Made by a program: the position numbers and the translations under genes. This document shows, one piece after another, positions 1 to 53,407 of a DNA stretch of 53,407 bases. The DNA lies in the IMG/VR virus record IMGVR_UViG_3300036859_000475, positions 1-53,407 of that record; one strand, 5' to 3'. Numbering within the stretch: the stretch's first letter is position 1; every line of letters begins with the position of its first letter. Origin of the DNA: a virus. Taxonomy: Duplodnaviria > Caudoviricetes. The notes under the pieces are model-generated. The model ran no database searches and had not been told where the DNA came from. It worked only from the letters and a program-made list of their open reading frames with translations.

Positions 1-186
1 GGATCGTGGCGTGGTGCACACGTTGCGGCGCCGACGTCTACGTGCACGAGATCCAGCCGGGCTCCGATGTTTGTCGAGGCACGATGTTCGTCCGGACCTA
101 CGGGATGCTGCGGGCACGCCCGTGCGGTCACGAATGCAGCCTCGGAGGGGAAGGGTTGCCACTGATTCGGTGGCAGGCCCTGCAGC
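1..186. repeat. Terminal direct repeat, left copy (circular overlap or terminal redundancy)
   Basis: Identical to 53222-53407 except G59 vs A53280. Confidence 0.97.
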
Positions 187-220
187 TGCCGAACCCGTTC
201 CTCGGCGGGACAGCCGCCGC

Positions 221-1747
221 GTGACACAGGAGTCTGTCGAGCTCGAGCTGGCGCTCGCGGTCGACACGCTCGAGTACGAGGTCTTCAAGCGCTACTACCG
301 CCTCGACCCAGCTGGGTTTGTGGAGGACTGCATCGACTGGGACCGGGCGCATGCGCGTCCGACACGCTATCAGCTCGAGTCGCTGGACGACATGGTCCGC
401 TACGGCCGCGAATCGGTGCGGGCCCTGCACGGCGCGGGGAAGACCGCACCAGCGTCGTGGGCGACGCTGTGGTTCGCGATCACTCGCGACGGACAGGACT
501 GGAAGGCACCGACGACGGCCTCGGTGTGGCGCCAGCTACAGCGTTTCTTGTGGCCCGAGGTCCACAAGTGGCACCGTCTGTTGCGATGGGACCGCATCGG
601 ACGCGCGCCGTTCGCCGAGAAGCGCGAGCTGCTCGATCTCGCCATCCAGACCGAGACGGGGGCGGCCTTCGCCGTGGCCTCCAAGCAGCCGGCGGACCTG
701 GAGGGCGCGCACGCCGACCACATCCTGTACGTGGTGGACGAGGGTAAGAGCGTCCCCGACAGCGTGTATGACGCCATCGAGGGCGCCTTCGCCGGGGCGG
801 GCAAGGACACGGGCATGGAGGCCTTTGCGCTGAACTACTCGACTCCGGGCGCGCCGGCGGGTCGCTTCTACGCCATTCAGAGTCGGCGGCCGGGCTTCGA
901 ACACTGGCACGTCCGGCACGTCACGCTGGAGGAGGCCGTGGACGCCGGCCGGGTGTCGGCGCAGTGGGCCGAGACGATGCGCCGACAGTGGGGGCAGGAC
1001 TCGCCGATGTACCAGCAGCGCGTGCTGGGCAACTTCTCCTCCGACGAGGACTCCGTCATCGCGCTGGACTGGGTGGAGGCCGCGAACGAGCGGTGGCTCG
1101 AGCTCGCTGGTGCGCGTGGGCGCGTGCAGGTGGTGGGGCAGGCCACGGCGCTCGGCGTCGACGTCGGGGGCGGGTCGGCAGAGACGGTGTTTGCCCGGCG
1201 GTACGGCGCGGTCCTGAGCGAGATCGAGACCGACACGCGGCGCGACGAGATGCAGATCGCCGGGCGGATCGTAGCGCTGACCGATGCCGAGGGTGGCGTC
1301 CCGGTCGTGGACGTGATCGGCATAGGCTCGGGCGTGGTAGCGCGGCTGCGCGAGCTCAAGCGCTCGGTGATGGGGTTTAACGCCGGCGAGTCGGCGGGCA
1401 ACCTCACGGACCGCTCGGGCAAGCTGCGCTTCGCCAACAGGCGGTCGGCGGCGTGGTGGGGCATGCGCGAGCGCCTTCACCCGGAGCTCGGGGACAGGAT
1501 CGCGCTGCCGCCCGACGACATGCTCACTGCCGACCTCGTCACCCCACGCTGGTCGGAGACGTCGTCCGGGCGCATCCTGATCGAGCCCAAGGACGAGATC
1601 GCGGGACGGCTCGGGGGCCGGTCCACCGACCGTGGTGACGCGGTCGTGCAGGCCTTTGCTCTTGAGCTGCTAGAACACCTGGACCGACCCCGCGCCCGGC
1701 GGGCGCGGGTGGGACTTGGTGTGCGTTCGGTCGCACCGCAGAAATGA
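221..1747 (+). CDS. terL: Terminase large subunit
   Basis: Walker A-like ALHGAGKT, Walker B ILYVVDE, STP coupling motif, nuclease motifs GVDVG and STDRGDA. GTG at 221 overlaps the upstream stop (GTGA). Confidence 0.92.
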   Translation: MTQESVELELALAVDTLEYEVFKRYYRLDPAGFVEDCIDWDRAHARPTRYQLESLDDMVRYGRESVRALHGAGKTAPASWATLWFAITRDGQDWKAPTTASVWRQLQRFLWPEVHKWHRLLRWDRIGRAPFAEKRELLDLAIQTETGAAFAVASKQPADLEGAHADHILYVVDEGKSVPDSVYDAIEGAFAGAGKDTGMEAFALNYSTPGAPAGRFYAIQSRRPGFEHWHVRHVTLEEAVDAGRVSAQWAETMRRQWGQDSPMYQQRVLGNFSSDEDSVIALDWVEAANERWLELAGARGRVQVVGQATALGVDVGGGSAETVFARRYGAVLSEIETDTRRDEMQIAGRIVALTDAEGGVPVVDVIGIGSGVVARLRELKRSVMGFNAGESAGNLTDRSGKLRFANRRSAAWWGMRERLHPELGDRIALPPDDMLTADLVTPRWSETSSGRILIEPKDEIAGRLGGRSTDRGDAVVQAFALELLEHLDRPRARRARVGLGVRSVAPQK

Positions 1748-1788
1748 TTAGCCTCCGGTACGCTCGCGCGTATTATCGACTGCGACCG

Positions 1789-1974
1789 ATGAGTGACCCG
1801 CCGATGTCGCGCTGGCGCGTGCTGACGCCGTTGGAGTGGCTGCGCGTCGCGCTGTGCGGTTTGTTCTGGCTGGGGCTGATCGGCGCCGGCGTACTCGTGC
1901 ATCCGGCCCTGGGGGCGCTGGGATTGTCGGTCGGGGCACTGGCGGTCCTGTTGCTCACGATGGGGACGCCGTGA
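1789..1974 (+). CDS. Small membrane protein
   Basis: Two hydrophobic segments; start could be 1744. Confidence 0.6.
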   Translation: MSDPPMSRWRVLTPLEWLRVALCGLFWLGLIGAGVLVHPALGALGLSVGALAVLLLTMGTP

Positions 1975-2222
1975 GCCAGCAGCCCAAGAGCCGCGACATG
2001 TTCCCCGTGCTGCATACGCGCGGGGGCGAGATTCGCTATGTGCGTCAGCGATTCCTGAGCTACAGCCTTGATGATCGGCGGCGGTGGGTCGCCTGGCTGA
2101 ACACGGCCTATCACGGCGAGAACGAGATCAGGTCACGTCCGGTTGCCCGGGCCCGGTGGCGGTGGCTGCTTCATCTCCGTACGCATCGGTTGTGCGCCAC
2201 GCTGCGCAGGGATTGGTCGTGA
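1971..2222 (+). CDS. Hypothetical protein
   Basis: GTGA overlaps with both neighbours. Confidence 0.5.
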   Translation: MSQQPKSRDMFPVLHTRGGEIRYVRQRFLSYSLDDRRRWVAWLNTAYHGENEIRSRPVARARWRWLLHLRTHRLCATLRRDWS

Positions 2223-2401
2223 ACGCCGCCGAACCTCTGAGCACGGACAAGCTCAAATCCATGATCGAGGCGTGCTACGCAGCGTGCTTGCGTCGCGAGA
2301 TCGTGGCCATTCCCGCCCACGCCTATCCTCCGAAGTGGCTCGAACGGGCCCACGATCCAGAAGCTGGATCAGTTCGGCCGCTTGACTGGTTGGCCGAGTG
2401 A
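2219..2401 (+). CDS. Hypothetical protein
   Basis: GTGA overlaps; its stop overlaps the portal start. Confidence 0.5.
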   Translation: MNAAEPLSTDKLKSMIEACYAACLRREIVAIPAHAYPPKWLERAHDPEAGSVRPLDWLAE

Positions 2402-4620
2402 ATCTGTTCCCGTCGCTTTCGCTCAAGGTGGCTCCGCAGGCCAAGGACTTCCGGTCCATCGTGGCGCCCACGCAGAGAGGTCGGCCCTACCGAGACTCGT
2501 GGGACGTGGAGAAGGCCGTGCGCGAGGGGATGCAGCGCATGACCTGGGTCTTCCGGGCCGTGCACGTGCGGGCCACGAAGTCGGCCGGACTGCCGATCCT
2601 GGTGCGACGCGGCTCCCCACATAGCGAGGACGTCGACGAGGCCCACGCGCTGCTGCCGTTGCTCAACGCCTACCCCTCGCCCGAGGAGTCTGCCTACGTC
2701 TTCCGCTATCGCCTCTCGGCCGTCGTGGACCTGTCGCGCATGGGCGCTTTCGCGGAGGTGGAGCGCAACGAGCTCGACGACCCGATAGGGCTGCGCCTTC
2801 TTCCGCCCGGGTACACGAGCCCGATCCCCGGCACGCGCGACAACTTCCTGGACGGCTTCCGGGTCCACATCCCCGGCCTCGAGCCCTACACGCTCAAGCC
2901 GGAACAGGTGGTGTGGGTCAAGCACCCGCACCCGACCAACCCGTACGTCGGCATGACGCCGCTGGAGGCGGCGGGCATCACCATCGACACCGAATGGATG
3001 GCCAAGCTCTACCAGCGCAACTTCCTGGCCAACGACGGCCGGATGGGCGGAATCCTGCTCTTGGCCGGCGAGGTGTCTTACGACGATATCGAGGAGTTGC
3101 AGGCGCGCATCGACGCGCGCTCCGGGCCGTCGTCGGCCGGCCGCACGACGGTCATGGAGGCGACGCTGGAGGACGTGGCCGGTCAGGGCACGGGACAGGT
3201 GGAGGGCGTCAAGTTCATCGACACGTCGGTCTCACCGCGCGAGGCCGCCTACATGGAGATGCGCAAGTTCAACAAGGAGGAGATCTTCGCCGCGTTCGGC
3301 GTGTCCGACTCCATCGGGACGGGCTCGTCGGTGGACCGGACGTTCTCGAACGCGGACGCCGACTATCTCCAATTTTGGCGAGACACGATGGTGGACCACT
3401 GCACGCTGCTGGATCGGCCCTTCGACCTGGTGGACTCCGACCCCGCGACCTTCGTGGCCCACGACTTCTCGGAGGTGGCCGTGCTGGCGCGCGATCGCAT
3501 GGAGCGTGAGAAGCATCTGCTGGAACAGCTCAAGGCCGGGGCCATTACTTGGAACGAGTACCGGGCAGAGGTCGGCCGCGATCCGTACGCCGAAGGAGGA
3601 GACTCGGTCCTAGAGCCGCTGTCCCTGGTGCCCGTGGCCGGAACGGGCGGGGGATCGCGGACGAAAGCGCGCGTGCTGGCGCGAACGAAGGAGGCCCCGG
3701 GCGGTGCCAGCCTGCCCGCCGTCGTCGCCTGGGGCCCCTTCGTCGTGGACGCCAAGGCGCTGGCGGCACGACGGCGGGAGCGCGAGAAGCGAATCCGATC
3801 CTGGGAGCGGCAAGCCGTGGGCGTCCTGCGCTCGCTGTTCGAGCGGCAACAGAGGGCGACGCTGGCCAAGCTGCGCGGTGCCAAGACGCGCCAGGGAACC
3901 CGGCATTGGATCGTGCCATCACCCGAGCTCGCCGGACCCAACCCGAAGCTCACGGTGGCCGTCGGCAACGGCACGAAGATCATCGGAGCCCAGGACGTGT
4001 TCGACCTCGAGCGCTGGGACGAGGAGATCGCCAAGGACTTCGGGGCGCTGCTGCGCGAGGTGGCCGTCAGCTTCGGCGAGGACGCCTTCGACGCGCTGTC
4101 GGAGGCCAAGGGGCTACGGGGCTGGGAGACCAAGCAGGGGGAGACCTTCGACCCCGACGCGCCTCGCCTGCTGCGCTTCATCCTGGCACGGACGAACCTC
4201 ATCAAGGGCGCCAACCAGACGACCTTCGAGGCGATCGCCGCCACGCTGGCCGAGGGGGACTCCCTCGGTGAGACCATCGATGACCTGGCCACGCGCATCT
4301 TGGCCGTGTTCTCCGAGGCCCGCGGCTATCGTGCCGAGCGCATTGCGCGCACCGAGATCATATCGGCGGCAAATCTCGGCTCGCGTGAGGCCGCCATACA
4401 ATCCGAGGTCGTCGAGACGCACACTTGGTTGGCGACTCCAGACCAGAGGACGCGGGAGGCGCACGCCGACGCGGACGGCCAGACGGTGGGACTCGACGAG
4501 CCCTACGTGGTGGACGGCGCCGAGCTGTTGTTCCCGGGCGATCCAGATGGTCCGCCCGAGCTGACGATCAACTGTCGCTGCACAGAGATCTACGGTGTGG
4601 AAGGAGGTCCGGTCCTCTGA
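2398..4620 (+). CDS. Portal protein fused to a Mu gpF-like minor head domain
   Basis: HK97-like portal motifs (YVGMTPL, NFLAND..GGIL, AAFGV, AITWNEYR); C-terminus RIARTE...W...D.RTREAH...FPGDP...INCRC. Confidence 0.9.
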   Translation: MNLFPSLSLKVAPQAKDFRSIVAPTQRGRPYRDSWDVEKAVREGMQRMTWVFRAVHVRATKSAGLPILVRRGSPHSEDVDEAHALLPLLNAYPSPEESAYVFRYRLSAVVDLSRMGAFAEVERNELDDPIGLRLLPPGYTSPIPGTRDNFLDGFRVHIPGLEPYTLKPEQVVWVKHPHPTNPYVGMTPLEAAGITIDTEWMAKLYQRNFLANDGRMGGILLLAGEVSYDDIEELQARIDARSGPSSAGRTTVMEATLEDVAGQGTGQVEGVKFIDTSVSPREAAYMEMRKFNKEEIFAAFGVSDSIGTGSSVDRTFSNADADYLQFWRDTMVDHCTLLDRPFDLVDSDPATFVAHDFSEVAVLARDRMEREKHLLEQLKAGAITWNEYRAEVGRDPYAEGGDSVLEPLSLVPVAGTGGGSRTKARVLARTKEAPGGASLPAVVAWGPFVVDAKALAARRREREKRIRSWERQAVGVLRSLFERQQRATLAKLRGAKTRQGTRHWIVPSPELAGPNPKLTVAVGNGTKIIGAQDVFDLERWDEEIAKDFGALLREVAVSFGEDAFDALSEAKGLRGWETKQGETFDPDAPRLLRFILARTNLIKGANQTTFEAIAATLAEGDSLGETIDDLATRILAVFSEARGYRAERIARTEIISAANLGSREAAIQSEVVETHTWLATPDQRTREAHADADGQTVGLDEPYVVDGAELLFPGDPDGPPELTINCRCTEIYGVEGGPVL

Positions 4621-6446
4621 TGTCCTGGCGCGTGGAGAAGGGCGGCGGAACGTGCTCGGCAGATGAGTGGGCCGTCCTTAAGCAGGACGACGAATCGACG
4701 GCCGGCTGCCATTCGACGCGCCGCAAGGCCGAAGCTCAGATGCGGGCGTTGTACGCCTCCGAGAAGCAGTCCATGCGCGAGCTCGTGGCGGCCTGGCTAT
4801 GTCTGGACGGCGAGGCGCGCGCTGAGATCGTGGCAGAGCTCGGGATCGACCCGCCCGGAGGGCCGGGCAACTGGGACGAGGCGTGCATGAAGGCGGTTCG
4901 GGAACAGGGCAAGACGGAAGCGTTGCGCGAAGCGCTGCACTCGCGCACGATGGGAGGCGACATGGTCAAGCAGACGGAGACCGACTACACAGCAGACCCG
5001 CGCTTCGAGCACAAGACGGTGCGGGCGGCCGGCGTGAAGGTGCTGGACGGCGAGGCCGGCATCTTGGAGGCCTTCGTCGCCGGGATCGGCAACGTCGACG
5101 CTGGCGGGGACGTTATCGAGGCGACGTTCTTCCAGTCCTCCCTGGACAAGCACCTGCGCAAGATGCCCAAGGGCGTGGCGGGACACGACTGGTTGCAGCC
5201 CGTGGCCAAGACCCTGGAGACGCGCACGGTCAAGGCGGGCTCGCCCGAGCTTCCCGCGCAGATCAAGGCGGCGGGCGCGGGGGGCCAGTACGTCAAGGCG
5301 CAATTTAACCTCGACACGCAGCGTGGGCGCGAGACGTTTAGCGACGTGAAGTTCTTCGGGGAGGAGCAGGAGTTCTCGATCGGTTACATCGCTGAGGTGG
5401 CGCCCAAGGACGACGACGGCGTCCGGCATTTGCGCGAGGGCGCGTGGTACGAGTGGTCGCCCGTCCTGTTCGGCATGAACCCGGTCACGGCCACCGTCGG
5501 GGTCAAGGGGCTCGCTGCCGTCATGGCCGAGATCACCGAGGCGGTGGGAACTGAAGGCCCGGTGGACGTCGAGCGCATGGAGGCCGTCCTGCGCGACATG
5601 GGCCCGGACAAGGTGCGGCGGATCGCAGAATCAAAGATCGTGCAGGAGTTCCTGTGCGGCTGCGCCCTGGAGGATAAGGCCGTGTCGGAGAAGCCGTGGG
5701 ACGGCGCAGCCTCCCGCTTCACCGACGAGCAGTACAAGCGGGCATGCGCCGGCTGTCGGGGCGAGGACGAGGAGCACCCGAAATCGGACTGCTATCTTCC
5801 CCACCACGAGCCTGCCGGGGCCGTGAGCCGGGCCGGGGTTCACGCAGCCGCCGCTCGCTTCAACCAGACGCAGGACGTGTCCGACGCGGCCAAGGGTCAC
5901 CTAGCTGCGCACTACCGCAACGATCTGGACGAGGACGTGCCGGTGTCCCTGGGTGGCGAGGAGAAGGCCGGGACCAAGGAAGCCGTGGCCGGGTCGGTGG
6001 AGGAGCGCCAGGAGGCCATTTCCGACGCCGTCCGTGCCTGGGTGGCGGCGACGTATCCCCCCACGCCGGGCGAGCCCGACTACGGCCACTACGGCTGGAT
6101 CGTGGCCACCTTCGCCGACCACGTGATCGTGTGCGTGTACGCGGAGGACGGGGAGCGGCGCTTCCTTGACTTCCCCTACTCGATCGACGCCGTGGGCGAG
6201 GCGACGCTGGGCGATCCCACGGAGGTGGATCTCACGACGGTCGTGTCCCCGAAGACGCTGGAGGCCGCGCTGGCCAAGGCCGGAGCCCGTCACTCGCGCA
6301 CGGACCAGGAGAACATCCAGGCCGCGCACGACGCGATCGTGAAGGCCGGGGCCTACTGCTGGCCCAAGCCGGACGAAGGCAAGATGCCAGCGTGGTCGAT
6401 GACCGACGTGGCTGCGCTGGAGCTGCTGCAGGCCGAGCTGTCTTGA
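4620..6446 (+). CDS. Prohead protease with N- and C-terminal extensions
   Basis: GNVDAGGDVI, HDW, EFSIGY, YEWSPVLFGMN; located between portal and capsid. Confidence 0.88.
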   Translation: MSWRVEKGGGTCSADEWAVLKQDDESTAGCHSTRRKAEAQMRALYASEKQSMRELVAAWLCLDGEARAEIVAELGIDPPGGPGNWDEACMKAVREQGKTEALREALHSRTMGGDMVKQTETDYTADPRFEHKTVRAAGVKVLDGEAGILEAFVAGIGNVDAGGDVIEATFFQSSLDKHLRKMPKGVAGHDWLQPVAKTLETRTVKAGSPELPAQIKAAGAGGQYVKAQFNLDTQRGRETFSDVKFFGEEQEFSIGYIAEVAPKDDDGVRHLREGAWYEWSPVLFGMNPVTATVGVKGLAAVMAEITEAVGTEGPVDVERMEAVLRDMGPDKVRRIAESKIVQEFLCGCALEDKAVSEKPWDGAASRFTDEQYKRACAGCRGEDEEHPKSDCYLPHHEPAGAVSRAGVHAAAARFNQTQDVSDAAKGHLAAHYRNDLDEDVPVSLGGEEKAGTKEAVAGSVEERQEAISDAVRAWVAATYPPTPGEPDYGHYGWIVATFADHVIVCVYAEDGERRFLDFPYSIDAVGEATLGDPTEVDLTTVVSPKTLEAALAKAGARHSRTDQENIQAAHDAIVKAGAYCWPKPDEGKMPAWSMTDVAALELLQAELS

Positions 6447-6703
6447 CCGTCCCCGTCCCCCAGCCAGTGCCGTCCACTGGCGCGTCCCGTCCCAGCTTGC
6501 GGGGCGGCGACGGCGACGTCGACGACGTGCGCAAGGCCCTGATAGCCTTCCGCGCGGCCTGCATCCTGGTGGCCGAGCGCTTCGATGCCCTCGAGCAGGC
6601 GCAGGCCGGATTGGACGCCGCGCAGCGCAACTACGCGCAGGCGCTGTCTGAGAAGGGTCGGGCGCAGGAGGCGCTCGATCGCGCGGCGGGGGAGTTGCCG
6701 TGA
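6443..6703 (+). CDS. Hypothetical coiled-coil protein
   Basis: Overlaps both neighbours; start uncertain. Confidence 0.5.
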   Translation: MTVPVPQPVPSTGASRPSLRGGDGDVDDVRKALIAFRAACILVAERFDALEQAQAGLDAAQRNYAQALSEKGRAQEALDRAAGELP

Positions 6704-7128
6704 GCATGCGCGACGTTCACGCCGGGATGTTCGCCGAGATGAACGCCCTCGGCCTAGACGTACTGGCCCGGTGCCCGGTGCACGGCTACGTCCCGGCGGC
6801 CGAATGCTCCGACATCGACGACCCCTTGTCCGGGGCCGTCGTGAAGCACACGGGCTGCGCCGAGGCCGTCGAGGTCGTGTACCGCCGCCCGGCCGAGGCT
6901 GCGGCTGACGAGCCCGTCGTGGTTGAGCGCGCCATCCCCGACTGCATGGTATGCATGCGCCCATGTCTTGTCCCGGGCGGTACGCGGGAGCTGTCCTTTC
7001 GTTTCGAGCGGGAGCCTCTGCCGCGCTGCGTCTGGTGCCTGCCCGCCTGGGCTCCAGATGCCTGGCGTTCGGTTGGCGGTCCATTGGTCGAAGTGGACGG
7101 TCAACCGATCCAACCGTTGACGCCCTGA
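6700..7128 (+). CDS. Hypothetical Cys-rich protein
   Basis: GTGA overlap; CxxH and CxxC pairs. Confidence 0.55.
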   Translation: MSMRDVHAGMFAEMNALGLDVLARCPVHGYVPAAECSDIDDPLSGAVVKHTGCAEAVEVVYRRPAEAAADEPVVVERAIPDCMVCMRPCLVPGGTRELSFRFEREPLPRCVWCLPAWAPDAWRSVGGPLVEVDGQPIQPLTP

Positions 7129-7145
7129 GCCGAGCGGCTTAAGCT
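7117..7145 (+). promoter_or_regulatory. Sigma70-type promoter for the major capsid gene
   Basis: TTGACG-17 nt-TAAGCT. Confidence 0.75.
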
Positions 7146-7234
7146 GCTCGTAGGTTTCTCGCCCGACCGGGCCGCGAGTGCTGACTTGCGGAAGGCGGCG
7201 GATCATTCCGCATCTTTCGCGAAGGAGTCGGCAC

Positions 7235-8581
7235 ATGCTCACCACCACCGACGCGGCAGACCGCGTCAAGGAACTGAAGACGGCAGCGGCCACGCTGCTG
7301 GCCGAGAACCAGGAGATCGCCCGCACCGTCAAGACGGAGGAGATCGACGGGCCGGACGGCAAGAAGATCCCCGTGCCCGTCATCGATGCCGAGCGCAAGG
7401 AGCGCTTCGACGCCAACATGGCGCAGCTCCGCGAGATCCAGGCCGAGGTGAAGCGCTTCGAGGAGCTCGGCGGCTTCGAGGGCTGGGCGTCGGCCTCCAC
7501 GGGCCAGACGGCCAACGCCGCCAACGCGGCTGCGGCAGGCATCACCAACGAGGGGCCGGTGCGCGCCAAGTCCGTGGCCCAGCTCCTGTTCGAGTCCGAG
7601 GAGTACAAGGCGTACAAGGACGCCCCGCGCTCCTTCGGCTCGGAGGCGCGCCTGGACGTCAAGTCGCTATACGCGACCAAAGACGTCTACACCGACCTGC
7701 CCACCGGGGATCCGACGCGCTTCGGGCAGATCTTCCGCGACGCCCTGGTCCCCCTGGCTCACCGCACCTTTCGGGTGCGCTCACTATTCCCCGTCGTGCG
7801 GACCACGGCCAACCAGATCGAGTTCTTCCGCGTGACGGGCTTCGGCTCGGGTGCCTCCACAGGTCCGGCGGGCATGGTGGCCGAGCGCGACGGGGCGGCC
7901 TTCGCCCTCAAGCCGCAGTCCAACCTGTCGGTGGAGGGCGTCACGGCCCTGGTGCGCACGATCGCTCACTGGGAGTCCGCGCACCGCAACGTTCTGGCCG
8001 ACGAGCCGCAGCTGCAGGGCATCATCGAGAACGAGCTCCTGTACGGGCTGCAGCTCACGGAGGACTGGCAGATCCTCAACGGCGACGGGACCGGAGAGAA
8101 CCTGCTCGGCATCCTGTCCACGCCGGGCATCCAGACCTACGCCAACACCGGAGCCGGCGGGGAGGCGGGCCCCATCGACGCCATCCGACACGCCATCACG
8201 CTCGCCTTCCTGGCCAACTACGAGGCGACGGGGATCGTGTTGACCCCGACCACATGGGAGCAGTTCGAGGTGGCCAAGGACAACGAGAATCGTTACCTGC
8301 TATTCGCCGTGGCGGGTATGCCTGGCTCTGAGCCGCGCCTGTGGCGCCTGCCCGTCGTGGTCACTCCAGCCATGCCCGCAAATACCGGTCTCGTCGGTGC
8401 CTTCGGCCTCGGCGCGACGCTGTACGACCGCGAGCAGGCGACCATCCGCGTGGCCGACCAGCACGCCGACTACTTCCTCCGAAACGCCGTGGTCATCCTG
8501 GGCGAGGAGCGGGCGGCGCTGGCGACCAAGCGGCCGGAGTCCTTCGTCAAGATCACGAATTTGAACGACGTCACTCCGTGA
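7235..8581 (+). CDS. Major capsid protein (HK97 fold)
   Basis: RBS GAAGGAG; RTIAHW, ILNGDGTGENLLGIL, RLWRLPVVVT, FLRNAVVILGEER. Confidence 0.95.
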   Translation: MLTTTDAADRVKELKTAAATLLAENQEIARTVKTEEIDGPDGKKIPVPVIDAERKERFDANMAQLREIQAEVKRFEELGGFEGWASASTGQTANAANAAAAGITNEGPVRAKSVAQLLFESEEYKAYKDAPRSFGSEARLDVKSLYATKDVYTDLPTGDPTRFGQIFRDALVPLAHRTFRVRSLFPVVRTTANQIEFFRVTGFGSGASTGPAGMVAERDGAAFALKPQSNLSVEGVTALVRTIAHWESAHRNVLADEPQLQGIIENELLYGLQLTEDWQILNGDGTGENLLGILSTPGIQTYANTGAGGEAGPIDAIRHAITLAFLANYEATGIVLTPTTWEQFEVAKDNENRYLLFAVAGMPGSEPRLWRLPVVVTPAMPANTGLVGAFGLGATLYDREQATIRVADQHADYFLRNAVVILGEERAALATKRPESFVKITNLNDVTP

Positions 8582-8610
8582 TCCGGTAAGCACCCTCGTT
8601 GGGTAGCTGA

Positions 8611-8650
8611 GGAGGCGGCTCCGTCCGAGCGGGGCCGTCTCCCTTTCCCT
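8611..8650 (+). terminator. Hairpin terminator after the capsid gene
   Basis: GGAGGCGGCTCCG / CGGGGCCGTCTCC stem followed by CTTT. Confidence 0.65.
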
Positions 8651-8679
8651 GGACGCGGCGGCGCGGTAGTGTCTGCGCA

Positions 8680-9096
8680 GTGGACGCGCGCGCGCCCTGC
8701 CCGATCTGCGGGGCTCCCGGCGGCAACTGTGTCGGCGAGCAACCGGAGCCGAGCGCGCCTCCGGCGTTTTACGAGTGGTCCGAGGAGGCAGGCATGGACA
8801 GACCCACGATGGCCCGCAATCCCATTGGTGTTCACACGCCGGTGTACGTGCATGAGGAGGTGACCGAGGAGCTCGTGGTGTATGGCGGCTCCACGACGCG
8901 CGTGCTCAAATGGGCGCGCGGCGCGAGGATCACCGTCGCCGAGGCACTGGCGCACGGTGTGCCGCTGCGCGACGCCGAGGGCTTCGAGCTGGACGAGGAA
9001 GGCGAGCGGGTGGCCGACAAGCCCGCAAAACAAAGGGCGAAGCCAGAGATGGAGACGCAGGAGGTCAAGGCACCCCTGCGTAAGAAGGCAAAGTAA
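8680..9096 (+). CDS. Hypothetical protein
   Basis: N-terminal CPICG...C; TAGTGT 7 nt upstream of GTG suggests a leaderless start. Confidence 0.65.
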   Translation: MDARAPCPICGAPGGNCVGEQPEPSAPPAFYEWSEEAGMDRPTMARNPIGVHTPVYVHEEVTEELVVYGGSTTRVLKWARGARITVAEALAHGVPLRDAEGFELDEEGERVADKPAKQRAKPEMETQEVKAPLRKKAK

Positions 9097-9132
9097 TGAC
9101 AAGGGGCACTACGGCGAAGAGAGGGGAAGCTG

Positions 9133-9312
9133 TTGCGTGATCCTAATTGGCTTGCTCAAAAGGCCATGCTTGAGGCGGAAGCCATGCGTGAGGCGTATGC
9201 ACTAGGTCACGCGGGCGAGGGAACGTGTCTGCTTTGCGGGCGGCTCATGAACGAGCATCCTCCCGAGCGAGTATTGTCCGCTGATCCGCGCCTATGTCCC
9301 TCGATGCCTTGA
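9133..9312 (+). CDS. Small hypothetical protein (59 aa, LRDPNWL...CLLCG)
   Basis: Translated by hand; purine-rich RBS; below the ORF-track cutoff. Confidence 0.4.
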   Translation: MRDPNWLAQKAMLEAEAMREAYALGHAGEGTCLLCGRLMNEHPPERVLSADPRLCPSMP

Positions 9313-9899
9313 GGGAAGCCTGCGACGTGCTGATCTCCGAGGCCGAGTTCACAGCGCCTCACGCCGAATGCGCCAAGCCCCAATGGTGGACGGCTCACGA
9401 CTCGGAATCCACCGAGAACGAGGTCATCGAATTGCTGGCGGCGCTGGTGCGAGCCCTGCAGCCGGAAGTCGTCGTGGAGTCGGGATCGGGCTTCGGCTAC
9501 ACGACCGAGGCCATGGGTCAGGCTCTCATGCGCAACGGCCACGGCTGCCTGTGGTCTTTGGAGATCGATGGTGGTAGGGCGGCCGAGGCTCGTGGACGTT
9601 GTGTTGGTCTGCCGGTGGTCCTCGTCGAGGTCGACTCGCTTGACTGGAGGCCGGATCGCCTCGTCGACCTCGCGTTCTTCGATTCGGCCTACGAGGCGCG
9701 TATCCAGGAGTTCCGACGCTGGCATCAGGGGGGCTGGCTGCGCAAGGACGGGATCGCCTGCTTCCACGACACGACCTCTGGCCTTCGCGGCCATCATGTC
9801 GACATGCAGCGCGAGGTCGGACTGCTCACGGCGGCTGGCATGATTCGTCCCGTGTTCTTAAGAACTCCGAGGGGACTAGCGATATGCGAGATCCTGTGA
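9294..9899 (+). CDS. Class I SAM-dependent O-methyltransferase (Methyltransf_24-like)
   Basis: VVESGSGFGYT, SLEID, DLAFFD, ACFHDT. Confidence 0.85.
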   Translation: MSLDALREACDVLISEAEFTAPHAECAKPQWWTAHDSESTENEVIELLAALVRALQPEVVVESGSGFGYTTEAMGQALMRNGHGCLWSLEIDGGRAAEARGRCVGLPVVLVEVDSLDWRPDRLVDLAFFDSAYEARIQEFRRWHQGGWLRKDGIACFHDTTSGLRGHHVDMQREVGLLTAAGMIRPVFLRTPRGLAICEIL

Positions 9900-9924
9900 C
9901 GGAGGCCGACGAGGTACGGCCCTC

Positions 9925-10662
9925 GTGATCGTGGTCGGTGCCACGATGCTCATGGAGCGAGACGCTCCCGAACACATGGCGTGGCTGTCCCACGCCAAGG
10001 ACATGATGGCGGGGGCCGACCTCGCATGGTTCCTCGCCATCCAGTACGACCCCGGCGACGACCACAACTATTGGGATGCCAGAGCTGTGGCAGAGCGCAT
10101 GGAGGAGGACGTCGGCGTCCCGCTCGACTTCCAGCGGTTCGCCATTGAGGGACATCGCTGGACGACGCGTGAACGGCTCATCGGTATTACAATGGGACGC
10201 AACCTTGTTCGAGAGCACGCGCTGCGTGACACCGACGCTACCCACGTCCTGTTTCTGGACACCGACATCGAGCCCGACCCGGAATGCATACCCAAGCTGC
10301 TGGAGGTCGATCATCCGGTGGCGGGTGGAGAGATCCCGAGCTATTGCTTGTCTGGGTTGACCGTGTTCTGCTCAGGGGGACCGTCGCATCTACATTCCGC
10401 GGACGTCGACGGTGCCAAGGATGACTATTGCAAGCACTTCAGCTTTCCGACGGAGGAGCACTGGGATACTGCGGGGTTTCTGCTTGTGCGACGTGACGTA
10501 CTCTCTCAGGTCGCCTGGCGCTGGAATCCCGACGACGACATGACCGACGATCCGTGCTTCGCCCAGGACGTGGAGCGTGCGGGGTTCGGCAAGACGTGGG
10601 TGCGGAAGGACTGCATCGGTCAGCATCGTCCCCCGATCCTCGTGCCGGTCGAGGCCCGCTGA
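9925..10662 (+). CDS. GT-A fold glycosyltransferase
   Basis: RN...ATHVLFLDTD (DxD), AGFLLVRRDV, TDDPCF. Confidence 0.8.
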   Translation: MIVVGATMLMERDAPEHMAWLSHAKDMMAGADLAWFLAIQYDPGDDHNYWDARAVAERMEEDVGVPLDFQRFAIEGHRWTTRERLIGITMGRNLVREHALRDTDATHVLFLDTDIEPDPECIPKLLEVDHPVAGGEIPSYCLSGLTVFCSGGPSHLHSADVDGAKDDYCKHFSFPTEEHWDTAGFLLVRRDVLSQVAWRWNPDDDMTDDPCFAQDVERAGFGKTWVRKDCIGQHRPPILVPVEAR

Positions 10663-10829
10663 TGGACGTACTCGCCTGGGTGATCGTGTGGATCTTCTGG
10701 TCAGCACTTTGCTTAATAATTGTGATCGGAAGCATCAAGGACATCGGACTAGTCGGCGTCCTCTGCTTCCTCTGCGTTGTCAGCGCTACGGCATCTGTTG
10801 CATGGGCGCTTGTTCATCTGGCGAATTGA
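10662..10829 (+). CDS. Small membrane protein (lower-GC insert)
   Basis: Two hydrophobic segments; TGATG overlap. Confidence 0.6.
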   Translation: MDVLAWVIVWIFWSALCLIIVIGSIKDIGLVGVLCFLCVVSATASVAWALVHLAN

Positions 10830-10857
10830 TCTTCACCGTCTTGGCCATGCGCGTGCC

Positions 10858-12060
10858 ATGAAGGTCCTCTACGTGACGGCCGATCTCGGCGGCTGTCGTT
10901 GGTATCGCTGTCTGCTTCCCGCTTCTGAACTGGCCAAGGCGGGCCACGAGGTCCTCGTCGCTGGCCGCCTGATGACCGTGCAGGGCGGTGAGATCGCCGC
11001 GCCGGACCCGTACTGCCCGGACGTCGTGCAGCAGCGGGACTTCGACCTCGTCGTGCTGCAGCGCTGGATGCACCAGGAGGCGCCGCGCGTCATCGCCCGC
11101 GCGCGCTCCACCGGGCAGGCCGTGGTCAACGACGTTGACGACTGGTTCTTCGGCATCCCGACGGCCAACGCCGGCTTCGCCGGGACGCACCAGCGCACCG
11201 ACCCGACGCACAATGTCGGTCACTATCGCAAGGTGCTGGCGGCCTCCTCGGCTCTGACTGTTTCCACGCCCTACCTCGCCAAGCGCCTCGAATCTCTCGG
11301 TGTGCCGATCTACGTTCTGCGCAATCGCATCGACGTCGACCGCTACCCGCCGCGCGAAGCGTGGGACGGACCGCTGCGCGTGGGCTGGGTAGGCAACGTG
11401 AACTATCGCGCTCCCGGCGACCTTGCGCAGATCCGCGGCGTCATCGGGCCCTGGATGCGTGACCATCCCGAGGCGCGCTTCACGCACGTGGGCTCGGTGT
11501 CCTTCCTCAAGGACTTCTGCCATCACGACCTCGCGCGCTGGGAGCGTACGGCCCAGGTCTTCTGCGAGCACCTGGGTATAAATCGCGCTCGTTACGACGC
11601 GCGTCCCTTGTGCGCTATCGAAGAGCTGCCTGCGGCACTGAGTGAGATAGACGTGGCGCTCGCTCCGTTGGAGGATTGTCCCTTCAATCGGGCGAAGTCC
11701 TGGGTCAAGTGCGCCGAGGCCGGGGCGTCCGGTATCCCCTGCGTGGCCTCCAATCTCCCGGAGTATCGACACTTCGGCCCGACGGCGCTTGCTTGTAGCG
11801 CAGCGGATTGGCGTGCTGCCCTCGATGTTCTTGTTGATCCGGCCACTCGTACCGCAGCCGGATTAGCGGCTCACCGGCGCTCGGAGGAGCTGTCGATCTC
11901 GACCGGCTGGCCCGCCTGGACGTCGGCTTACATGCAGATCGTCAGTGAGGCGAGGGCAGCCCCCGTACTCGCGCCGGCGACGTCCAACGGGGAGGTGGTT
12001 CGTTTCCCGAAGCGGCGGGCAAGGGTCCGCCGCGACAAAGTGATTGACCCGCGCCCCTGA
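10858..12060 (+). CDS. GT-B fold (GT4-like) glycosyltransferase
   Basis: GCRWYR, DVDD, VSTPYL, RVGWVG, DVALAPL...FN.AKS.VK..EAGASGIPCVAS. Confidence 0.85.
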   Translation: MKVLYVTADLGGCRWYRCLLPASELAKAGHEVLVAGRLMTVQGGEIAAPDPYCPDVVQQRDFDLVVLQRWMHQEAPRVIARARSTGQAVVNDVDDWFFGIPTANAGFAGTHQRTDPTHNVGHYRKVLAASSALTVSTPYLAKRLESLGVPIYVLRNRIDVDRYPPREAWDGPLRVGWVGNVNYRAPGDLAQIRGVIGPWMRDHPEARFTHVGSVSFLKDFCHHDLARWERTAQVFCEHLGINRARYDARPLCAIEELPAALSEIDVALAPLEDCPFNRAKSWVKCAEAGASGIPCVASNLPEYRHFGPTALACSAADWRAALDVLVDPATRTAAGLAAHRRSEELSISTGWPAWTSAYMQIVSEARAAPVLAPATSNGEVVRFPKRRARVRRDKVIDPRP

Positions 12061-12072
12061 CGCCCTTACTCT
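12044..12072 (+). promoter_or_regulatory. Sigma70-type promoter
   Basis: TTGACC-17 nt-TACTCT upstream of 12103. Confidence 0.65.
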
Positions 12073-12102
12073 CAGCACGTCGGCCGACGACAGGAGCGCG
12101 CG

Positions 12103-12513
12103 ATGCCAACTCTCATGCTGCACAAGCGGGCGGACAAGTCCGGGGACAGGGAACCCGGCGCAGCCTGGCCGGTGTCCCACGTGGAGCTTCTCAGCGAGGT
12201 CCCCGACGAGTGGGCGTTCAGCGAACAGTTCGTCAAGCAGGGCGTGGCCGAGGGCTGGATCACCTACCGGGGCGACGGCGTGGACTACGAGGTGCACCCC
12301 GACCCGCTCGGAGCGATGGGTAACAGCGGGGAGATCACGCTCAAGCTCCCGGGAGACACGCTGGTTCTCAGCCTGGTCAAGGACGGCGAGCCGGTCGAGG
12401 TGGCCTACCTCATCCTCGTGCCGCCGGTGCCCGTGGGCTACAGGGCCGTGGACGAGAGCGAGCCCCTGGGCCTGCGTGCCAACCACGACTTCAAATGTGA
12501 GGCCGTCAAGTGA
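12103..12513 (+). CDS. Hypothetical protein
   Basis: RBS AGGAG; typical codon usage. Confidence 0.7.
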   Translation: MPTLMLHKRADKSGDREPGAAWPVSHVELLSEVPDEWAFSEQFVKQGVAEGWITYRGDGVDYEVHPDPLGAMGNSGEITLKLPGDTLVLSLVKDGEPVEVAYLILVPPVPVGYRAVDESEPLGLRANHDFKCEAVK

Positions 12514-12950
12514 GCGGCCTCAACGTCGTGGCCAACATCGCCCTCGGGCGCTTCGTGGAGAAGATCGCCGACGACGCGACCAAGATTCTAGTGTTGCTGC
12601 TGAGGGTGGTGCAGGCTGACGCCACATTGCGCGACCACGACGACCTCGCCGCCGCGCTCGGAGCCAACACCGAAGCGAACTTTACGAACTACGCTAGAAA
12701 GACGGGCATCACCGCCACCATCATTGTGGACGACACCAACGACCGCGTCGACGTGGACATTCCCGATCAGACGTGGCTCGTGGCTGGGGGCGCGACGAAC
12801 AACGGCCTCGTCAAGCTGGGCATCGCATACGAGGAGTCGGCCTCCGACGCCGGACGGGTTCCGCTGACGTGGCACACCTTCGACGTCACCACCGACGGCT
12901 CGGACCTCGTGGCGCAGATCGCGGCGGCGGGCTTCGCCCGGGCGAGCTGA
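12510..12950 (+). CDS. Putative virion structural protein
   Basis: TEANFTNYARK and DVTTDGSDL resemble small fibre-associated phage proteins; gene context. Confidence 0.6.
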   Translation: MSGLNVVANIALGRFVEKIADDATKILVLLLRVVQADATLRDHDDLAAALGANTEANFTNYARKTGITATIIVDDTNDRVDVDIPDQTWLVAGGATNNGLVKLGIAYEESASDAGRVPLTWHTFDVTTDGSDLVAQIAAAGFARAS

Positions 12951-12987
12951 GGTGAGGGCGGGCGACCCCGCTCTCGGGAGCTAGATC

Positions 12988-13389
12988 TTGTCCTCCACGC
13001 CGGCCTTCCCCGTCACTCCCCGCCTCGGCCGGGCCATCCTGTCGGCGGCCACTACCGACCGCACCGGGGCAACGACGCCGAACATCAAGGACATCCTGAC
13101 CGGGGCGGCCACCGGCACGCGCCTCGACGAGCTCGTGGTGCAGGCAGACGGCGACCCGGCCGACTGCACGATCCTGTGGTTCATCCACAACGGAACCGAC
13201 TACCGACTGTTCGACGACTGGGACATCGGGGATGCCGCCGCAGCCTCCACGACGGTGTCCGGCTACCGCGAGCGGCGGACGTACGCGAACCTGTGGCTGC
13301 CCTCGGCTTCCTTCAAGATCGCGGCCGCCATCACCGTCGCCCCCACATCGGGCAACGTCAACGCCTGGGTCCTGGGGGCTGATTTTTGA
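12988..13389 (+). CDS. Putative virion structural protein
   Basis: Thr-rich, beta-rich sequence; gene context. Confidence 0.6.
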   Translation: MSSTPAFPVTPRLGRAILSAATTDRTGATTPNIKDILTGAATGTRLDELVVQADGDPADCTILWFIHNGTDYRLFDDWDIGDAAAASTTVSGYRERRTYANLWLPSASFKIAAAITVAPTSGNVNAWVLGADF

Positions 13390-13871
13390 GTCTCGCAGAG
13401 ATTACGACGAAGCGTTGTAAGCGCTGTGGCTGTACTAAATCGCTTGATGAATTTCATCGGCATCCAAACCCCAAAGATCAGCGGCAAACGCGATGTAAGA
13501 GCTGTGCGCTCGAAGCTGCTAAGGAACACTACGCACTCAATCGCTATGACCGCATCGCAAAGCAGCGTATATGGGCAGAGGCCAATAGGGACAAGGCGCG
13601 ACGATATCGTCAATCCTCTAGTTTGCGGAAGAAGTACGGGCTCACACTTGAGGACTATGAAGGGATGTTGGTCAAACAGGATGGCAGATGCGCGATCTGC
13701 CAAACGCGGGAACCTGGAAGACGAAACTTTTGGTTCTGCGTGGATCATGACCACCTGACCGGCCGTGTTCGGGGATTGTTGTGTTGTGCCTGCAATGATG
13801 GGTTAGGTCGATTCCGTGATTCATCTGCGCTGCTTCTCGACGCGTTCCGGTATTTGGCGGCCGACTTCTAG
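13386..13871 (+). CDS. Endonuclease VII-type HNH endonuclease (putative free-standing homing endonuclease)
   Basis: KYGLT..DY..ML..QDGRCAIC, VDHDH.TGRVRGLLC..CN.GLG.F.D; N-terminal CxxC; lower GC. Confidence 0.9.
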   Translation: MSLAEITTKRCKRCGCTKSLDEFHRHPNPKDQRQTRCKSCALEAAKEHYALNRYDRIAKQRIWAEANRDKARRYRQSSSLRKKYGLTLEDYEGMLVKQDGRCAICQTREPGRRNFWFCVDHDHLTGRVRGLLCCACNDGLGRFRDSSALLLDAFRYLAADF

Positions 13872-13886
13872 TGCTCGGGTGAGCGT

Positions 13887-14588
13887 GTGCCGCTGCCCGG
13901 CCTGTTCGACGTAGTCCGCCCGGACGCCACGCTTCGACTCCAAAACATAGTGGTCTTGACGTCCGGCACGCGCTACGTCCGTCCGAAAGAAGTCTCGGCC
14001 CTGGTTGTGGAGGCAATCGGCGGCGGCGGCGGCGGCGGGGGTGGTGCCACTGCCGCAGTGAGTGCTTCGGCCGGCGGCGGGGGCGGCGGCGGGGCCTTTT
14101 CGCTCATCTGGATTCCCGACCCGCTGCCTTGGTATGCCTACGCCATCGGGGGAGGCGGGGCCGGGGGGGCGGCGGGCAACAATAATGGAGTCGCAGGCGG
14201 AGATACGACCTTCGGTTCACCATCGGTGTGCACGGCTAAAGGCGGTGCGTTCGGAGCGGGAAGCACCGCCGGCACGACGGTCAATCTAGCGGTTGGAGGT
14301 GAAGGCGGCGATGCTGCGCTTGGGGTCGGTACGCTGCTGCTCGCGGGCAGTGGCGGAGGATGTGGCACCACGCTCAGCGGATCCTTAGCCAACACCGGAG
14401 CCGGGGGTGCCGCCGGTCGGGGAGGGGGGATTCGCAGGGAGCGCACGGCGAGCGGTAACGGGCTCGCCGGCAATCAGTACGGCGGCGGAGGTGGCGGAGG
14501 CAGCGTGCTGAGCGGGTCTGGCGCCGCTGCCGGGGGCGCAGGTGCCGCCGGAGTCATCGTGATCTACGAGTACGGCCCGGAGTGCTGA
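13887..14588 (+). CDS. Glycine-rich fibre-like protein
   Basis: IGGGGGGG, TAKGG, YGGGGGGG, GAGAAGVIVIYEY. Confidence 0.8.
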   Translation: MPLPGLFDVVRPDATLRLQNIVVLTSGTRYVRPKEVSALVVEAIGGGGGGGGGATAAVSASAGGGGGGGAFSLIWIPDPLPWYAYAIGGGGAGGAAGNNNGVAGGDTTFGSPSVCTAKGGAFGAGSTAGTTVNLAVGGEGGDAALGVGTLLLAGSGGGCGTTLSGSLANTGAGGAAGRGGGIRRERTASGNGLAGNQYGGGGGGGSVLSGSGAAAGGAGAAGVIVIYEYGPEC

Positions 14589-15646
14589 TGGCGGGAACCG
14601 TCGTAAACCAAGGCCTGGTCGTCGACTCGCTCACCAACGCCCAACTGTTCGGTCTGCTGCGCCCGTGCGCCGTCACCGACCTGGCGCTGGTCTTCCAGCC
14701 CGTCGTCGTGTCCATCTCGCAGGCCCAGGAGACCGACACGGCCCAGGCGATCACGATTGCGCGCGTGCTGGCCGTCGGGCAGTCCACCGAGGCGGACGTT
14801 GCCCAGTCGGTCACTCCGCTTCGCGTCGAGGCAATCGGGCAATCCACCGAGAGCGACACGGCCCAGGCCGTGGCCGCCGTGCGCGCGGTGCCGCTCGCGC
14901 AGGCCGAAGAGGCGGATTCGGCGCGCTCCGTCGCGCCGCTGCGCCTGGAGCATCTGGGGCAGGTGACGGAGATCGACTCGGCGCAGGTCGTCACGGCCCA
15001 ACGCGTTCTGCCGACAGCCCAGGCCACGGAGAGCGACCAGGCGCAGGCTGTAACGCACTACAAGTCCGGCCGGGTGGGCACGGCCATAGAAGCCGATCTG
15101 GTCAACGCCGTGCGACCCGTGCGCTTGAAGGTCTTCGCCCAGGCCAACGAGACGGACGTGGCGCAGACGGTGCGGCCCGCTCACGTCCTGGGCATCGCGC
15201 AAGTCCTGGAAGCCGACGTGGCCCAGCTCATCAAGGCCGTCCGCGCCGTGTCCCAGGCCAAGGAGACCGACTTCGCGCAGATCATCACGCGCGGATTGGG
15301 GGGTCAGGCGGGGACGGCTACGGAGCAGGACGCAGCCACGGTGATCGTCGTGCTGCGCCGCCTCGGTCTGGGCACGGCTCTCGAAACCGACACGGCGCAG
15401 TTTCTCGGCCCGCAGCACCGGGTCGAATTGGAGGAGGCGGTCGAGGCCGACCTCGCGCAGACGATCCGCTTTTACGTCTCCGTGGGGCGGGCGCTGGAAA
15501 TCGACCACGCCATCGGGCTCGTCGTGGCCCAGGCCCGGTGGTCATTCGGCGCCCCGTTCGCGAAGTGGTCTGTTGGGCCGCCTCGCCTCAGCCGTATCGA
15601 GCAGGAGGAGCAAGAGAAATGGCTCGTGGGCCTGCCCGTCCTATAG
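14588..15646 (+). CDS. Tandem-repeat fibre-like protein (about 14 x 20 aa)
   Basis: Repeats of xxGQAxExDxAQxV. Confidence 0.75.
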   Translation: MAGTVVNQGLVVDSLTNAQLFGLLRPCAVTDLALVFQPVVVSISQAQETDTAQAITIARVLAVGQSTEADVAQSVTPLRVEAIGQSTESDTAQAVAAVRAVPLAQAEEADSARSVAPLRLEHLGQVTEIDSAQVVTAQRVLPTAQATESDQAQAVTHYKSGRVGTAIEADLVNAVRPVRLKVFAQANETDVAQTVRPAHVLGIAQVLEADVAQLIKAVRAVSQAKETDFAQIITRGLGGQAGTATEQDAATVIVVLRRLGLGTALETDTAQFLGPQHRVELEEAVEADLAQTIRFYVSVGRALEIDHAIGLVVAQARWSFGAPFAKWSVGPPRLSRIEQEEQEKWLVGLPVL

Positions 15647-15653
15647 TTGAGGC

Positions 15654-15959
15654 GTGCTGATTCTTTCGTCCCTTTCCTCGGAGTTCGTGAAGGTTCCCGT
15701 GCGGGCCGAGGAGAACGGTGCGGTCGTCAACCCGACGGCGGACGTAGTCGAGCTGGCGTTCGCCCCCGGGCTCACCGAGCCGGCCGGCACGGCGTGGAAC
15801 GTCGCCGAGTGGGAGACGGCCGGGGCAGACTACTTCGCCCGGATCGTCGTGGGTCCGCTGGGCGTGGTCCTGGCCGAGGGCGACTGGGGAGTGTGGGTCC
15901 GGGTGACCGACACGCCTGAGCGCCCCGTGCATCGGGCGGGGACTCTGACGATCACATGA
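15654..15959 (+). CDS. Small structural protein (BppU/Ig-like)
   Basis: GDWGVWVRVTDTPERPV..AGTLTIT. Confidence 0.6.
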   Translation: MLILSSLSSEFVKVPVRAEENGAVVNPTADVVELAFAPGLTEPAGTAWNVAEWETAGADYFARIVVGPLGVVLAEGDWGVWVRVTDTPERPVHRAGTLTIT

Positions 15960-16555
15960 GCCCGATCACGCCCGTGCCGATCCTGACCGTCCCCGAGCTC
16001 GAGCGCTACATGAGGGCGTGCTTCTCGGAGGAGGACAACGTAGAGGCGGCGGTCGTAATCGCCGCCGTGCAGTCCGAGCTGGAGGCCAAGCTCGGGCGGC
16101 CTGTCATGGTACGCAGCTTCGTGGACGTCATCGATCTAGGCCGGCCCGCGTGGAGCGAGTTCGTTTTCCTACGTCCGAACCTGTACCTGCCCAACACGCC
16201 GGTCAAATCCGGCACGCTCGTCGTCGAGGCGGACGGCGTCACGCAGGATCTCTCGGTTGAATGGGTGCGCACCTGGGGTATTCGCGACTATCGCGGGGCT
16301 ATCGGGACGGACGGCACCGTGACCGCCACCTACGACGCGGGATTCGACGGCCGAGCGACGGCCAACGCTGCGCTCCTACTAGCCGTCAAGCGCGCCGCGC
16401 AGCGGGAGATGAGCTGGCGTGAAGATCAGACACAGGGCACGAAGCGAACCTCAGACGAGGGCTACTCCGTGGAGTCCGTGCAGCCCGAGGGCTTCTTCAC
16501 CGCCGCCGAGCTCAACGGGCTCTCCCGTTACCGCCGCCGGCGGGTGAGCGCGTGA
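15956..16555 (+). CDS. Head-tail adaptor
   Basis: Position; LxxPV, VTATYDAGF, C-terminal LSRYRRR. Confidence 0.75.
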   Translation: MSPITPVPILTVPELERYMRACFSEEDNVEAAVVIAAVQSELEAKLGRPVMVRSFVDVIDLGRPAWSEFVFLRPNLYLPNTPVKSGTLVVEADGVTQDLSVEWVRTWGIRDYRGAIGTDGTVTATYDAGFDGRATANAALLLAVKRAAQREMSWREDQTQGTKRTSDEGYSVESVQPEGFFTAAELNGLSRYRRRRVSA

Positions 16556-16899
16556 GGCTGGACCGCTTCGTGCTCGTGATCGAACGCGACGGCGAATCGC
16601 AGTCCAGCGACGCCGAGGGCGTCCCCGTCATCGAGCCCATGTCGAGCACGCGCGTGCGCGGCTCGCTGTCCATGCTCTCGGCGCGCGAGGCCTTCCGCGC
16701 GCAGCACTTCGGCGAGCACATCGAGGCGGCCGCCGGGGTGCCCAACGGGACGGCCGTGGACCACCGCGACCGCGTCGTGCTGGACGAGGCGCTGAATCCC
16801 TGCGCGCCATCACAGCTCGTCGGTTCATGGACGGTGGAGGCTGTGCGGCACACCCGGCCGCGACTGCGCTTGCTCCTGCGCCGGAGCGCGCACCCCTGA
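16552..16899 (+). CDS. Head closure (stopper) protein
   Basis: Size and position. Confidence 0.6.
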   Translation: MRLDRFVLVIERDGESQSSDAEGVPVIEPMSSTRVRGSLSMLSAREAFRAQHFGEHIEAAAGVPNGTAVDHRDRVVLDEALNPCAPSQLVGSWTVEAVRHTRPRLRLLLRRSAHP

Positions 16900-18365
16900 T
16901 GCCCGACGACGTCTTCACGCGGGCAGGCCACAACATCGGCGTCGTGCTGCGCGCGGGCGTGGAGAAACCCGAGCCGCTCTTGAGCAAAATTGGCATCGAG
17001 CTGGTGAACCGCATCCGCGTCATCCTGAGCCAGCCGGGCTCTGGGCGGACCTACGCGCGCAGGGGAGTCGTGCACGCGGCCTCGGCCCCGGGCGAGCCAC
17101 CGGCCACCGACACAGGAAAGTACAAGACGTCCTGGGACTGGCGCATCGACGGATCGGTCCTGAGCGTCGGCACGCCGGATGTGCGCGGTTGTCTGCTCGG
17201 AAGCCATCATCATCGCGTGACGACGACGCGCGGGAGCGTGCCGATCGGTCAGATCGCCGCCGGGGACCGCGTTCTTACCCAGACAGGAGAATGGCGCACC
17301 GTAGTCGGAACCAGTCGCTACAAGGCCAGTGAGAAGCCGAGCATGGTTACGCTGCGCGTGCAGGAAAGCGAGAGAGTTCAGCATCGACTTGAACTCACCC
17401 ATGATCATCGGGTGCTCGTTGGTCGTGATGACCATAATGCTTGGATACCGGCTGGTCAGCTTCGCGTTGGAGACAATGCATATATTCGAGTGAGGCGGCC
17501 GACCAATCAGGTTCACTGGTCATGCGTCAATTGCGGAGGGCCTCGCAGGTATCATCAGGGACGCGCCCAGCGGTTTTGCTCAACGTCTTGCCGAACGACG
17601 TTCTATTGCAGAACTGGAACCAACCCTTCCATCGGGACTCGACGTACTTCGGCCGCTCGTCTCAAAATGAGGTTGCGCGCGTTGGCCAAACTCAAGGCCA
17701 GGCCTGAGCTGCATCCGTCGCGACTCGTAGCAGCCAGGGGCTACCAGACGAGCTACGAGTCCCAGGTAGAGAAATGGCTGGACGCACGGGGCGTGAATTA
17801 TGAAAAACAGGTGCCCATCGGCTCCTGGATCGTGGACTTTCTTCTCGTGGACCGATTGGAGATCATCGAGGCTGACGGAGCCTACTGGCATCAGGATCAA
17901 GCGCGCGATCTGGTTCGTGATGCTGGCTTGCTGGCGGCTCTTCCGGGGGCGCGCATTACGCATTTGCACTTTCACGATCCCCGGTTCACGCCAAATCTCG
18001 ATCCCGAACCTATGCCTGGAGTAACCTACGTCATCTGCAATCCCGGCCCGAGTTCATATGTTGACGGAACAGAATTTCGTCCAGCCTCGGTTGTGGATGT
18101 GGAAGCCTGGACGTATGAACCTAGTTCGCATCCGCGGGCAAGTGACAACGCTATGTTGTACGACATCTCGGTCGAAGGTGTTCACTCTTTTTTGGCCAAT
18201 GGCGTTCTGATCAGCAACAGCTGGCTTGAGTTTGGAACTTCGCGCATGGCACCGCGTCCCCACCTGCGCCCGGTGGTGGAGGGCGCCCGCGAGAAGATCA
18301 CCGAGCTGTTTGCCAAGGGCATTGCCGAGATACAGGAGCGAACGATCAGGACCCTGCGCGCATGA
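16899..18365 (+). CDS. Neck/tail-completion protein (HK97 gp10-like) interrupted by an intein
   Basis: Exteins ASAPGEPPATDTG and WLEFGTSRMAPRPHLRP; spliced product 145 aa. Confidence 0.85.
   Translation: MPDDVFTRAGHNIGVVLRAGVEKPEPLLSKIGIELVNRIRVILSQPGSGRTYARRGVVHAASAPGEPPATDTGKYKTSWDWRIDGSVLSVGTPDVRGCLLGSHHHRVTTTRGSVPIGQIAAGDRVLTQTGEWRTVVGTSRYKASEKPSMVTLRVQESERVQHRLELTHDHRVLVGRDDHNAWIPAGQLRVGDNAYIRVRRPTNQVHWSCVNCGGPRRYHQGRAQRFCSTSCRTTFYCRTGTNPSIGTRRTSAARLKMRLRALAKLKARPELHPSRLVAARGYQTSYESQVEKWLDARGVNYEKQVPIGSWIVDFLLVDRLEIIEADGAYWHQDQARDLVRDAGLLAALPGARITHLHFHDPRFTPNLDPEPMPGVTYVICNPGPSSYVDGTEFRPASVVDVEAWTYEPSSHPRASDNAMLYDISVEGVHSFLANGVLISNSWLEFGTSRMAPRPHLRPVVEGAREKITELFAKGIAEIQERTIRTLRA
17190..18218 (+). 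mobile_element. Intein (343 aa) with Zn-finger and DUF559/Vsr-like endonuclease
   Basis: Starts CLLG; block B THDH; ends LYDISVEGVHSFLANGVLISN with +1 Ser; internal QVPIGSWIVDF...IEADGAYWH. Confidence 0.9.
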
Positions 18366-18769
18366 GCGACCCGTCCATTGGTGGGGCCGTCATCGGGATT
18401 GTGAGGGCCTCGGCCCTGGTCGCCACGCGCGTGTGGCGCTCGGACAAGATGCCTGAGCGCCCGAAGACCTTCCCCTACGTGACGGTGCTGGACATGATCT
18501 CCGACGCTCCGGGCCTGTCCGGGGACTGCGAGACGATGGCGCGCTTTCGGCTGGTGCAGGTGGACGTGTGGCAGCGCACCAAGGATGAGGATTTCTTGCT
18601 GTGCGAACGCCTGGTCGATATGCTGGACGGCACGGCCGTCGTGGCGGCACAGCGTGCCTGGCGGGTGAAGGTCGTCGATGCTCAGCGCCTGGACGATCCC
18701 GACGAGCAGATCATCCACCACGCCCTCACCCTGCGCATCGCGCACCGACAGCCCGTGGTAGCGGCATGA
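18362..18769 (+). CDS. Tail terminator (DUF3168-like)
   Basis: FPYVTV, VQVDVW; position. Confidence 0.75.
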   Translation: MSDPSIGGAVIGIVRASALVATRVWRSDKMPERPKTFPYVTVLDMISDAPGLSGDCETMARFRLVQVDVWQRTKDEDFLLCERLVDMLDGTAVVAAQRAWRVKVVDAQRLDDPDEQIIHHALTLRIAHRQPVVAA

Positions 18770-19101
18770 ATGATCCGTTGCTGCTCGTGCTGCTCGTGCT
18801 GGGCTCCTACCGCGCCCAACGCCTTGTGACGGCGGACGACTGGCCGGGCGCGCTGTGGCTGCGCGATGCGCTGCAAGACCGTGCCATGGCGCAAGGCAAG
18901 CCACGTCGGGACGGAACGCCGGGAGGAACATGGGGGTATCTCTTGGCGTTCTTCACGTGCCATTGGTGTCTGGGGTCGCTGCTCGCCGTCGTAGTTACGC
19001 TGGCCGTCGATCGCTGGTGGCAGGGCTTAGGTTTCCCCGCGCTGTGGGCCAGTGCCGTCGCCGCCGGCGTGGGATTGCTCGGCGAGCTGATCGACGCATG
19101 A
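18766..19101 (+). CDS. DUF1360-like membrane protein
   Basis: RLVTAD, FFTCHWC, hydrophobic segments. Confidence 0.7.
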   Translation: MNDPLLLVLLVLGSYRAQRLVTADDWPGALWLRDALQDRAMAQGKPRRDGTPGGTWGYLLAFFTCHWCLGSLLAVVVTLAVDRWWQGLGFPALWASAVAAGVGLLGELIDA

Positions 19102-19286
19102 GACTGCTGCGCCTCAGACGCCGCCAGCGCCCCGTACAGGCCCCTGGGAGCTCCGGAACATGCGCGCGCGGCCACGACCTCACCAAGCCGGAAAACGTGC
19201 ACAGGGGCCGTGACGGGTGCCTCCATTGCCGCGCGTGTTGGGCTGAGGTCGGGTTCCGCAATTCGACTCCGTTGACGCCCGGCTGA
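19098..19286 (+). CDS. Small Zn-binding protein (HNH-associated domain)
   Basis: CARGH...EN...CRAC. Confidence 0.5.
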   Translation: MRLLRLRRRQRPVQAPGSSGTCARGHDLTKPENVHRGRDGCLHCRACWAEVGFRNSTPLTPG

Positions 19287-19300
19287 GGCGGTCGTAGTCT
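19272..19300 (+). promoter_or_regulatory. Sigma70-type promoter for the major tail gene
   Basis: TTGACG-17 nt-TAGTCT. Confidence 0.75.
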
Positions 19301-19421
19301 TCACTCGTCCGGAACGTGCAGATCCGGCGAGAGCAGGACCCCCGAGCAGGACGTTGGGTGCTGACCCGGCGAGAGCGACGGGCGCCAGTCCGATTCGTTC
19401 CCGCAACAGGGAGGTCAGCCA

Positions 19422-19991
19422 GTGGCCGTCCAGCACGAAACGACCCTTTTTGACGTATGTGATTTCAAAGTGTTCGAAATGCTGAACGATGTGCCCGGCG
19501 CATCGGCTGGTCCGTCCTACGGCCCCGCCATCGACGTGCCGGGCGTGGCCGCGTTCTCCGGCTTCGACCCGAACATCGTCTCCGCCGAGCTCAAGGGCGA
19601 CTGCCGCGTCCTGGCGCGCCAGGGCCGCATCGACTCCATGCGTGCCTCTTTCACCTACGGCAAGCTCGCCCTGGACGTCCTTGACGCCATCTACACCGGC
19701 GAGATCTTCGACGCGGCGGGATACGCGGCCTTCCGCATGCTGGCCGGCGCGGAAACGAAGTACTTCAAGGCCGAGGTGGTCATCACGGGGGTGGACGTGG
19801 GGCTTACCGACGCCCGGGTGATCCTGTACAAGGCGCAGATCACCGGGGGGACGTTCTTCGACCAGACCACGGATAATTTCGGCCAGCCGAAGTTCGACGT
19901 CGACGGCATCGGGATCGACTCCGGCGACGAGGGTGCCGACTATCCGGCTGCGGCCAAAACGCTCATGGCCGACGTCGTTATCAACGGGTAG
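19422..19991 (+). CDS. Major tail protein
   Basis: RBS GGAGG; size; precedes chaperones and tape measure; ELKGD and VILYKA. Confidence 0.8.
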   Translation: MAVQHETTLFDVCDFKVFEMLNDVPGASAGPSYGPAIDVPGVAAFSGFDPNIVSAELKGDCRVLARQGRIDSMRASFTYGKLALDVLDAIYTGEIFDAAGYAAFRMLAGAETKYFKAEVVITGVDVGLTDARVILYKAQITGGTFFDQTTDNFGQPKFDVDGIGIDSGDEGADYPAAAKTLMADVVING

Positions 19992-19998
19992 GCGCGCG

Positions 19999-20541
19999 AT
20001 GACCGAGGAGCGGTTCCCGGCATCTGCCTATCTTCGCGGGCGACAGTGCAGCGTGCGGCTGCACGCGCTGGGCCAGGACGGCCAGCCCGATCCCGCGCTC
20101 GAGGCAGAGCAGGTGTGGTTCTCGCTGTCGAACAATCACATCGCGCGCATCGAGGAGGAATTCGGGGGCGTGGCGGCCTTCGACGAGGCCTTCACGGATC
20201 GGCCGACCTCGACCTTGCGGCGCTTCTTCGCCATCGCCTTCGGAGCCGAGGTGCCCGTGAGCCCCGATGCCCTGGACGCCGTCGGCGCCCGCATGATCGA
20301 CGTCGAGCGCCCGGCGTACATGGCGGCCCTGGACGCCTCGTGGCACCTGGCGCACGGGATGGAGGAAGCCGATGCGGGAAAAGTGTGGGAGGGCCGACGG
20401 GAGCTGGTCAAAGACGGCCGGGAGAAGCTGCTGCGCGTGTTCGAGCGCCTGATCCGGGAGGCGGCGGACGCTACGCCTGGGACGTCTGGTGCCGCGCGTG
20501 GGCGCAGACGGGCCGACCGCTCGCCGAATTCTGGAGCCTGA
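19999..20541 (+). CDS. Tail assembly chaperone (gpG-like)
   Basis: Position; contains G GGA AAA. Confidence 0.75.
   Translation: MTEERFPASAYLRGRQCSVRLHALGQDGQPDPALEAEQVWFSLSNNHIARIEEEFGGVAAFDEAFTDRPTSTLRRFFAIAFGAEVPVSPDALDAVGARMIDVERPAYMAALDASWHLAHGMEEADAGKVWEGRRELVKDGREKLLRVFERLIREAADATPGTSGAARGRRRADRSPNSGA
20376..20382 (+). other. Programmed -1 frameshift slippery site
   Basis: GGGAAAA phased X XXY YYZ; the -1 frame stays open to 20699. Confidence 0.8.
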
Positions 20542-20699
20542 CGCCGGCGCAGGCGCGCGCGATCGTGAGGGCCTACGTCCCGGCGCAGGAGCCCGAGGAG
20601 AATGCGCCGCCGGACCCGCGCCGACGCGGGAGCATGGCCGACCTGCGGCGCATGGCTCAGCGACGGGGAATACGGGTAGTCGAGGGAGGCAGGGCATGA
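20382..20699 (+). CDS. gpT-like extension of the chaperone (-1 frame)
   Basis: EFWSLTP motif typical of gpGT extensions. Confidence 0.7.
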   Translation, partial: SVGGPTGAGQRRPGEAAARVRAPDPGGGGRYAWDVWCRAWAQTGRPLAEFWSLTPAQARAIVRAYVPAQEPEENAPPDPRRRGSMADLRRMAQRRGIRVVEGGRA

Positions 20700-20714
20700 G
20701 GACGGGGGCCTAGA

Positions 20715-23700
20715 GTGGCTGGCTCGCTTAGCCTGCCCACCCTCGTTCAGGCCATCAAGCTCGACACGGGCGGCGTGACCAGCGCGTCGCGGGAGGCCGA
20801 GCAATCCCTGTCCAGAGCGGGAAGCGCCGCCGGGCGGCTCGACCGCGACGTCCGCAAGGCGGGGGAGGGATTCAAGCTCTCCAGCATCCTCATGGCCGTC
20901 GGGACCACGGCCATCGTCATCGGGCTCAAAAAGGCCGTGGACGCCGGAGTCAGCTACGCCGCGACGGTCCGCAACATCAAGGCCGTCACCGGCGGGACGG
21001 CCGAGGACTCCTCCAAACTCGCCTTCGTGCTGGACCGCGTGGGCATCGGTGCGGACAAGGCCGCGCGGCCGTTCTCGGTGCTCTCAAGGAACATTCAGCA
21101 GGGAGGTGACCGCTTCAAGCAGTACTTCACGGCGGCCGAGCTGGCCGATCTCAAGACGAGGTCGCTGATCCAGACCATTCCCCTGCTCCAGAAGAAATAC
21201 CAGGCGCTCAACACCGCCCAGGAGAAGAGCACCTTCCTGACCAACGTGTTCGCTGATCGGCAGGGCAAGTTGCGTGCCCTGTTGGCATTGTCCGCCGAGG
21301 AATTCGGCAGGATCGCCGATGAGGCGAGCAAGTTCGGCCTCGTGCTCACCGAGCAGAACCTGCAGGCCTTCAAGCAGTTCGCTGAGGGTCAGCGGGCAGT
21401 GACGCAGGCCTTCAAGGGCCTGCAGGTCCAGGTGGGCGTGCTGACGCTTCCAGTCATGGAGCGCTTCAACGAGCTGCTCGTGAACGTGATCAACACGATC
21501 TCTACGGCGCCGGGACCCGTCAAGGAGTTCGCTGCCGGCGTGGGCCTGGTCGGCTTCGGGCTGCTCCAATTCGGTCAGGGAGCGGTGGCTGCCTTCCAGA
21601 TCCTGCGCGGTGTCGTGAGCCTGGTGGGCAAGGCAGGTGGCGTCTTCCTGGACTGGGCAGGGAAAATTAGTGCGCCTGCGCAATCGCTGAACGCGCTGGC
21701 CGACAATGCCGATAGCGTCGCTGACGCCGTTTCGGGTGTGGAGCAGACGGTGGGCGTCGCGGGTGATGCCCTGGTAGGAGCCGATGTCGCAGCGCGTGCT
21801 GCAAGCCGGGGTCTAGCCGCAGCCGGGGGCGCAGCCGAGAGCGCAGCAGCTGGATTCAGCTTGGCTGGGGCTGCCCTGACGGGCCTGGTGGTGGTCGCTG
21901 CAGGGGTAGGGCTCGGTCTGATCATCAAGCAACTGCTCGACGCGCAGAAGGCGGCTGACGCCTTCGCCGACAAGATCGCCGGCCGAGGCGGGGATTCCAT
22001 CGTCGCCCAGATGCGGGCGCTGGAGAAAGAGCGCGAGCGGCTGCGCAAGGCCACCGACACGTCGGATTTCCAACGTGGGCTGCGTGGAGTCGGAGCAGGC
22101 GGCACAGGCGGCATCGTCTTTCCACCTATTCCCTCCGATGCCGAGCAGCGCAGCGACGCTCTCACCCGCAAGCTTCAATCACTCAAGCAGGCGCAGATCG
22201 AGTCCTCAAACGCGGCGAACCTGAGTGCCAAAGAACTACGGATTCAAGGTGATCAATTCGAGGAGCTGAGTACTGTAATCGGGCGTACGGTCCAGATCAT
22301 AGGATCCAGTGAGTTCGCCCAGGCGCGTCTGGAGAACGCGCTGGACGGAGTAGCAATCTCCTCAGAGGCGGGCCGCCGGGCCATCACTTCCTACGCCCAG
22401 GCCCTGATATCGGCCAGGCTGGCGGCCACGTCGGAGATCGAGTCCGACGCGGAACTCAAAAAGATTCGCGCAGAAGCTGCTGGCGCAGCCGTCGAGGCGG
22501 CGCTGAAGATCCAGGAAGCACAGGTTAAGGCCGCCGCTGCCGCCGATGAGGCGCGAGCCAAGCAGATCGCCGCCAACGCCGAACTGCTCTTCTCCTTTGA
22601 CCTGCTGCGTGACAAGGCCAAGGAGGGCCTGGATGAGCTGATCTCCTCTACTCAGGCCAACACGGCGGATTTCCTCAAGTTCTTCGACGGCCTCACGCGC
22701 ATCGCCGCTGCTGGGGCTCCGGTGCTCGCCCAACAGCTCGCGGCCATGGGGCCGAAAGGCGCCAAGGCCGTAAGCGACGCCGTCGCGCTCATAGGGTCGG
22801 ATGTTGGGTTGGGCAAGCTTGAGGCGATCGCTGTCGCTGCCGCGCTGGCCGCCAAGCAAGGCGTGGACAAGCAGTTCAACACATGGCCGGTCAACTTCGC
22901 CGACAAGGCCGATCAGGCCGTGCTGTCCTTCGAGCAGGGATTGGCGCAGCTTCCTGACAAGGCCCGGGCGGCCATAGGCCCGCCGATCAAGGTCGAGATC
23001 AATACCGATGACGTGGATCCCAAGGTCGCACGGACCGTCCAGTCGCTGAATGACATTGGCCTGCTCAAGCCGCTGGTGCGGATTGCGCTCGATCCCGACG
23101 CGCAGGACGACTTCTCCCAATCCTTGTTGCAGACGCGCCTGAGTCTGCTCGGAATAACCGAGGCCCAATGGAACGTCATCCTCGCTACGGTCGCACCGCA
23201 ACTTCGGGAGACCGGGGATGCCATCGACGCGACGGCGGCCAAGAAGCGCGAAGCAAAAATCGACACCAAGGCCCCGAATCTCTCGGCGACCAGCGCATCG
23301 ATCGACGCCATTGCGAACAAACCACGCCGCGCGGGCATCAACGTCGGAGCAGATGTCGGCTCAGCAGCGAAGACCATCGCGGATTTCGTCAACAAGCCGC
23401 GGACGGTCATATTGGATATCGAGGCCCGCATAGGAGCATCAGTTGGCAGGGTCGTGGCACAAGTCGGGGCAGCACTGGTGCCCAAAAACAAGCACGCTGG
23501 CGGCCTGGTCATGCACGGTGGTGGCCCAGTCCCGCTCATGCATGCTGGGGGCCTGCGCGCCGACGAAGTCGACGTTCGCGTGCAGCGGGGTGAGTTCGTC
23601 GTCAACCGCGAGTCCACGCGCCGTCACCTGGCGCTGCTCAACGCCATCAATGCCAAACACAACGGGGGGCTCGTCGCGGCAGCCGCCCCGGCGCGTTCCT

Positions 23701-23810
23701 CAGAAACCCACGTCCATTTCCACGGGGGCACGTTCATCGGAACGGACATGAGTCGGGCGGGGCGCGACCTGTCGCGGGCCCTTGACGCCCACCGCCGGAG
23801 CGTGGGCTAA
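20715..23810 (+). CDS. Tape measure protein
   Basis: 1031 aa, Ala-rich and helical; C-terminal HAGGLV...DEV....RGEFVV. Confidence 0.92.
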   Translation: MAGSLSLPTLVQAIKLDTGGVTSASREAEQSLSRAGSAAGRLDRDVRKAGEGFKLSSILMAVGTTAIVIGLKKAVDAGVSYAATVRNIKAVTGGTAEDSSKLAFVLDRVGIGADKAARPFSVLSRNIQQGGDRFKQYFTAAELADLKTRSLIQTIPLLQKKYQALNTAQEKSTFLTNVFADRQGKLRALLALSAEEFGRIADEASKFGLVLTEQNLQAFKQFAEGQRAVTQAFKGLQVQVGVLTLPVMERFNELLVNVINTISTAPGPVKEFAAGVGLVGFGLLQFGQGAVAAFQILRGVVSLVGKAGGVFLDWAGKISAPAQSLNALADNADSVADAVSGVEQTVGVAGDALVGADVAARAASRGLAAAGGAAESAAAGFSLAGAALTGLVVVAAGVGLGLIIKQLLDAQKAADAFADKIAGRGGDSIVAQMRALEKERERLRKATDTSDFQRGLRGVGAGGTGGIVFPPIPSDAEQRSDALTRKLQSLKQAQIESSNAANLSAKELRIQGDQFEELSTVIGRTVQIIGSSEFAQARLENALDGVAISSEAGRRAITSYAQALISARLAATSEIESDAELKKIRAEAAGAAVEAALKIQEAQVKAAAAADEARAKQIAANAELLFSFDLLRDKAKEGLDELISSTQANTADFLKFFDGLTRIAAAGAPVLAQQLAAMGPKGAKAVSDAVALIGSDVGLGKLEAIAVAAALAAKQGVDKQFNTWPVNFADKADQAVLSFEQGLAQLPDKARAAIGPPIKVEINTDDVDPKVARTVQSLNDIGLLKPLVRIALDPDAQDDFSQSLLQTRLSLLGITEAQWNVILATVAPQLRETGDAIDATAAKKREAKIDTKAPNLSATSASIDAIANKPRRAGINVGADVGSAAKTIADFVNKPRTVILDIEARIGASVGRVVAQVGAALVPKNKHAGGLVMHGGGPVPLMHAGGLRADEVDVRVQRGEFVVNRESTRRHLALLNAINAKHNGGLVAAAAPARSSETHVHFHGGTFIGTDMSRAGRDLSRALDAHRRSVG

Positions 23811-25895
23811 ATGGCGCGCCTGGCCTCGGTCGGCTGCCGCCGTTGCCAGTCCGAGCCCCTGCGGCGGATCGGCACCCTGGCCATCGTGGTCGGCAACCAC
23901 GCCGTGAGCTGGGACGCCGATCCTGCGTCCTTCGGTGTGCGTGGATTCTCGCTGGAGGGTTCGATGCGCGACTCTGCCCAGGCTCGCGCGCTGCTGGCGC
24001 TGGTGGACAACCCGGAGCGGCGCGTCGGGGTGGCGGGGACGGTCGGCGTGCTGGAGTGGCTGGACGCCGGCGACGAATACGCAACGATGCGGGGCTGGGT
24101 CTTGTTGCAGGGCTGCACCTACGAGGACGGGCCGCGTTCGGGGGACGGGGATTTCGACTTCGGCCCCTTCCGCCTGCGCGGTGCTTCCCTGGGCTGGCGC
24201 CACGAGCCGGTCATCGTGCGGGGCTCCCGTGCGCTGCCCAATGCCTACGGTCTGACTCCACGCGCCGTCGTGGTCCAGCCCTTCTGGGGACCGAAGATCG
24301 GGGGCGAGCCCTTCTCCGCTGACCCTGGAGGCGTTCCCTTCTCGCGCGAATACGACGCGAATACCGGGATGCACCTGGCCGACATCGACGTGCCGGAGGC
24401 GCGCAACCTGCGCCTGAACGTGGCCACCATCGGGACGTCGGACCCCATGGACAAGGTCGTGCGCTTCGCCTTCGAGCACGCCAAGACCCCCCCGGAGTGG
24501 GCGGTGCTTCGAGGCGGTGAGTGTCGCGCGTATGACCGCCGCGAGCAGGAGTTCCTGTTCGGCCCGGGCCCTGCGCCGCTGGTCCCGACCGACCTGCTGG
24601 TCGGCAACGGATTGGTTCGCCTGTGGTGCGGACAGTGGGGAGGTCCGGCCTACGTCCAGGTGCAGGCCTTCGCCGCCGGGGCCTGGCGCGAGGCCGGCTG
24701 CCTGTGGATCAACGGTCGGGACCTGACCTCCACGGTCATCCGGGCCCGGCTGGGACGCGTGACGCCGGACGCCGTCACCCTCGTGCTCGACCTGGACGGC
24801 GGGCTGGGACCCGTCCACCTGAGCCTGCGGCGCGGCGAGCGGATGATCCATGTCCGTCACGGCGAGGGCATCGGCCCCGTGGATGCCCGCACGCGCGTCC
24901 TGGAATGGACGGGCGTCCCGCCCTACAGGCTCGTGGACGGAACCGGCTCCATGCCGACCCCCGTCACCGAGGCCGGGCGCTTCGGGCGCGCCTACCGCGA
25001 TCCGTCGGCCGGACGCTTCGGGTGGTACGTGCGCCAGATCGACCCCGCCCACTTCGGGGCGTCGATTTACTGGGCACCGGACTCCGACTCCGACGCCCAG
25101 CCGGACTCGGACCTGTTCACCTTCCGCGACGAGGACGGCGTCGTCGTGATGCGCCTGCACTGGGAGGCCTCCAGCAAGCGGCTCAAGCTCGACCATCTGC
25201 CGAACACCGTCCTGGCCTCCGACGTGCTCAACTTCCCGGCCGGGCGCTGGATCTACGCCTCCGGGCATTTCGCGGACTGCGAGGGCCTTGGGCTCACGTG
25301 GGACGCCGGGGCGCAGATCGTCGGCGACACGGCATGGGGAGACGGCGACTGGGGGGACGGAGTGTGGGGGGGCTCGCAGGCCGTGTCGGGCATCTCGTCG
25401 GTCCTTGATGCTGGCAACCGGGACCCGGGCACGGCACACGGCCGCCTGGACCTGCTCGTGCTGGGCCACGCCAACGGGCTGCTGGACGAGGTCGTCGCCT
25501 ACGACGGCTGGCTCACGCCCGCCGAGCGCGTGGCCGTCGCCGCCCAGCCTACGCCGTACTCCGGCGCGCCCGACCCGGAGGGCAAGGCCGTCCTGCGACT
25601 GCACTTCGACCTCGAGCCCGCGACATTCGGGTCGGCCGTGATATCCGGGCGTCGCTACGAGACCACGACCGAGGGCGGGACCACGGCCCAGCCGATAGGC
25701 GGAGGCCTGCTGCGAACGGTCATGTCCCTGGACGCCGGGGCGACCGCCACCGGGACGGGCCTGCGCCTGCTCCAGTTCGGCGCGACCACCTCGCGAATGG
25801 GGGCGGCCCTGACCCTTCCGGCCGCGGAGGACGACGTGGCCGACCATCACAACCAGCTCGCCGCCGATTCCTTCCAGCAGGTCCGCGCGCGCTAG
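23811..25895 (+). CDS. Minor tail protein with possible LamG-like domain
   Basis: Follows tape measure; ANGLLDEVVAYD. Confidence 0.65.
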   Translation: MARLASVGCRRCQSEPLRRIGTLAIVVGNHAVSWDADPASFGVRGFSLEGSMRDSAQARALLALVDNPERRVGVAGTVGVLEWLDAGDEYATMRGWVLLQGCTYEDGPRSGDGDFDFGPFRLRGASLGWRHEPVIVRGSRALPNAYGLTPRAVVVQPFWGPKIGGEPFSADPGGVPFSREYDANTGMHLADIDVPEARNLRLNVATIGTSDPMDKVVRFAFEHAKTPPEWAVLRGGECRAYDRREQEFLFGPGPAPLVPTDLLVGNGLVRLWCGQWGGPAYVQVQAFAAGAWREAGCLWINGRDLTSTVIRARLGRVTPDAVTLVLDLDGGLGPVHLSLRRGERMIHVRHGEGIGPVDARTRVLEWTGVPPYRLVDGTGSMPTPVTEAGRFGRAYRDPSAGRFGWYVRQIDPAHFGASIYWAPDSDSDAQPDSDLFTFRDEDGVVVMRLHWEASSKRLKLDHLPNTVLASDVLNFPAGRWIYASGHFADCEGLGLTWDAGAQIVGDTAWGDGDWGDGVWGGSQAVSGISSVLDAGNRDPGTAHGRLDLLVLGHANGLLDEVVAYDGWLTPAERVAVAAQPTPYSGAPDPEGKAVLRLHFDLEPATFGSAVISGRRYETTTEGGTTAQPIGGGLLRTVMSLDAGATATGTGLRLLQFGATTSRMGAALTLPAAEDDVADHHNQLAADSFQQVRAR

Positions 25896-28499
25896 ATGCC
25901 GAGCATCACCGAGGCCCTCATGGAGCCCGGCTCCTTCGAGGTCGAGTTCTCCCGCGACCCGATCCTCGAGGACGAGATGGTGGCGGGTCGGCACCTGCGC
26001 TTTTATCAGGACGGCGAGCTCGTCTACTCCGGGGTGATCCTCTTGGTGGATCGCCGGCGGGCCAAGGTGTTCGTCACCGGCCGGGGCCCGTCCTGGTGGC
26101 TGGGCGCGGCTGAGCGCGGCCCGGTCATCGACTTCCTGCGCCTGTGCGCCGCGACCAACCGCCTTTCAAACGGCGCCTTCGAGCTCGGCGAGAACTATTG
26201 GCGGCTGGCGCAGGACTCGCTGTGGAGCGTCGGGGAGGAAGGAATCGGCGAGGTCGGATCGGCCGGGGCTCGCACGACCGGGAGCTATCCGAAGGAGGAT
26301 CGCCTCTCCTCGGCCGAGGACTTCGAGGCCTTCCCCGGCGACGTCATGATCGCCACGGTCCGCGCGCGGGACACGGGCGCTGCGTCCGTTCTGCGCCTGA
26401 GGGTGATCTACGGGGGCCGCATCAACCATCCGAACCTGCTGGCCGATCCGAGCTTCGAGAACTTCGGCGCCTGGACGACCTCCATCGACCCGGAGGGCAA
26501 CGCCGTGGACGGCGACAGCGGCGGCGTGGTCTTTTCTGCCCAGGCCCGCACGGGCAACAAGCTGCTGCGCCTGGGACCCATTCCCAAGTCGCAGTACATC
26601 GAGAACCCGGGCTTCGAGACCGGCGACCTGTCCGGCTGGGACTACGTGCCCTCAAACGGCAACGTCGACGTCGTGTCGGGCAGCCAGCACAGCGGTTCCT
26701 ACCGCTGCCGCCTGTTGCCGGGCGGCTTCGACACGCCGGGGGTATGGCAGGATTTCTTCGGCCCGGAGGCCTCCGACCAGCTCCGCTTCCGCGTCTACAC
26801 GAATCCCGGAGGCCCCGTTGAGCAGCTCCAGTTCCAGGTGAACTGGTATGAGGGGGGCGAATTCCAGACCGACATCATCCACGAGAGCCCGGGCTGGGGC
26901 GGGGAATACCACCGCTGGTCGGAATACTGGACCGTCCCCGACGACCACGACTCCGGGACCCCCATACGCGTCACCCTGGCCGTGGATTTGGTCATGTCCG
27001 GGACGGCCACGTGGTCGGTGGACGACTGCATCGTGGAACGCGTCAAAGGCAACCAGCGCTATATGGAGCAGCGCCGCGACACGCTGCCGAGCTTCGACGG
27101 CTTTCCGGTCATCCCCGAGCGCACCTATCGCTGCGGAACGTGGGTGCGCTCGGCCCCGGAGGTCCGCAACGGCGAGGTGTGGCTCCAGATCGTGACGACG
27201 AACTCCAACACGGGCGCCGTCGAACTGTACGAGACCCAGCACCAGGCCAGCACCGACGACTCGTGGGTGTTCATAAGCCTCGACGTCACGCCGACCTCCG
27301 GGTTTGACACCATGCGCTTCGCCGTCTGGGGACAGGACATCTTCGGCGGTCCGTTCTACGTGGACGACGCGCAGTGCATCGACACCGACCCGAGCTCGTT
27401 GACCGTCGAGGGCCGCGCCTATCCCGGCTTCGGCGGAGGCGGCTTCGCCACGCGGGCACTGACCTCCGTCGTCCCCGACGGCGCGGACACCATGCGCTAC
27501 GAGCTTGCCGCAGACCGCGACGTCGACGGGGGCTGGACGGTGGATACCTGCGTGCTGCGCCGGGACTGCGTCCCGGCCGACGCGGCGACCGTCGTGGCGC
27601 TTTTGGCGTTCACCCCGCCGGCCTTCTTCGGCAGCGAGCAGATCCTTCTCGGGGGACTCATCGAGGCGGCCGGCCCGATCCTGTTCGACCTCACGGTGCG
27701 CAACATGACCCACCGGCGCCTGCTGGACGAGATCTCCCGCTCGGGCATGGTGCTGCCGCAGCGCGAGTGGCGCGTGAATCCCGACTTCACGCTGGACTGG
27801 GGCCTGCCCTCCAGCATCTTCGTTGACCGCACGGGCGTGCTGCTGGTCGAGGACGACGTCTGGGTGCGCGGCGAGCCCCGGTGCGCGGACGACTCCGAGG
27901 AGTTCTGCACGCGCGCGCGGGTCATCGGCGCCGAGCGCCGGACGCTGCACGAGGGCGCGCCCATCCTGGTCCGCGGAGAGGCGACTAACTCGGCCGGTGC
28001 CCGGCGCTTCCCGGCCGGAGGCGTCATGTCGCGCACGCACCTGGTGGAGGATTCCGGCGTCGACCACGCGGCCTATGCCACCGACCTCGCCGCCCAGATC
28101 GCCGCGCAGGACGCCGCGCCCGCCCGCCTGCTGGACCTAGAGGTGAACAACTGGGACACGCTCGGGGCATTCGACGTCGGGGACTGGATCTATCCGTGGC
28201 TGCCCGTAGCCGGATGTGAGGATCCTGCAAATCCCGTTCCCTATCGCGACGGCGAGGCGTATCCCATCCGCCTGCGCGTGCTGGAGCGAACGCGGCGATT
28301 GGGCGAGGGCAGCTTCGAGTGCTACCTGCGCCGGGAGGACGGGACGGAACTCGATGTCTCGGCCTTCGCGCTGTGGGAGGAGGTCACGACGGGCTCGCTG
28401 CAGGTCGGGGATCCCGTGCCCGATTTCATCCGCAACGAGCAGGCCGGGGCCGTGACCAAGCAATACCTGCGTTTTCGCGGACGACTGGCCGACGGATGA
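25896..28499 (+). CDS. Minor tail/baseplate protein with CBM4/9-like domains
   Basis: Repeated N(G/P)xFE motifs, ENPGFETGDLSGW, FYVDD. Confidence 0.7.
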   Translation: MPSITEALMEPGSFEVEFSRDPILEDEMVAGRHLRFYQDGELVYSGVILLVDRRRAKVFVTGRGPSWWLGAAERGPVIDFLRLCAATNRLSNGAFELGENYWRLAQDSLWSVGEEGIGEVGSAGARTTGSYPKEDRLSSAEDFEAFPGDVMIATVRARDTGAASVLRLRVIYGGRINHPNLLADPSFENFGAWTTSIDPEGNAVDGDSGGVVFSAQARTGNKLLRLGPIPKSQYIENPGFETGDLSGWDYVPSNGNVDVVSGSQHSGSYRCRLLPGGFDTPGVWQDFFGPEASDQLRFRVYTNPGGPVEQLQFQVNWYEGGEFQTDIIHESPGWGGEYHRWSEYWTVPDDHDSGTPIRVTLAVDLVMSGTATWSVDDCIVERVKGNQRYMEQRRDTLPSFDGFPVIPERTYRCGTWVRSAPEVRNGEVWLQIVTTNSNTGAVELYETQHQASTDDSWVFISLDVTPTSGFDTMRFAVWGQDIFGGPFYVDDAQCIDTDPSSLTVEGRAYPGFGGGGFATRALTSVVPDGADTMRYELAADRDVDGGWTVDTCVLRRDCVPADAATVVALLAFTPPAFFGSEQILLGGLIEAAGPILFDLTVRNMTHRRLLDEISRSGMVLPQREWRVNPDFTLDWGLPSSIFVDRTGVLLVEDDVWVRGEPRCADDSEEFCTRARVIGAERRTLHEGAPILVRGEATNSAGARRFPAGGVMSRTHLVEDSGVDHAAYATDLAAQIAAQDAAPARLLDLEVNNWDTLGAFDVGDWIYPWLPVAGCEDPANPVPYRDGEAYPIRLRVLERTRRLGEGSFECYLRREDGTELDVSAFALWEEVTTGSLQVGDPVPDFIRNEQAGAVTKQYLRFRGRLADG

Positions 28500-28540
28500 G
28501 TGTGCTGGTCCCCGGCCGATCCTAGAATCAGGAGGACGCC

Positions 28541-31060
28541 ATGCCCAGATTCGACTATGCGACTCCCCTGCTCGGTGCGCCGGGGCCCGGCTACGCCGGC
28601 GACGTGAACGAGGGGCTGGACGAGATCCGCACCAAGGTGGTCGGATTCCTGCAAGGCACGGCGGCTTCACGCCCGGCACCCTCGGCCGACAACCAGGGTT
28701 ACCTGTACTTCGCCACCGACTCCGGCGAGCTGTCCTACAGCACCGGCACGGCATGGACGGCCAACCTGATCGGCGGAGGCGTCGGCGGCACCGCCCCCTT
28801 CTTCTATCCCACCACCTACGACCCGGCCTGCGGCCCGGCCGCGACGGGCGCAGTGAATCTGGCGGCCATCCAGGCCGCCTGCGACGCCGCGGCGACGGCA
28901 GGCGGCGGGCTGGTCGTCCCGCCCGCCGGCGTGCTCACGGTCAATCCGTCGATCACGCTGGACCACTTCGTCTGGCTGCTGCTGTCGGGCACGACCCTCA
29001 AGCACGGCAACCCCACGGTCGGGCCCCCGCCCTCGCCGATCATCCTGGGCAAGCTCCGCATCACGACCGGCACCATCGCGGCGGGGTCCAAGACCCTCAC
29101 GGTGGCCTCGGCTACGGGGCTCAAGAAGGGCTGCGCCGTCCAGGTGAGGGGGGCCGGCGGCCCCTCGGAGAACACCATCACCGCCCTCACGCTCGCCCTC
29201 GGGGCGGCCGACACGGAGGCGGTCGTCGACAACGCCGTGCCCTGGGGCACGGACAGCTCCCGCATCATCCGCTGCGAGAACGAGCTCATGACCTACACGG
29301 GCCACAGCATCGGGACGCCTACCACGCTGAACAACCTCGTGCGCGGTGCCTTCGGATCGACGGCGGCCTCCCACCCCGCCGGGGCCACGGTGCGGGCGGC
29401 GCTCCCGCTTTACTCGCGCATCGCCGACATATCGGGGACGACCCTCACGCTGGAGGACGCCGCCGTGTACGGGGTCACCAACGTCTCGGGGCCGGGAGTC
29501 AGCGTCGGGGCGCTCGAGGCCGGCGTGATCGGGGGGCGCCTGGACGGCGCCCGACCGAGCCTGGCCGGCAACCAGGTGCAGGGAATGCGTTTCGACGCCG
29601 CGGCCAACTGCAAGTTCCTGGGCATGGACGACGTGGGATGCGGGCTCAACGGGATCGCCTTCGGGCGCGGCTGCGTCGGGTGCGAGGTCATTGGCGGGGA
29701 GTCCCGCGACACGGGCGCGCCGGACGCCGGGATCGGGTTCTCCATCGTCATCTTCTCCGGCTCCCACGGCAACACCTGCTACGGGCGCAAGTTCACCGGC
29801 CAGTCCATCGCCCCCATCGCCGTGGACGACCGATCGGTGAGCCACACGGACAACGACGCCGCCGTGTTCGGCAACGTGGTCGAGGCCTGCGATATCGACA
29901 CCGACGAGCAGGACGCGACGCGCTGGGCGATCCTGATCTCCGGCGCCAAGGGAAACATCTTCCGCGCCAACAAGATCCGCCGTTCGCAGCTGCCCATCTA
30001 CGTCGTGGCCACGCAGGGCAACGTCCCCGTCCCCGTGACCGACAACCTCATCGAGGGCAACGTTCTGGAGGACTGCGCCGACGTGATCGTGCTTGCCGGC
30101 GGCATCACCCAACAGGACGGCGAGTGCTCCGGCAACGTCGTGCTGAACAACATCGGCATCGGCACGACGCCGCGCTCCCTGGTCGCCGAGCGCCACGGCG
30201 CGCACGACAACAAGATCGCGGGCAACGAGCGCAGCGGCATCTACGACCTGCTGTCGGGGGGTCGCCTGCAGGTGCTCATACCCTCCGAGGTCCCGGCGGG
30301 GGCCCTGGTCCACGACGGCCGGGTACTGCTGGAGGCCAACGGGGTGAGGGCGAGGCCGATCACGTCCGGGGCCACCGACGTCGACGGCCTCGTGGCGACG
30401 ACTTCCAGCGCCGGCTTCGCGGCCAACGCCCTGGCGCTAGTGCTCGCCCTCGCCCACCGCCCCATCACGGGCGATCCCAGCATTCCCCTGGTCTCCGGCG
30501 GGGGCATGAGCGGTTGGAATCACCACGCCAGCGTGCTGTTCGGCATCGCGGGCCAGCGCCACCGCCTCTCGGTTCACCGCGCCCTGCAGGCCTCGCCGGG
30601 GATCGCCGCGCCCATAACGATCACCTATCCCGAGATCGAGGACGCCGTTGCCTGGTCGGTGCTGCAAGCCCTGGGAGTAAACACGTCCGGCACCAACGGT
30701 GCGGGGGCCATAGCGCAGGCGCCTACGGCCACGGGGACCGCAGACCTGCTGAACGTGCCCATGGCGGCCTTCGCCTCCGGGGCGAACGCGTGCTTAGCGG
30801 CGTTTGGGCACGTGAGCTCTGAGGTCTTGGCCCCGGACGTGGACTTCGAGGTACTCGCGTCCGAGCCGACGGTGCAATTGCGCCTGATGGACGAATGGCT
30901 GCGCGGCCCGGACACGAATCCGACGGCCACGCGCGTGCCCGTCACGCTCCCGAACTGGGGAGCGCTGGCCCTCGAGCTCGTTGCCGCGACCCCGACCGTG
31001 GAAAACCTCGTGTACTACCAGCACGGGCAGCGCTTCCGGGTGATCGGGACGGCATTCTGA
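28541..31060 (+). CDS. Tail spike/receptor-binding protein with beta-helix
   Basis: AAIQAA.DAA...GGG.V.PPAG entry motif; Asn-rich rungs (GNIFRAN, DNLIEGN, DNKIAGN). Confidence 0.8.
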   Translation: MPRFDYATPLLGAPGPGYAGDVNEGLDEIRTKVVGFLQGTAASRPAPSADNQGYLYFATDSGELSYSTGTAWTANLIGGGVGGTAPFFYPTTYDPACGPAATGAVNLAAIQAACDAAATAGGGLVVPPAGVLTVNPSITLDHFVWLLLSGTTLKHGNPTVGPPPSPIILGKLRITTGTIAAGSKTLTVASATGLKKGCAVQVRGAGGPSENTITALTLALGAADTEAVVDNAVPWGTDSSRIIRCENELMTYTGHSIGTPTTLNNLVRGAFGSTAASHPAGATVRAALPLYSRIADISGTTLTLEDAAVYGVTNVSGPGVSVGALEAGVIGGRLDGARPSLAGNQVQGMRFDAAANCKFLGMDDVGCGLNGIAFGRGCVGCEVIGGESRDTGAPDAGIGFSIVIFSGSHGNTCYGRKFTGQSIAPIAVDDRSVSHTDNDAAVFGNVVEACDIDTDEQDATRWAILISGAKGNIFRANKIRRSQLPIYVVATQGNVPVPVTDNLIEGNVLEDCADVIVLAGGITQQDGECSGNVVLNNIGIGTTPRSLVAERHGAHDNKIAGNERSGIYDLLSGGRLQVLIPSEVPAGALVHDGRVLLEANGVRARPITSGATDVDGLVATTSSAGFAANALALVLALAHRPITGDPSIPLVSGGGMSGWNHHASVLFGIAGQRHRLSVHRALQASPGIAAPITITYPEIEDAVAWSVLQALGVNTSGTNGAGAIAQAPTATGTADLLNVPMAAFASGANACLAAFGHVSSEVLAPDVDFEVLASEPTVQLRLMDEWLRGPDTNPTATRVPVTLPNWGALALELVAATPTVENLVYYQHGQRFRVIGTAF

Positions 31061-31797
31061 TGACGCCGGACACGCTACTGGCGAGCTACTTCCTGCAGGC
31101 GCGCTACACGGGCGGTGCGCAGTCGAAGATCTCCCGCATCGTCATACACGATGAGGAGTATCGGGAGGGACCGGACTCCGCCGAGCGCATCGCCCAGTAC
31201 TTCCACACCATGCCCGATGGTCGAAAAGCCAGCGCGCACTTCACGTGCGACTCGAACTCGATAATTCAATGTGTGAAGGAGAGCGTCGTCGCCTACCACG
31301 CGCCGCCGAACGCTGACTCCATCGGGATAGAGCACGACGGCTACATGCACCAGACGCGGGAGGAGTGGCTGGACGCGGCGCACGGCGTCCCCATGCTCAA
31401 GCTCTCGGCGAAGCTGACGGCCGAGCTGTGCAAGCGGCACGGGATTCCGATCCGCAAACTTTCGTGGGCTGATCTGCGGACGGGCAAGAAGGGCATCTGC
31501 GGCCACGTCGACGTGAGCAACGCATTTCATAAGACGGACCACGGCGATCCCGGCGCGGGCTTCCCGTGGGATTGGTACCTCGAATGGGTGAGGCTGGCAG
31601 GAAAGGAGGTCTTCGACGTGTTTTTCATTCCACCGGGCACGAACAAGCTCTACGCCGTCGTGGGCAGCGTGAAGCGGCGGCTGGCTCCGGGCAAGGCGGG
31701 AACGGCGCAGCGCAAAGCATTGGAAGGTGCGGGTGTAAAGATCATCACCGGCGAGCAGGCCGCAAGGCTGGACGAAGCGTTTCCGGAGGGGACGTGA
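31060..31797 (+). CDS. Endolysin, Amidase_2 family
   Basis: IVIH, ASAHF, AYHA, SIGIE, GH.D...HGDPG..FPW. Confidence 0.92.
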   Translation: MTPDTLLASYFLQARYTGGAQSKISRIVIHDEEYREGPDSAERIAQYFHTMPDGRKASAHFTCDSNSIIQCVKESVVAYHAPPNADSIGIEHDGYMHQTREEWLDAAHGVPMLKLSAKLTAELCKRHGIPIRKLSWADLRTGKKGICGHVDVSNAFHKTDHGDPGAGFPWDWYLEWVRLAGKEVFDVFFIPPGTNKLYAVVGSVKRRLAPGKAGTAQRKALEGAGVKIITGEQAARLDEAFPEGT

Positions 31798-31800
31798 GCT

Positions 31801-32154
31801 GTGAGAGATGCCAATGACCGCGAGTTTGCTGATCGCAGAGGTGATCTCGATGTCGAATCAATCGGTCCCTTCGAGCGGTTCCCTCTCGTTGTGAACGGCT
31901 GGACGGTGCCCCATCTCGAAGCTCAGAACAAACGCGATGGTGGCGTGTACGTCTCACTCGATAACCGGTTCGGCCTGGACTTGCCCGACGAGTTGGCAGG
32001 GCCGGTCCTCTCCTTCATGGCCAATGTCGTGGCAGTCGCAATGGGTTATCCGTGTCATCCGAGACGCGGCGAAGAACCGCCGCAATCCTCTCCACCATGG
32101 CACCGGCTCAGTCCGTTGCCGATGCTTGATCCCCGAGGAGCGGGGGACGCATGA
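31801..32154 (+). CDS. Hypothetical protein (insert)
   Basis: VVNGWTVP, LDNRF, AVAMGYPCH; lower GC. Confidence 0.6.
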   Translation: MRDANDREFADRRGDLDVESIGPFERFPLVVNGWTVPHLEAQNKRDGGVYVSLDNRFGLDLPDELAGPVLSFMANVVAVAMGYPCHPRRGEEPPQSSPPWHRLSPLPMLDPRGAGDA

Positions 32155-32339
32155 GAATGTTCGCTGAAGCCGAACGTCTGCGATATCGGGAAACACTAGA
32201 AGCCATCCTCGACGAACTGACTCGACCTACCAAGAAAGCTGTGGCCAAGGTTGTGCGTATGGCGCGGTTGGCCCTAGTGGACGTACCAGCGGACCACTCA
32301 TCCGGTGACCTGGACAAGGTGTTTCCAGAAGGCACGTAA
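32151..32339 (+). CDS. Hypothetical protein (insert) ending like the endolysin
   Basis: ATGA overlap; ends LDKVFPEGT. Confidence 0.55.
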   Translation: MRMFAEAERLRYRETLEAILDELTRPTKKAVAKVVRMARLALVDVPADHSSGDLDKVFPEGT

Positions 32340-32348
32340 CGCGACTTC

Positions 32349-32594
32349 ATGCCTACACGCACCGTCACCAACACCGAACTGGGGCACCGTTTGGACACCG
32401 TAGAGAAGGCCGTGGAGCGGTTGCACCACAAATGGGATGACTTTGTGGCCAAGTCCCTAGAGGAACAGGTGAAGCAGTTGCGTAGCGATATCAACGATCT
32501 CAAACGGTTCAGAACATGGCTATTGCAGACGGTGTTCGTCGTCGTGTTCCTCGGCGGGTTGGCATCGGTCATCGGCTGGGCGGTGTCGAGGTGA
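32349..32594 (+). CDS. Holin-like membrane protein
   Basis: Coiled coil plus C-terminal hydrophobic segment; near the endolysin. Confidence 0.6.
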   Translation: MPTRTVTNTELGHRLDTVEKAVERLHHKWDDFVAKSLEEQVKQLRSDINDLKRFRTWLLQTVFVVVFLGGLASVIGWAVSR

Positions 32595-32842
32595 CTGAGA
32601 CGAAGACCTGTGCGTGGTGCGATGGAACCGGCGAGAAGCTAGGCGTCTGCGGCTGGTGTGACGGAACAGGTATCCAGAAGCCGAGTTGGTCTGGCGGCGG
32701 CGGTCCTGGTGAACATCGGACTTGCGGCCCTATTCGGGCTTGGTGCTACGAGTGCCGGGAATGGTGTTACGCCAGAGATGACGACCCAGTGTGGCGATGT
32801 GCGTGCTGTCCGCTGACAGCCGATCCGGTGACGACGCATTGA
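32591..32842 (+). CDS. Cys-rich Zn-finger protein (insert)
   Basis: CxxCDGTG twice. Confidence 0.6.
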   Translation: MTETKTCAWCDGTGEKLGVCGWCDGTGIQKPSWSGGGGPGEHRTCGPIRAWCYECREWCYARDDDPVWRCACCPLTADPVTTH

Positions 32843-33390
32843 GAGCGCTGCGCTCACGTCTGCGCGGCCAAGTCCGCCTAGGGCGAGCGGTCATCGTCGT
32901 GCTGGCCGCTGCCGCCGTGGCCCTGGGCTGGTTGGTGGGCTCGCAGACCTCTCGCGTCGGTCAGGTCGAGAACCAGGCCGAGCAGGGACGGCAGATGATC
33001 CGCGAGAACCGCGAGCGCATCGGAGGGCTGACGCGTGAACTCGGTCGAGCTGCCTCGATCGGCGAGCTGAGTCAGCTCATCACCGTCATCGAGCGCCTGA
33101 CCGGCGCGCAGGACGCAGGCAACCGGGAGGAGTTCGTTCCGTCCGGCGAGGCTGAGCCCAGTCCCTCGCCTGCGCGAACGGCGTTCCCTCGGCCCCGGCC
33201 CTCCCCGCCGCTGAACCCGCTTCCCGAGCCCACGCCATCCCCCGGCACCCTCAAGCCGATCCTGTGCGCGATGTTCCCGGACACGATGGCGCTGATCGGA
33301 GTGAACTGCCGCAGCGACACGTTCATCGTGTGTGACTTGGCGGGGCTCTCGTGCCCGGCTCCGCCCAGGCCTCCGTCCCCGCCGCGATGA
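32791..33390 (+). CDS. Membrane-anchored coiled-coil, Pro-rich lysis-associated protein
   Basis: Hydrophobic segment, coiled coil, Pro-rich tail; start uncertain. Confidence 0.6.
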   Translation: MAMCVLSADSRSGDDALRALRSRLRGQVRLGRAVIVVLAAAAVALGWLVGSQTSRVGQVENQAEQGRQMIRENRERIGGLTRELGRAASIGELSQLITVIERLTGAQDAGNREEFVPSGEAEPSPSPARTAFPRPRPSPPLNPLPEPTPSPGTLKPILCAMFPDTMALIGVNCRSDTFIVCDLAGLSCPAPPRPPSPPR

Positions 33391-33404
33391 ATTGAGGCAC
33401 CCCG

Positions 33405-33443
33405 GTCCTCCGCCGTCAGGTAACGGGCGGACGGACTCCCTTT
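33405..33443 (+). terminator. Hairpin at the end of the lysis block
   Basis: GTCCTCCGCCGT / ACGGGCGGACGGAC imperfect stem. Confidence 0.45.
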
Positions 33444-33448
33444 ACGGG

Positions 33449-33478
33449 TGTACCTACGCTATGTAAGATGTACCTACG
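33449..33478 (+). promoter_or_regulatory. Direct-repeat operator around a leaderless -10 box
   Basis: TGTACCTACG at 33449 and 33469; TAAGAT at 33464. Confidence 0.65.
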
Positions 33479-33639
33479 TGCCTAACTCACCGAAGACGCC
33501 CAGCCGCAATGTTCGCGTCCCTGATGACGTGTGGGATGCGGCCAAGACGAAGGCAGCCAACCGTGGCGAGAGTGTCACGGACGTCATCCTTCGCGCTCTT
33601 CGGAGGTACGTGAAGGAAGAGAGAGAGGATCAATCGTGA
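33478..33639 (+). CDS. Ribbon-helix-helix DNA-binding protein
   Basis: TPSRNVRVPDDVW...GESVTDVILRALRRYV. Confidence 0.85.
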   Translation: MPNSPKTPSRNVRVPDDVWDAAKTKAANRGESVTDVILRALRRYVKEEREDQS

Positions 33640-33799
33640 ACGGCATGGGCGGCTGTAGCTCAATCATCGCGATAGAGCGCCGACTTCCCCGGCCCGCTGG
33701 CAGGGCACAAGCAGGGGTTCTAGGTGGTCGGAGATGGGGTAGCCAGCTAATCCCCCAGCCGCCCATGTCCGTTGTGTCGCAGTCAGAGGACGTTTCCTG

Positions 33800-34054
33800 A
33801 TGGCCAGTCAGAAAACCGAGCGAGACCGTCTCTTGGACGTTGGATTCAAGGTACTCGATGACTTCAACGACGCGAACTGTCCTCACTGTGGCAGCGACGA
33901 TTGCTACCTCAATGACCCCACGACCAACGGATTTATCTGCGAGAACACCAACAAGCACATCCCGGCGGATGACGACTACCGGGCAATGGCTGCTCTACTG
34001 CTTGATGCCTGGCTCCCCATGCTCGGCGTCACATTACCAACGGACGCGAAATGA
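33800..34054 (+). CDS. Zn-ribbon hypothetical protein
   Basis: RBS AGAGG; CPHCGS. Confidence 0.6.
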   Translation: MASQKTERDRLLDVGFKVLDDFNDANCPHCGSDDCYLNDPTTNGFICENTNKHIPADDDYRAMAALLLDAWLPMLGVTLPTDAK

Positions 34055-34440
34055 CCCCTGTGCACATCTGCCCTGTCTGCTATCAAGAACCGGCTGTAGG
34101 CCACCATCCGCTATTCCATCGGATAGAAGAACGACTATCCGCTCTTGAACGGGAACTTGTTGCCCCAGAGTCGAAAGACCGGGTGCGCTGCAAGCTCTGT
34201 GGGTGGATCGGCTGGGCACATGCCGACGACCAATGCGAACGCTGCGACGTGGCCGGGGAGTTTGAGGCAGCGATGGATTCGTCTGTTGCCAAGGGACCAC
34301 CGAAAGCGCCAGATATGGTTGGCGGCTTCGAGGACACTCGGTCGGCGGGTACGGGCTCCGGTGATGGCGCCCCCGGAACGTCGAGAACCCCGCAGGGTCC
34401 CTTGTCAACGGACTCCGCGTCAACGGACGCGGAGGGATGA
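34051..34440 (+). CDS. Cys-rich hypothetical protein
   Basis: ATGA overlaps; three CxxC pairs. Confidence 0.55.
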   Translation: MTPVHICPVCYQEPAVGHHPLFHRIEERLSALERELVAPESKDRVRCKLCGWIGWAHADDQCERCDVAGEFEAAMDSSVAKGPPKAPDMVGGFEDTRSAGTGSGDGAPGTSRTPQGPLSTDSASTDAEG

Positions 34441-35390
34441 AGGTTGGCTCCCTCTTTTCGGGAATCGGAGGGCTCGACCTTGGGCTTGAGCGGGCCGGCA
34501 TGGAGATCGTCTGGCAGTGCGAGAGCGACCCCTATTGCCGCGCCGTCCTCCGAAAGCACTGGCCCCACATCGAACTCTTTGGCGACGTGCGGACCCTCTA
34601 CGCTCCCCGAAGGGTTGATCTCATCTGCGGCGGTTTCCCCTGCCAGCCAGTCAGCCAAGCTGGACGTCGACGAGCCCAGGCTGACGATCGTTGGCTCTGG
34701 CCCGAGATGGCCCGTGTTCTTCGGGACCTACGACCCCGCTATGTCCTTGTGGAAAATGTCCCAGGGCTCCTTGCTCGAGGAATGGGAGACGTCCTCGGAG
34801 ACCTGGCCTCCCTCGGGTTCGATGCAGAGTGGGAGAGCCTTCCGGTTGCCGCGTTTGGTGCCCCGCACTTACGAGACCGGGTGTTCATCTTCGGCTATCG
34901 GCCGCCCGAGACTGTTGGACGGCCCGGAAAGCAACGGCGGGTTTTGGCCGACACCGAGAGCGGTGGACAACGGCCAGATCAAGACAACCCGGACAGATCC
35001 TCGGAACAAAACCTCGAGTCCGTCTCTCAGCGAGGCAGCGCAGATGTGGCCTACTCCCAAGGCGAGCGCAGCGAACTACGGCCGACCGCGGGAGAGCGAC
35101 TGGGGGGATCTCCAAGCGGCCGTGTTGTGGCGCACACCCCAAGCGCGGGACGGGGACCAGAGGGGGCCGAGCTCGCCCGAGCGCAGAAAGGAGCAGGGAC
35201 ATTCGGTGTCCCTGCACGATCAGGTTGGTGGGCAACTGAACCCGACGTGGGTCGAGTGGCTCATGGGATTCCCTCTCGGGTGGACCGTCTTAGAGCCCTC
35301 GGAAACGCCGTCGTCCCGCAAGTCGCGGAATGGATAGGAAGACGAATCATGGCAGCGGACGAACGCTCATCGGAGCGGGAGGGGCGATGA
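34437..35390 (+). CDS. C5-cytosine DNA methyltransferase, main polypeptide
   Basis: Motifs I FSGIGG, IV GFPCQP, VI ENVPG, VIII RDRVFI, X RALGNAV. Confidence 0.93.
   Translation: MKVGSLFSGIGGLDLGLERAGMEIVWQCESDPYCRAVLRKHWPHIELFGDVRTLYAPRRVDLICGGFPCQPVSQAGRRRAQADDRWLWPEMARVLRDLRPRYVLVENVPGLLARGMGDVLGDLASLGFDAEWESLPVAAFGAPHLRDRVFIFGYRPPETVGRPGKQRRVLADTESGGQRPDQDNPDRSSEQNLESVSQRGSADVAYSQGERSELRPTAGERLGGSPSGRVVAHTPSAGRGPEGAELARAQKGAGTFGVPARSGWWATEPDVGRVAHGIPSRVDRLRALGNAVVPQVAEWIGRRIMAADERSSEREGR
34741..35337 (+). CDS. Overlapping +1-frame methyltransferase partner polypeptide (motif IX)
   Basis: WPTP repeats and LNPTWVEWLMGFPLGWT; start uncertain (frame open from 34444). Confidence 0.7.
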   Translation: MSLWKMSQGSLLEEWETSSETWPPSGSMQSGRAFRLPRLVPRTYETGCSSSAIGRPRLLDGPESNGGFWPTPRAVDNGQIKTTRTDPRNKTSSPSLSEAAQMWPTPKASAANYGRPRESDWGDLQAAVLWRTPQARDGDQRGPSSPERRKEQGHSVSLHDQVGGQLNPTWVEWLMGFPLGWTVLEPSETPSSRKSRNG

Positions 35391-35668
35391 GGAGCCCATT
35401 GGCGGACATCGGAAGTCCGGCCACGGTGTTCAGCCTGGACCGTCCCGGCACCCAAGGTTGCCTACGCGAACCCGTCGAGGGCGGCTATTGCGCGCTGCTC
35501 TGGGAATGCGACCACGCTCACCGGACAGACGACGCGGCGCTGGACTGTGCGCGGAAGGAGTTCGACCGCCGGCGCACCGAGATCATCGCAAACGCTCCGC
35601 CCGATTCCTGGTGGCTGGCAGGCAACAATTCAGCGGATGAACGGTCATGGGACGAGGGAGGGGCATGA
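35387..35668 (+). CDS. Hypothetical protein
   Basis: WECDHAH...A..CA; ATGA overlap. Confidence 0.6.
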   Translation: MRSPLADIGSPATVFSLDRPGTQGCLREPVEGGYCALLWECDHAHRTDDAALDCARKEFDRRRTEIIANAPPDSWWLAGNNSADERSWDEGGA

Positions 35669-35949
35669 ACCCGTATTCGGCAGTACGGCGAGGAGCTCGA
35701 TTCTTAGACCGGGAACTGCCCCGGTGGGCCGAGATCATCGACCCCAGCCTGCTCATGATGAACGACTGCTATCGGTGTGTCCTTGGGCAACTCTTCCGAA
35801 ACTTCGACGCAGGACTGTGTAATCAATCGGTCCATCCCGCAGAGCGCGTTGTGTGGCTCCGAGACTGGCACAGCAGCCTGACCGTCCATGAGCGGTGCTA
35901 CGACGTGTATCAGGCCGTTGCGGTAGTTTCTCACGAGACCGATGGCTGA
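35665..35949 (+). CDS. Hypothetical protein
   Basis: GARFLD...PRW...CVLGQL. Confidence 0.6.
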   Translation: MNPYSAVRRGARFLDRELPRWAEIIDPSLLMMNDCYRCVLGQLFRNFDAGLCNQSVHPAERVVWLRDWHSSLTVHERCYDVYQAVAVVSHETDG

Positions 35950-36202
35950 CCAGTTCGTTCATCTGACAAACGTGGAGGGCAAACGCCTTGCTCTGGTGGC
36001 TGCGTGCATCGATTTCGTACTTGAGGGACATGAGGAGGAGAAGAACGGCGAGAAGCGAAGGGGCACGCTCGTCGGGACGCACGGGCAGTTTCACCTGGTC
36101 CGAGAGTCCTTCGCTGAGGTCGTCTCGTTCGCCAACGAGAAGGCCCAGATGATCCGAACGCTAGCGGCTGACACGATCGTGGAAGGGCTCAAGGATGACT
36201 GA
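35942..36202 (+). CDS. Hypothetical protein
   Basis: FVHLT...VRESFAEV. Confidence 0.6.
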   Translation: MADQFVHLTNVEGKRLALVAACIDFVLEGHEEEKNGEKRRGTLVGTHGQFHLVRESFAEVVSFANEKAQMIRTLAADTIVEGLKDD

Positions 36203-36222
36203 TTCAACGGACTTCAGGTCCT

Positions 36223-36504
36223 ATGACTGAACGCACGTACTCCAGCCCACTGCTCGTTGGCCCGCTCTGGTGGCGGCTCTGGTGGCGGGTGCGGAATCCA
36301 TGCTGGTGCAAGTGCCAGGGGGTCGTTCCGAAGTTCGATTGCCCACGGCACCGAACGGAGACGCGAGGGTTCTGCGCCAAGTGCAAGCGGTACGACCTTG
36401 TATTCCTCGACGGGGAGACGTTCTGCGCTGGATGCGGAGCCGGATCGCTCGTCCCATCGTATGACTCACAAAGAGCGATGAGCCCAGGAGAAGCTGATGG
36501 CTGA
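36223..36504 (+). CDS. Cys-rich hypothetical protein
   Basis: Several CxxC pairs; ends PGEADG. Confidence 0.5.
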   Translation: MTERTYSSPLLVGPLWWRLWWRVRNPCWCKCQGVVPKFDCPRHRTETRGFCAKCKRYDLVFLDGETFCAGCGAGSLVPSYDSQRAMSPGEADG

Positions 36505-36670
36505 GCGACCCGTCATCGCGCGATGCGAGAGGTGCGGCATGTACTGGTTCTCCCGCGTTCGGGCTCGTTGCGATGCCCATGCCCATCGGATGTACTGCGG
36601 GGGATACGTCCGGTGGAAGCGGGGGTTGGTCCAAACGTCCGGCTCTGTCCCAGGAGAAGCCGATGGCTGA
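36497..36670 (+). CDS. Small hypothetical protein (57 aa, MAER...PGEADG)
   Basis: Translated by hand; RBS AGGAG; flanked by 25-bp direct repeats. Confidence 0.5.
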   Translation: MAERPVIARCERCGMYWFSRVRARCDAHAHRMYCGGYVRWKRGLVQTSGSVPGEADG

Positions 36671-36818
36671 GCGGTGCAAGTGCGTAATCAGACGATGCGG
36701 CTGCGGCATGAAGACGTGCCTGTACGTGTCGGTCCTCTGGCGTGACCCGAACTGCCGCAACTTCGGCCACAATCCGGGCCTGTTGTTGAAGGAAGACCGT
36801 CGGGCTGATGTCCGCTGA
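36663..36818 (+). CDS. Small Cys-rich hypothetical protein
   Basis: RBS AGGAG; starts MAER. Confidence 0.45.
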   Translation: MAERCKCVIRRCGCGMKTCLYVSVLWRDPNCRNFGHNPGLLLKEDRRADVR

Positions 36819-36851
36819 GGCCGCTGAGATTCAACTAGGAGCCGACAGCGC

Positions 36852-37043
36852 GTGAACTTCTCCTTCCTCGGTGGCCGCAAGAACGTCGCCTACTACGTGA
36901 CGGTGCTCTCCGTCTTCGTGAAAGCTATCGTGCTGCACTCCTTGGACGTGGAGGTGATCCTGACAGCGGGGATCACCTTCATGGCGTCCAGTGCCGTGAT
37001 CGAGGCGTCGGCACAGATCGTTAGCGCGCGACGTCGGCGCTGA
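36852..37043 (+). CDS. Small two-helix membrane protein (holin-like)
   Basis: RBS AGGAG; GGRK followed by two hydrophobic segments. Confidence 0.6.
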   Translation: MNFSFLGGRKNVAYYVTVLSVFVKAIVLHSLDVEVILTAGITFMASSAVIEASAQIVSARRRR

Positions 37044-37049
37044 CCCGCC

Positions 37050-37178
37050 TCAGCGGCGCAGGCAGTCGTACCAAGCTGCGACGACCGCGATCCAGGCGTT
37101 GACGACCAGCACCAGAACGCCCCCGGTCACGCCGATCCCGGCGGGCGAGAGCACCGGCTGGACGAGGAAGCTCACCAT
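37050..37178 (-). CDS. Small membrane protein
   Basis: Single hydrophobic segment; last gene of the leftward operon. Confidence 0.45.
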   Translation of the reverse strand: MVSFLVQPVLSPAGIGVTGGVLVLVVNAWIAVVAAWYDCLRR

Positions 37179-37182
37179 CTCG

Positions 37183-37710
37183 CTAGGCCTTGCACTCCCA
37201 CTGTCCCTCGCCTGATTCCTGCAAGACGCGCCAGTTGACGCGCGCTTGCTCCTCGATCGGATAGTTGTGGGGATCGCCCCGCCCGCCGTGCGCATGCCAC
37301 GTCGAAAGCATGTCCTGGAAGAACGAATGACAGCAGGCGTTGTGGGCCATCTGGTCGAAGTCGGACTCGCATGAAACGATGGCCACGGCCCAATCGTCGG
37401 GGTGCTCGGGGTCCGTGTCCGGCCACGCGCAGCGCAGCCGACGCGAGAGGTCGGCCCGGCTACCTCCCTCGGGTCGGCAGGGATCCAGGGTCGGGGACGG
37501 TCGAGGCCGTGGAGTGGGCGTGGCGGGCGGGGCTGTGGGCTCCGGAGCGGGCGTGGGGGTCGGGGTGGCACCGGGAACCTCGAACGACGCCAGCGTCGCT
37601 TCTAGGGGTTCGTACGCCCTTGTGGCGGGAAATGCCCTACCGAGCGTTGCGGAAGCGAGGACCAGGGCCAGGGTAAAGAGCCGTGCTTCGGCCCTAGCGG
37701 TCGGTCGCAC
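37183..37710 (-). CDS. Secreted Rpf-like lytic transglycosylase with Pro/Thr linker
   Basis: Signal-like N-terminus; CES...FQ...STW.A.GG.G.P...EQ..V..RV....G.GQW.C. Confidence 0.75.
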   Translation of the reverse strand: MRPTARAEARLFTLALVLASATLGRAFPATRAYEPLEATLASFEVPGATPTPTPAPEPTAPPATPTPRPRPSPTLDPCRPEGGSRADLSRRLRCAWPDTDPEHPDDWAVAIVSCESDFDQMAHNACCHSFFQDMLSTWHAHGGRGDPHNYPIEEQARVNWRVLQESGEGQWECKA

Positions 37711-37712
37711 AG

Positions 37713-38045
37713 TCAGGAAGGCTCCGGTCCCCAGGAATGCAAGCTCCACCCGATCGCCTCGGCGAAGGCCGGGTCGTTCGTCACGAGCTCGTGGTGGGCG
37801 CGGCAGCACGCCTTGACGTTCGACTCGTCGGTGATCGAGCCGCCTCGCGCCCGGGAGCGAAGCTCGTGGACGTCGACGGATAGCGCTCGACAATCGGGGA
37901 ACTCGCAGATGGGGCGCTCGGCCAGAACCCGGCGTACGAGCGGGACGCGCTGCTCTCGGTAGGTTCGCGCCATTTTCTCCGAGCGATGTCGCAGGGCGGA
38001 TCTTCGGCGCAGCGTAGAGAACCTTTTCAAGCCGGACCGTCTCAT
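37713..38045 (-). CDS. HNH-family nuclease
   Basis: CE...C...DVHE..SRARGG...N...CRAHH. Confidence 0.7.
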   Translation of the reverse strand: MRRSGLKRFSTLRRRSALRHRSEKMARTYREQRVPLVRRVLAERPICEFPDCRALSVDVHELRSRARGGSITDESNVKACCRAHHELVTNDPAFAEAIGWSLHSWGPEPS

Positions 38046-38296
38046 TCGCGGCCTCTTGGCGCATATGGGGACACGGGGCTCCTTTCGAGGGGATTCGCCG
38101 CGCGGATGGGCGCAGCTCTCGCAGGTGACCTTTCTAACCCAAGCAGGGGCCCGAGCGCCACGACCGATGGGGGAGGGAAAGAGAGAGCGGCGCCCCCGGC
38201 AGGTTCGTCGGAACACGCAGGGGCGCCGCCCGTGGCGCCGGACGGAAGGAGGGGTCCCCACATCCGGCGCCAAACGATGCTACAAGCCCTCGGGGC

Positions 38297-38479
38297 CTAG
38301 AAGGGAGGCTCCTCGTCATCGGGAATCTCCATCAGCCCGAGGGCGAACTCCCTCATCTTGGCGAGGCATTCGTCGCCACAAAAGGTCATCGCACCCACCC
38401 GATGCGCGACAGGCCCCAGCTGCCCGCACGTCGCACATCGCGCCGGCTCTGGATCAAAAGTGATCGGGCTTCGCCTCAC
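38297..38479 (-). CDS. Small Zn-finger protein with acidic tail
   Basis: CATC...FCGDEC; ends DDEEPPF. Confidence 0.55.
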   Translation of the reverse strand: MRRSPITFDPEPARCATCGQLGPVAHRVGAMTFCGDECLAKMREFALGLMEIPDDEEPPF

Positions 38480-39650
38480 GCTCGGCGGCGAAGGCTTCGA
38501 GCCGGTCCGAGCACTTCCGAAGCGACGAGATCGCGAGGTCGCGCAGCGGCGAGGCGAAGCCCGTCAGCGCACCCATCTGCTCGTCGTCCAGGTCGAACTC
38601 GTCGGCCATGTCGGCGGCCATGAGCAGGGTGACCCGGCGCTCCTCGACGGGATCGCCGGACAGCTTCGCGTCCTGCTCGCTCGGCGCCCAGTCGGCCTGC
38701 GCAGCCGCGCGCAGCCGAGCGCCGAGCGTCTGCTCGACTGGCTCCCACTCCGGGTCCTCGGCGCGATGCAGCAAGTCGCGCAGCTCGTCCAGCCCGAGCT
38801 CCTTCGTGGAAGCCCTCGGCGCGATGGCCGAGCGCAGCTTGGCCTCGGCCGCGTCGCCCCATCGGGTGCGGCAGACCGTCCACAGCGCCCTGCGCGCCTG
38901 CTCCTCGGGCGTGAGTTCGTGGGCGGGCTCCGGTTCGGGCTGCTGCTGCGGGAGTGATTCTTCGGCAGGCTCGGGCTGCTGGCCTCCGACGTCGGCGGGC
39001 GCCACGATCGCGCCGTCGGTCAGCTCGTCGGCGGTGTAGCTGATCCCGGCACAGACGTCCTCGAACAGCGTGCCGACGAGCTCCGAGGTCGCGCGCGCGA
39101 CGAGCATGAATCGCGTGAACTTCTCCCACGCGAGCGGCGCGCCGTTCTGCGAGCGCGCGATGATCTCGCCGCGTTCGTTGCGAGCGCACAGCTTGGCCGT
39201 GATCGCATCGTCGATGGTGTAGGTCGCGCGGTCGTATTGACCGGTATCGACGCGCTTGCCCTCGACCACGGCTCGCTCGGCATTGCATTCCGCACGCACA
39301 ACGGCGATGTAGTGACCGCGCCGGCGCACGAGCGCGCGCATGAGCTCGGCCGAGAGGTTCGGCCGACCATCCACCACCTGAATCGATTGCAACGCTTGCA
39401 TCGGCCCGATGCCGAGTTCGCGCCCCGACAGGATGCACGCGAGGACCGCACCCGGCTTACCGCGCAATCCCCTCGGAACGAAATCGGTGTCGTTCACCTG
39501 ATTGGAGATCTGCGCGATGATGTTCCACTCGCCGCTCGACGGTGGGCCAAGCGTCGCCGGCGGCTTGGCCGCGAGCGCGGTGGTTTCCGGCTCGGGCTCC
39601 GGCTCAGTCTTGCGGTTCTTCATGTCCACGACCTCTGCCGTCTTGCTCAC
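38454..39650 (-). CDS. RecT-like single-strand annealing protein
   Basis: VPRGLRGKP, GRELGIGPMQALQSIQVVDGRP.LSAELMRALV, MLVARA, YTADEL. Confidence 0.8.
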   Translation of the reverse strand: MSKTAEVVDMKNRKTEPEPEPETTALAAKPPATLGPPSSGEWNIIAQISNQVNDTDFVPRGLRGKPGAVLACILSGRELGIGPMQALQSIQVVDGRPNLSAELMRALVRRRGHYIAVVRAECNAERAVVEGKRVDTGQYDRATYTIDDAITAKLCARNERGEIIARSQNGAPLAWEKFTRFMLVARATSELVGTLFEDVCAGISYTADELTDGAIVAPADVGGQQPEPAEESLPQQQPEPEPAHELTPEEQARRALWTVCRTRWGDAAEAKLRSAIAPRASTKELGLDELRDLLHRAEDPEWEPVEQTLGARLRAAAQADWAPSEQDAKLSGDPVEERRVTLLMAADMADEFDLDDEQMGALTGFASPLRDLAISSLRKCSDRLEAFAAEREAKPDHF

Positions 39651-39659
39651 GACCGCTCC

Positions 39660-40457
39660 TCATTGATTGATGGCGCGAACTGCCTCGAGCGCGAGGTTCA
39701 GGTGATCGACTAGGATGCAGTCTCCCCAGGCTTCGCTCGCGGCCTTGATGGCCTTCTCTAGCTGTTCGGCGATGCGCTCGGCCACCCGATCGGCTACGAG
39801 CGTGCGCTGGTGGGGCCTGACGCGCGACTGCCTCACCTCTACGACGTCCTCGTACCTGATGGTGCCGTTGGCTTGTAGCCGACGCGCTAGCTCGCGTTGC
39901 TGCTCTTCGTCGCAGCGCGCGGCAGCCTCGCCCGCCTTGGTGCCGATGCGGCCGTCCAGCCAGGCATTGCGGATCGGATTCGACAGCGACGCGAGGCGCA
40001 TCCGCTTGCGGATGGTCTTGAGCGGGATGCCGGTGTCGCGGGCGATCACCACCGCCGACGGCGTGCCCTCGGCCGTGCGCATGATCTCCTCGATGAGTTC
40101 GAGCTCGACCACCGGATTCGGCGAAGCGTGCACGTTGCCCGCCAGCGCTACCGCCGAATCGGTCAGCCCGAGGTTGCCGTCGACCAGCACGCGCGCCGGA
40201 ACCTCGCGGACGCCGACGTGGCGGGCGGCTCGCGTCCGGCGGCGCCCGTCGATGACCACGAACGACTTGCCGTCTCTCCTCAGCAGCACGGGCGTGAACA
40301 CGCCGTGGATCTCCACCGAGCGCAACATTCCCTCGTCCGGCGGCGAGCCCCAGTTCGCCTCGCGGATCAGCTTTACTGGGACGACGGCGTCGGCCCACTC
40401 GGGTGGCGGTCCGAGGTCGAGTCCTGGCTGCCGTGCCTCTTCCTGCTTGCTCGTCAT
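39660..40457 (-). CDS. ParB/Spo0J-like protein with HTH
   Basis: SV..HGV.TPVLL, VIDGRRRTRAA, IARDTG. Confidence 0.8.
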   Translation of the reverse strand: MTSKQEEARQPGLDLGPPPEWADAVVPVKLIREANWGSPPDEGMLRSVEIHGVFTPVLLRRDGKSFVVIDGRRRTRAARHVGVREVPARVLVDGNLGLTDSAVALAGNVHASPNPVVELELIEEIMRTAEGTPSAVVIARDTGIPLKTIRKRMRLASLSNPIRNAWLDGRIGTKAGEAAARCDEEQQRELARRLQANGTIRYEDVVEVRQSRVRPHQRTLVADRVAERIAEQLEKAIKAASEAWGDCILVDHLNLALEAVRAINQ

Positions 40458-40585
40458 CACCGCACCTCTCCTTCCTCGAAGACGTCCCGAAGCAACTCCC
40501 ACGCCTGCGTCACGAGCGCGCTCGTGACGACCACGAAGGTCGTCGGCAAGATCGCGAAGCGAAAAACCAGGTCGAGCCACCTCAT
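40457..40585 (-). CDS. Small membrane protein (42 aa)
   Basis: Translated by hand; overlaps both neighbours. Confidence 0.4.
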   Translation of the reverse strand: MRWLDLVFRFAILPTTFVVVTSALVTQAWELLRDVFEEGEVR

Positions 40586-40776
40586 GCCTCATGCACCTCC
40601 TTAGGCCGGTCGTCCAATCCGGCCATCTCGAAGTCGGCCAGCCGGTCGCGAGCGCGGCCCACCGGACAGCGCGCGCTTGAGTGGGCAGGCCAGCACACGT
40701 GCGCCTTGTGCGGCGCCACGAGCTCGCGCACGGATCGCGCGAGCTCGTCGGCGAGCACGTGCCAGTCGACGTTCAT
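40582..40776 (-). CDS. Hypothetical protein
   Basis: ATGA overlaps. Confidence 0.5.
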   Translation of the reverse strand: MNVDWHVLADELARSVRELVAPHKAHVCWPAHSSARCPVGRARDRLADFEMAGLDDRPKEVHEA

Positions 40777-40994
40777 CGAGCGAACTCGATGGAGCGCAGC
40801 GCTTGCCGGCGCTCCGCGCTGCGGTCGCGCCGCTGGCGACGTTCCGCCGCGGCCCGTGCGCGCATCCGTGAGATGATCACGGCCGTCGCCCACGTCGGCC
40901 AAGTGTTCTCATCCCACAGCGCGCCGAACGCACGCTCGCCCAGTTCGCTGCGGATCGCGCACCGCTCCCGGCGCGCGAGTTCGTAGCTGATCAC
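40773..40994 (-). CDS. Hypothetical protein
   Basis: RBS AAAGGAGG. Confidence 0.55.
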   Translation of the reverse strand: MISYELARRERCAIRSELGERAFGALWDENTWPTWATAVIISRMRARAAAERRQRRDRSAERRQALRSIEFAR

Positions 40995-41042
40995 TTCGGC
41001 GGCCCCTCCTTTCGTCCCTGTGCTCCGACGTGTGAGAAAGGA

Positions 41043-41516
41043 TTATATCTCTAGCCGCCGACGTTGCGCTCTCTTATTTTCACGCGCCCAACGGCGACAC
41101 TCGTCACATCGACATCTGAGCGTCCTATAGCCACCGCTCGTGCCATGCCGAATAACGGCCCTGCGCTCAGCTATGACCTCGGCTTGCGTTCTCGCACCTC
41201 GCCTCCGCCGAAGTTGCCTATAGTACGCCGTGTTGGCCTCTCGGCACTGTTCGCAGCGACACTTGTGATTGACGTATTCGCTCAGCGTGCCGTGTTTGGG
41301 CATTCGAGGGCGATGGACGACCGAATGTTTGTCGTAGTGGCACCTGTGACAGATCGGCACGATATCGCCCTTGTGGGCCTCGTCGTAGCCACGATGATGG
41401 TGATATTCCTGCGCGCTCGCTCCGCAGTTACAAATCTGTAGGTGCGGCCGAGGCAACTTCCCCGTCCGGATCAGATATGCGACATGATCGCGGGCTCGCT
41501 TGGGCTGCGTAGACAT
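41043..41516 (-). CDS. HNH-like protein with two HGT..Y..CRC..C repeats
   Basis: YHHH.GYD...ICHRCH; TAAGAT 8 nt upstream of ATG. Confidence 0.7.
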   Translation of the reverse strand: MSTQPKRARDHVAYLIRTGKLPRPHLQICNCGASAQEYHHHRGYDEAHKGDIVPICHRCHYDKHSVVHRPRMPKHGTLSEYVNHKCRCEQCREANTAYYRQLRRRRGARTQAEVIAERRAVIRHGTSGGYRTLRCRCDECRRWARENKRAQRRRLEI

Positions 41517-41599
41517 GAGGGCCCATCTTATAGCCCGGCGCGGACAACTGGCTTCGACCAAGCTCCTGACCAGCGCTTTTGCCTCGTATCCCAGGCCAC

Positions 41600-41628
41600 T
41601 GGCAACCGAGCCGGGGCTGGGGTACGCT
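41600..41628 (+). promoter_or_regulatory. Rightward early promoter candidate
   Basis: TGGCAA-17 nt-TACGCT in the divergent intergenic region. Confidence 0.5.
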
Positions 41629-41681
41629 TGTACCAGTCGGAACACGGAGGCCCACCAGGGCCAAGAGAAGGAGGGACGCTG

Positions 41682-42026
41682 ATGAGAACTGGAGATTTCG
41701 GACCGCTTGTCCCCAAGGGACCGGCCTATCGCTGGATCCGCGCCGCCGATCGAGTGCCGACGTACGCCGAACTCCGCGACGAGGACCCGATGCTGCGTGT
41801 ACGCCTGTTCAATCCGCAGGGAGCGGGCACGTGGTGGATCGCAGCGTTCGACCCGGATCCTGAGGGCGGCACGAACTCGATCGCGTACGGCGTTGCGGAG
41901 ATCCAGGAGCGCGAGATCGGCTCGTTCTCGCTGGACGAACTCGCGCACTACCGGGGGCCGTTCGGGCTCCCGATCGAGCGCGACCTGCACTTCGAGCCGT
42001 GCCGCATGTCAGAGGTGGCGGGATGA
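41682..42026 (+). CDS. DUF2958-like protein
   Basis: LFNP.GAGTW, EIGSFSLDEL, GPFGLPIERDLHF. Confidence 0.85.
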   Translation: MRTGDFGPLVPKGPAYRWIRAADRVPTYAELRDEDPMLRVRLFNPQGAGTWWIAAFDPDPEGGTNSIAYGVAEIQEREIGSFSLDELAHYRGPFGLPIERDLHFEPCRMSEVAG

Positions 42027-42232
42027 CCTCCGCGCTCGACAACGCGAAGCGTCTTCTCGTTCACTACTTCCGGCTCGCTGGGATCGAAGTCGACCGCGAT
42101 CGGGACCTCCGCGTCGAGATAGAGAGCATCGTCGACGAGATCGCGACCGGCGTCCTGAAGGCCGTGCGCGATGGTGCGGAGCCCTGCATCAAGCATGGCG
42201 CGTATCCGTGCTCGACCTGCCTAGTGCCGTGA
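42023..42232 (+). CDS. Hypothetical protein
   Basis: Overlaps both neighbours. Confidence 0.55.
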   Translation: MTSALDNAKRLLVHYFRLAGIEVDRDRDLRVEIESIVDEIATGVLKAVRDGAEPCIKHGAYPCSTCLVP

Positions 42233-42531
42233 TGGGCAAGCCCGTCCGGACCGACGAGTTCGGCTGGCGGTTGAAGACCATCCGGGAGCGCGAGCAGGTC
42301 GGATACGGGTCTGTGCAGCGGCGCTCGCGCGGCGTCTACCTCGCGCGATGCGCGGACGACGCGGGGAACTTCGACGAGTGCGACGCGTTCTCGACGCTGG
42401 CCGCTGCGAAGCGCTGGGTGAAGGAGTCCGGCGACGAGACGTGGACTTGGGGGCGCTGGGAACGCGACCCCGCGGCCGACGCCTGGTACTGCCAGTCGAC
42501 GTCCGTGATCGAGCGGGAGGTGGAAGCGTGA
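42232..42531 (+). CDS. Hypothetical protein
   Basis: Overlaps both neighbours. Confidence 0.55.
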   Translation: MGKPVRTDEFGWRLKTIREREQVGYGSVQRRSRGVYLARCADDAGNFDECDAFSTLAAAKRWVKESGDETWTWGRWERDPAADAWYCQSTSVIEREVEA

Positions 42532-43322
42532 CGACGACAGACAAGGCGAGCGCGCTGCTCGCCGAGCTGAAGGACGGCATCGAGCATGCCCTGAGCGAGG
42601 ACGGCTGGCGAGAATACCTGGCCGTCGGGGCCCGCTTTCATCGCTACTCGCTCAACAACGTGATCCTCATCCACACGCAGCGCCCGGACGCGACTCGCGT
42701 GGCGGGCTTTCGGTTGTGGCAATCGCTCGGGCGCCAGGTCCGCAAGGGGGAGAAGGGCATCGCCATCCTCGCCCCGGTCGTCCGCAAGGTCGAGGAGGAC
42801 TCGGGCGAGCAGTCTCGCGCCGTGGTCGGATTCCGGTGCGCCCACGTCTTCGACGTGGCGCAGACCGACGGAGAGCCGCTGCCGGACCCCGTCCTGCCGC
42901 AGGAACTCGACGGCGAGGCGCCGGCAGCGCTCGCGGAGTTAGAGAGGTTCGTCGGGGAGATCGGATTCACCCTTCGTCGCGGCGACGCCGGTGCCGCGAA
43001 CGGCTGGATGGACGCTCGCGAGAAGCTGATCCTGGTCAGCGACGCGCTCGATCCGGCCACGGCCTTCAAGACGCTGGTTCACGAAGTGGCGCACGCGCTG
43101 GTCCACGTCGACGCCGGTGTGGAGCATGGGTTGCAGGAGCTCGAGGCCGAGTCGTGCGCGTTCGTCGTCTGCAAGGCGCTCGGGCTGGACGCGTCGAGGT
43201 ATTCGTTTCGCTACCTGGCCTCGTGGAGCGGTGGCGATCCCGAGCAGGTGATGAAGGCGGGCGAGCGCGCGCTGCGCGCGGCCGACCGCATACTCGGCGC
43301 GCTCTCGAAGGAGGCGTCGTGA
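42528..43322 (+). CDS. ardC: ArdC-like antirestriction protein (ssDNA-binding plus HExxH domain)
   Basis: FHRYSLNN..LI..Q.PDAT.VAGF..W..LGRQVRKGEKGI.ILAP, VFDVAQTDG, TLVHEVAH, ELEAE. Confidence 0.85.
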   Translation: MTTTDKASALLAELKDGIEHALSEDGWREYLAVGARFHRYSLNNVILIHTQRPDATRVAGFRLWQSLGRQVRKGEKGIAILAPVVRKVEEDSGEQSRAVVGFRCAHVFDVAQTDGEPLPDPVLPQELDGEAPAALAELERFVGEIGFTLRRGDAGAANGWMDAREKLILVSDALDPATAFKTLVHEVAHALVHVDAGVEHGLQELEAESCAFVVCKALGLDASRYSFRYLASWSGGDPEQVMKAGERALRAADRILGALSKEAS

Positions 43323-43648
43323 GCGTCGTCTACCTCATCCACTTCGACGATCCCTATCCGCGGGACTCCCGGGGTTCGGTCCAGCACTACATCGGGTTCA
43401 GCGGGTTCGGGCGCGGCATGCTGCGCCGTCGACTGGGCTATCACGCGGCGGGCAGCGGCGCCCGGCTGATGGATGCCGTCCGGCGCGCGGGGATAGGTTG
43501 GCGCGTCGTGCGGCTGTGGTGGGGCGAGGGGCGCGAGTTCGAGCGCCGCCTGAAGCGGTGCAAGAAGGCCCGCGAATTCTGTCCCGTCTGCCGGGGCGAG
43601 CGCGTGCGCTTGCGCGCGCCGTATTGGGTCCAGGCGGCTGCGTCGTGA
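43319..43648 (+). CDS. GIY-YIG-like endonuclease
   Basis: VYLIHF...HYIGF...RL..H..GSGARL...ERRLK...CPVC. Confidence 0.7.
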   Translation: MSVVYLIHFDDPYPRDSRGSVQHYIGFSGFGRGMLRRRLGYHAAGSGARLMDAVRRAGIGWRVVRLWWGEGREFERRLKRCKKAREFCPVCRGERVRLRAPYWVQAAAS

Positions 43649-43884
43649 GGTCGGCCGGCGAGCTGAGGCTCATCCTGCTCCGAGAGCTGCACCACGTCGG
43701 CTTGGTCCGCGCGGTCGAACTCGCGCCGCGACTCGGACTTTCCTACCGCTCGGTCACGACCGTGCTCGGTCGGCTCGAAGCCGAGGGCCTGGCCCGCAAG
43801 GTGAAGGCGCTGAGCGGAACGTGGACGGCTACTCCGGCGGGCGACCAGGAGTTCGGCCGGCTGCGTCGGTTGTTGGCCGGATGA
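43645..43884 (+). CDS. Winged-helix DNA-binding protein
   Basis: ELA.RLGLS...V...L.RLEAEGL...W..T..G. Confidence 0.7.
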   Translation: MRSAGELRLILLRELHHVGLVRAVELAPRLGLSYRSVTTVLGRLEAEGLARKVKALSGTWTATPAGDQEFGRLRRLLAG

Positions 43885-43947
43885 CGCAGCGTCGAAATAT
43901 GCTCGTCCCGCGTCGGGACGAGCCGAGAAGGAGGGGGGTGCTCAGAG

Positions 43948-44160
43948 TTGGCCGAGCTTCGCTTCACACGGGGCGACGAAGTTGAGCTGCCGAAGAAGCC
44001 GTTCGGGAGCAGCCGGGGCGTCGTTGTCCATTCCATTCGCAACACCCACGGGATCGAGACCACGACGGTCCAGCGCGTCGTGGACGGCCGACCCGTCCAC
44101 ACGGTCATATGCGCGGACCAGCTGTATCGCATCGGGAAAGCTCGGGCGAACCCGACATGA
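43948..44160 (+). CDS. Hypothetical SH3-like protein
   Basis: RBS AAGGAGG; F.RGDEV. Confidence 0.5.
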   Translation: MAELRFTRGDEVELPKKPFGSSRGVVVHSIRNTHGIETTTVQRVVDGRPVHTVICADQLYRIGKARANPT

Positions 44161-44456
44161 TTGGCAAGGAGCGCAACAGCAATCTCGCTAGCGCCGGCGT
44201 ACCGGTCGGTCCGGTCCGCGATCGGATCGTCGAACTACTCGGCGGCGAACCGTCGACGAGCTCGCTCGACTGGCGCGAAGGCCGACGGCGGCACCTGTTG
44301 AATCGCGCCAACCGAACCGTCGCGTTCGTTCGCCACGGTGCCGGACAGTACGTCATCGCGTGGGCGGTCGACGACGACGGCACTTCGCAGTCCGAAACCT
44401 GGACAGCGACGGTGACGTGGACGCGTTCGACGCGGATCGAAGGAAAGGCGCCGTGA
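44157..44456 (+). CDS. Hypothetical protein
   Basis: ATGA overlap. Confidence 0.5.
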   Translation: MIGKERNSNLASAGVPVGPVRDRIVELLGGEPSTSSLDWREGRRRHLLNRANRTVAFVRHGAGQYVIAWAVDDDGTSQSETWTATVTWTRSTRIEGKAP

Positions 44457-44505
44457 ATTGGATCTATGACGCACGACTGTGTCCCGCGCGCGAAGGAGGG
44501 ACGAC

Positions 44506-44763
44506 ATGAAGTGTCCGAAGGACGCCATGGAACATAAGCCGATCAAACTCGGCGACGGACTGATCGGCTGTCCGGGCTGCGGCGCGGTGTTCGACGAGGA
44601 AACTCTCGAACAGGTCGAGTCGCATGACGCGATCTTGGAACTGCTCGGCCAGCCCCGAGCGGCCGTGCAGTATCAGACGCAGGACGGAGAACAGGTCACG
44701 TACTTCGAGTACGGCGATTACGCCGGGAAGCTGACCGTCGTGCGACGAGGCGAGACGCGATGA
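44506..44763 (+). CDS. Zn-ribbon hypothetical protein
   Basis: RBS AAGGAGG; CPKD...CPGC. Confidence 0.6.
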   Translation: MKCPKDAMEHKPIKLGDGLIGCPGCGAVFDEETLEQVESHDAILELLGQPRAAVQYQTQDGEQVTYFEYGDYAGKLTVVRRGETR

Positions 44764-44794
44764 CGGCCTCGTTCGCAAATGCGCCATCAGACAA

Positions 44795-44840
44795 CCGAAG
44801 GGGCAGCCCCCGCGCGGTTCGGCGACGGGCTGCCCCTCGG
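44795..44840. terminator. Strong hairpin after the ArdC operon
   Basis: CCGAAGGGGCAGCCC / GGGCTGCCCCTCGG. Confidence 0.55.
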
Positions 44841-44924
44841 ACCCTACCGACCGGCTGGCGCCGGGTGGTAGGGTGTCGATGTGGGATCGACGATCAATCG
44901 TAGCCGACACGCCCGACGGACGCC

Positions 44925-45332
44925 ATGAGCCGCACGCCAGAGATTCGTCGTGATCGTGATCGGGTTCTGATGTGGTGGGGAATGATGTTCGGTTGCTACT
45001 ACCACATCAGCGAAGCAGAACGCGCAGAGCTCCACGCATGGGAAGACCGGAACGCCAGCACAGATAGTCGCGCTACTTCCGATTGGCCCGGCTGGGGCCG
45101 ATGGCTACCCCCGCCGCCATTCGGGGCAGACGCTGGGGATCGGAAGCGATCTATCCCCGCGAGCCTTCGCATGGCCGTGTTGGCGCGCGATGGCCACGCC
45201 TGCGTCCGCTGCGGTGTGACGGACCAATTACAGTGCGATCACGTCATCGCCGAATCCCGCGGCGGGCCAACGGTCCTCGACAACCTCCAGACGCTCTGTC
45301 GAGCTTGCAACTCGGCGAAGGGCGCGCAATGA
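44925..45332 (+). CDS. HNH endonuclease
   Basis: VLARDGHACVRCG, DHVI..SRGG....NLQTLC..CN..KG. Confidence 0.88.
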   Translation: MSRTPEIRRDRDRVLMWWGMMFGCYYHISEAERAELHAWEDRNASTDSRATSDWPGWGRWLPPPPFGADAGDRKRSIPASLRMAVLARDGHACVRCGVTDQLQCDHVIAESRGGPTVLDNLQTLCRACNSAKGAQ

Positions 45333-46117
45333 AGATCGACAAGGATGTCCGCTTCGCGACCGTCCCGGAATGGCTCATCTTCGCCGATGTGAGTGCCTAC
45401 GCCGTCCGAATATGGGCGGTGCTCGATCGCCGTTCGGACGGATCAACGGGGACGTGCGAGGTCTCTCTGTCGACCATCGCGAGATTAGGTCGATGTTCCG
45501 TCAATACAGTCAAGAAGGCACTTGTCGAGCTCGAAGCGTTAGGTGCCATCGATGTCGAGCGGGATCGGATGACTGCTTCGGGCGATCCAGACACGAATCG
45601 TTATCTACTTAGGACATCCGACCCATCATCACGTGATGGGGGTAGGTCAGATCGTGACCCACCCGGTGGGTCATCTGGTGATCCAGGGGTGGGTCACGAC
45701 GTGGCCCTAAAAGAACGAAAGCAAACCCCAAAAGCAAAACCCAAGGTTGGTTTAGGGTTTGCAGCTAAGACTTCTCAGCTACTTACGTTTTCGGCGCTCG
45801 AAGAAACGAGCGCCTTCTCCGACCTCGACGACGACGTCAAGGCTGAACTGCAGAAGATTCGGAAGCGACACCCCGACTTCCCCGTCGCGCAACTGGCCGA
45901 GGCCAAGTGGTGGAGGGAGATCGACGCACAATCCGAGCACCATGACGTGTTCTATCTCGATGAGTTGTGGCGTTACGTCGAGTGGTGGGCGCTTCAGCCG
46001 AGGGGATCGCGGCATCGCAACGTCAAGCGCGCGTTCGGGCGATGGTGGGCCAAGGAGATCTCGCGCAGCGAATGGAGGAGGAGGAATGGGCCGAAAGCGC
46101 AGCGGATCGAGCGTTAG
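45329..46117 (+). CDS. Replication initiator (N-terminal wHTH)
   Basis: FATVPEW, SLSTIA....S.NTVKKAL.ELE..G.I, TNRY; internal repeats. Confidence 0.75.
   Translation: MKIDKDVRFATVPEWLIFADVSAYAVRIWAVLDRRSDGSTGTCEVSLSTIARLGRCSVNTVKKALVELEALGAIDVERDRMTASGDPDTNRYLLRTSDPSSRDGGRSDRDPPGGSSGDPGVGHDVALKERKQTPKAKPKVGLGFAAKTSQLLTFSALEETSAFSDLDDDVKAELQKIRKRHPDFPVAQLAEAKWWREIDAQSEHHDVFYLDELWRYVEWWALQPRGSRHRNVKRAFGRWWAKEISRSEWRRRNGPKAQRIER
45641..45760. repeat. Putative replication origin: three iterons and an A-rich tract
   Basis: GGTRGGTCA-N5-TGRYCC at 45641, 45665 and 45688, followed by an A-rich run. Confidence 0.65.
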
Positions 46118-46655
46118 TGACGTCCGCACGGTCTACGAGCTGAGTCACGTGCGCCGATTCGCGCCCGGGGTAGAGATCGCCAATCACAGCACGGCCTACG
46201 ACGAGGCGGAGCGCTTCGAGGCCGAAGCCGACTACGAGGCCCTGGCCCGGCAGGCCCGAAGCGAGGTCGGGACGGAGTGCGCGGCGAGCACCGTCGGGGG
46301 GCAGAAGGCACGCGGGATCGTGGATCGCATCGTCATCGAGCTTCGATCGCGCAAGGTGGGCGCGTGGCTCTCGCCATCGCGGCCGATGTCCTGCGAGGTG
46401 CTGCTGGACGAATCGAGGCTCGCGCCGAGGGCGAGCGCGGTTCGAGACGGATTGCTTGCCGTGCCGGCCGGGAGGCGGGGAGCGCTCTTCGCCGAGGCTC
46501 TGGTCGCCGTCGGTACGCCTGGCCCCGTGGGGCGAGAATCGCAGCACGGACGGGTCTGCGCGAAGCACCAGCGATGGGTCGGGCGAGGCCAGCTGCACGA
46601 CCCATGCTGGTCTCACGTCTGGCGCGCGGAAGATCCTTCGCGCGAGGGAGGATAA
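46086..46655 (+). CDS. Hypothetical protein
   Basis: RBS GGAGGAGG. Confidence 0.55.
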   Translation: MGRKRSGSSVSDVRTVYELSHVRRFAPGVEIANHSTAYDEAERFEAEADYEALARQARSEVGTECAASTVGGQKARGIVDRIVIELRSRKVGAWLSPSRPMSCEVLLDESRLAPRASAVRDGLLAVPAGRRGALFAEALVAVGTPGPVGRESQHGRVCAKHQRWVGRGQLHDPCWSHVWRAEDPSREGG

Positions 46656-46658
46656 GGC

Positions 46659-46997
46659 ATGACGCTGCATGATCCCGAGCTAATGAGCGGCTCGACTACT
46701 GAAATGGCACTCATCGCCATCGCTAATGAACGGCGGGATCAAGACCGACGTAAGGCCGAGGGGTGCTTCGAGTTCACTTGTGCCGACAGCGCCCTGACTA
46801 ACGCCGAAAAGCTAACCATCTTGGTCGAGGAGGTCGGCGAGGTCGCGCGAGAGGTTCTGACACAGGACGGCCGGCGACTCGCCCGAGACACCGAAGGCAC
46901 GGTTCGAGCGCTTCACAAGGAAGTCATTCAGGTCGCGGCTGTCGCTACGGCATGGGTTGAAGCGCTGAGCTATGAGCTTGCCGCTGATTCGAGATGA
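46659..46997 (+). CDS. MazG-like nucleotide pyrophosphohydrolase
   Basis: ER.DQ, ILVEEVGEVA, EVIQVAAVA.AWVE. Confidence 0.8.
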   Translation: MTLHDPELMSGSTTEMALIAIANERRDQDRRKAEGCFEFTCADSALTNAEKLTILVEEVGEVAREVLTQDGRRLARDTEGTVRALHKEVIQVAAVATAWVEALSYELAADSR

Positions 46998-47350
46998 CGC
47001 ATCCGGCGCTGACGGAGCGCAGCTTTCAAGACCAGGTGATCGAGCTCGCGCGCCTGCTCGGCTACGAGCGGATCGCGCACTTTCGTCCCGGCCAGACGCG
47101 AGGCGGTCGGTGGGCCACGCAGATGACGGGGGACCCTGGCTTTCCCGACCTCGTGCTTGTGCGGCCGGGGCGCGTCGTCGACGGCGCCCCGGCCAACGGG
47201 CGAATCGCCTTCATCGAGTGCAAGGTGGGGAAGAACAAGCCGACCTCTGAGCAGGAGGCGTGGCTGGACGCGCTGAGGTGGTCACCCGGCATCGTCGCCC
47301 GAGTCGCCTATCCGGAAGACTTGGACGAGCTCGCGGAATTGCTTCGATGA
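46994..47350 (+). CDS. VRR-NUC domain nuclease (resolvase-like)
   Basis: TE..FQ, GFPDLVL, FIECK...PT.EQ.AWL. Confidence 0.85.
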   Translation: MTHPALTERSFQDQVIELARLLGYERIAHFRPGQTRGGRWATQMTGDPGFPDLVLVRPGRVVDGAPANGRIAFIECKVGKNKPTSEQEAWLDALRWSPGIVARVAYPEDLDELAELLR

Positions 47351-47901
47351 CCGACCTCGCGATCCCCGGCCAGTTTTCGCCGACGTCTCTCGAACTCGAG
47401 CCCGGCTTGCCGTACGAGCGATGGATAGCGATAGGCCAGACGCTGCGCACTATCGAGCACGGCATCCAGTTTTGGCTAGGCGATTGGTACAACTACGGCG
47501 AGGCATCCTACGGGGATAAGGCGGCCCAGGCCGTGGAGATCGGCGCCGAGGCAGGATACGAGGGCTCGACGGTGCAGACCTACGCCTGGGTGGCTGGCCG
47601 CATCGAACCTTCGAGGCGTCTCGAAAAGCTGGCGTTCTCCCACCACCAGTCGGTCGCGTCGCTGGAACCCGACGAGCAGGACGAGCTGCTGCGCAAGGCC
47701 GACGAGAACGACTGGGCCGTCCGGGATACGCGCGAGGCCGCGCAGGAGCTCAAGGCCGCGACGGGGCGGGCCGAGGCGCGCCCGGCGTGGTCGCTCGAGG
47801 AGGCGATCCGCGAGGCGCTCAAGCCGTGGACGTTCGTCGACCAGCTCGACGCGGCGACTGCGGCCATCATGGGCGTCCTTCGCGATCGGAATCTCGCGTG
47901 A
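47347..47901 (+). CDS. LmbU-like DNA-binding protein
   Basis: FWLGDW..YGE..YG, T...YAWVA.....RR...L.FSHH..VA.L...EQD..L. Confidence 0.7.
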   Translation: MTDLAIPGQFSPTSLELEPGLPYERWIAIGQTLRTIEHGIQFWLGDWYNYGEASYGDKAAQAVEIGAEAGYEGSTVQTYAWVAGRIEPSRRLEKLAFSHHQSVASLEPDEQDELLRKADENDWAVRDTREAAQELKAATGRAEARPAWSLEEAIREALKPWTFVDQLDAATAAIMGVLRDRNLA

Positions 47902-48557
47902 GCACGATGAAGATCGAGCACGTGGCGATCGACCGCTTGAAGCGTCACCCGCGCAACTACCGCGATCACCCCGAGGAGCAGCTGGCGCACATCGAGGCGA
48001 GCCTGCGCGAGCATGGCTTCTACCGTAACGTCGTGGTCGCTCGGGACGACACGATCTTGGGCGGGCACGGGGTGGTCCAGGCGGCCAAGCGCATCGGCAT
48101 GGACCAGCTCCCGGTGCTGCGGCTGGACCTGGACCCCGACGACCCGGCCGCGCTGCGCATCCTGGTGGGCGACAACGAACTCGGGAGGTTCGCCGACGAC
48201 GACGATCGCGAGCTGACCGAGCTGCTGCGCGAGTTGGCGACGAGGGACGCGCTCGGACTCATGGGCACGGGGTACGACGCGCAGCAGCTGGCGGCGCTGC
48301 TGTTGGCGACGCGCACGCGCGCCGAGATAACCGGCTTCGACTCCGCGGCGGAATGGGTCGGCATGCCGGACTACGAGGTCTCGGGCGAGTCGTTCTCGGT
48401 GGTCGTCAACTTCGCAGGCGAGGATGCGCGGGCGAAGTTTATCCAGGCCAACGGCTTAGTCGTCTTCAAGTCCCAGGGGACGTACACCGCGTGGTGGCCT
48501 CCGCGAGAGCGCGACGATCGCCAGTCGGTGCGGTGGGAGTCCGGGGCGGCGGAGTGA
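47898..48557 (+). CDS. ParB/Srx N-terminal domain protein
   Basis: L.RHPRNYR.H...Q...I..SL.E.GF, ILGGHG, GDN; C-terminal EWVGMPDY...WWP. Confidence 0.85.
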   Translation: MSTMKIEHVAIDRLKRHPRNYRDHPEEQLAHIEASLREHGFYRNVVVARDDTILGGHGVVQAAKRIGMDQLPVLRLDLDPDDPAALRILVGDNELGRFADDDDRELTELLRELATRDALGLMGTGYDAQQLAALLLATRTRAEITGFDSAAEWVGMPDYEVSGESFSVVVNFAGEDARAKFIQANGLVVFKSQGTYTAWWPPRERDDRQSVRWESGAAE

Positions 48558-49432
48558 GCGACCTGGCCCCGCGCTACCCGATCTACATTCCGTCCAAGGG
48601 GCGCTCGGACGCGCTGCTGGCGGCGCGGATGTTCGACGCCGACGCGGTGCCGTACCACGTCGTGGTGGAGCCGCAGGAGGCCGAGGCTTACGCGGCCGTC
48701 GTCGGAGGCGAGCGCGTGCTGTGCCTGCCGGAGTCGGGCCGAGGCCTGGTCTACTCGCGCACGTGGATCAAGCGCCACTCGGTCGAGCGCGGCGAGGCGC
48801 GGCACTGGCAGTTCGACGACGACGTGACGCAGATGATGCGGCTGCACCTGAACCACAGGCTGCCGTGCGACGCGGCGATCGCGCTGCGCGCCGCCGAGGA
48901 CTTCGTCGATCGATACGAGAACGTCGCGCTGCCCAGCTTTAACAGCGAGTTCTTCTTGCCGACGACGGGGGCTTTCTCGCAGAAGTGGCCGCCGTTCTTC
49001 CTCAACTTCCGCTGCTATACGTGCTTCCTGATGCTCAACGCGATCCCGAACGAGTGGCGCGGTCGATACAACGAGGACACCGACATGACCCTGCAGGTGC
49101 TGGCCGACGGCTGGTGCACGATCTTGTTCAACGCGTTCTGCATGCGCACGCCGGCGACGATGACGCACCGCGGCGGCCAGACCGACATCTACGAGGGCGA
49201 CGGCCGGCGCGAGATGGCGCGAGAGCTCGAGCGCCGGTGGCCGAGGGTGGTCAGCGTCAAGCGAAAGTTCGGGCGCCCGCAGCACCACGTGGACTGGAAG
49301 AAATTCGACACGCCGCTGCGGCCGAAGCCCGGTGTGGTCATCCCGGACGGGGACCCGTACGGCCTCGCGCTCGCGGCCAAGCGCGAAGTGAGGAGCGCGG
49401 CCCTGCGCGAGCTGCTGGAGCGGAGCCAGTGA
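48554..49432 (+). CDS. TET-associated (TAGT/GREB1-like) glycosyltransferase
   Basis: YPIYIPSKGR, VVEPQE...Y, SR.WI, HWQFDDD, WRGRYNEDTD..LQVL.DG.CT, GG.TD.Y, HHVDW. Confidence 0.75.
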   Translation: MSDLAPRYPIYIPSKGRSDALLAARMFDADAVPYHVVVEPQEAEAYAAVVGGERVLCLPESGRGLVYSRTWIKRHSVERGEARHWQFDDDVTQMMRLHLNHRLPCDAAIALRAAEDFVDRYENVALPSFNSEFFLPTTGAFSQKWPPFFLNFRCYTCFLMLNAIPNEWRGRYNEDTDMTLQVLADGWCTILFNAFCMRTPATMTHRGGQTDIYEGDGRREMARELERRWPRVVSVKRKFGRPQHHVDWKKFDTPLRPKPGVVIPDGDPYGLALAAKREVRSAALRELLERSQ

Positions 49433-50220
49433 TCGCCGACCTCGCCGTCGTCGTCCCCTGGGTGGACGAGTGGCAGCGCGACGAGTTCATGCGGGCGTGG
49501 CGGCTATCGGAGATCCCGCCCTGGTTGTTCATGCTCCAGGACGAACATCGGCAGGGCTGCGCCGCCACGAAGAACCGCGGCGTGGCGATGGCCGTCGAGG
49601 CCGGCGCCGAGGTCGTGGTCGTGCTGGACGACGACTGTTATCCGTGCGAGCCCGGCGACTCGCTGGAATGGCTGGCCGAGCTTCATGCGCTGGCGCTGGC
49701 ACCACAGCCAGTCCAGCTCTTCGAGGTGGTGACCGACCCGCCGTCGCGCGGGACTCCCTATGGCTCGCTCGAGGTCGAGATGCCGGTCGCCGCGAGCATG
49801 GGCTTCTGGACGGGCTCGGGCGACTACTGCGCCGTTCGGCAGCTGGCGTTGGGGATCGACATGACGTTCTCGCGCCGCGCGATCCACGGCCGCTACTTCC
49901 CGCTGAGCGGCATGAACCTGGCCTTTCGGCCGCGCGACTGGGAGCCGTGGTGCCGCTTCGTAGACGTGCCGCGGTTCGACGACATCTGGATGGGCTGGAT
50001 GTGGCAGCGCGAGGCGTATCGCCGCGGGTACTGCTTCAACCTGGCAGGCCCGCTGGTGCGGCACGCTCGGCAGAGCAACGCGTGGAGAAACCTGCAAGTC
50101 GAGGCCCGTCACCTCGAAACCAACGAGGACCTGTGGCGCCAGATCGCCACCCACCCGGACCCGAGCTACGAAGGGCTCTGCGCCTTGCTCCCGGCCAGCC
50201 CGGGCGGGAGCGACCGATGA
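49429..50220 (+). CDS. RGP/GT75-like protein (UDP-arabinopyranose mutase family)
   Basis: LDDDCYP, RGTPY, S.G.W....DY.A..QL, YFPLSGMNLAF, RFDDIW.GW. Confidence 0.72.
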   Translation: MIADLAVVVPWVDEWQRDEFMRAWRLSEIPPWLFMLQDEHRQGCAATKNRGVAMAVEAGAEVVVVLDDDCYPCEPGDSLEWLAELHALALAPQPVQLFEVVTDPPSRGTPYGSLEVEMPVAASMGFWTGSGDYCAVRQLALGIDMTFSRRAIHGRYFPLSGMNLAFRPRDWEPWCRFVDVPRFDDIWMGWMWQREAYRRGYCFNLAGPLVRHARQSNAWRNLQVEARHLETNEDLWRQIATHPDPSYEGLCALLPASPGGSDR

Positions 50221-50664
50221 TCCCCGCGCGGGCGACGCGCCCGTACCTGCTCGTGGGCGAGGCCCCGGGGCAGGGAGGCGGCGCTGCGTTGGCCGGCGCG
50301 ATCGGCAAGCGGCTGGCCCACCTGCTCGGCGCGGAGCCGGCCGAGCACTTCGACCTGTGGCAACTTGCTCGACCAGTACCCGGGCTCGCTCGGGAAGGGG
50401 ACTTATTTCCCCGAGAGGCAGGGCCTGGCGGCGGCGAAGGCCGCAGTCGGCCGCTTCGCTTCGTGGCGCGGGGTCGTGCTGCTCGGGCGGCGCGTCGGCG
50501 ACGCCTTCGGGCTGCGAAGCCAGCTGCTCTTCCAGTGGACGCCTTTGGGCGACGGCCGAGCGGCGATCATGCCGCACCCCTCCGGCTTGAATCGCTGGTG
50601 AAACGACGCTTCCAACGCCGAGCGCGCGAGGCGATTCCTGCGGGGGCTGCGGGCGCCGTCGTGA
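50217..50664 (+). pseudogene. Uracil-DNA glycosylase superfamily protein with a frameshift and an internal stop
   Basis: LLVGEAPG; extra base near 50361; then VVLLGRRV..AF and PHPSG.NRW*ND (TGA at 50599); natural stop overlaps the next GTG. Confidence 0.7.
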
Positions 50665-51077
50665 AGTGCTCGTTCTGTTTGCGCCCGGCCGTCACCGACG
50701 AGTTCGAGGCGGAGCGCTTCGAATTCATGGGCGAGTCGCGCTTTCGGTGCTGCGCGATGCACGCCCACATGATCGCCCAGGCGGTGCTCTCGGAGGTGGG
50801 GATGCTCTTGAAGTGGAGGCACGAACTGATCGAGGCCGAAGCCCGACCGACCGTCGCAGACGCGGATCTGATCTTGGCAGCGAACGCGCGACACGTGAAG
50901 GAGCGCGACGAGGCCCGCGCGCTGGCGGACCAACTGGCCGAATTGCTCCCCGAGATCGCAGGGCTCCTGAAAGAGGTCGTCGAAGGGCGCGACCCCGGAG
51001 TGATGAGACTCAGTCAGGTGCTCGTCCAGGCCACCAGGACGCTGACCGCCTACGAAGCGCGAGACTGGAAAGCGTGA
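50661..51077 (+). CDS. Hypothetical protein
   Basis: CSFC...CCAMH then coiled coil; GTGA overlap. Confidence 0.55.
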   Translation: MKCSFCLRPAVTDEFEAERFEFMGESRFRCCAMHAHMIAQAVLSEVGMLLKWRHELIEAEARPTVADADLILAANARHVKERDEARALADQLAELLPEIAGLLKEVVEGRDPGVMRLSQVLVQATRTLTAYEARDWKA

Positions 51078-51340
51078 TGTACGCGGACTCGCTCGTCGAG
51101 TTGCTACCTGGTGAGATGTTCGGTTACCCGGGTTCGTGCGGCTACTGGGTTGGCGACTTTGAGGACGGGATCACCGAGCTTGGCCTGCGCGCCTTCGCGT
51201 TCGAGGTCGAGGAGAACGACGCGGCTTGGCCTTACTTCACAGAGGCGTACTGGAACCCGCCGACGGAAGTGCCGTGTCCCCGCTGCGATGGGAGTGGGAA
51301 GGTGTCGGCGGGGGTCGCGAAGGAAATTATTTCTGCGTGA
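51077..51340 (+). CDS. Hypothetical protein
   Basis: TGATG overlap; CPRCDGSG. Confidence 0.55.
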   Translation: MYADSLVELLPGEMFGYPGSCGYWVGDFEDGITELGLRAFAFEVEENDAAWPYFTEAYWNPPTEVPCPRCDGSGKVSAGVAKEIISA

Positions 51341-51386
51341 TCAAGCCGCGACGGCAAGCGGTGCGACCCTTCGTAGACTTGGGAGC

Positions 51387-52073
51387 GTGACCGAAGGACT
51401 GCCCGCGGGGCGCCTCACCGAGCCGTGGGAGCGCCAGCGAGGCGAGACGGCCAAGGCCTTCGCGGCCTTCGTCGCCTACAGGGAGCAGTCCCCCGACAAG
51501 AGGACGCTCGCGGCCGCGGCGAGGGCGACGTACGGCGAGCGGGGCGTCCGTAAGAACGGGCAGGTCATCGGAGTGATGCAGGAGTGGATCCGCCGGCACG
51601 AGTGGGCGGCGCGCGCGGCGGCGTGGGACGCGCACCTAGACGACCTGCGCCGGCGCGAGGACGAGAAGGCCGTCGTCGAGATGCAGCAGCGCCACCTTCG
51701 CGAAGCGGAGCTGATCCAGCGCACGCTGCTCTCGCCGGCGATGGCGCTGGCCAATCGGCTGCGCGCCGATCCGCAGGCCCAGTACCTGTTCGAAGGCACG
51801 GAGCTGCCCGCGCTCGTCCGGCTGGCCGACCGCGCCGGCCGCGGCTATGACCGCCTAGCGCGCTTCGAGCGCCTCGTGCGCGGCATCGCCGACCGCCTCG
51901 AGGTCACGGGCGCCGGCGGGGGCCCGATCGAGGTCTCCATGACGGTCGAGCAGGCATGCCTGGTCCTGGCGCCGTACCTGGGCGTCGAGCCGGCCGACGT
52001 GCCCCAGGCGATCGCCGACAGGCGACGGCAGCTCCGGGAGGCCGAGGGGGAGGAGGAGGCCTCGGCGGTGTAA
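51387..52073 (+). CDS. terS: Putative terminase small subunit
   Basis: PWERQ.GET.KAF.AF..Y, W..RA.AWD, C-terminal LEVTGAGGGPI; TAGACT 7 nt upstream of GTG. Confidence 0.65.
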   Translation: MTEGLPAGRLTEPWERQRGETAKAFAAFVAYREQSPDKRTLAAAARATYGERGVRKNGQVIGVMQEWIRRHEWAARAAAWDAHLDDLRRREDEKAVVEMQQRHLREAELIQRTLLSPAMALANRLRADPQAQYLFEGTELPALVRLADRAGRGYDRLARFERLVRGIADRLEVTGAGGGPIEVSMTVEQACLVLAPYLGVEPADVPQAIADRRRQLREAEGEEEASAV

Positions 52074-52079
52074 TCGGGG

Positions 52080-52108
52080 TTGACACGGTGCCGCGTGTCA
52101 GGTAAGAT
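52080..52108 (+). promoter_or_regulatory. Strong promoter with overlapping palindromic operator
   Basis: TTGACA-17 nt-TAAGAT; TGACACG-N6-CGTGTCA at 52081-52100. Confidence 0.8.
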
Positions 52109-52115
52109 TACAGGC

Positions 52116-52280
52116 ATGAGCACCAACCAAACCCCGAGCCCCGAGAGGGGAGAAAGGAGGGTCCAGATGGGGACCTTCCAAGTGGCCTGCACCTGCGGGT
52201 GCGGCCAGGCAGTCGAGGCCCGCGACGAGGGCTTCAGCGCCACGACCGTCGGAGATCGCCGCCTGCGACAAGCGGCGTGA
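52116..52280 (+). CDS. Small hypothetical protein
   Basis: ATG 7 nt after the -10 box; alternative internal ATG with its own RBS; CTCGCG. Confidence 0.5.
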   Translation: MSTNQTPSPERGERRVQMGTFQVACTCGCGQAVEARDEGFSATTVGDRRLRQAA

Positions 52281-52287
52281 GGCGGGG

Positions 52288-52614
52288 ATGGTCAGCGTGA
52301 CCATCCGAAAGTCGGTTGCCTACAAGGCCGCCGACGAGCTCCACCGGAGGACCGGCGAGCGGGACATCCCGCTCACCATCGAGCGCGCCGCCGGCGCGAT
52401 CTTCGACGCGGTGCTGGCCAAGGCCGAGGACGTCGCGCACGACGCGATCGACGCCCCGGATCCCGACGACACCGACGACGAGCTCCGCGACGAGGTCATG
52501 GAGCTCGTCTTCGAGGTCAACGAGCGGATCCTGGCAGCGGTGCGGGACCGCCTCGTCGACTACGTCTGCGACGCCATCCCCATCCTGGAGCGGCCGACCG
52601 CCGACAAGCGATGA
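52288..52614 (+). CDS. Acidic hypothetical protein
   Basis: Asp/Glu-rich; typical codon usage. Confidence 0.65.
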   Translation: MVSVTIRKSVAYKAADELHRRTGERDIPLTIERAAGAIFDAVLAKAEDVAHDAIDAPDPDDTDDELRDEVMELVFEVNERILAAVRDRLVDYVCDAIPILERPTADKR

Positions 52615-52772
52615 CGCGCTCTACGCCATACACGAACGGGATGAGCGGCTGGGTGATCCGCGATGAGATCCAGCGCGCAGGGATGACCCGGCCGCACGTC
52701 AGCTGGTGGTACGGCCCGAACCACGGGCGGCGGGACAACGCCGACAGAGTGCGCGCTCCTCGGGCTTCGTGA
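52611..52772 (+). CDS. Small hypothetical protein
   Basis: Translated by hand; ATGA overlap. Confidence 0.35.
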   Translation: MTRSTPYTNGMSGWVIRDEIQRAGMTRPHVSWWYGPNHGRRDNADRVRAPRAS

Positions 52773-52802
52773 GAACCTCGAGATCCGACGAGAGGGGTTG
52801 GG

Positions 52803-52973
52803 ATGAGCAAGGTCATTCGCATCGACGAGGAGGTTCAGGCGGCCGTACTCGAGAAGAAGCACGACCTCGAACGAGCGCGCCGGCGGCCGGTCACCATGGG
52901 CGAGGCACTACGCGCAGCTGTTGAGGAGGCAACGGGCGAGGCGATCGGTCGTCCAGTCAAGGATCGCAAGTGA
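52803..52973 (+). CDS. Small RHH-like protein (56 aa)
   Basis: Translated by hand: MSKVIRIDEEV...TMGEALR. Confidence 0.55.
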   Translation: MSKVIRIDEEVQAAVLEKKHDLERARRRPVTMGEALRAAVEEATGEAIGRPVKDRK

Positions 52974-53176
52974 AGCCGTACGGGATCGCGGAGATCGCAC
53001 GGGCGCTCGACGCGCGTCCGGAGACGGTCGCACAGTGGCGCCGGCGCGGCAAGCTCCCGACGCCAACCGCCGAGCTCGCCATGGGTCCGGTATGGACCGC
53101 CGAGGAGATCGAGCCGTGGATCGACCTAGTCGCCAAGCTGGACGACGTTGGCCGACGGACGCTGACGCACACATGA
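52970..53176 (+). CDS. AlpA/excisionase-like HTH protein
   Basis: GIAEIA..L.....TV.QWRRRGKLP.P......PVW...EI..W. Confidence 0.8.
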   Translation: MKPYGIAEIARALDARPETVAQWRRRGKLPTPTAELAMGPVWTAEEIEPWIDLVAKLDDVGRRTLTHT

Positions 53177-53407
53177 GCGAGACGCCGACGGTCTACCTGG
53201 CACAGTTCGTCGTGCCGGCGGGGATCGTGGCGTGGTGCACACGTTGCGGCGCCGACGTCTACGTGCACGAGATCCAGCCAGGCTCCGATGTTTGTCGAGG
53301 CACGATGTTCGTCCGGACCTACGGGATGCTGCGGGCACGCCCGTGCGGTCACGAATGCAGCCTCGGAGGGGAAGGGTTGCCACTGATTCGGTGGCAGGCC
53401 CTGCAGC
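53173..53407 (+). CDS. Hypothetical protein spanning the circular junction (continues to stop at 224)
   Basis: MSETPTVYL...WCTRCG in frame with ORF 6..224; overlaps the terL start. Confidence 0.7.
   Translation, partial: MSETPTVYLAQFVVPAGIVAWCTRCGADVYVHEIQPGSDVCRGTMFVRTYGMLRARPCGHECSLGGEGLPLIRWQALQ
53222..53407. repeat. Terminal direct repeat, right copy
   Basis: Matches 1-186 with one mismatch. Confidence 0.97.

Follow-up and report, generated by a model that had tools for sequence, protein, structure and literature searches.

Accessory regions are where most orphan genes of phages, along with many defence and counter-defence genes, arise and turn over; to our knowledge, the regulation and assembly of such arrays are largely unknown, and a mechanism is known only for stoperators and PeSLs among the phage junction repeats described so far. 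KorB operators and the ParB-family sites of plasmids and the phage-plasmid N15 are dispersed full palindromes bound by a gene-regulating protein of the ParB family, and integron attC sites are folded sites of 57–141 bp with RYYYAAC and GTTRRRY cores that require the integron integrase. The SAS/ESAS of Cluster K are a conserved 13-bp word in one orientation that includes the ribosome-binding site, and SAS lie 3–8 bp from the start codon. The PeSLs (promoter-early stem-loops) of T4-type phages are cassettes of a sigma-70 promoter and a terminator hairpin, with recombination shuffling genes and yielding mini-circles. Cluster O mycobacteriophages carry an invariant 17-bp dyad, TGTTCGG-NNN-CCGAACA (7+3+7), more than 30 times per genome; the phage encodes proteins with ParB-like domains and lacks an integrase. 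Finally, the stoperators of Cluster A, sites of the L5 gp71-type repressor, are 13 bp long, found genome-wide, and all oriented with transcription. These short asymmetric sites are proposed to allow a single protein to shut down transcription across many genes (PMC4351075, PMC3203893, PMC9283540).

The window analysed here is the whole genome, 53,407 bp, of an uncultured soil phage, and it contains a cluster of small accessory genes in which the 8-mer GTCCGYTG (CARCGGAC on the opposite strand) recurs. The cluster genes are tightly packed, with mostly overlapping stop and start codons, and differ in composition from their surroundings (GC of 0.61–0.63 vs. 0.69–0.70 in the flanks; GC3 of 0.56–0.84 vs. 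0.92 in the tail gene). Pfam and PHROGs supplied names for only two of the genes, a ribbon-helix-helix (RHH) protein and a methylase, and these are also the only two whose starts have backing from homologues, the other starts being called from open reading frames and start/stop overlaps.

31801–37043, + strand throughout: accessory cluster of 16 called small genes (ORFs, start/stop overlaps)
33441–33639, + strand: Arc-like RHH gene with its upstream region, GTG start at 33478 (PHROG Arc-like repressor, E = 4.9e-17)
34437–35390, + strand: C5 cytosine DNA methyltransferase gene with motif copies on both sides (Pfam PF00145, E = 3.9e-43)

Thirteen exact copies of the motif are present genome-wide and ten of these fall inside 4.7 kb of the cluster, each where the original prediction had placed it: four on the + strand (32111, 32808, 33767, and 36810) and six on the - strand (32287, 34038, 34406, 34421, 35353, and 36205). 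The remaining three are at 9276, 15853, and 45204. The near matches that had been listed at 35631 (CAGCGGAT), 35913 (GGCCGTTG), and 36819 (GGCCGCTG) each proved to have one mismatch. The sites are as follows.

9276–9283, + strand: exact copy outside the cluster, within the small ORF 9133–9312, 18 nt 5' of the start at 9294
32111–32118, + strand: exact copy GTCCGTTG, 40 nt 5' of the start at 32151
32287–32294, - strand: exact copy (CAGCGGAC on the + strand), 62 nt 5' of the start at 32349
32808–32824, unstranded: exact copy GTCCGCTG and a degenerate inverted partner (6/8) across a 1-nt spacer, 31 nt 5' of the start at 32839
33767–33774, + strand: exact copy GTCCGTTG in non-coding DNA, 33 nt 5' of the start at 33800
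34038–34045, - strand: exact copy (CAACGGAC), 13 nt 5' of the start at 34051
34281–34297, unstranded: imperfect 17-bp palindrome of two one-mismatch halves
34397–34428, unstranded: densest site, an imperfect palindrome (7/8 plus exact) and, 15 nt further along, another exact copy; the site ends 9 nt 5' of the methylase start at 34437
35353–35390, - strand: exact copy (CAGCGGAC) heading a junction module of about 34–38 nt that forms the last 12 methylase codons
35631–35668, - strand: one-mismatch copy (CAGCGGAT) heading a second copy of the 35353 junction module, preceding the start at 35665
35913–35920, + strand: one-mismatch copy GGCCGTTG, 29 nt 5' of the start at 35942
36205–36212, - strand: exact copy (CAACGGAC) in the 20-nt gap after the stop at 36202, 18 nt 5' of the start at 36223
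36810–36826, + strand: exact copy GTCCGCTG followed directly by a one-mismatch direct copy, 42 nt 5' of the start at 36852

The recurrence of the motif is real and non-random. About 0.6–0.8 copies are expected in 4.7 kb vs. the ten observed: in whole-genome dinucleotide shuffles a genome carries 7.27 copies, or about 0.64 for every 4.7 kb, and an order-3 Markov model of the cluster predicted 0.415 + 0.381 copies where 6 + 4 are found. The top 8-mer of the cluster is CAACGGAC, with p = 5e-6, compared with 7e-6 for the 1% quantile of the lowest p-values from 200 simulated clusters. Codon-preserving shuffles, which had been proposed as a check, never reached the observed number, with at least ten copies in 0/2000 codon-order shuffles (mean 2.6) and 0/2000 synonymous-codon shuffles (mean 3.5, maximum 7). 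All ten exact copies begin 13–62 nt upstream of one of the 16 called starts, a range for which 18% of cluster positions qualify (P = 3.7e-8), leaving a gap of 5–54 nt between motif and start codon, with the Shine-Dalgarno sequence outside the word. Exact copies tag 9/16 gene starts, and 11/16 are tagged if one mismatch is allowed. The proposal that each copy lies within about 50 bp of a stop codon fails at 33767: the RHH stop is 128 nt away, and the following gene begins 33 nt downstream. At 9276 the copy does lie in a small low-GC ORF (a 60%-GC insert in the structural module), as had been predicted, but does not end it, as ORF 9133–9312 continues for 29 nt beyond the motif.

The motif belongs to the known class of phage junction repeats, of which it is a well-documented example, and, as an 8-mer on one low-GC array, constitutes a small, testable, and statistically solid system. 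By analogy, the motif resembles stoperators, SAS, the Cluster O repeats, and PeSLs, although it differs from each. As with the stoperators, many short asymmetric sites are situated at or over stop and start codons in actinobacteriophage operons; unlike stoperators, these sites are 8 bp long, have a different sequence, occur in one 5-kb cluster plus one outlier, and take both orientations (4 + / 6 -). The features shared with the Cluster O repeats are dyad symmetry, freedom of orientation, positions that are often intergenic or near gene 5' ends, and, for Cluster O, greater density in one genome arm, but those repeats are complete palindromes, whereas 8/10 copies here are half-sites standing alone, and in the rare palindromes the spacer is 1 nt. 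SAS also place a conserved word upstream of the starts of many otherwise unrelated small genes; here, however, the spacing is variable (5–54 nt), the ribosome-binding site is excluded, and both orientations are used. PeSLs are small conserved cassettes between orphan genes in hyperplastic regions, to which this locus is similar except that a scan found 0 promoter sites in 30.5–42.5 kb and the junctions are less stable than gene interiors, with a strong hairpin only at 34437. The dispersed and partly palindromic sites, along with a ParB-like gene 3 kb from the cluster, recall KorB/ParB-type sites, but they are mostly half-sites, the ParB-like protein (ParB_N domain, E = 1.1e-6) has only a weak match in its HTH part, and ParA was not found among the phage proteins scanned. 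Similarly, an array of unrelated small genes is reminiscent of integrons, with one attC site per cassette, yet by eye RYYYAAC fits 1/6 CAAC-containing copies and GTTRRRY fits no + strand copy, there is no long imperfect hairpin at each junction, and no integrase was detected in Pfam/PHROG scans of the proteins covered.

The reading that we favour, although tentatively, is that the copies are orientation-independent double-stranded DNA sites for a DNA-binding protein, located between cassettes in leader or tail sequence under low constraint. The putative binder would be encoded by the phage or its host, and its sites would lie in the only low-constraint DNA of this tight operon, the short leader of each gene, which is mostly translated as what would be a dispensable C-terminal tail of the preceding gene. 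Once occupied, the sites might act like stoperators or KorB operators, with transcription of the accessory genes being silenced, blocked, or co-ordinated. While the clustering, the position at junctions, the use of both orientations, and the occasional palindromic or tandem pairs are directly observed, binding by a protein and its effect are what we infer. If true, this would be a new regulator-operator pair silencing a whole accessory array. Dispersed repressor sites had been offered in the original prediction as the alternative to a cassette boundary, and dispersed protein-binding sites are at least as good an explanation.

Counting for protein-binding sites are the sharp edges of the core, which has eight fixed positions (including one Y), with no consensus seen when the flanks of the ten exact copies were aligned by eye. 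One-mismatch copies number 18 vs. 9.5 expected, so that the ten exact copies are about as many as the one-mismatch surplus, and this high ratio of exact to degenerate copies points to selection on the word itself and against a neutral, decaying scar. The presence of both orientations, though all genes are on the + strand, fits recognition of the duplex better than an RNA signal. Two of the ten copies have an inverted partner of at least 6/8 at exactly a 1-nt spacer (background chance 0.013 per site), these being the two imperfect palindromes named in advance, at 34397–34413 (partner 7/8) and 32808–32824 (partner 6/8). The third palindrome, at 34281–34297, which forms an 18-nt inverted repeat with 34396–34413, and the tandem pair 15 nt apart also favour a protein site; three copies fall in the 32 bp of the densest site, directly 5' of the methylase gene. 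The RNA of the junctions is no more structured than that of gene interiors (mean of -26.2 vs. -30.5 kcal/mol in 150 interior windows), and the published actinophage repeats, Cluster A stoperators and Cluster O 17-bp dyads, provide precedents. Further support comes from an unrelated complete phage, G002, which has 29 copies of the half-site vs. 6 of the reversed control, in all three codon phases, and carries the same 1-nt-spacer palindrome, although its two palindromes are present by selection because it was picked by a palindrome search. This support is weakened by the differences between the two phages, as no common protein was found (tblastn at 1e-4), G002 has no ParB_N domain, and its flank preferences and hexamer core are not those of this phage; the word in G002 may be a separate phenomenon.

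Other observations count against protein-binding sites. Eight of the ten copies stand alone, and a single 8-mer is short for a site that is to be bound stably; moreover, the motif is confined to one cluster rather than being genome-wide. All five exact sense copies in coding DNA, and two degenerate ones, share a codon phase for which codon usage predicts 44% (P ~0.016), behaviour that a pure DNA site need not show, and the 10–34 nt of flank common to some copies indicate copying. In addition, no binder was identified, and the RHH protein, the partner that had been put forward for EMSA, is disfavoured. Seven close homologues of this protein (L371–L376 and L385) come from loci with only 0–1 motif copies in 5–10 kb at similar GC, and in six of them (L371–L376) the stretch SRNVRVPDD is identical. 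The RHH gene, whose start at 33478 was placed from homologues, also has direct repeats of its own: two exact 10-nt copies, at 33449 and 33469, of a repeat unique in the genome, at a promoter-like TTTACG-17 nt-TAAGAT (33441–33469) that was read by eye and scores 8/12, although the promoter scan of 30500–42500 reported 0 promoter-like sites. Both the homologues with an identical N-terminal stretch in phages having 0–1 copies and this separate repeat make the RHH protein an unlikely binder.

It is possible, though somewhat less likely, and has real support, that the word and its 10–34-nt surroundings are instead a boundary or linker where small accessory genes were joined, and that the orphan array behind the lysis genes was built in this manner; the implication would be that orphan cassettes are shuffled without a dedicated recombinase. 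Apart from short matches in their tails, no similarity was detected among the flanked proteins, which agrees with the description of these genes as unrelated, and a search of 5.8 billion proteins with a single cluster gene gave no match other than the gene itself. The only backbone relative found (G001) lacks such a cluster after its lysin. Homology is limited to the junctions: the best pair, 35387/35665, has 34 nt in common (score 19 vs. a shuffle maximum of 11.5) in a module made up of motif, spacer, Shine-Dalgarno sequence, and ATGA (35353/35631), and other pairs share 24 nt inverted (32839 vs. 35387) and 20 nt (36497 vs. 36663). A direct repeat brackets a two-gene segment of 540 bp beside the lysin.

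31771–32337, + strand: 28-nt imperfect direct repeat in the lysin tail and the tail of gene 32151–32339 (junction pair 31801/32349; score 13 vs. a shuffle 99th percentile of 10)

Also consistent with a boundary is the fact that alignments of methylase homologues mostly end at residues 297–311 of 317, the motif starting at residue 306. In 4 of the 6 closest RHH loci the RHH and methylase genes are direct neighbours; here, a structured element and two orphan genes lie between them, with motif copies bounding each. The eleventh copy is at the small inserted low-GC ORF far from the cluster, a RecT-like gene adjoins the cluster, and precedents are found in PeSLs and in gene 14 of Corndog, which is flanked by a 17-bp direct repeat. 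However, homologous annealing requires more than 8 bp and most copies have no extended flank in common, the copies take both orientations with no target-site duplications seen, and the ratio of exact to degenerate copies noted above argues against a neutral scar. The viral, genome, and metagenome collections searched yielded no close relative of the cluster against which breakpoints might be mapped, and in two public runs that hold the identical phage as contigs, which cannot reveal rare forms, the listed joints are not at motif copies. The suggestion that the motif is a cassette-acquisition or shuffling signal is partly supported, by the unrelated genes, the shared junction modules, and the bracketing repeat among others; no site-specific recombinase for the 8-bp site was found among the scanned proteins, in agreement with the earlier remark that none is visible. 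Via RecT-like annealing or template switching, a boundary word may even now help co-infecting genomes to gain, lose, and shuffle cassettes in register. A more elaborate version, which we regard as unlikely, makes the word the boundary tag of a recombinase-free system in which short conserved junction modules, the 8-mer plus 10–30 nt, would enable a RecT-type annealing protein, or template switching, to add, remove, invert, and exchange single small genes in register downstream of the lysis genes, an orphan-gene nursery that would be the actinophage counterpart of PeSL shuffling minus the promoters and terminators.

Quite unlikely, in our estimation, is a signal at the RNA level, whereby sense copies (CARCGGAY) in a polycistronic mRNA would be targeted by one complementary RNA seed, or would pair with GUCCGYUG copies in the same transcript, tuning translation of the next cistron. 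Every copy does fall where translation of a downstream gene would be initiated, and, reading from sequence, the sense copies vary in ways (A or G at position 3, C or U at position 8) that G-U wobble with GUCCGUUG would tolerate. A structured non-coding element of 135 nt (z = -2.64) has one GUCCGUUG copy, that at 33767, at its 3' edge, where it supplies the 3' side of the closing stem, and at 34437 a 9-bp hairpin formed by the tandem copies overlaps the Shine-Dalgarno sequence. Against this, 4/10 exact copies are antisense to the rest, the start codon may be as near as 5 nt or as far as 54 nt, two + strand near-matches would fail to pair, no Rfam family matched, and the motif has no consistent structural role at junctions that fold less stably than gene interiors; local RNA hairpins are not supported.

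We give very little credence to a coding by-product, in which the word would stem from favoured codons or from a C-terminal x-(Ala/Thr)-Asp peptide that recurs, and would not be a nucleic-acid signal. The seven sense copies in coding DNA (5/5 exact and two degenerate) all encode x-(A/T)-D in one common phase, for example Pro-Ala-Asp at 32287–32294 in the tail of gene 32151–32339, the degenerate ones change only synonymous positions, and A-D or T-D also occurs in the translated tails of several other cluster genes. Codon usage alone, however, predicts 44% for this phase, the synonymous-codon shuffles, which keep every protein, do not reproduce the copy number, and neither the methylase homologues nor those of the RHH protein show conservation of the tails. 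Moreover, the copies at 33767 and 36205 are non-coding, and the four + strand copies translate otherwise (S-P-L, C-P-L, V-R-stop), the TG of the 36810 copy opening the stop codon of gene 36663–36818.

Just as improbable is a motif imported from or selected by the host genome (uptake-sequence-like, Chi-like, or a chromosome-wide repeat), because, although an 8-mer found on either strand close to the ends of genes, a few copies being paired as inverted repeats, recalls uptake sequences and the unrelated phage G002 is enriched genome-wide, the perfect palindrome is at about chance level (94 occurrences in 596 Gb, all phyla) and GTCCGTTG is at background in 401/401 sampled genomes of Actinomycetota, a single phylum that may not be the host's, so that a host-genome-wide motif is not supported. 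Controls in these genomes were often similar; GTCCGTTG reached at most 212 copies, in 9.5 Mb, and the greatest density noted was about one per 15 kb, from 187 copies in 2.9 Mb.

The window covers an entire virus genome of 53,407 bp; the GC content is 67%, and the structural genes are ordered left to right. Its large terminase shares at most 49.5% identity with those of Streptomyces and Actinoplanes phages, and DNA searches of the phage collection for relatives, near or distant, returned either none or methylase fragments only. The features referred to below, within and around the accessory cluster that carries the motif (GTCCGYTG, or CARCGGAC in the other orientation), are as follows.

Ends at 31797: amidase lysin gene, just ahead of the cluster
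31801-37043, + strand: the cluster, sixteen small, tightly packed genes whose stop and start codons mostly overlap
Within 33441-33480: promoter-like TTTACG-17 nt-TAAGAT, with its end 8 nt ahead of the RHH gene's GTG start
33640-33774: cloverleaf-like structured non-coding element of ~135 nt, between the RHH stop codon and the next gene
34281-34297: third imperfect palindrome
34437-35390, + strand: C5 DNA methyltransferase gene (Pfam, E = 3.9e-43)
Downstream of the cluster, opposite strand: transglycosylase-like, RecT-like and ParB-like (39660-40592) genes

Only two of the sixteen cluster genes, those for the C5 DNA methyltransferase and an Arc-like RHH protein, could be named by Pfam/PHROGs. 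The cluster has a lower GC content (61-63%) than both of its flanks (69-70%), and its GC3 ranges from 0.56 to 0.84, compared with 0.92 for the tail gene. The cluster proteins have no mutual similarity except for short tail matches, in line with the view that the flanked genes are unrelated. When a single cluster protein was queried against a set of 5.8 billion, its only match was to itself. The 83-residue protein encoded at 32591-32842 contains the CxxCxGxG motif of DnaJ-type zinc fingers twice, and several of its small neighbors are likewise Cys-rich and zinc-ribbon-like, among them the products of 33800-34054 and 34051-34440. In the right arm, the only further DNA-binding candidate seen was the product of 43498-43884, which has a weak, sub-threshold match to a MarR-like winged helix (E = 2.4e-4). 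A tRNA-Thr called by ARAGORN at 37751-37838 is probably false, based on its poor D arm, its position inside an ORF on the other strand (37183-38064) and the lack of any Rfam tRNA match up to an E value of 1.

The motif occurs 13 times in the window, and ten of these copies lie between 32111 and 36817. All ten positions in the original prediction (32111, 32287, 32808, 33767, 34038, 34406, 34421, 35353, 36205, and 36810) proved exact, with four copies in the + and six in the - orientation, and its near matches at 35631, 35913, and 36819 have a single mismatch each. Both of the imperfect 17-bp palindromes that it described are also real, with partner halves that match at 7/8 and 6/8 positions across a 1-nt spacer. 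Dinucleotide shuffles produced 7.27 copies per genome, or ~0.64 per 4.7 kb. With the cluster itself as the training set, an order-3 Markov model predicts 0.415 copies of CAACGGAC versus six seen in the cluster, and 0.381 copies of CAGCGGAC versus four. No other 8-mer in the cluster is as over-represented as CAACGGAC (p = 5e-6); across 200 simulated clusters, the best p-value had a 1% quantile of 7e-6. Two kinds of codon-preserving shuffle, with 2000 trials each, gave at most seven copies. The mean was 2.6 when codon order was shuffled within genes and 3.5 when synonymous codons were exchanged with the proteins kept, and these figures count copies in the unshuffled parts too. The 7-mer AACGGAC is ~19-fold denser inside the cluster than elsewhere. 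One-mismatch copies number 18 versus 9.5 expected, so the exact copies roughly equal the degenerate surplus.

The copies are also non-random in position. Every one of the ten lies 13-62 nt upstream of a called gene start, a distance range that only 18% of cluster positions satisfy (P = 3.7e-8, based on the 16 starts called in the present analysis). Nine of the 16 gene starts have an exact copy and two more have a one-mismatch copy. The clustering of the motif is a robust, confirmed observation, and chance and composition are excluded as its source.

Eight of the ten copies sit inside the ORF that precedes the junction, at its 3' end; the two others, at 33767 and 36205, lie in non-coding DNA. 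Between the motif and the start codon there are 5 to 54 nt, a variable spacing which indicates that the 8-mer is not part of the ribosome-binding site, and alignment of the copies by eye showed no flank consensus. Certain junctions share more than the motif. Those before 35387 and 35665 have 34 nt in common (motif, spacer, Shine-Dalgarno sequence and ATGA), the 32808 and 35353 junctions share 24 nt in inverted orientation, and three further pairs share 10-13 nt. The C-terminal tails encoded by these junction modules are not conserved among homologs: in the methylase the motif begins at residue 306 of 317, and the alignment of most relatives ends at residues 297-311, while relatives of the RHH protein terminate six residues before it. 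Separately, the starts at 35942, 36497, and 36663 have an identical 8-nt start/stop overlap (ATGGCTGA), with 20 nt common to two of these junctions; the three proteins start with MAD or MAE, and the proteins upstream of them end in Asp-Gly.

We rank first, tentatively, the explanation that the copies are protein-binding sites, in which the 8-mer would be a duplex recognition site for a protein. In its favor, the motif is used in both orientations and has a sharp core, a large proportion of the copies are exact, and palindromic and tandem pairs occur occasionally. A possible parallel is G002, an unrelated complete phage (41,373 bp, podovirus-like, with terminal repeats) that emerged when 2.9 million viral contigs were scanned for the perfect or near-perfect palindrome. 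This returned 16 stretches, and the other loci obtained from palindrome scans have no protein set in common with this phage or G002. G002 has 29 copies of the 8-mer versus six of the reversed control, in either orientation and every codon phase and mostly within genes. The G002 core lies nearer to the hexamer ACGGAC (87 occurrences versus 31.5 expected); two relatives of G002, L287 and L288, are rich in this hexamer as well, but a third, L289, is not. G002 contains three paired sites, two of them perfect 17-bp palindromes and one a 14-nt tandem pair, and two of the three are in long intergenic regions. Since G002 was found by way of the palindrome, we regard it as a parallel rather than a homolog; tblastn found no protein shared with our phage. 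Ten small G002 proteins were silent in Pfam, except for two sub-threshold matches in one of them, and ParB_N was not present in G001, the sole backbone relative, G002 or G003. A scan of viral contigs for the tandem pattern gave 117 stretches, of which the copy-rich ones inspected were microsatellite-like repeats of 7 or 12 nt, none resembling G002.

The RHH protein, suggested as the binding partner, is unlikely to recognize the 8-mer. The loci of the seven close relatives inspected (L371-L376 and L385; GC 62-67%) have only 0-1 motif copies in 5-10 kb, and the stretch SRNVRVPDD is identical in six of the seven. Moreover, the RHH gene here is preceded by a separate repeat, 10 nt long and unique to this site in the genome, whose two exact direct copies at 33449 and 33469 overlap the promoter-like site and are probably the operator of the RHH protein. 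That this site ends only 8 nt before the GTG suggests a leaderless RHH mRNA. In four of the six closest loci (L371, L372, L374, and L376, around 5000-6300) the RHH homolog (70-74% identity) adjoins a C5 methyltransferase homolog on the opposite strand. RHH plus methylase, which here lie within 33478-35390, thus looks like a module of two genes that recurs, perhaps a controller and the methylase it serves.

The explanation we place second, and consider doubtful, is that the motif is a cassette-boundary or shuffling sequence. Homology limited to the junctions and conserved gene bodies that stop at the motif point in this direction, as does a 28-nt imperfect direct repeat, in the tails of the lysin gene and the gene at 32151-32339, that brackets a 540-bp two-gene segment. 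So does the outlying copy at 9276, associated with an inserted ORF. The small ORF noted there exists (9133-9312, within a 60%-GC insert in the structural module), but the copy does not end it, lying instead inside it, 18 nt before a gene start. Further support comes from G001, the one relative that the lysin query found among viral contigs (68% identity). Its structural proteins share ~45-60% amino acid identity with those of our phage, and downstream of its lysin it has three membrane proteins and a serine integrase, whereas the cluster is absent. In G001 the motif is at background (six copies, versus eight for the reversed control), 9294-9899 has no homolog, and there is no nucleotide synteny for mapping breakpoints. 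The RecT-like query found no relative among viral contigs, and the lysin query of metagenome contigs gave only relatives of ~45% identity and one 1.2-kb fragment. The methylase query identified 54 loci, all at ≤60% identity, which share no other cluster gene and have at most three motif copies. There was no motif enrichment in these or in 61 RHH relatives. Contigs in two public soil runs, X1 (the likely source) and X2 (from another study, at low depth), match the phage without differences, and those of X1 close the genome into a circle. The joints listed at 80% likeness in these contigs, where rare forms cannot show, lie off the motif, at the methylase and other conserved genes. The recognition-site and boundary explanations, the two that remain, are not exclusive; PeSLs are regulatory as well as recombinogenic.

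A role at the RNA level is improbable, and one for local RNA hairpins is not supported. Junction windows fold less stably than the interior (-26.2 versus -30.5 kcal/mol), a strong hairpin occurs only at the 34437 junction, and no Rfam family was detected at the gathering threshold or at E values up to 1. The closing stem of the non-coding element is built from the motif copy at 33767 and an inverted, degenerate one beside the RHH stop codon; the region 33636-33805 folds at -77.6 kcal/mol (z = -2.64; 1/200 shuffles equally stable), and the element matched no Rfam family and returned nothing in ARAGORN. No RNA run is listed as holding the phage. That the motif is a by-product of coding is very improbable. 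Its sense-orientation coding copies (all five exact and two degenerate) share one phase, in which they read x-(Ala/Thr)-Asp, but this is suggestive only, since codon usage alone predicts 44% for this phase (P about 0.016). Equally remote is a word common throughout the host genome, as GTCCGTTG was at background in 401/401 genomes (15 of them unpublished) of the single phylum sampled, Actinomycetota.

The motif belongs with the dispersed short repeats of actinobacteriophages, namely Cluster A stoperators, Cluster K start-associated sequences (SAS) and Cluster O 17-bp dyad repeats, the last of which were likewise left without an assigned function by their authors. However, the motif differs from each of these classes in length or sequence, fixed orientation, fixed start distance or complete dyads. 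Unlike PeSLs, its junctions have neither promoters nor stem-loops, and it lacks the defining features of integron attC sites, which places it outside any named family. Among the 20 of 1,197 matches listed, a literature search on both 8-mers gave only primer-type ones. The perfect palindrome occurred in 94 stretches, from all phyla, in 596 Gb of prokaryotic genomes, which is the chance level. On one Bifidobacterium chromosome (L063, 1068-1273) seven copies of the 8-mer lie in 200 bp, spaced ~9-30 nt except for the last. They precede a divergently transcribed gene for a protein with an HTH-like region at its N terminus, and have the look of an unrelated operator array.

Follow-up and report, generated by a model that had tools for sequence, protein, structure and literature searches.

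The window, i.e. the whole stretch of 53,407 nucleotides that was analysed, comes from a soil actinophage with a putative sugar-transfer cassette located upstream of terS, immediately before the packaging genes. The relevant features are listed below.

47907..48557 (+): ParB_N-X protein, 216 aa; PHROG ParB-like phrog_620, 8.2e-29
48318..48554 (+): domain X, residues 138-216 of the ParB-like protein; no Pfam family
48554..49432 (+): TAGT-family GT-A glycosyltransferase, 292 aa; PF20691 3.8e-35, phrog_842 1.5e-43
49429..50220 (+): GT75/RGP-like protein, 263 aa; PF03214 4.5e-5
50217..50661 (+): UDG-superfamily pseudogene, by alignment with 6 intact relatives
50661-51077 and 51074-51340 (+): two small ORFs, 138 and 88 aa; no family, context only
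51387..52073 (+): terS, terminase small subunit; phrog_6299 8.6e-12
34437-35390: C5 methyltransferase; PF00145 1.2e-42
53222..53407 (no strand): terminal repeat, 186 nt

A script comparing both ends found the terminal repeat to be the same as positions 1-186 of the window bar one mismatch, and the genome is probably circular or terminally redundant, 53,221 bp in length and complete; the record is labelled as linear with a CheckV completeness of 72%. Because the 186-nt ends match, the gene absences described below are probably true of the whole genome. A second cluster, composed of methyltransferase, GT2-like and GT-B genes, lies directly behind the capsid gene of the window, and genes of temperate type, namely a partition-type ParB, a RecT-like and an ArdC-like gene, are present elsewhere in it.

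The initial annotation described four translationally coupled genes followed by two small ORFs and terS. The positions of the latter were confirmed, as were the 4-nt start/stop overlaps at 48554, 49429 and 50217, and three of the coupled genes are intact, but the fourth, the UDG-like one, is a pseudogene. It consists of piece A (50217-~50360), a 1-nt insertion at ~50361, piece B in the next frame (50362-50598), an in-frame TGA (50599-50601) and piece C (50602-50661), with the homology running to 50661; the TGA site is occupied by W, F or Y in all six intact relatives. An independent contig, from a run that is possibly the source sample, reproduces positions 49400-51400 with 0 differences at a depth of 20.9, and a second study provides a 235-nt contig that spans 50380-50614, the TGA included, also with 0 differences. 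Since the lesions recur in independent contigs, the locus is regarded as three intact coupled genes and a pseudogene. The intact relatives all match Pfam UDG (6/6), and the structure model of the one from locus L020 (pLDDT 85.4) has 48 PDB matches at E ≤ 0.001 with TDG and family-4 UDG on top. The UDG-like gene had been counted as part of the module, which has to be given up as it is broken here and is present in only 6 of the 89 related loci; it is an optional accessory in the relatives and has decayed in the window phage. The two small ORFs have no Pfam or PHROG match and no tblastn match among 90 related loci, and are not conserved with the module.

The assignment of the second and third genes as TAGT-like and GT75-like was borne out. 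The TAGT protein matches PF20691 with 122.1 bits against a cut-off of 27.5 and contains the motifs R17, DDD 88-90 and E174-D175, with R17, D88, D89 and D175 being invariant in 87 sequences. The RGRYNEDTD motif is also present in the TAGT enzymes of Aeromonas phage 65 and Vibrio phage Kuja; these enzymes belong to the same clade, and both phages encode thymidylate-synthase homologues. Among 77 longer TAGT homologues the extra domains include DNA_pol_A (20), UDG (2), ParB_N (1) and SNF2 helicase (1), as well as the sugar-tailoring FkbM methyltransferase (5), other SAM methyltransferase (4), radical SAM (2), sulfotransferase (1) and GNAT (1) domains. A single 1077-aa ORF comprises X, TAGT and PolA in locus L074, and a single 503-aa ORF comprises X, TAGT and UDG in locus L041. 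Given that such domains as DNA polymerase A, UDG, SNF2 helicase and ParB_N are joined to its relatives, DNA is the likely substrate of the TAGT enzyme.

The first gene had been presented as a ParB-domain gene, which agrees with its PHROG match, but Pfam ParB_N gives only 6.3e-4 and 20.2 bits, under the cut-off of 26.3. According to an alignment of 37 sequences, an N-terminal ParB/Srx-like domain (residues ~1-135) is followed by a C-terminal domain, and GGHG stands at the position of the GERR arginine patch carried by partition ParBs. The key part of the gene is this C-terminal domain and not ParB_N: the last ~70 residues constitute an unnamed domain, new here and designated X, with the consensus W-x-G-M-P-E-[FY] ... 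V-x-F ... ED ... F ... G-Q ... T-x-S-x-W-x-P. In 78 of 88 related TAGT loci, domain X either lies just before TAGT or is part of the same protein, with ParB_N found in only 42; in the 89 related loci X is fused to ParB_N (42), encoded by an ORF of its own directly ahead of TAGT (28) or fused to the TAGT N-terminus (8). Four stand-alone copies have no Pfam or PHROG match save one marginal PHROG (0.0098) in one copy, and the X profile retrieves 3790 cluster representatives at E ≤ 0.001. Prediction of the X-TAGT complex gave a median score of 0.81 versus 0.25 for the best control, a mark that 58 of 80 solved complexes attained, as did 2 of 110 mismatched pairs (rough counts, with self-made alignments); the runs have at least 76% of contacts in common, with a partner pLDDT of 74 or more. 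X is predicted to pack alongside the strand following the TAGT DxD motif and holds the conserved T-x-S motif. The models support domain X as a predicted TAGT docking domain.

The GT75-like protein scores 23.2 bits with PF03214, which is 0.6 bits below the Pfam RGP cut-off of 23.8, and its match to MtdL in the PDB has a value of 0.005; a profile of 12 relatives finds the UDP-arabinopyranose mutase structure 8cid at 9.3e-7 and MtdL at 2e-5. The invariant residues are D67/D69, S106-R107-G108-T109-P110-Y111, D132, R182, D184-D185, H212 and R214. The self-glycosylated arginine motif of GT75 enzymes is R-G-Y-P-F, which the invariant S-R-G-T-P-Y resembles. With the catalytic residues assessed by reference to the description of MtdL in PMC9937993, the protein has in common with GT75 NDP-pyranose mutases (plant UAM/RGP, MtdL, Hyg20) the DxD motif and counterparts of MtdL Asp195, Arg257, Asp260, His287 and Arg289, but is ~100 residues shorter, leaves Gln229 unmatched, has no evident counterpart of Asp87 in the alignment and, unlike them, is phage-encoded directly after a TAGT gene. 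It is a probable Mn2+-dependent NDP-pyranose/furanose mutase or a self-glycosylating glycosyltransferase, and since it retains NDP-pyranose mutase catalytic residues, the earlier suggestion that it supplies an unusual sugar is reasonable. A literature search found no paper treating the GT75 family together with phage DNA modification.

A gene-neighbourhood survey, which the initial annotation had recommended, revealed that the gene order of the module recurs across many unrelated viral contigs, i.e. more than by chance, and that the cassette is a recurrent module beside packaging genes. In many backgrounds its neighbours are terS, terL, portal or MuF genes; in Vibrio phage 1.076.O it is flanked by the portal and a MuF-like gene, and in L020 the four-gene set is found among replication genes and not head genes. 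Within ±8 kb, packaging genes are the only other recurrent content. In the window and 14 near-complete relatives (GC 32-69%), X/ParB-TAGT is the sole protein cluster common to all, the runner-up being the portal, present in 5.

Cassettes of this type normally decorate hydroxylated DNA bases, yet no known base-making enzyme was found. The initial annotation had found no TET/JBP dioxygenase, hydroxymethylase or DNA polymerase, and six-frame profile searches of the whole record gave no match to Tet_JBP, Thymidylat_synt, 2OG-FeII_Oxy_3, 2OG-FeII_Oxy_2 or DNA_pol_A (family A, the one polymerase family covered), with zero candidates at E ≤ 1 for PF12851, PF13640 and PF13532. Nor were Tet_JBP, Thymidylat_synt, ThyX or TGT matched in any of 50 related records, the longest contigs of 89 (20 at least 90% complete, 30 less), although Nonlabens phage P12024L and three large phages, used as positive controls, matched. 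The C5 methyltransferase reported elsewhere in the genome is indeed there, 13 kb from the cassette, but with a C5 methylase in 5 of the 50 records it does not qualify as a module partner.

The closest known systems are the phage clusters of 5mYOX (TET), C5 methyltransferase and GT-A genes (PMC8256090; bioRxiv 10.1101/2023.12.21.572611), which resemble the module in the JGT/TAGT-kind GT-A with its R...DDD...ED motif, in the ParB-like, terminase and sugar-tailoring neighbours and in the presumed action on the DNA polymer. They differ in having 5mYOX, absent from the window and the 50 relatives, and a nearby methyltransferase; the TET-linked TAGT of P12024L is without domain X and only 25% identical. 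The survey in the bioRxiv paper also names ParB, terminase and polymerase neighbours and describes ~65% of roughly 25,000 phage GT contigs as having no neighbouring 5mYOX or ThyS, so the claim of a new system is weaker than stated; overall, the initial observation is partly confirmed and its interpretation partly supported. The T2/T6 beta-glucosyl-HMC-alpha-glucosyltransferase belongs to the same family, PF20691, of which solitary members are described in 288 of 753 phage genomes (PMC13216743), but in T-even phages 5hmC is the product of a thymidylate-synthase homologue and an alpha- or beta-GT attaches the first glucose, and the window has none of these enzymes, and T2 and T6 were absent from the matches of tblastn searches with the window TAGT clade. 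In ParB-dependent thymine dioxygenases, a phage ParB homologue without the DNA-binding HTH, likewise encoded beside a DNA-modifying enzyme near terminase, is required for activity on dsDNA (PMC13229309); here the partner is a glycosyltransferase and the constant element is X, found in other loci by itself or in one protein with TAGT. DNA glycosylation in Pootjesviridae (Rhizobium phage RL38J1) involves a phage UDP-galactopyranose mutase, which is a UGM-family and not a GT75 enzyme, and the acceptor is 5-hydroxycytosine from a thymidylate-synthase homologue (PMC13326640). The cultured, complete 38-kb temperate Lactobacillus phage phi jlb1 (NC_024206; jlb1_024, jlb1_025) has ParB-like, TAGT, terS, terL and portal genes in that order and no TET or thymidylate-synthase match in its genome, but its ParB has no X domain by HMM, a GT75 gene is absent and its TAGT is distant (~25% identity to the Aeromonas enzyme).

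It is quite reasonable to suggest, with the chances about even, that 47907-50220 is a self-contained, horizontally mobile module that adds sugar to the DNA of the phage itself once this has been replicated, either ahead of packaging or in the course of it; both the glycosylation of DNA and the atom concerned are what we infer. The GT75-like enzyme would take a host NDP-sugar and, by means of a DxD/His-bound metal and Arg107, convert the pyranose into a furanose donor, or it may act as a second transferase. The TAGT enzyme would dock onto domain X, the ParB_N half would hold or activate it on double-stranded DNA, as the ParB homologue does with the phage thymine dioxygenase, and TAGT would then move the sugar to DNA. 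Since TET/JBP, ThyA-type, ThyX-type and TGT enzymes are absent here and in the relatives, the acceptor would not come from a known phage route; as there is also no family-A polymerase for modified-nucleotide incorporation, it would be a canonical DNA atom or the product of an unrecognised enzyme. In the literature, the T2/T6 enzyme within PF20691 adds glucose to glucosyl-hmC DNA (PMC13216743), phage GT-A enzymes move sugars onto DNA 5hmC (bioRxiv 10.1101/2023.12.21.572611) and the activity of a phage T-dioxygenase towards dsDNA is switched on by a ParB homologue (PMC13229309). What counts against this reading is that the GT75-like and ParB-like proteins fall under their Pfam cut-offs, the former also having no evident match to MtdL Asp87 and the latter having GGHG, and that 30 of the 50 records searched are less than 90% complete. 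Also against it, to our knowledge, all characterised DNA glycosyltransferases use a pre-made hydroxyl (5hmC, 5hmU, 5hoC), which is not makeable here via a known route.

A further point against DNA is that GREB1, a eukaryotic TAGT relative, glycosylates protein (PMC7968844), and it is conceivable, though rather unlikely, that the cassette enzymes act on a virion or packaging protein, or on X or the ParB-like protein itself. The position among head and packaging genes in many backgrounds would suit a virion-protein target too, and X, with its conserved T-x-S motif, is predicted to lie against the strand following DxD. Actinophage virions can be glycosylated, as in mycobacteriophage capsids, and because of the second cluster after its capsid gene the window phage may glycosylate its virion; GT75 enzymes, moreover, self-glycosylate an arginine (PMC9937993). 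Hard to explain in this way are the repeated DNA polymerase A, UDG, SNF2 helicase and ParB_N fusions, the location of the L020 set among replication genes and the zero structural proteins common to the 15 compared genomes.

There is a small chance that the DNA is glycosylated on ordinary 5hmU, 5hmC or 5hoC whose source would be a host enzyme, an oxygenase of some other class or a 5mYOX that has diverged very far. The window TAGT does not differ in its active-site motif from relatives in phages with thymidylate-synthase homologues, and PF12851 misses some 5mYOX, because a PF12851 annotation is reported to be lacking in thousands of contigs found by means of phage-specific 5mYOX profiles (PMC13229309). 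Several window ORFs are also without a family (46149-46655, 47347-47901, 43319-43648 and 20053-20541, outside the tail genes 20715-31060). However, the two largest ORFs lacking a family proved to encode a head protease and a protein resembling RecT, the remaining ones, 109-184 aa, are under the 290-aa 5mYOX frame of P12024L, the oxygenase profiles gave no candidates, the 15 near-complete genomes have only the X/ParB-TAGT cluster in common, and the recurrent neighbours are packaging genes alone.

It is quite improbable that the window phage carries the cassette, without an acceptor, as an idle or decaying leftover from a pathway that was once fuller: the UDG-like gene has two inactivating lesions and the profile searches found no acceptor-making gene, but the other three genes are intact with all invariant catalytic residues and their 4-nt coupling overlaps preserved, and the same hydroxylase-free layout across unrelated phages (0/50) argues for a functional unit. 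Least of all do we expect modification of a host cell-envelope glycan (lysogenic conversion or superinfection exclusion) with a GT75-made furanose donor, for even though the walls of actinobacteria commonly contain furanose sugars and the window has temperate-type genes, nothing suggests that the proteins associate with membranes, the fused domains are those of DNA enzymes and the module phages span a GC content of 32-69%, so their hosts have very different envelopes.

The genes upstream of terS are best explained as a self-contained DNA-glycosylation module, a reading to which we give an even chance: the ParB_N-X protein (47907-48557) would act as an adaptor, the TAGT protein (48554-49432) as the transferase placing a sugar onto DNA, and the GT75-like mutase (49429-50220) as the supplier of the donor sugar. 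These three genes are intact and linked via 4-nt start/stop overlaps; the initial annotation had described four coupled genes, the last of which, the UDG-like gene starting at 50217, turned out to be disrupted by one inserted nucleotide and a TGA within its frame. The interpretation offered in that annotation is borne out in part. A promoter and terminator scan of 46000-53407 returned zero sites within 46000-52073, which is weak evidence that this region is a single transcription unit. No BLASTN match to 47300-52100 was obtained among 50,697 phage records, and the two small ORFs downstream of the UDG-like gene (50661-51077 and 51074-51340) and the ORF at 47347-47901 had no match in Pfam or PHROGs apart from a weak one to HTH_ParB (0.015).

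The record is a 53,407-bp IMG/VR viral sequence labelled as linear, which CheckV estimates to be 72% complete. In an end-to-end comparison positions 1-186 are the same as 53222-53407 with one mismatch (position 59), and a small ORF leaving the 3′ end resumes at the 5′ end. Because the 186-nt ends repeat, the genome of about 53.2 kb is probably complete and represents a circular or terminally redundant assembly. The GC content is 62-72% along its length, and its capsid protein shares 46-52% identity with the capsid proteins of Gordonia and Brevibacterium phages, so this is an actinophage; the region was found in a soil metagenome run. Our own ORF calling combined with Pfam and PHROGs searches gave the following gene map.

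221-1747, terL
2398-4620, portal-MuF gene
4620-6446, head protease
7235-8581, major capsid protein
9294-9899, Methyltransf_24 methyltransferase, directly after the major capsid gene
9925-10662, GT2-like protein (weak match)
10858-12060, GT-B glycosyltransferase (phrog_7162, 2e-28)
up to about 31 kb, tail genes
31060-31797, amidase
34437-35390, C5 methyltransferase
38454-39650, minus strand, RecT-like annealing protein, beside the ParB gene at 39660-40460
39660-40460, minus strand, true ParB (ParB_N and HTH_ParB)
42528-43322, ArdC-like protein (ArdC N-terminal domain and a weak metallopeptidase match)
early genes coding for DUF2958, ArdC-like, HNH, HTH_36 and VRR-NUC proteins
51387-52073, terS, after the cassette

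Since no integrase was noticed among the ORFs in a general family scan, the phage may be maintained in the manner of a plasmid-like prophage. The ArdC-like gene of the early region is a candidate anti-restriction gene. The three genes at 9294-12060 form a second sugar cassette, possibly serving the glycosylation of virion proteins, which has been reported for some mycobacteriophages. A 354-aa ORF at 14582-15646 contains many imperfect repeats of the type A-Q-x-T-E-x-D-x-A-Q-x-V and has no family match. A codon-usage gene caller found no convincing gene in four stretches of 0.4-1.2 kb (13389-14459, 16899-18153, 31797-32899 and 33390-33800), and the GC content dips at about 16-18 kb and 32-36 kb.

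The protein encoded at 47907-48557 matches phrog_620 (8.2e-29), and its Pfam ParB_N score of 20.2 bits lies below the cut-off of 26.3. In place of GERR, the arginine-patch motif of partition-type ParB proteins, it has GGHG at residues 52-55, and no Pfam HTH_ParB match was obtained, so it has neither of these partition-type features. The "ParB" profile resolves into two parts, ParB_N and a C-terminal segment some 70 residues long, hereafter X (residues 138-216 of the window protein), with the consensus W-x-G-M-P-E-F ... V-x-F ... ED ... F ... G-Q ... T-x-S-x-W-x-P.

Scans of IMG/VR yielded 10 loci with a GT75-like gene and 464 with TAGT, 80 of which were kept, giving 89 distinct loci in which genes were counted with iterated HMMs. 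As the search was constructed, TAGT is present in 88 of them. X is fused to ParB_N in 42 loci (full-length match), is encoded by an 80-100-aa ORF without ParB_N immediately 5′ of TAGT in 28, and is joined to the N-terminus of TAGT in eight. It was not seen in the remaining 10 TAGT loci, four of which are interrupted by a contig end and six of which have a ParB bearing a different tail, in one case on the opposite strand. Among cultured phages X-TAGT fusions occur in Aeromonas phage 65, Vibrio phage 1.076.O and Kuja (twice), and X is a separate ORF in henriette 12B8; the TET-linked enzyme of P12024L lacks the domain. Four stand-alone copies of X gave no credible Pfam match and none in PHROGs except a marginal one (0.0098), and only unnamed viral clusters were matched in the ESM Atlas. 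A profile search among 1.84 billion proteins retrieved 3790 cluster representatives (50% identity) at E ≤ 0.001.

AlphaFold gave only a weak model of X alone, with one helix and a hairpin (pLDDT 77.5, pTM 0.45). When it was modelled together with TAGT, the median complex score was 0.81 versus 0.25 for the best of three controls; in a benchmark, 58 of 80 solved complexes and two of 110 mismatched pairs attained that mark, counts that apply only approximately here since the prediction used our own alignments. At least 76% of the contacts agreed between runs, the pLDDT of the partners was at least 74, and the predicted interface places TAGT residues 96-106 and 263-284 against X residues 146-160 and 200-214. 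The modelling thus supports binding of X to TAGT.

The TAGT family was reportedly first defined by Iyer et al. in 2013. The window protein covers positions 1-205 of the 205 in PF20691 (3.8e-35, 122.1 bits against a cut-off of 27.5; 123.1 bits in the six-frame search) and possesses the GT-A motifs R...DDD...ED described in bioRxiv 10.1101/2023.12.21.572611, with R17, D88, D89 and D175 invariant in 87 aligned sequences. Among 77 longer homologues, 30-56% identical to it, additional domains occur: DNA_pol_A in 20, UDG in two (one of them also with a 3′-5′ exonuclease and PolA), FkbM methyltransferase in five, another SAM methyltransferase domain in four, radical SAM in two, and ParB_N, SNF2/helicase, sulfotransferase and GNAT in one each. 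Single reading frames encode X, TAGT and DNA polymerase A (1077 aa, 7674-10904 of related locus L074) or X, TAGT and UDG (503 aa, 7767-9275 of locus L041), and the four-gene set of locus L020 is surrounded by replication genes. The T2/T6 enzyme acting on glucosyl-hmC DNA belongs to PF20691 (PMC13216743), and phage GT-A glycosyltransferases that share these motifs add sugars to 5hmC in DNA (bioRxiv 10.1101/2023.12.21.572611). These fusions, the context of L020 and the family precedents suggest that DNA is most likely the substrate; that the sugar is instead attached to a protein is unlikely in view of the fusions and of L020, and an envelope target is hardly credible.

To our knowledge, every phage DNA glycosylation described so far begins with a hydroxylated pyrimidine that a thymidylate-synthase homologue or TET-like dioxygenase has produced. 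The initial annotation had noted neither a TET/JBP enzyme nor a hydroxymethylase and had proposed a search for 2OG-Fe(II) folds. Its observation is borne out by six-frame profile searches of the whole window at E ≤ 1, in which Tet_JBP, Thymidylat_synt, 2OG-FeII_Oxy_3, 2OG-FeII_Oxy_2 and DNA_pol_A all remained unmatched. As positive controls, Tet_JBP matched Nonlabens phage P12024L (2.8e-29), and Thymidylat_synt matched Vibrio phages henriette and Kuja and Aeromonas phage 65. Acceptor-making enzymes were also sought in the records of 50 of the 89 loci, chosen for the longest contigs, 20 of which are at least 90% complete: Tet_JBP, Thymidylat_synt, ThyX and TGT were found in 0 of 50 records and 0 of the 20 near-complete ones, which also removes ThyX and TGT/DpdA as alternative routes. 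The C5 methyltransferase, considered as a pathway partner, was rejected as such, being present in only five of the 50 records and two of the 20.

Neither a genomic association of TAGT with TET/JBP nor one with a hydroxymethylase plus a first glycosyltransferase was thus found in the window or the 50 relatives. The cassette would work in a similar way to 5mYOX/GT-A pathways already described and is similar to the ParB-activated T-dioxygenase, yet differs from both in the lack of a detectable dioxygenase or hydroxymethylase, the presence of which defines them. A hidden hydroxylase making the acceptor could explain this, as PF12851 (Tet_JBP) misses a minority of phage 5-methylpyrimidine dioxygenases (5mYOXs; PMC13229309) and a scan outside the tail genes left four window ORFs of 109-184 aa without a family. 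The largest Pfam-unassigned ORFs are accounted for by the head protease and the RecT-like protein and, with no 5mYOX match in the cluster or genome and none among the relatives searched, we consider such an enzyme quite unlikely. A bolder form of the module reading, in which the X-TAGT pair glycosylates a canonical DNA atom (an exocyclic amine or carbonyl oxygen) without a pre-installed hydroxyl, the sugar here being a GT75-made furanose, is possible, if rather improbable. It would amount to a chemically novel class of DNA modification, which thousands of phages would carry as a two-gene, plug-in anti-restriction module; we give new chemistry a small but real chance.

The GT75/RGP-like protein matches PF03214 with 4.5e-5 and 23.2 bits, just under the cut-off of 23.8, and most of the 120 relatives listed have a precomputed PF03214 match. 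A profile built from 12 sequences matches the solved structure 8cid (9.3e-7) and the MtdL entries (2e-5). In an alignment of the window protein with MtdL, a GT75 mutase of solved structure, DDD 67-69 pairs with D109-111, D132 with D195, R182 and D185 (in RFDDIW) with R257 and D260, and H212 and R214 with H287 and R289. The DxD and His metal site and the sugar-site Arg/Asp of MtdL are therefore all matched (residue roles as in PMC9937993); MtdL Asp87 and Gln229 were left unmatched. The aligned catalytic residues are invariant in the 12 relatives except for the middle D of DDD, which is D or G. The self-glycosylated arginine motif of plants is R-G-Y-P-F; an invariant S-R-G-T-P-Y (106-111) is similar to that motif (MtdL R159), the HMMER pairing there being ambiguous. 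The family is large, with 670 proteins at E ≤ 1e-5, none of them named, and is almost absent from cultured phages, one uncultured jumbo phage being the sole TBLASTN match. By residue correspondence, the simplest role would be that of a mutase giving TAGT its furanose donor, a second transferase being the alternative. The UDP-galactopyranose mutase proposed to feed a furanose donor in Pootjesviridae (PMC13326640) is a functional precedent, and the cassette is the first context found for a phage GT75 enzyme.

The UDG-like gene consists of piece A (50217 to about 50360), one extra base and piece B (50362-50598) followed by TGA. At the position of this TGA all six intact relatives have W, F or Y, and 20 further homologous codons follow it. 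An independent contig, from a run that is possibly the source sample, reproduces 49400-51400 exactly at a depth of 20.9, and 50380-50614, with the TGA, recurs in a contig of a second study, whose cover does not reach the frameshift site; the lesions were therefore treated as real. All six intact relatives match Pfam UDG (PF03167; best 5.7e-8), and the AlphaFold model of the L020 relative (pLDDT 85.4, pTM 0.83) matches the folds of TDG, family-4 UDG, UdgX and MUG, with 48 matches at E ≤ 0.001. The intact relatives of this gene thus belong to the UDG superfamily. One broken gene might suggest that the cassette is an idle remnant, which is very improbable with the other three genes intact and overlapping.

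The neighbourhood survey that the initial annotation had called for bears out part of its gene set: X/ParB-TAGT recurs, while GT75-like genes occur in only 17 and UDG-like genes in six of the 89 loci. The GT75-like gene is downstream of TAGT in 16 loci, directly after it in most, with further genes intervening in L014, L015 and L022. In L008, a 69-kb record with terminal repeats, TAGT was not detected within 8 kb on either side; its GT75-like gene (7998-8801) lies in two frames, 7998-8216 and 8235-8801. At least two tandem TAGT paralogues are present in 14 of the 89 loci. L015 (7250-11730) has four, followed by the GT75-like gene and a second ParB_N-X gene, an arrangement that suggests stepwise assembly of an oligosaccharide.

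The flanking genes vary by locus, among them terminase and portal genes of several Pfam types and genes for DnaB, ClpP and radical SAM proteins, which indicates that the module moves between phage backbones. Across the window and 14 near-complete relatives (32-69% GC) the sole cluster common to all 15 genomes is X/ParB-TAGT, the next commonest being the portal (5/15), in a clustering at BLAST level, restricted to ORFs of 80 aa or more, that would miss distant homologues. The module therefore looks self-sufficient. In a bacterial genome collection the TAGT clade had 12 matches, all MAG contigs from many phyla, which gave no clue to the host.

Solitary TAGT is recorded in 288 of 753 phages (PMC13216743), and many glycosyltransferase contigs with ParB, terminase and polymerase neighbours and without 5mYOX or ThyS neighbours are described in bioRxiv 10.1101/2023.12.21.572611. 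In the literature outside supplementary lists we did not find domain X as a constant TAGT partner, a link between GT75 and phage DNA modification, or the PolA, UDG and helicase fusions weighed as evidence that DNA is the substrate. The TAGT clade is large, mobile, accompanied by X, a small domain not described before, and found again and again in fusions with DNA polymerases and further enzymes of DNA, and it occurs in complete phage genomes that have neither known route to a hydroxylated pyrimidine. Either an enzyme of a kind not yet known makes the acceptor, or DNA is glycosylated in a new way, and either outcome matters for phage counter-defence, type IV restriction, glycosylase-based defences, and the sequencing and engineering of environmental phages. 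By analogy, the idea of a ParB-type activator may extend from dioxygenases to glycosyltransferases as DNA-modifying partners.

The question is directly testable, as cultured carriers exist, namely Lactobacillus phage phi jlb1 and Vibrio phage 1.076.O, both without a Tet_JBP or thymidylate-synthase match. In the temperate phage phi jlb1 (4271-5846) a ParB-like gene and TAGT lie directly upstream of terS, terL and portal; X was not seen in this ParB by our HMM. This cultured phage, whose 38 kb gave neither a TET nor a thymidylate-synthase match, is a ready test organism. In Vibrio phage 1.076.O the X-TAGT fusion (5692-6861) is located between the portal gene and a MuF-like head morphogenesis gene.
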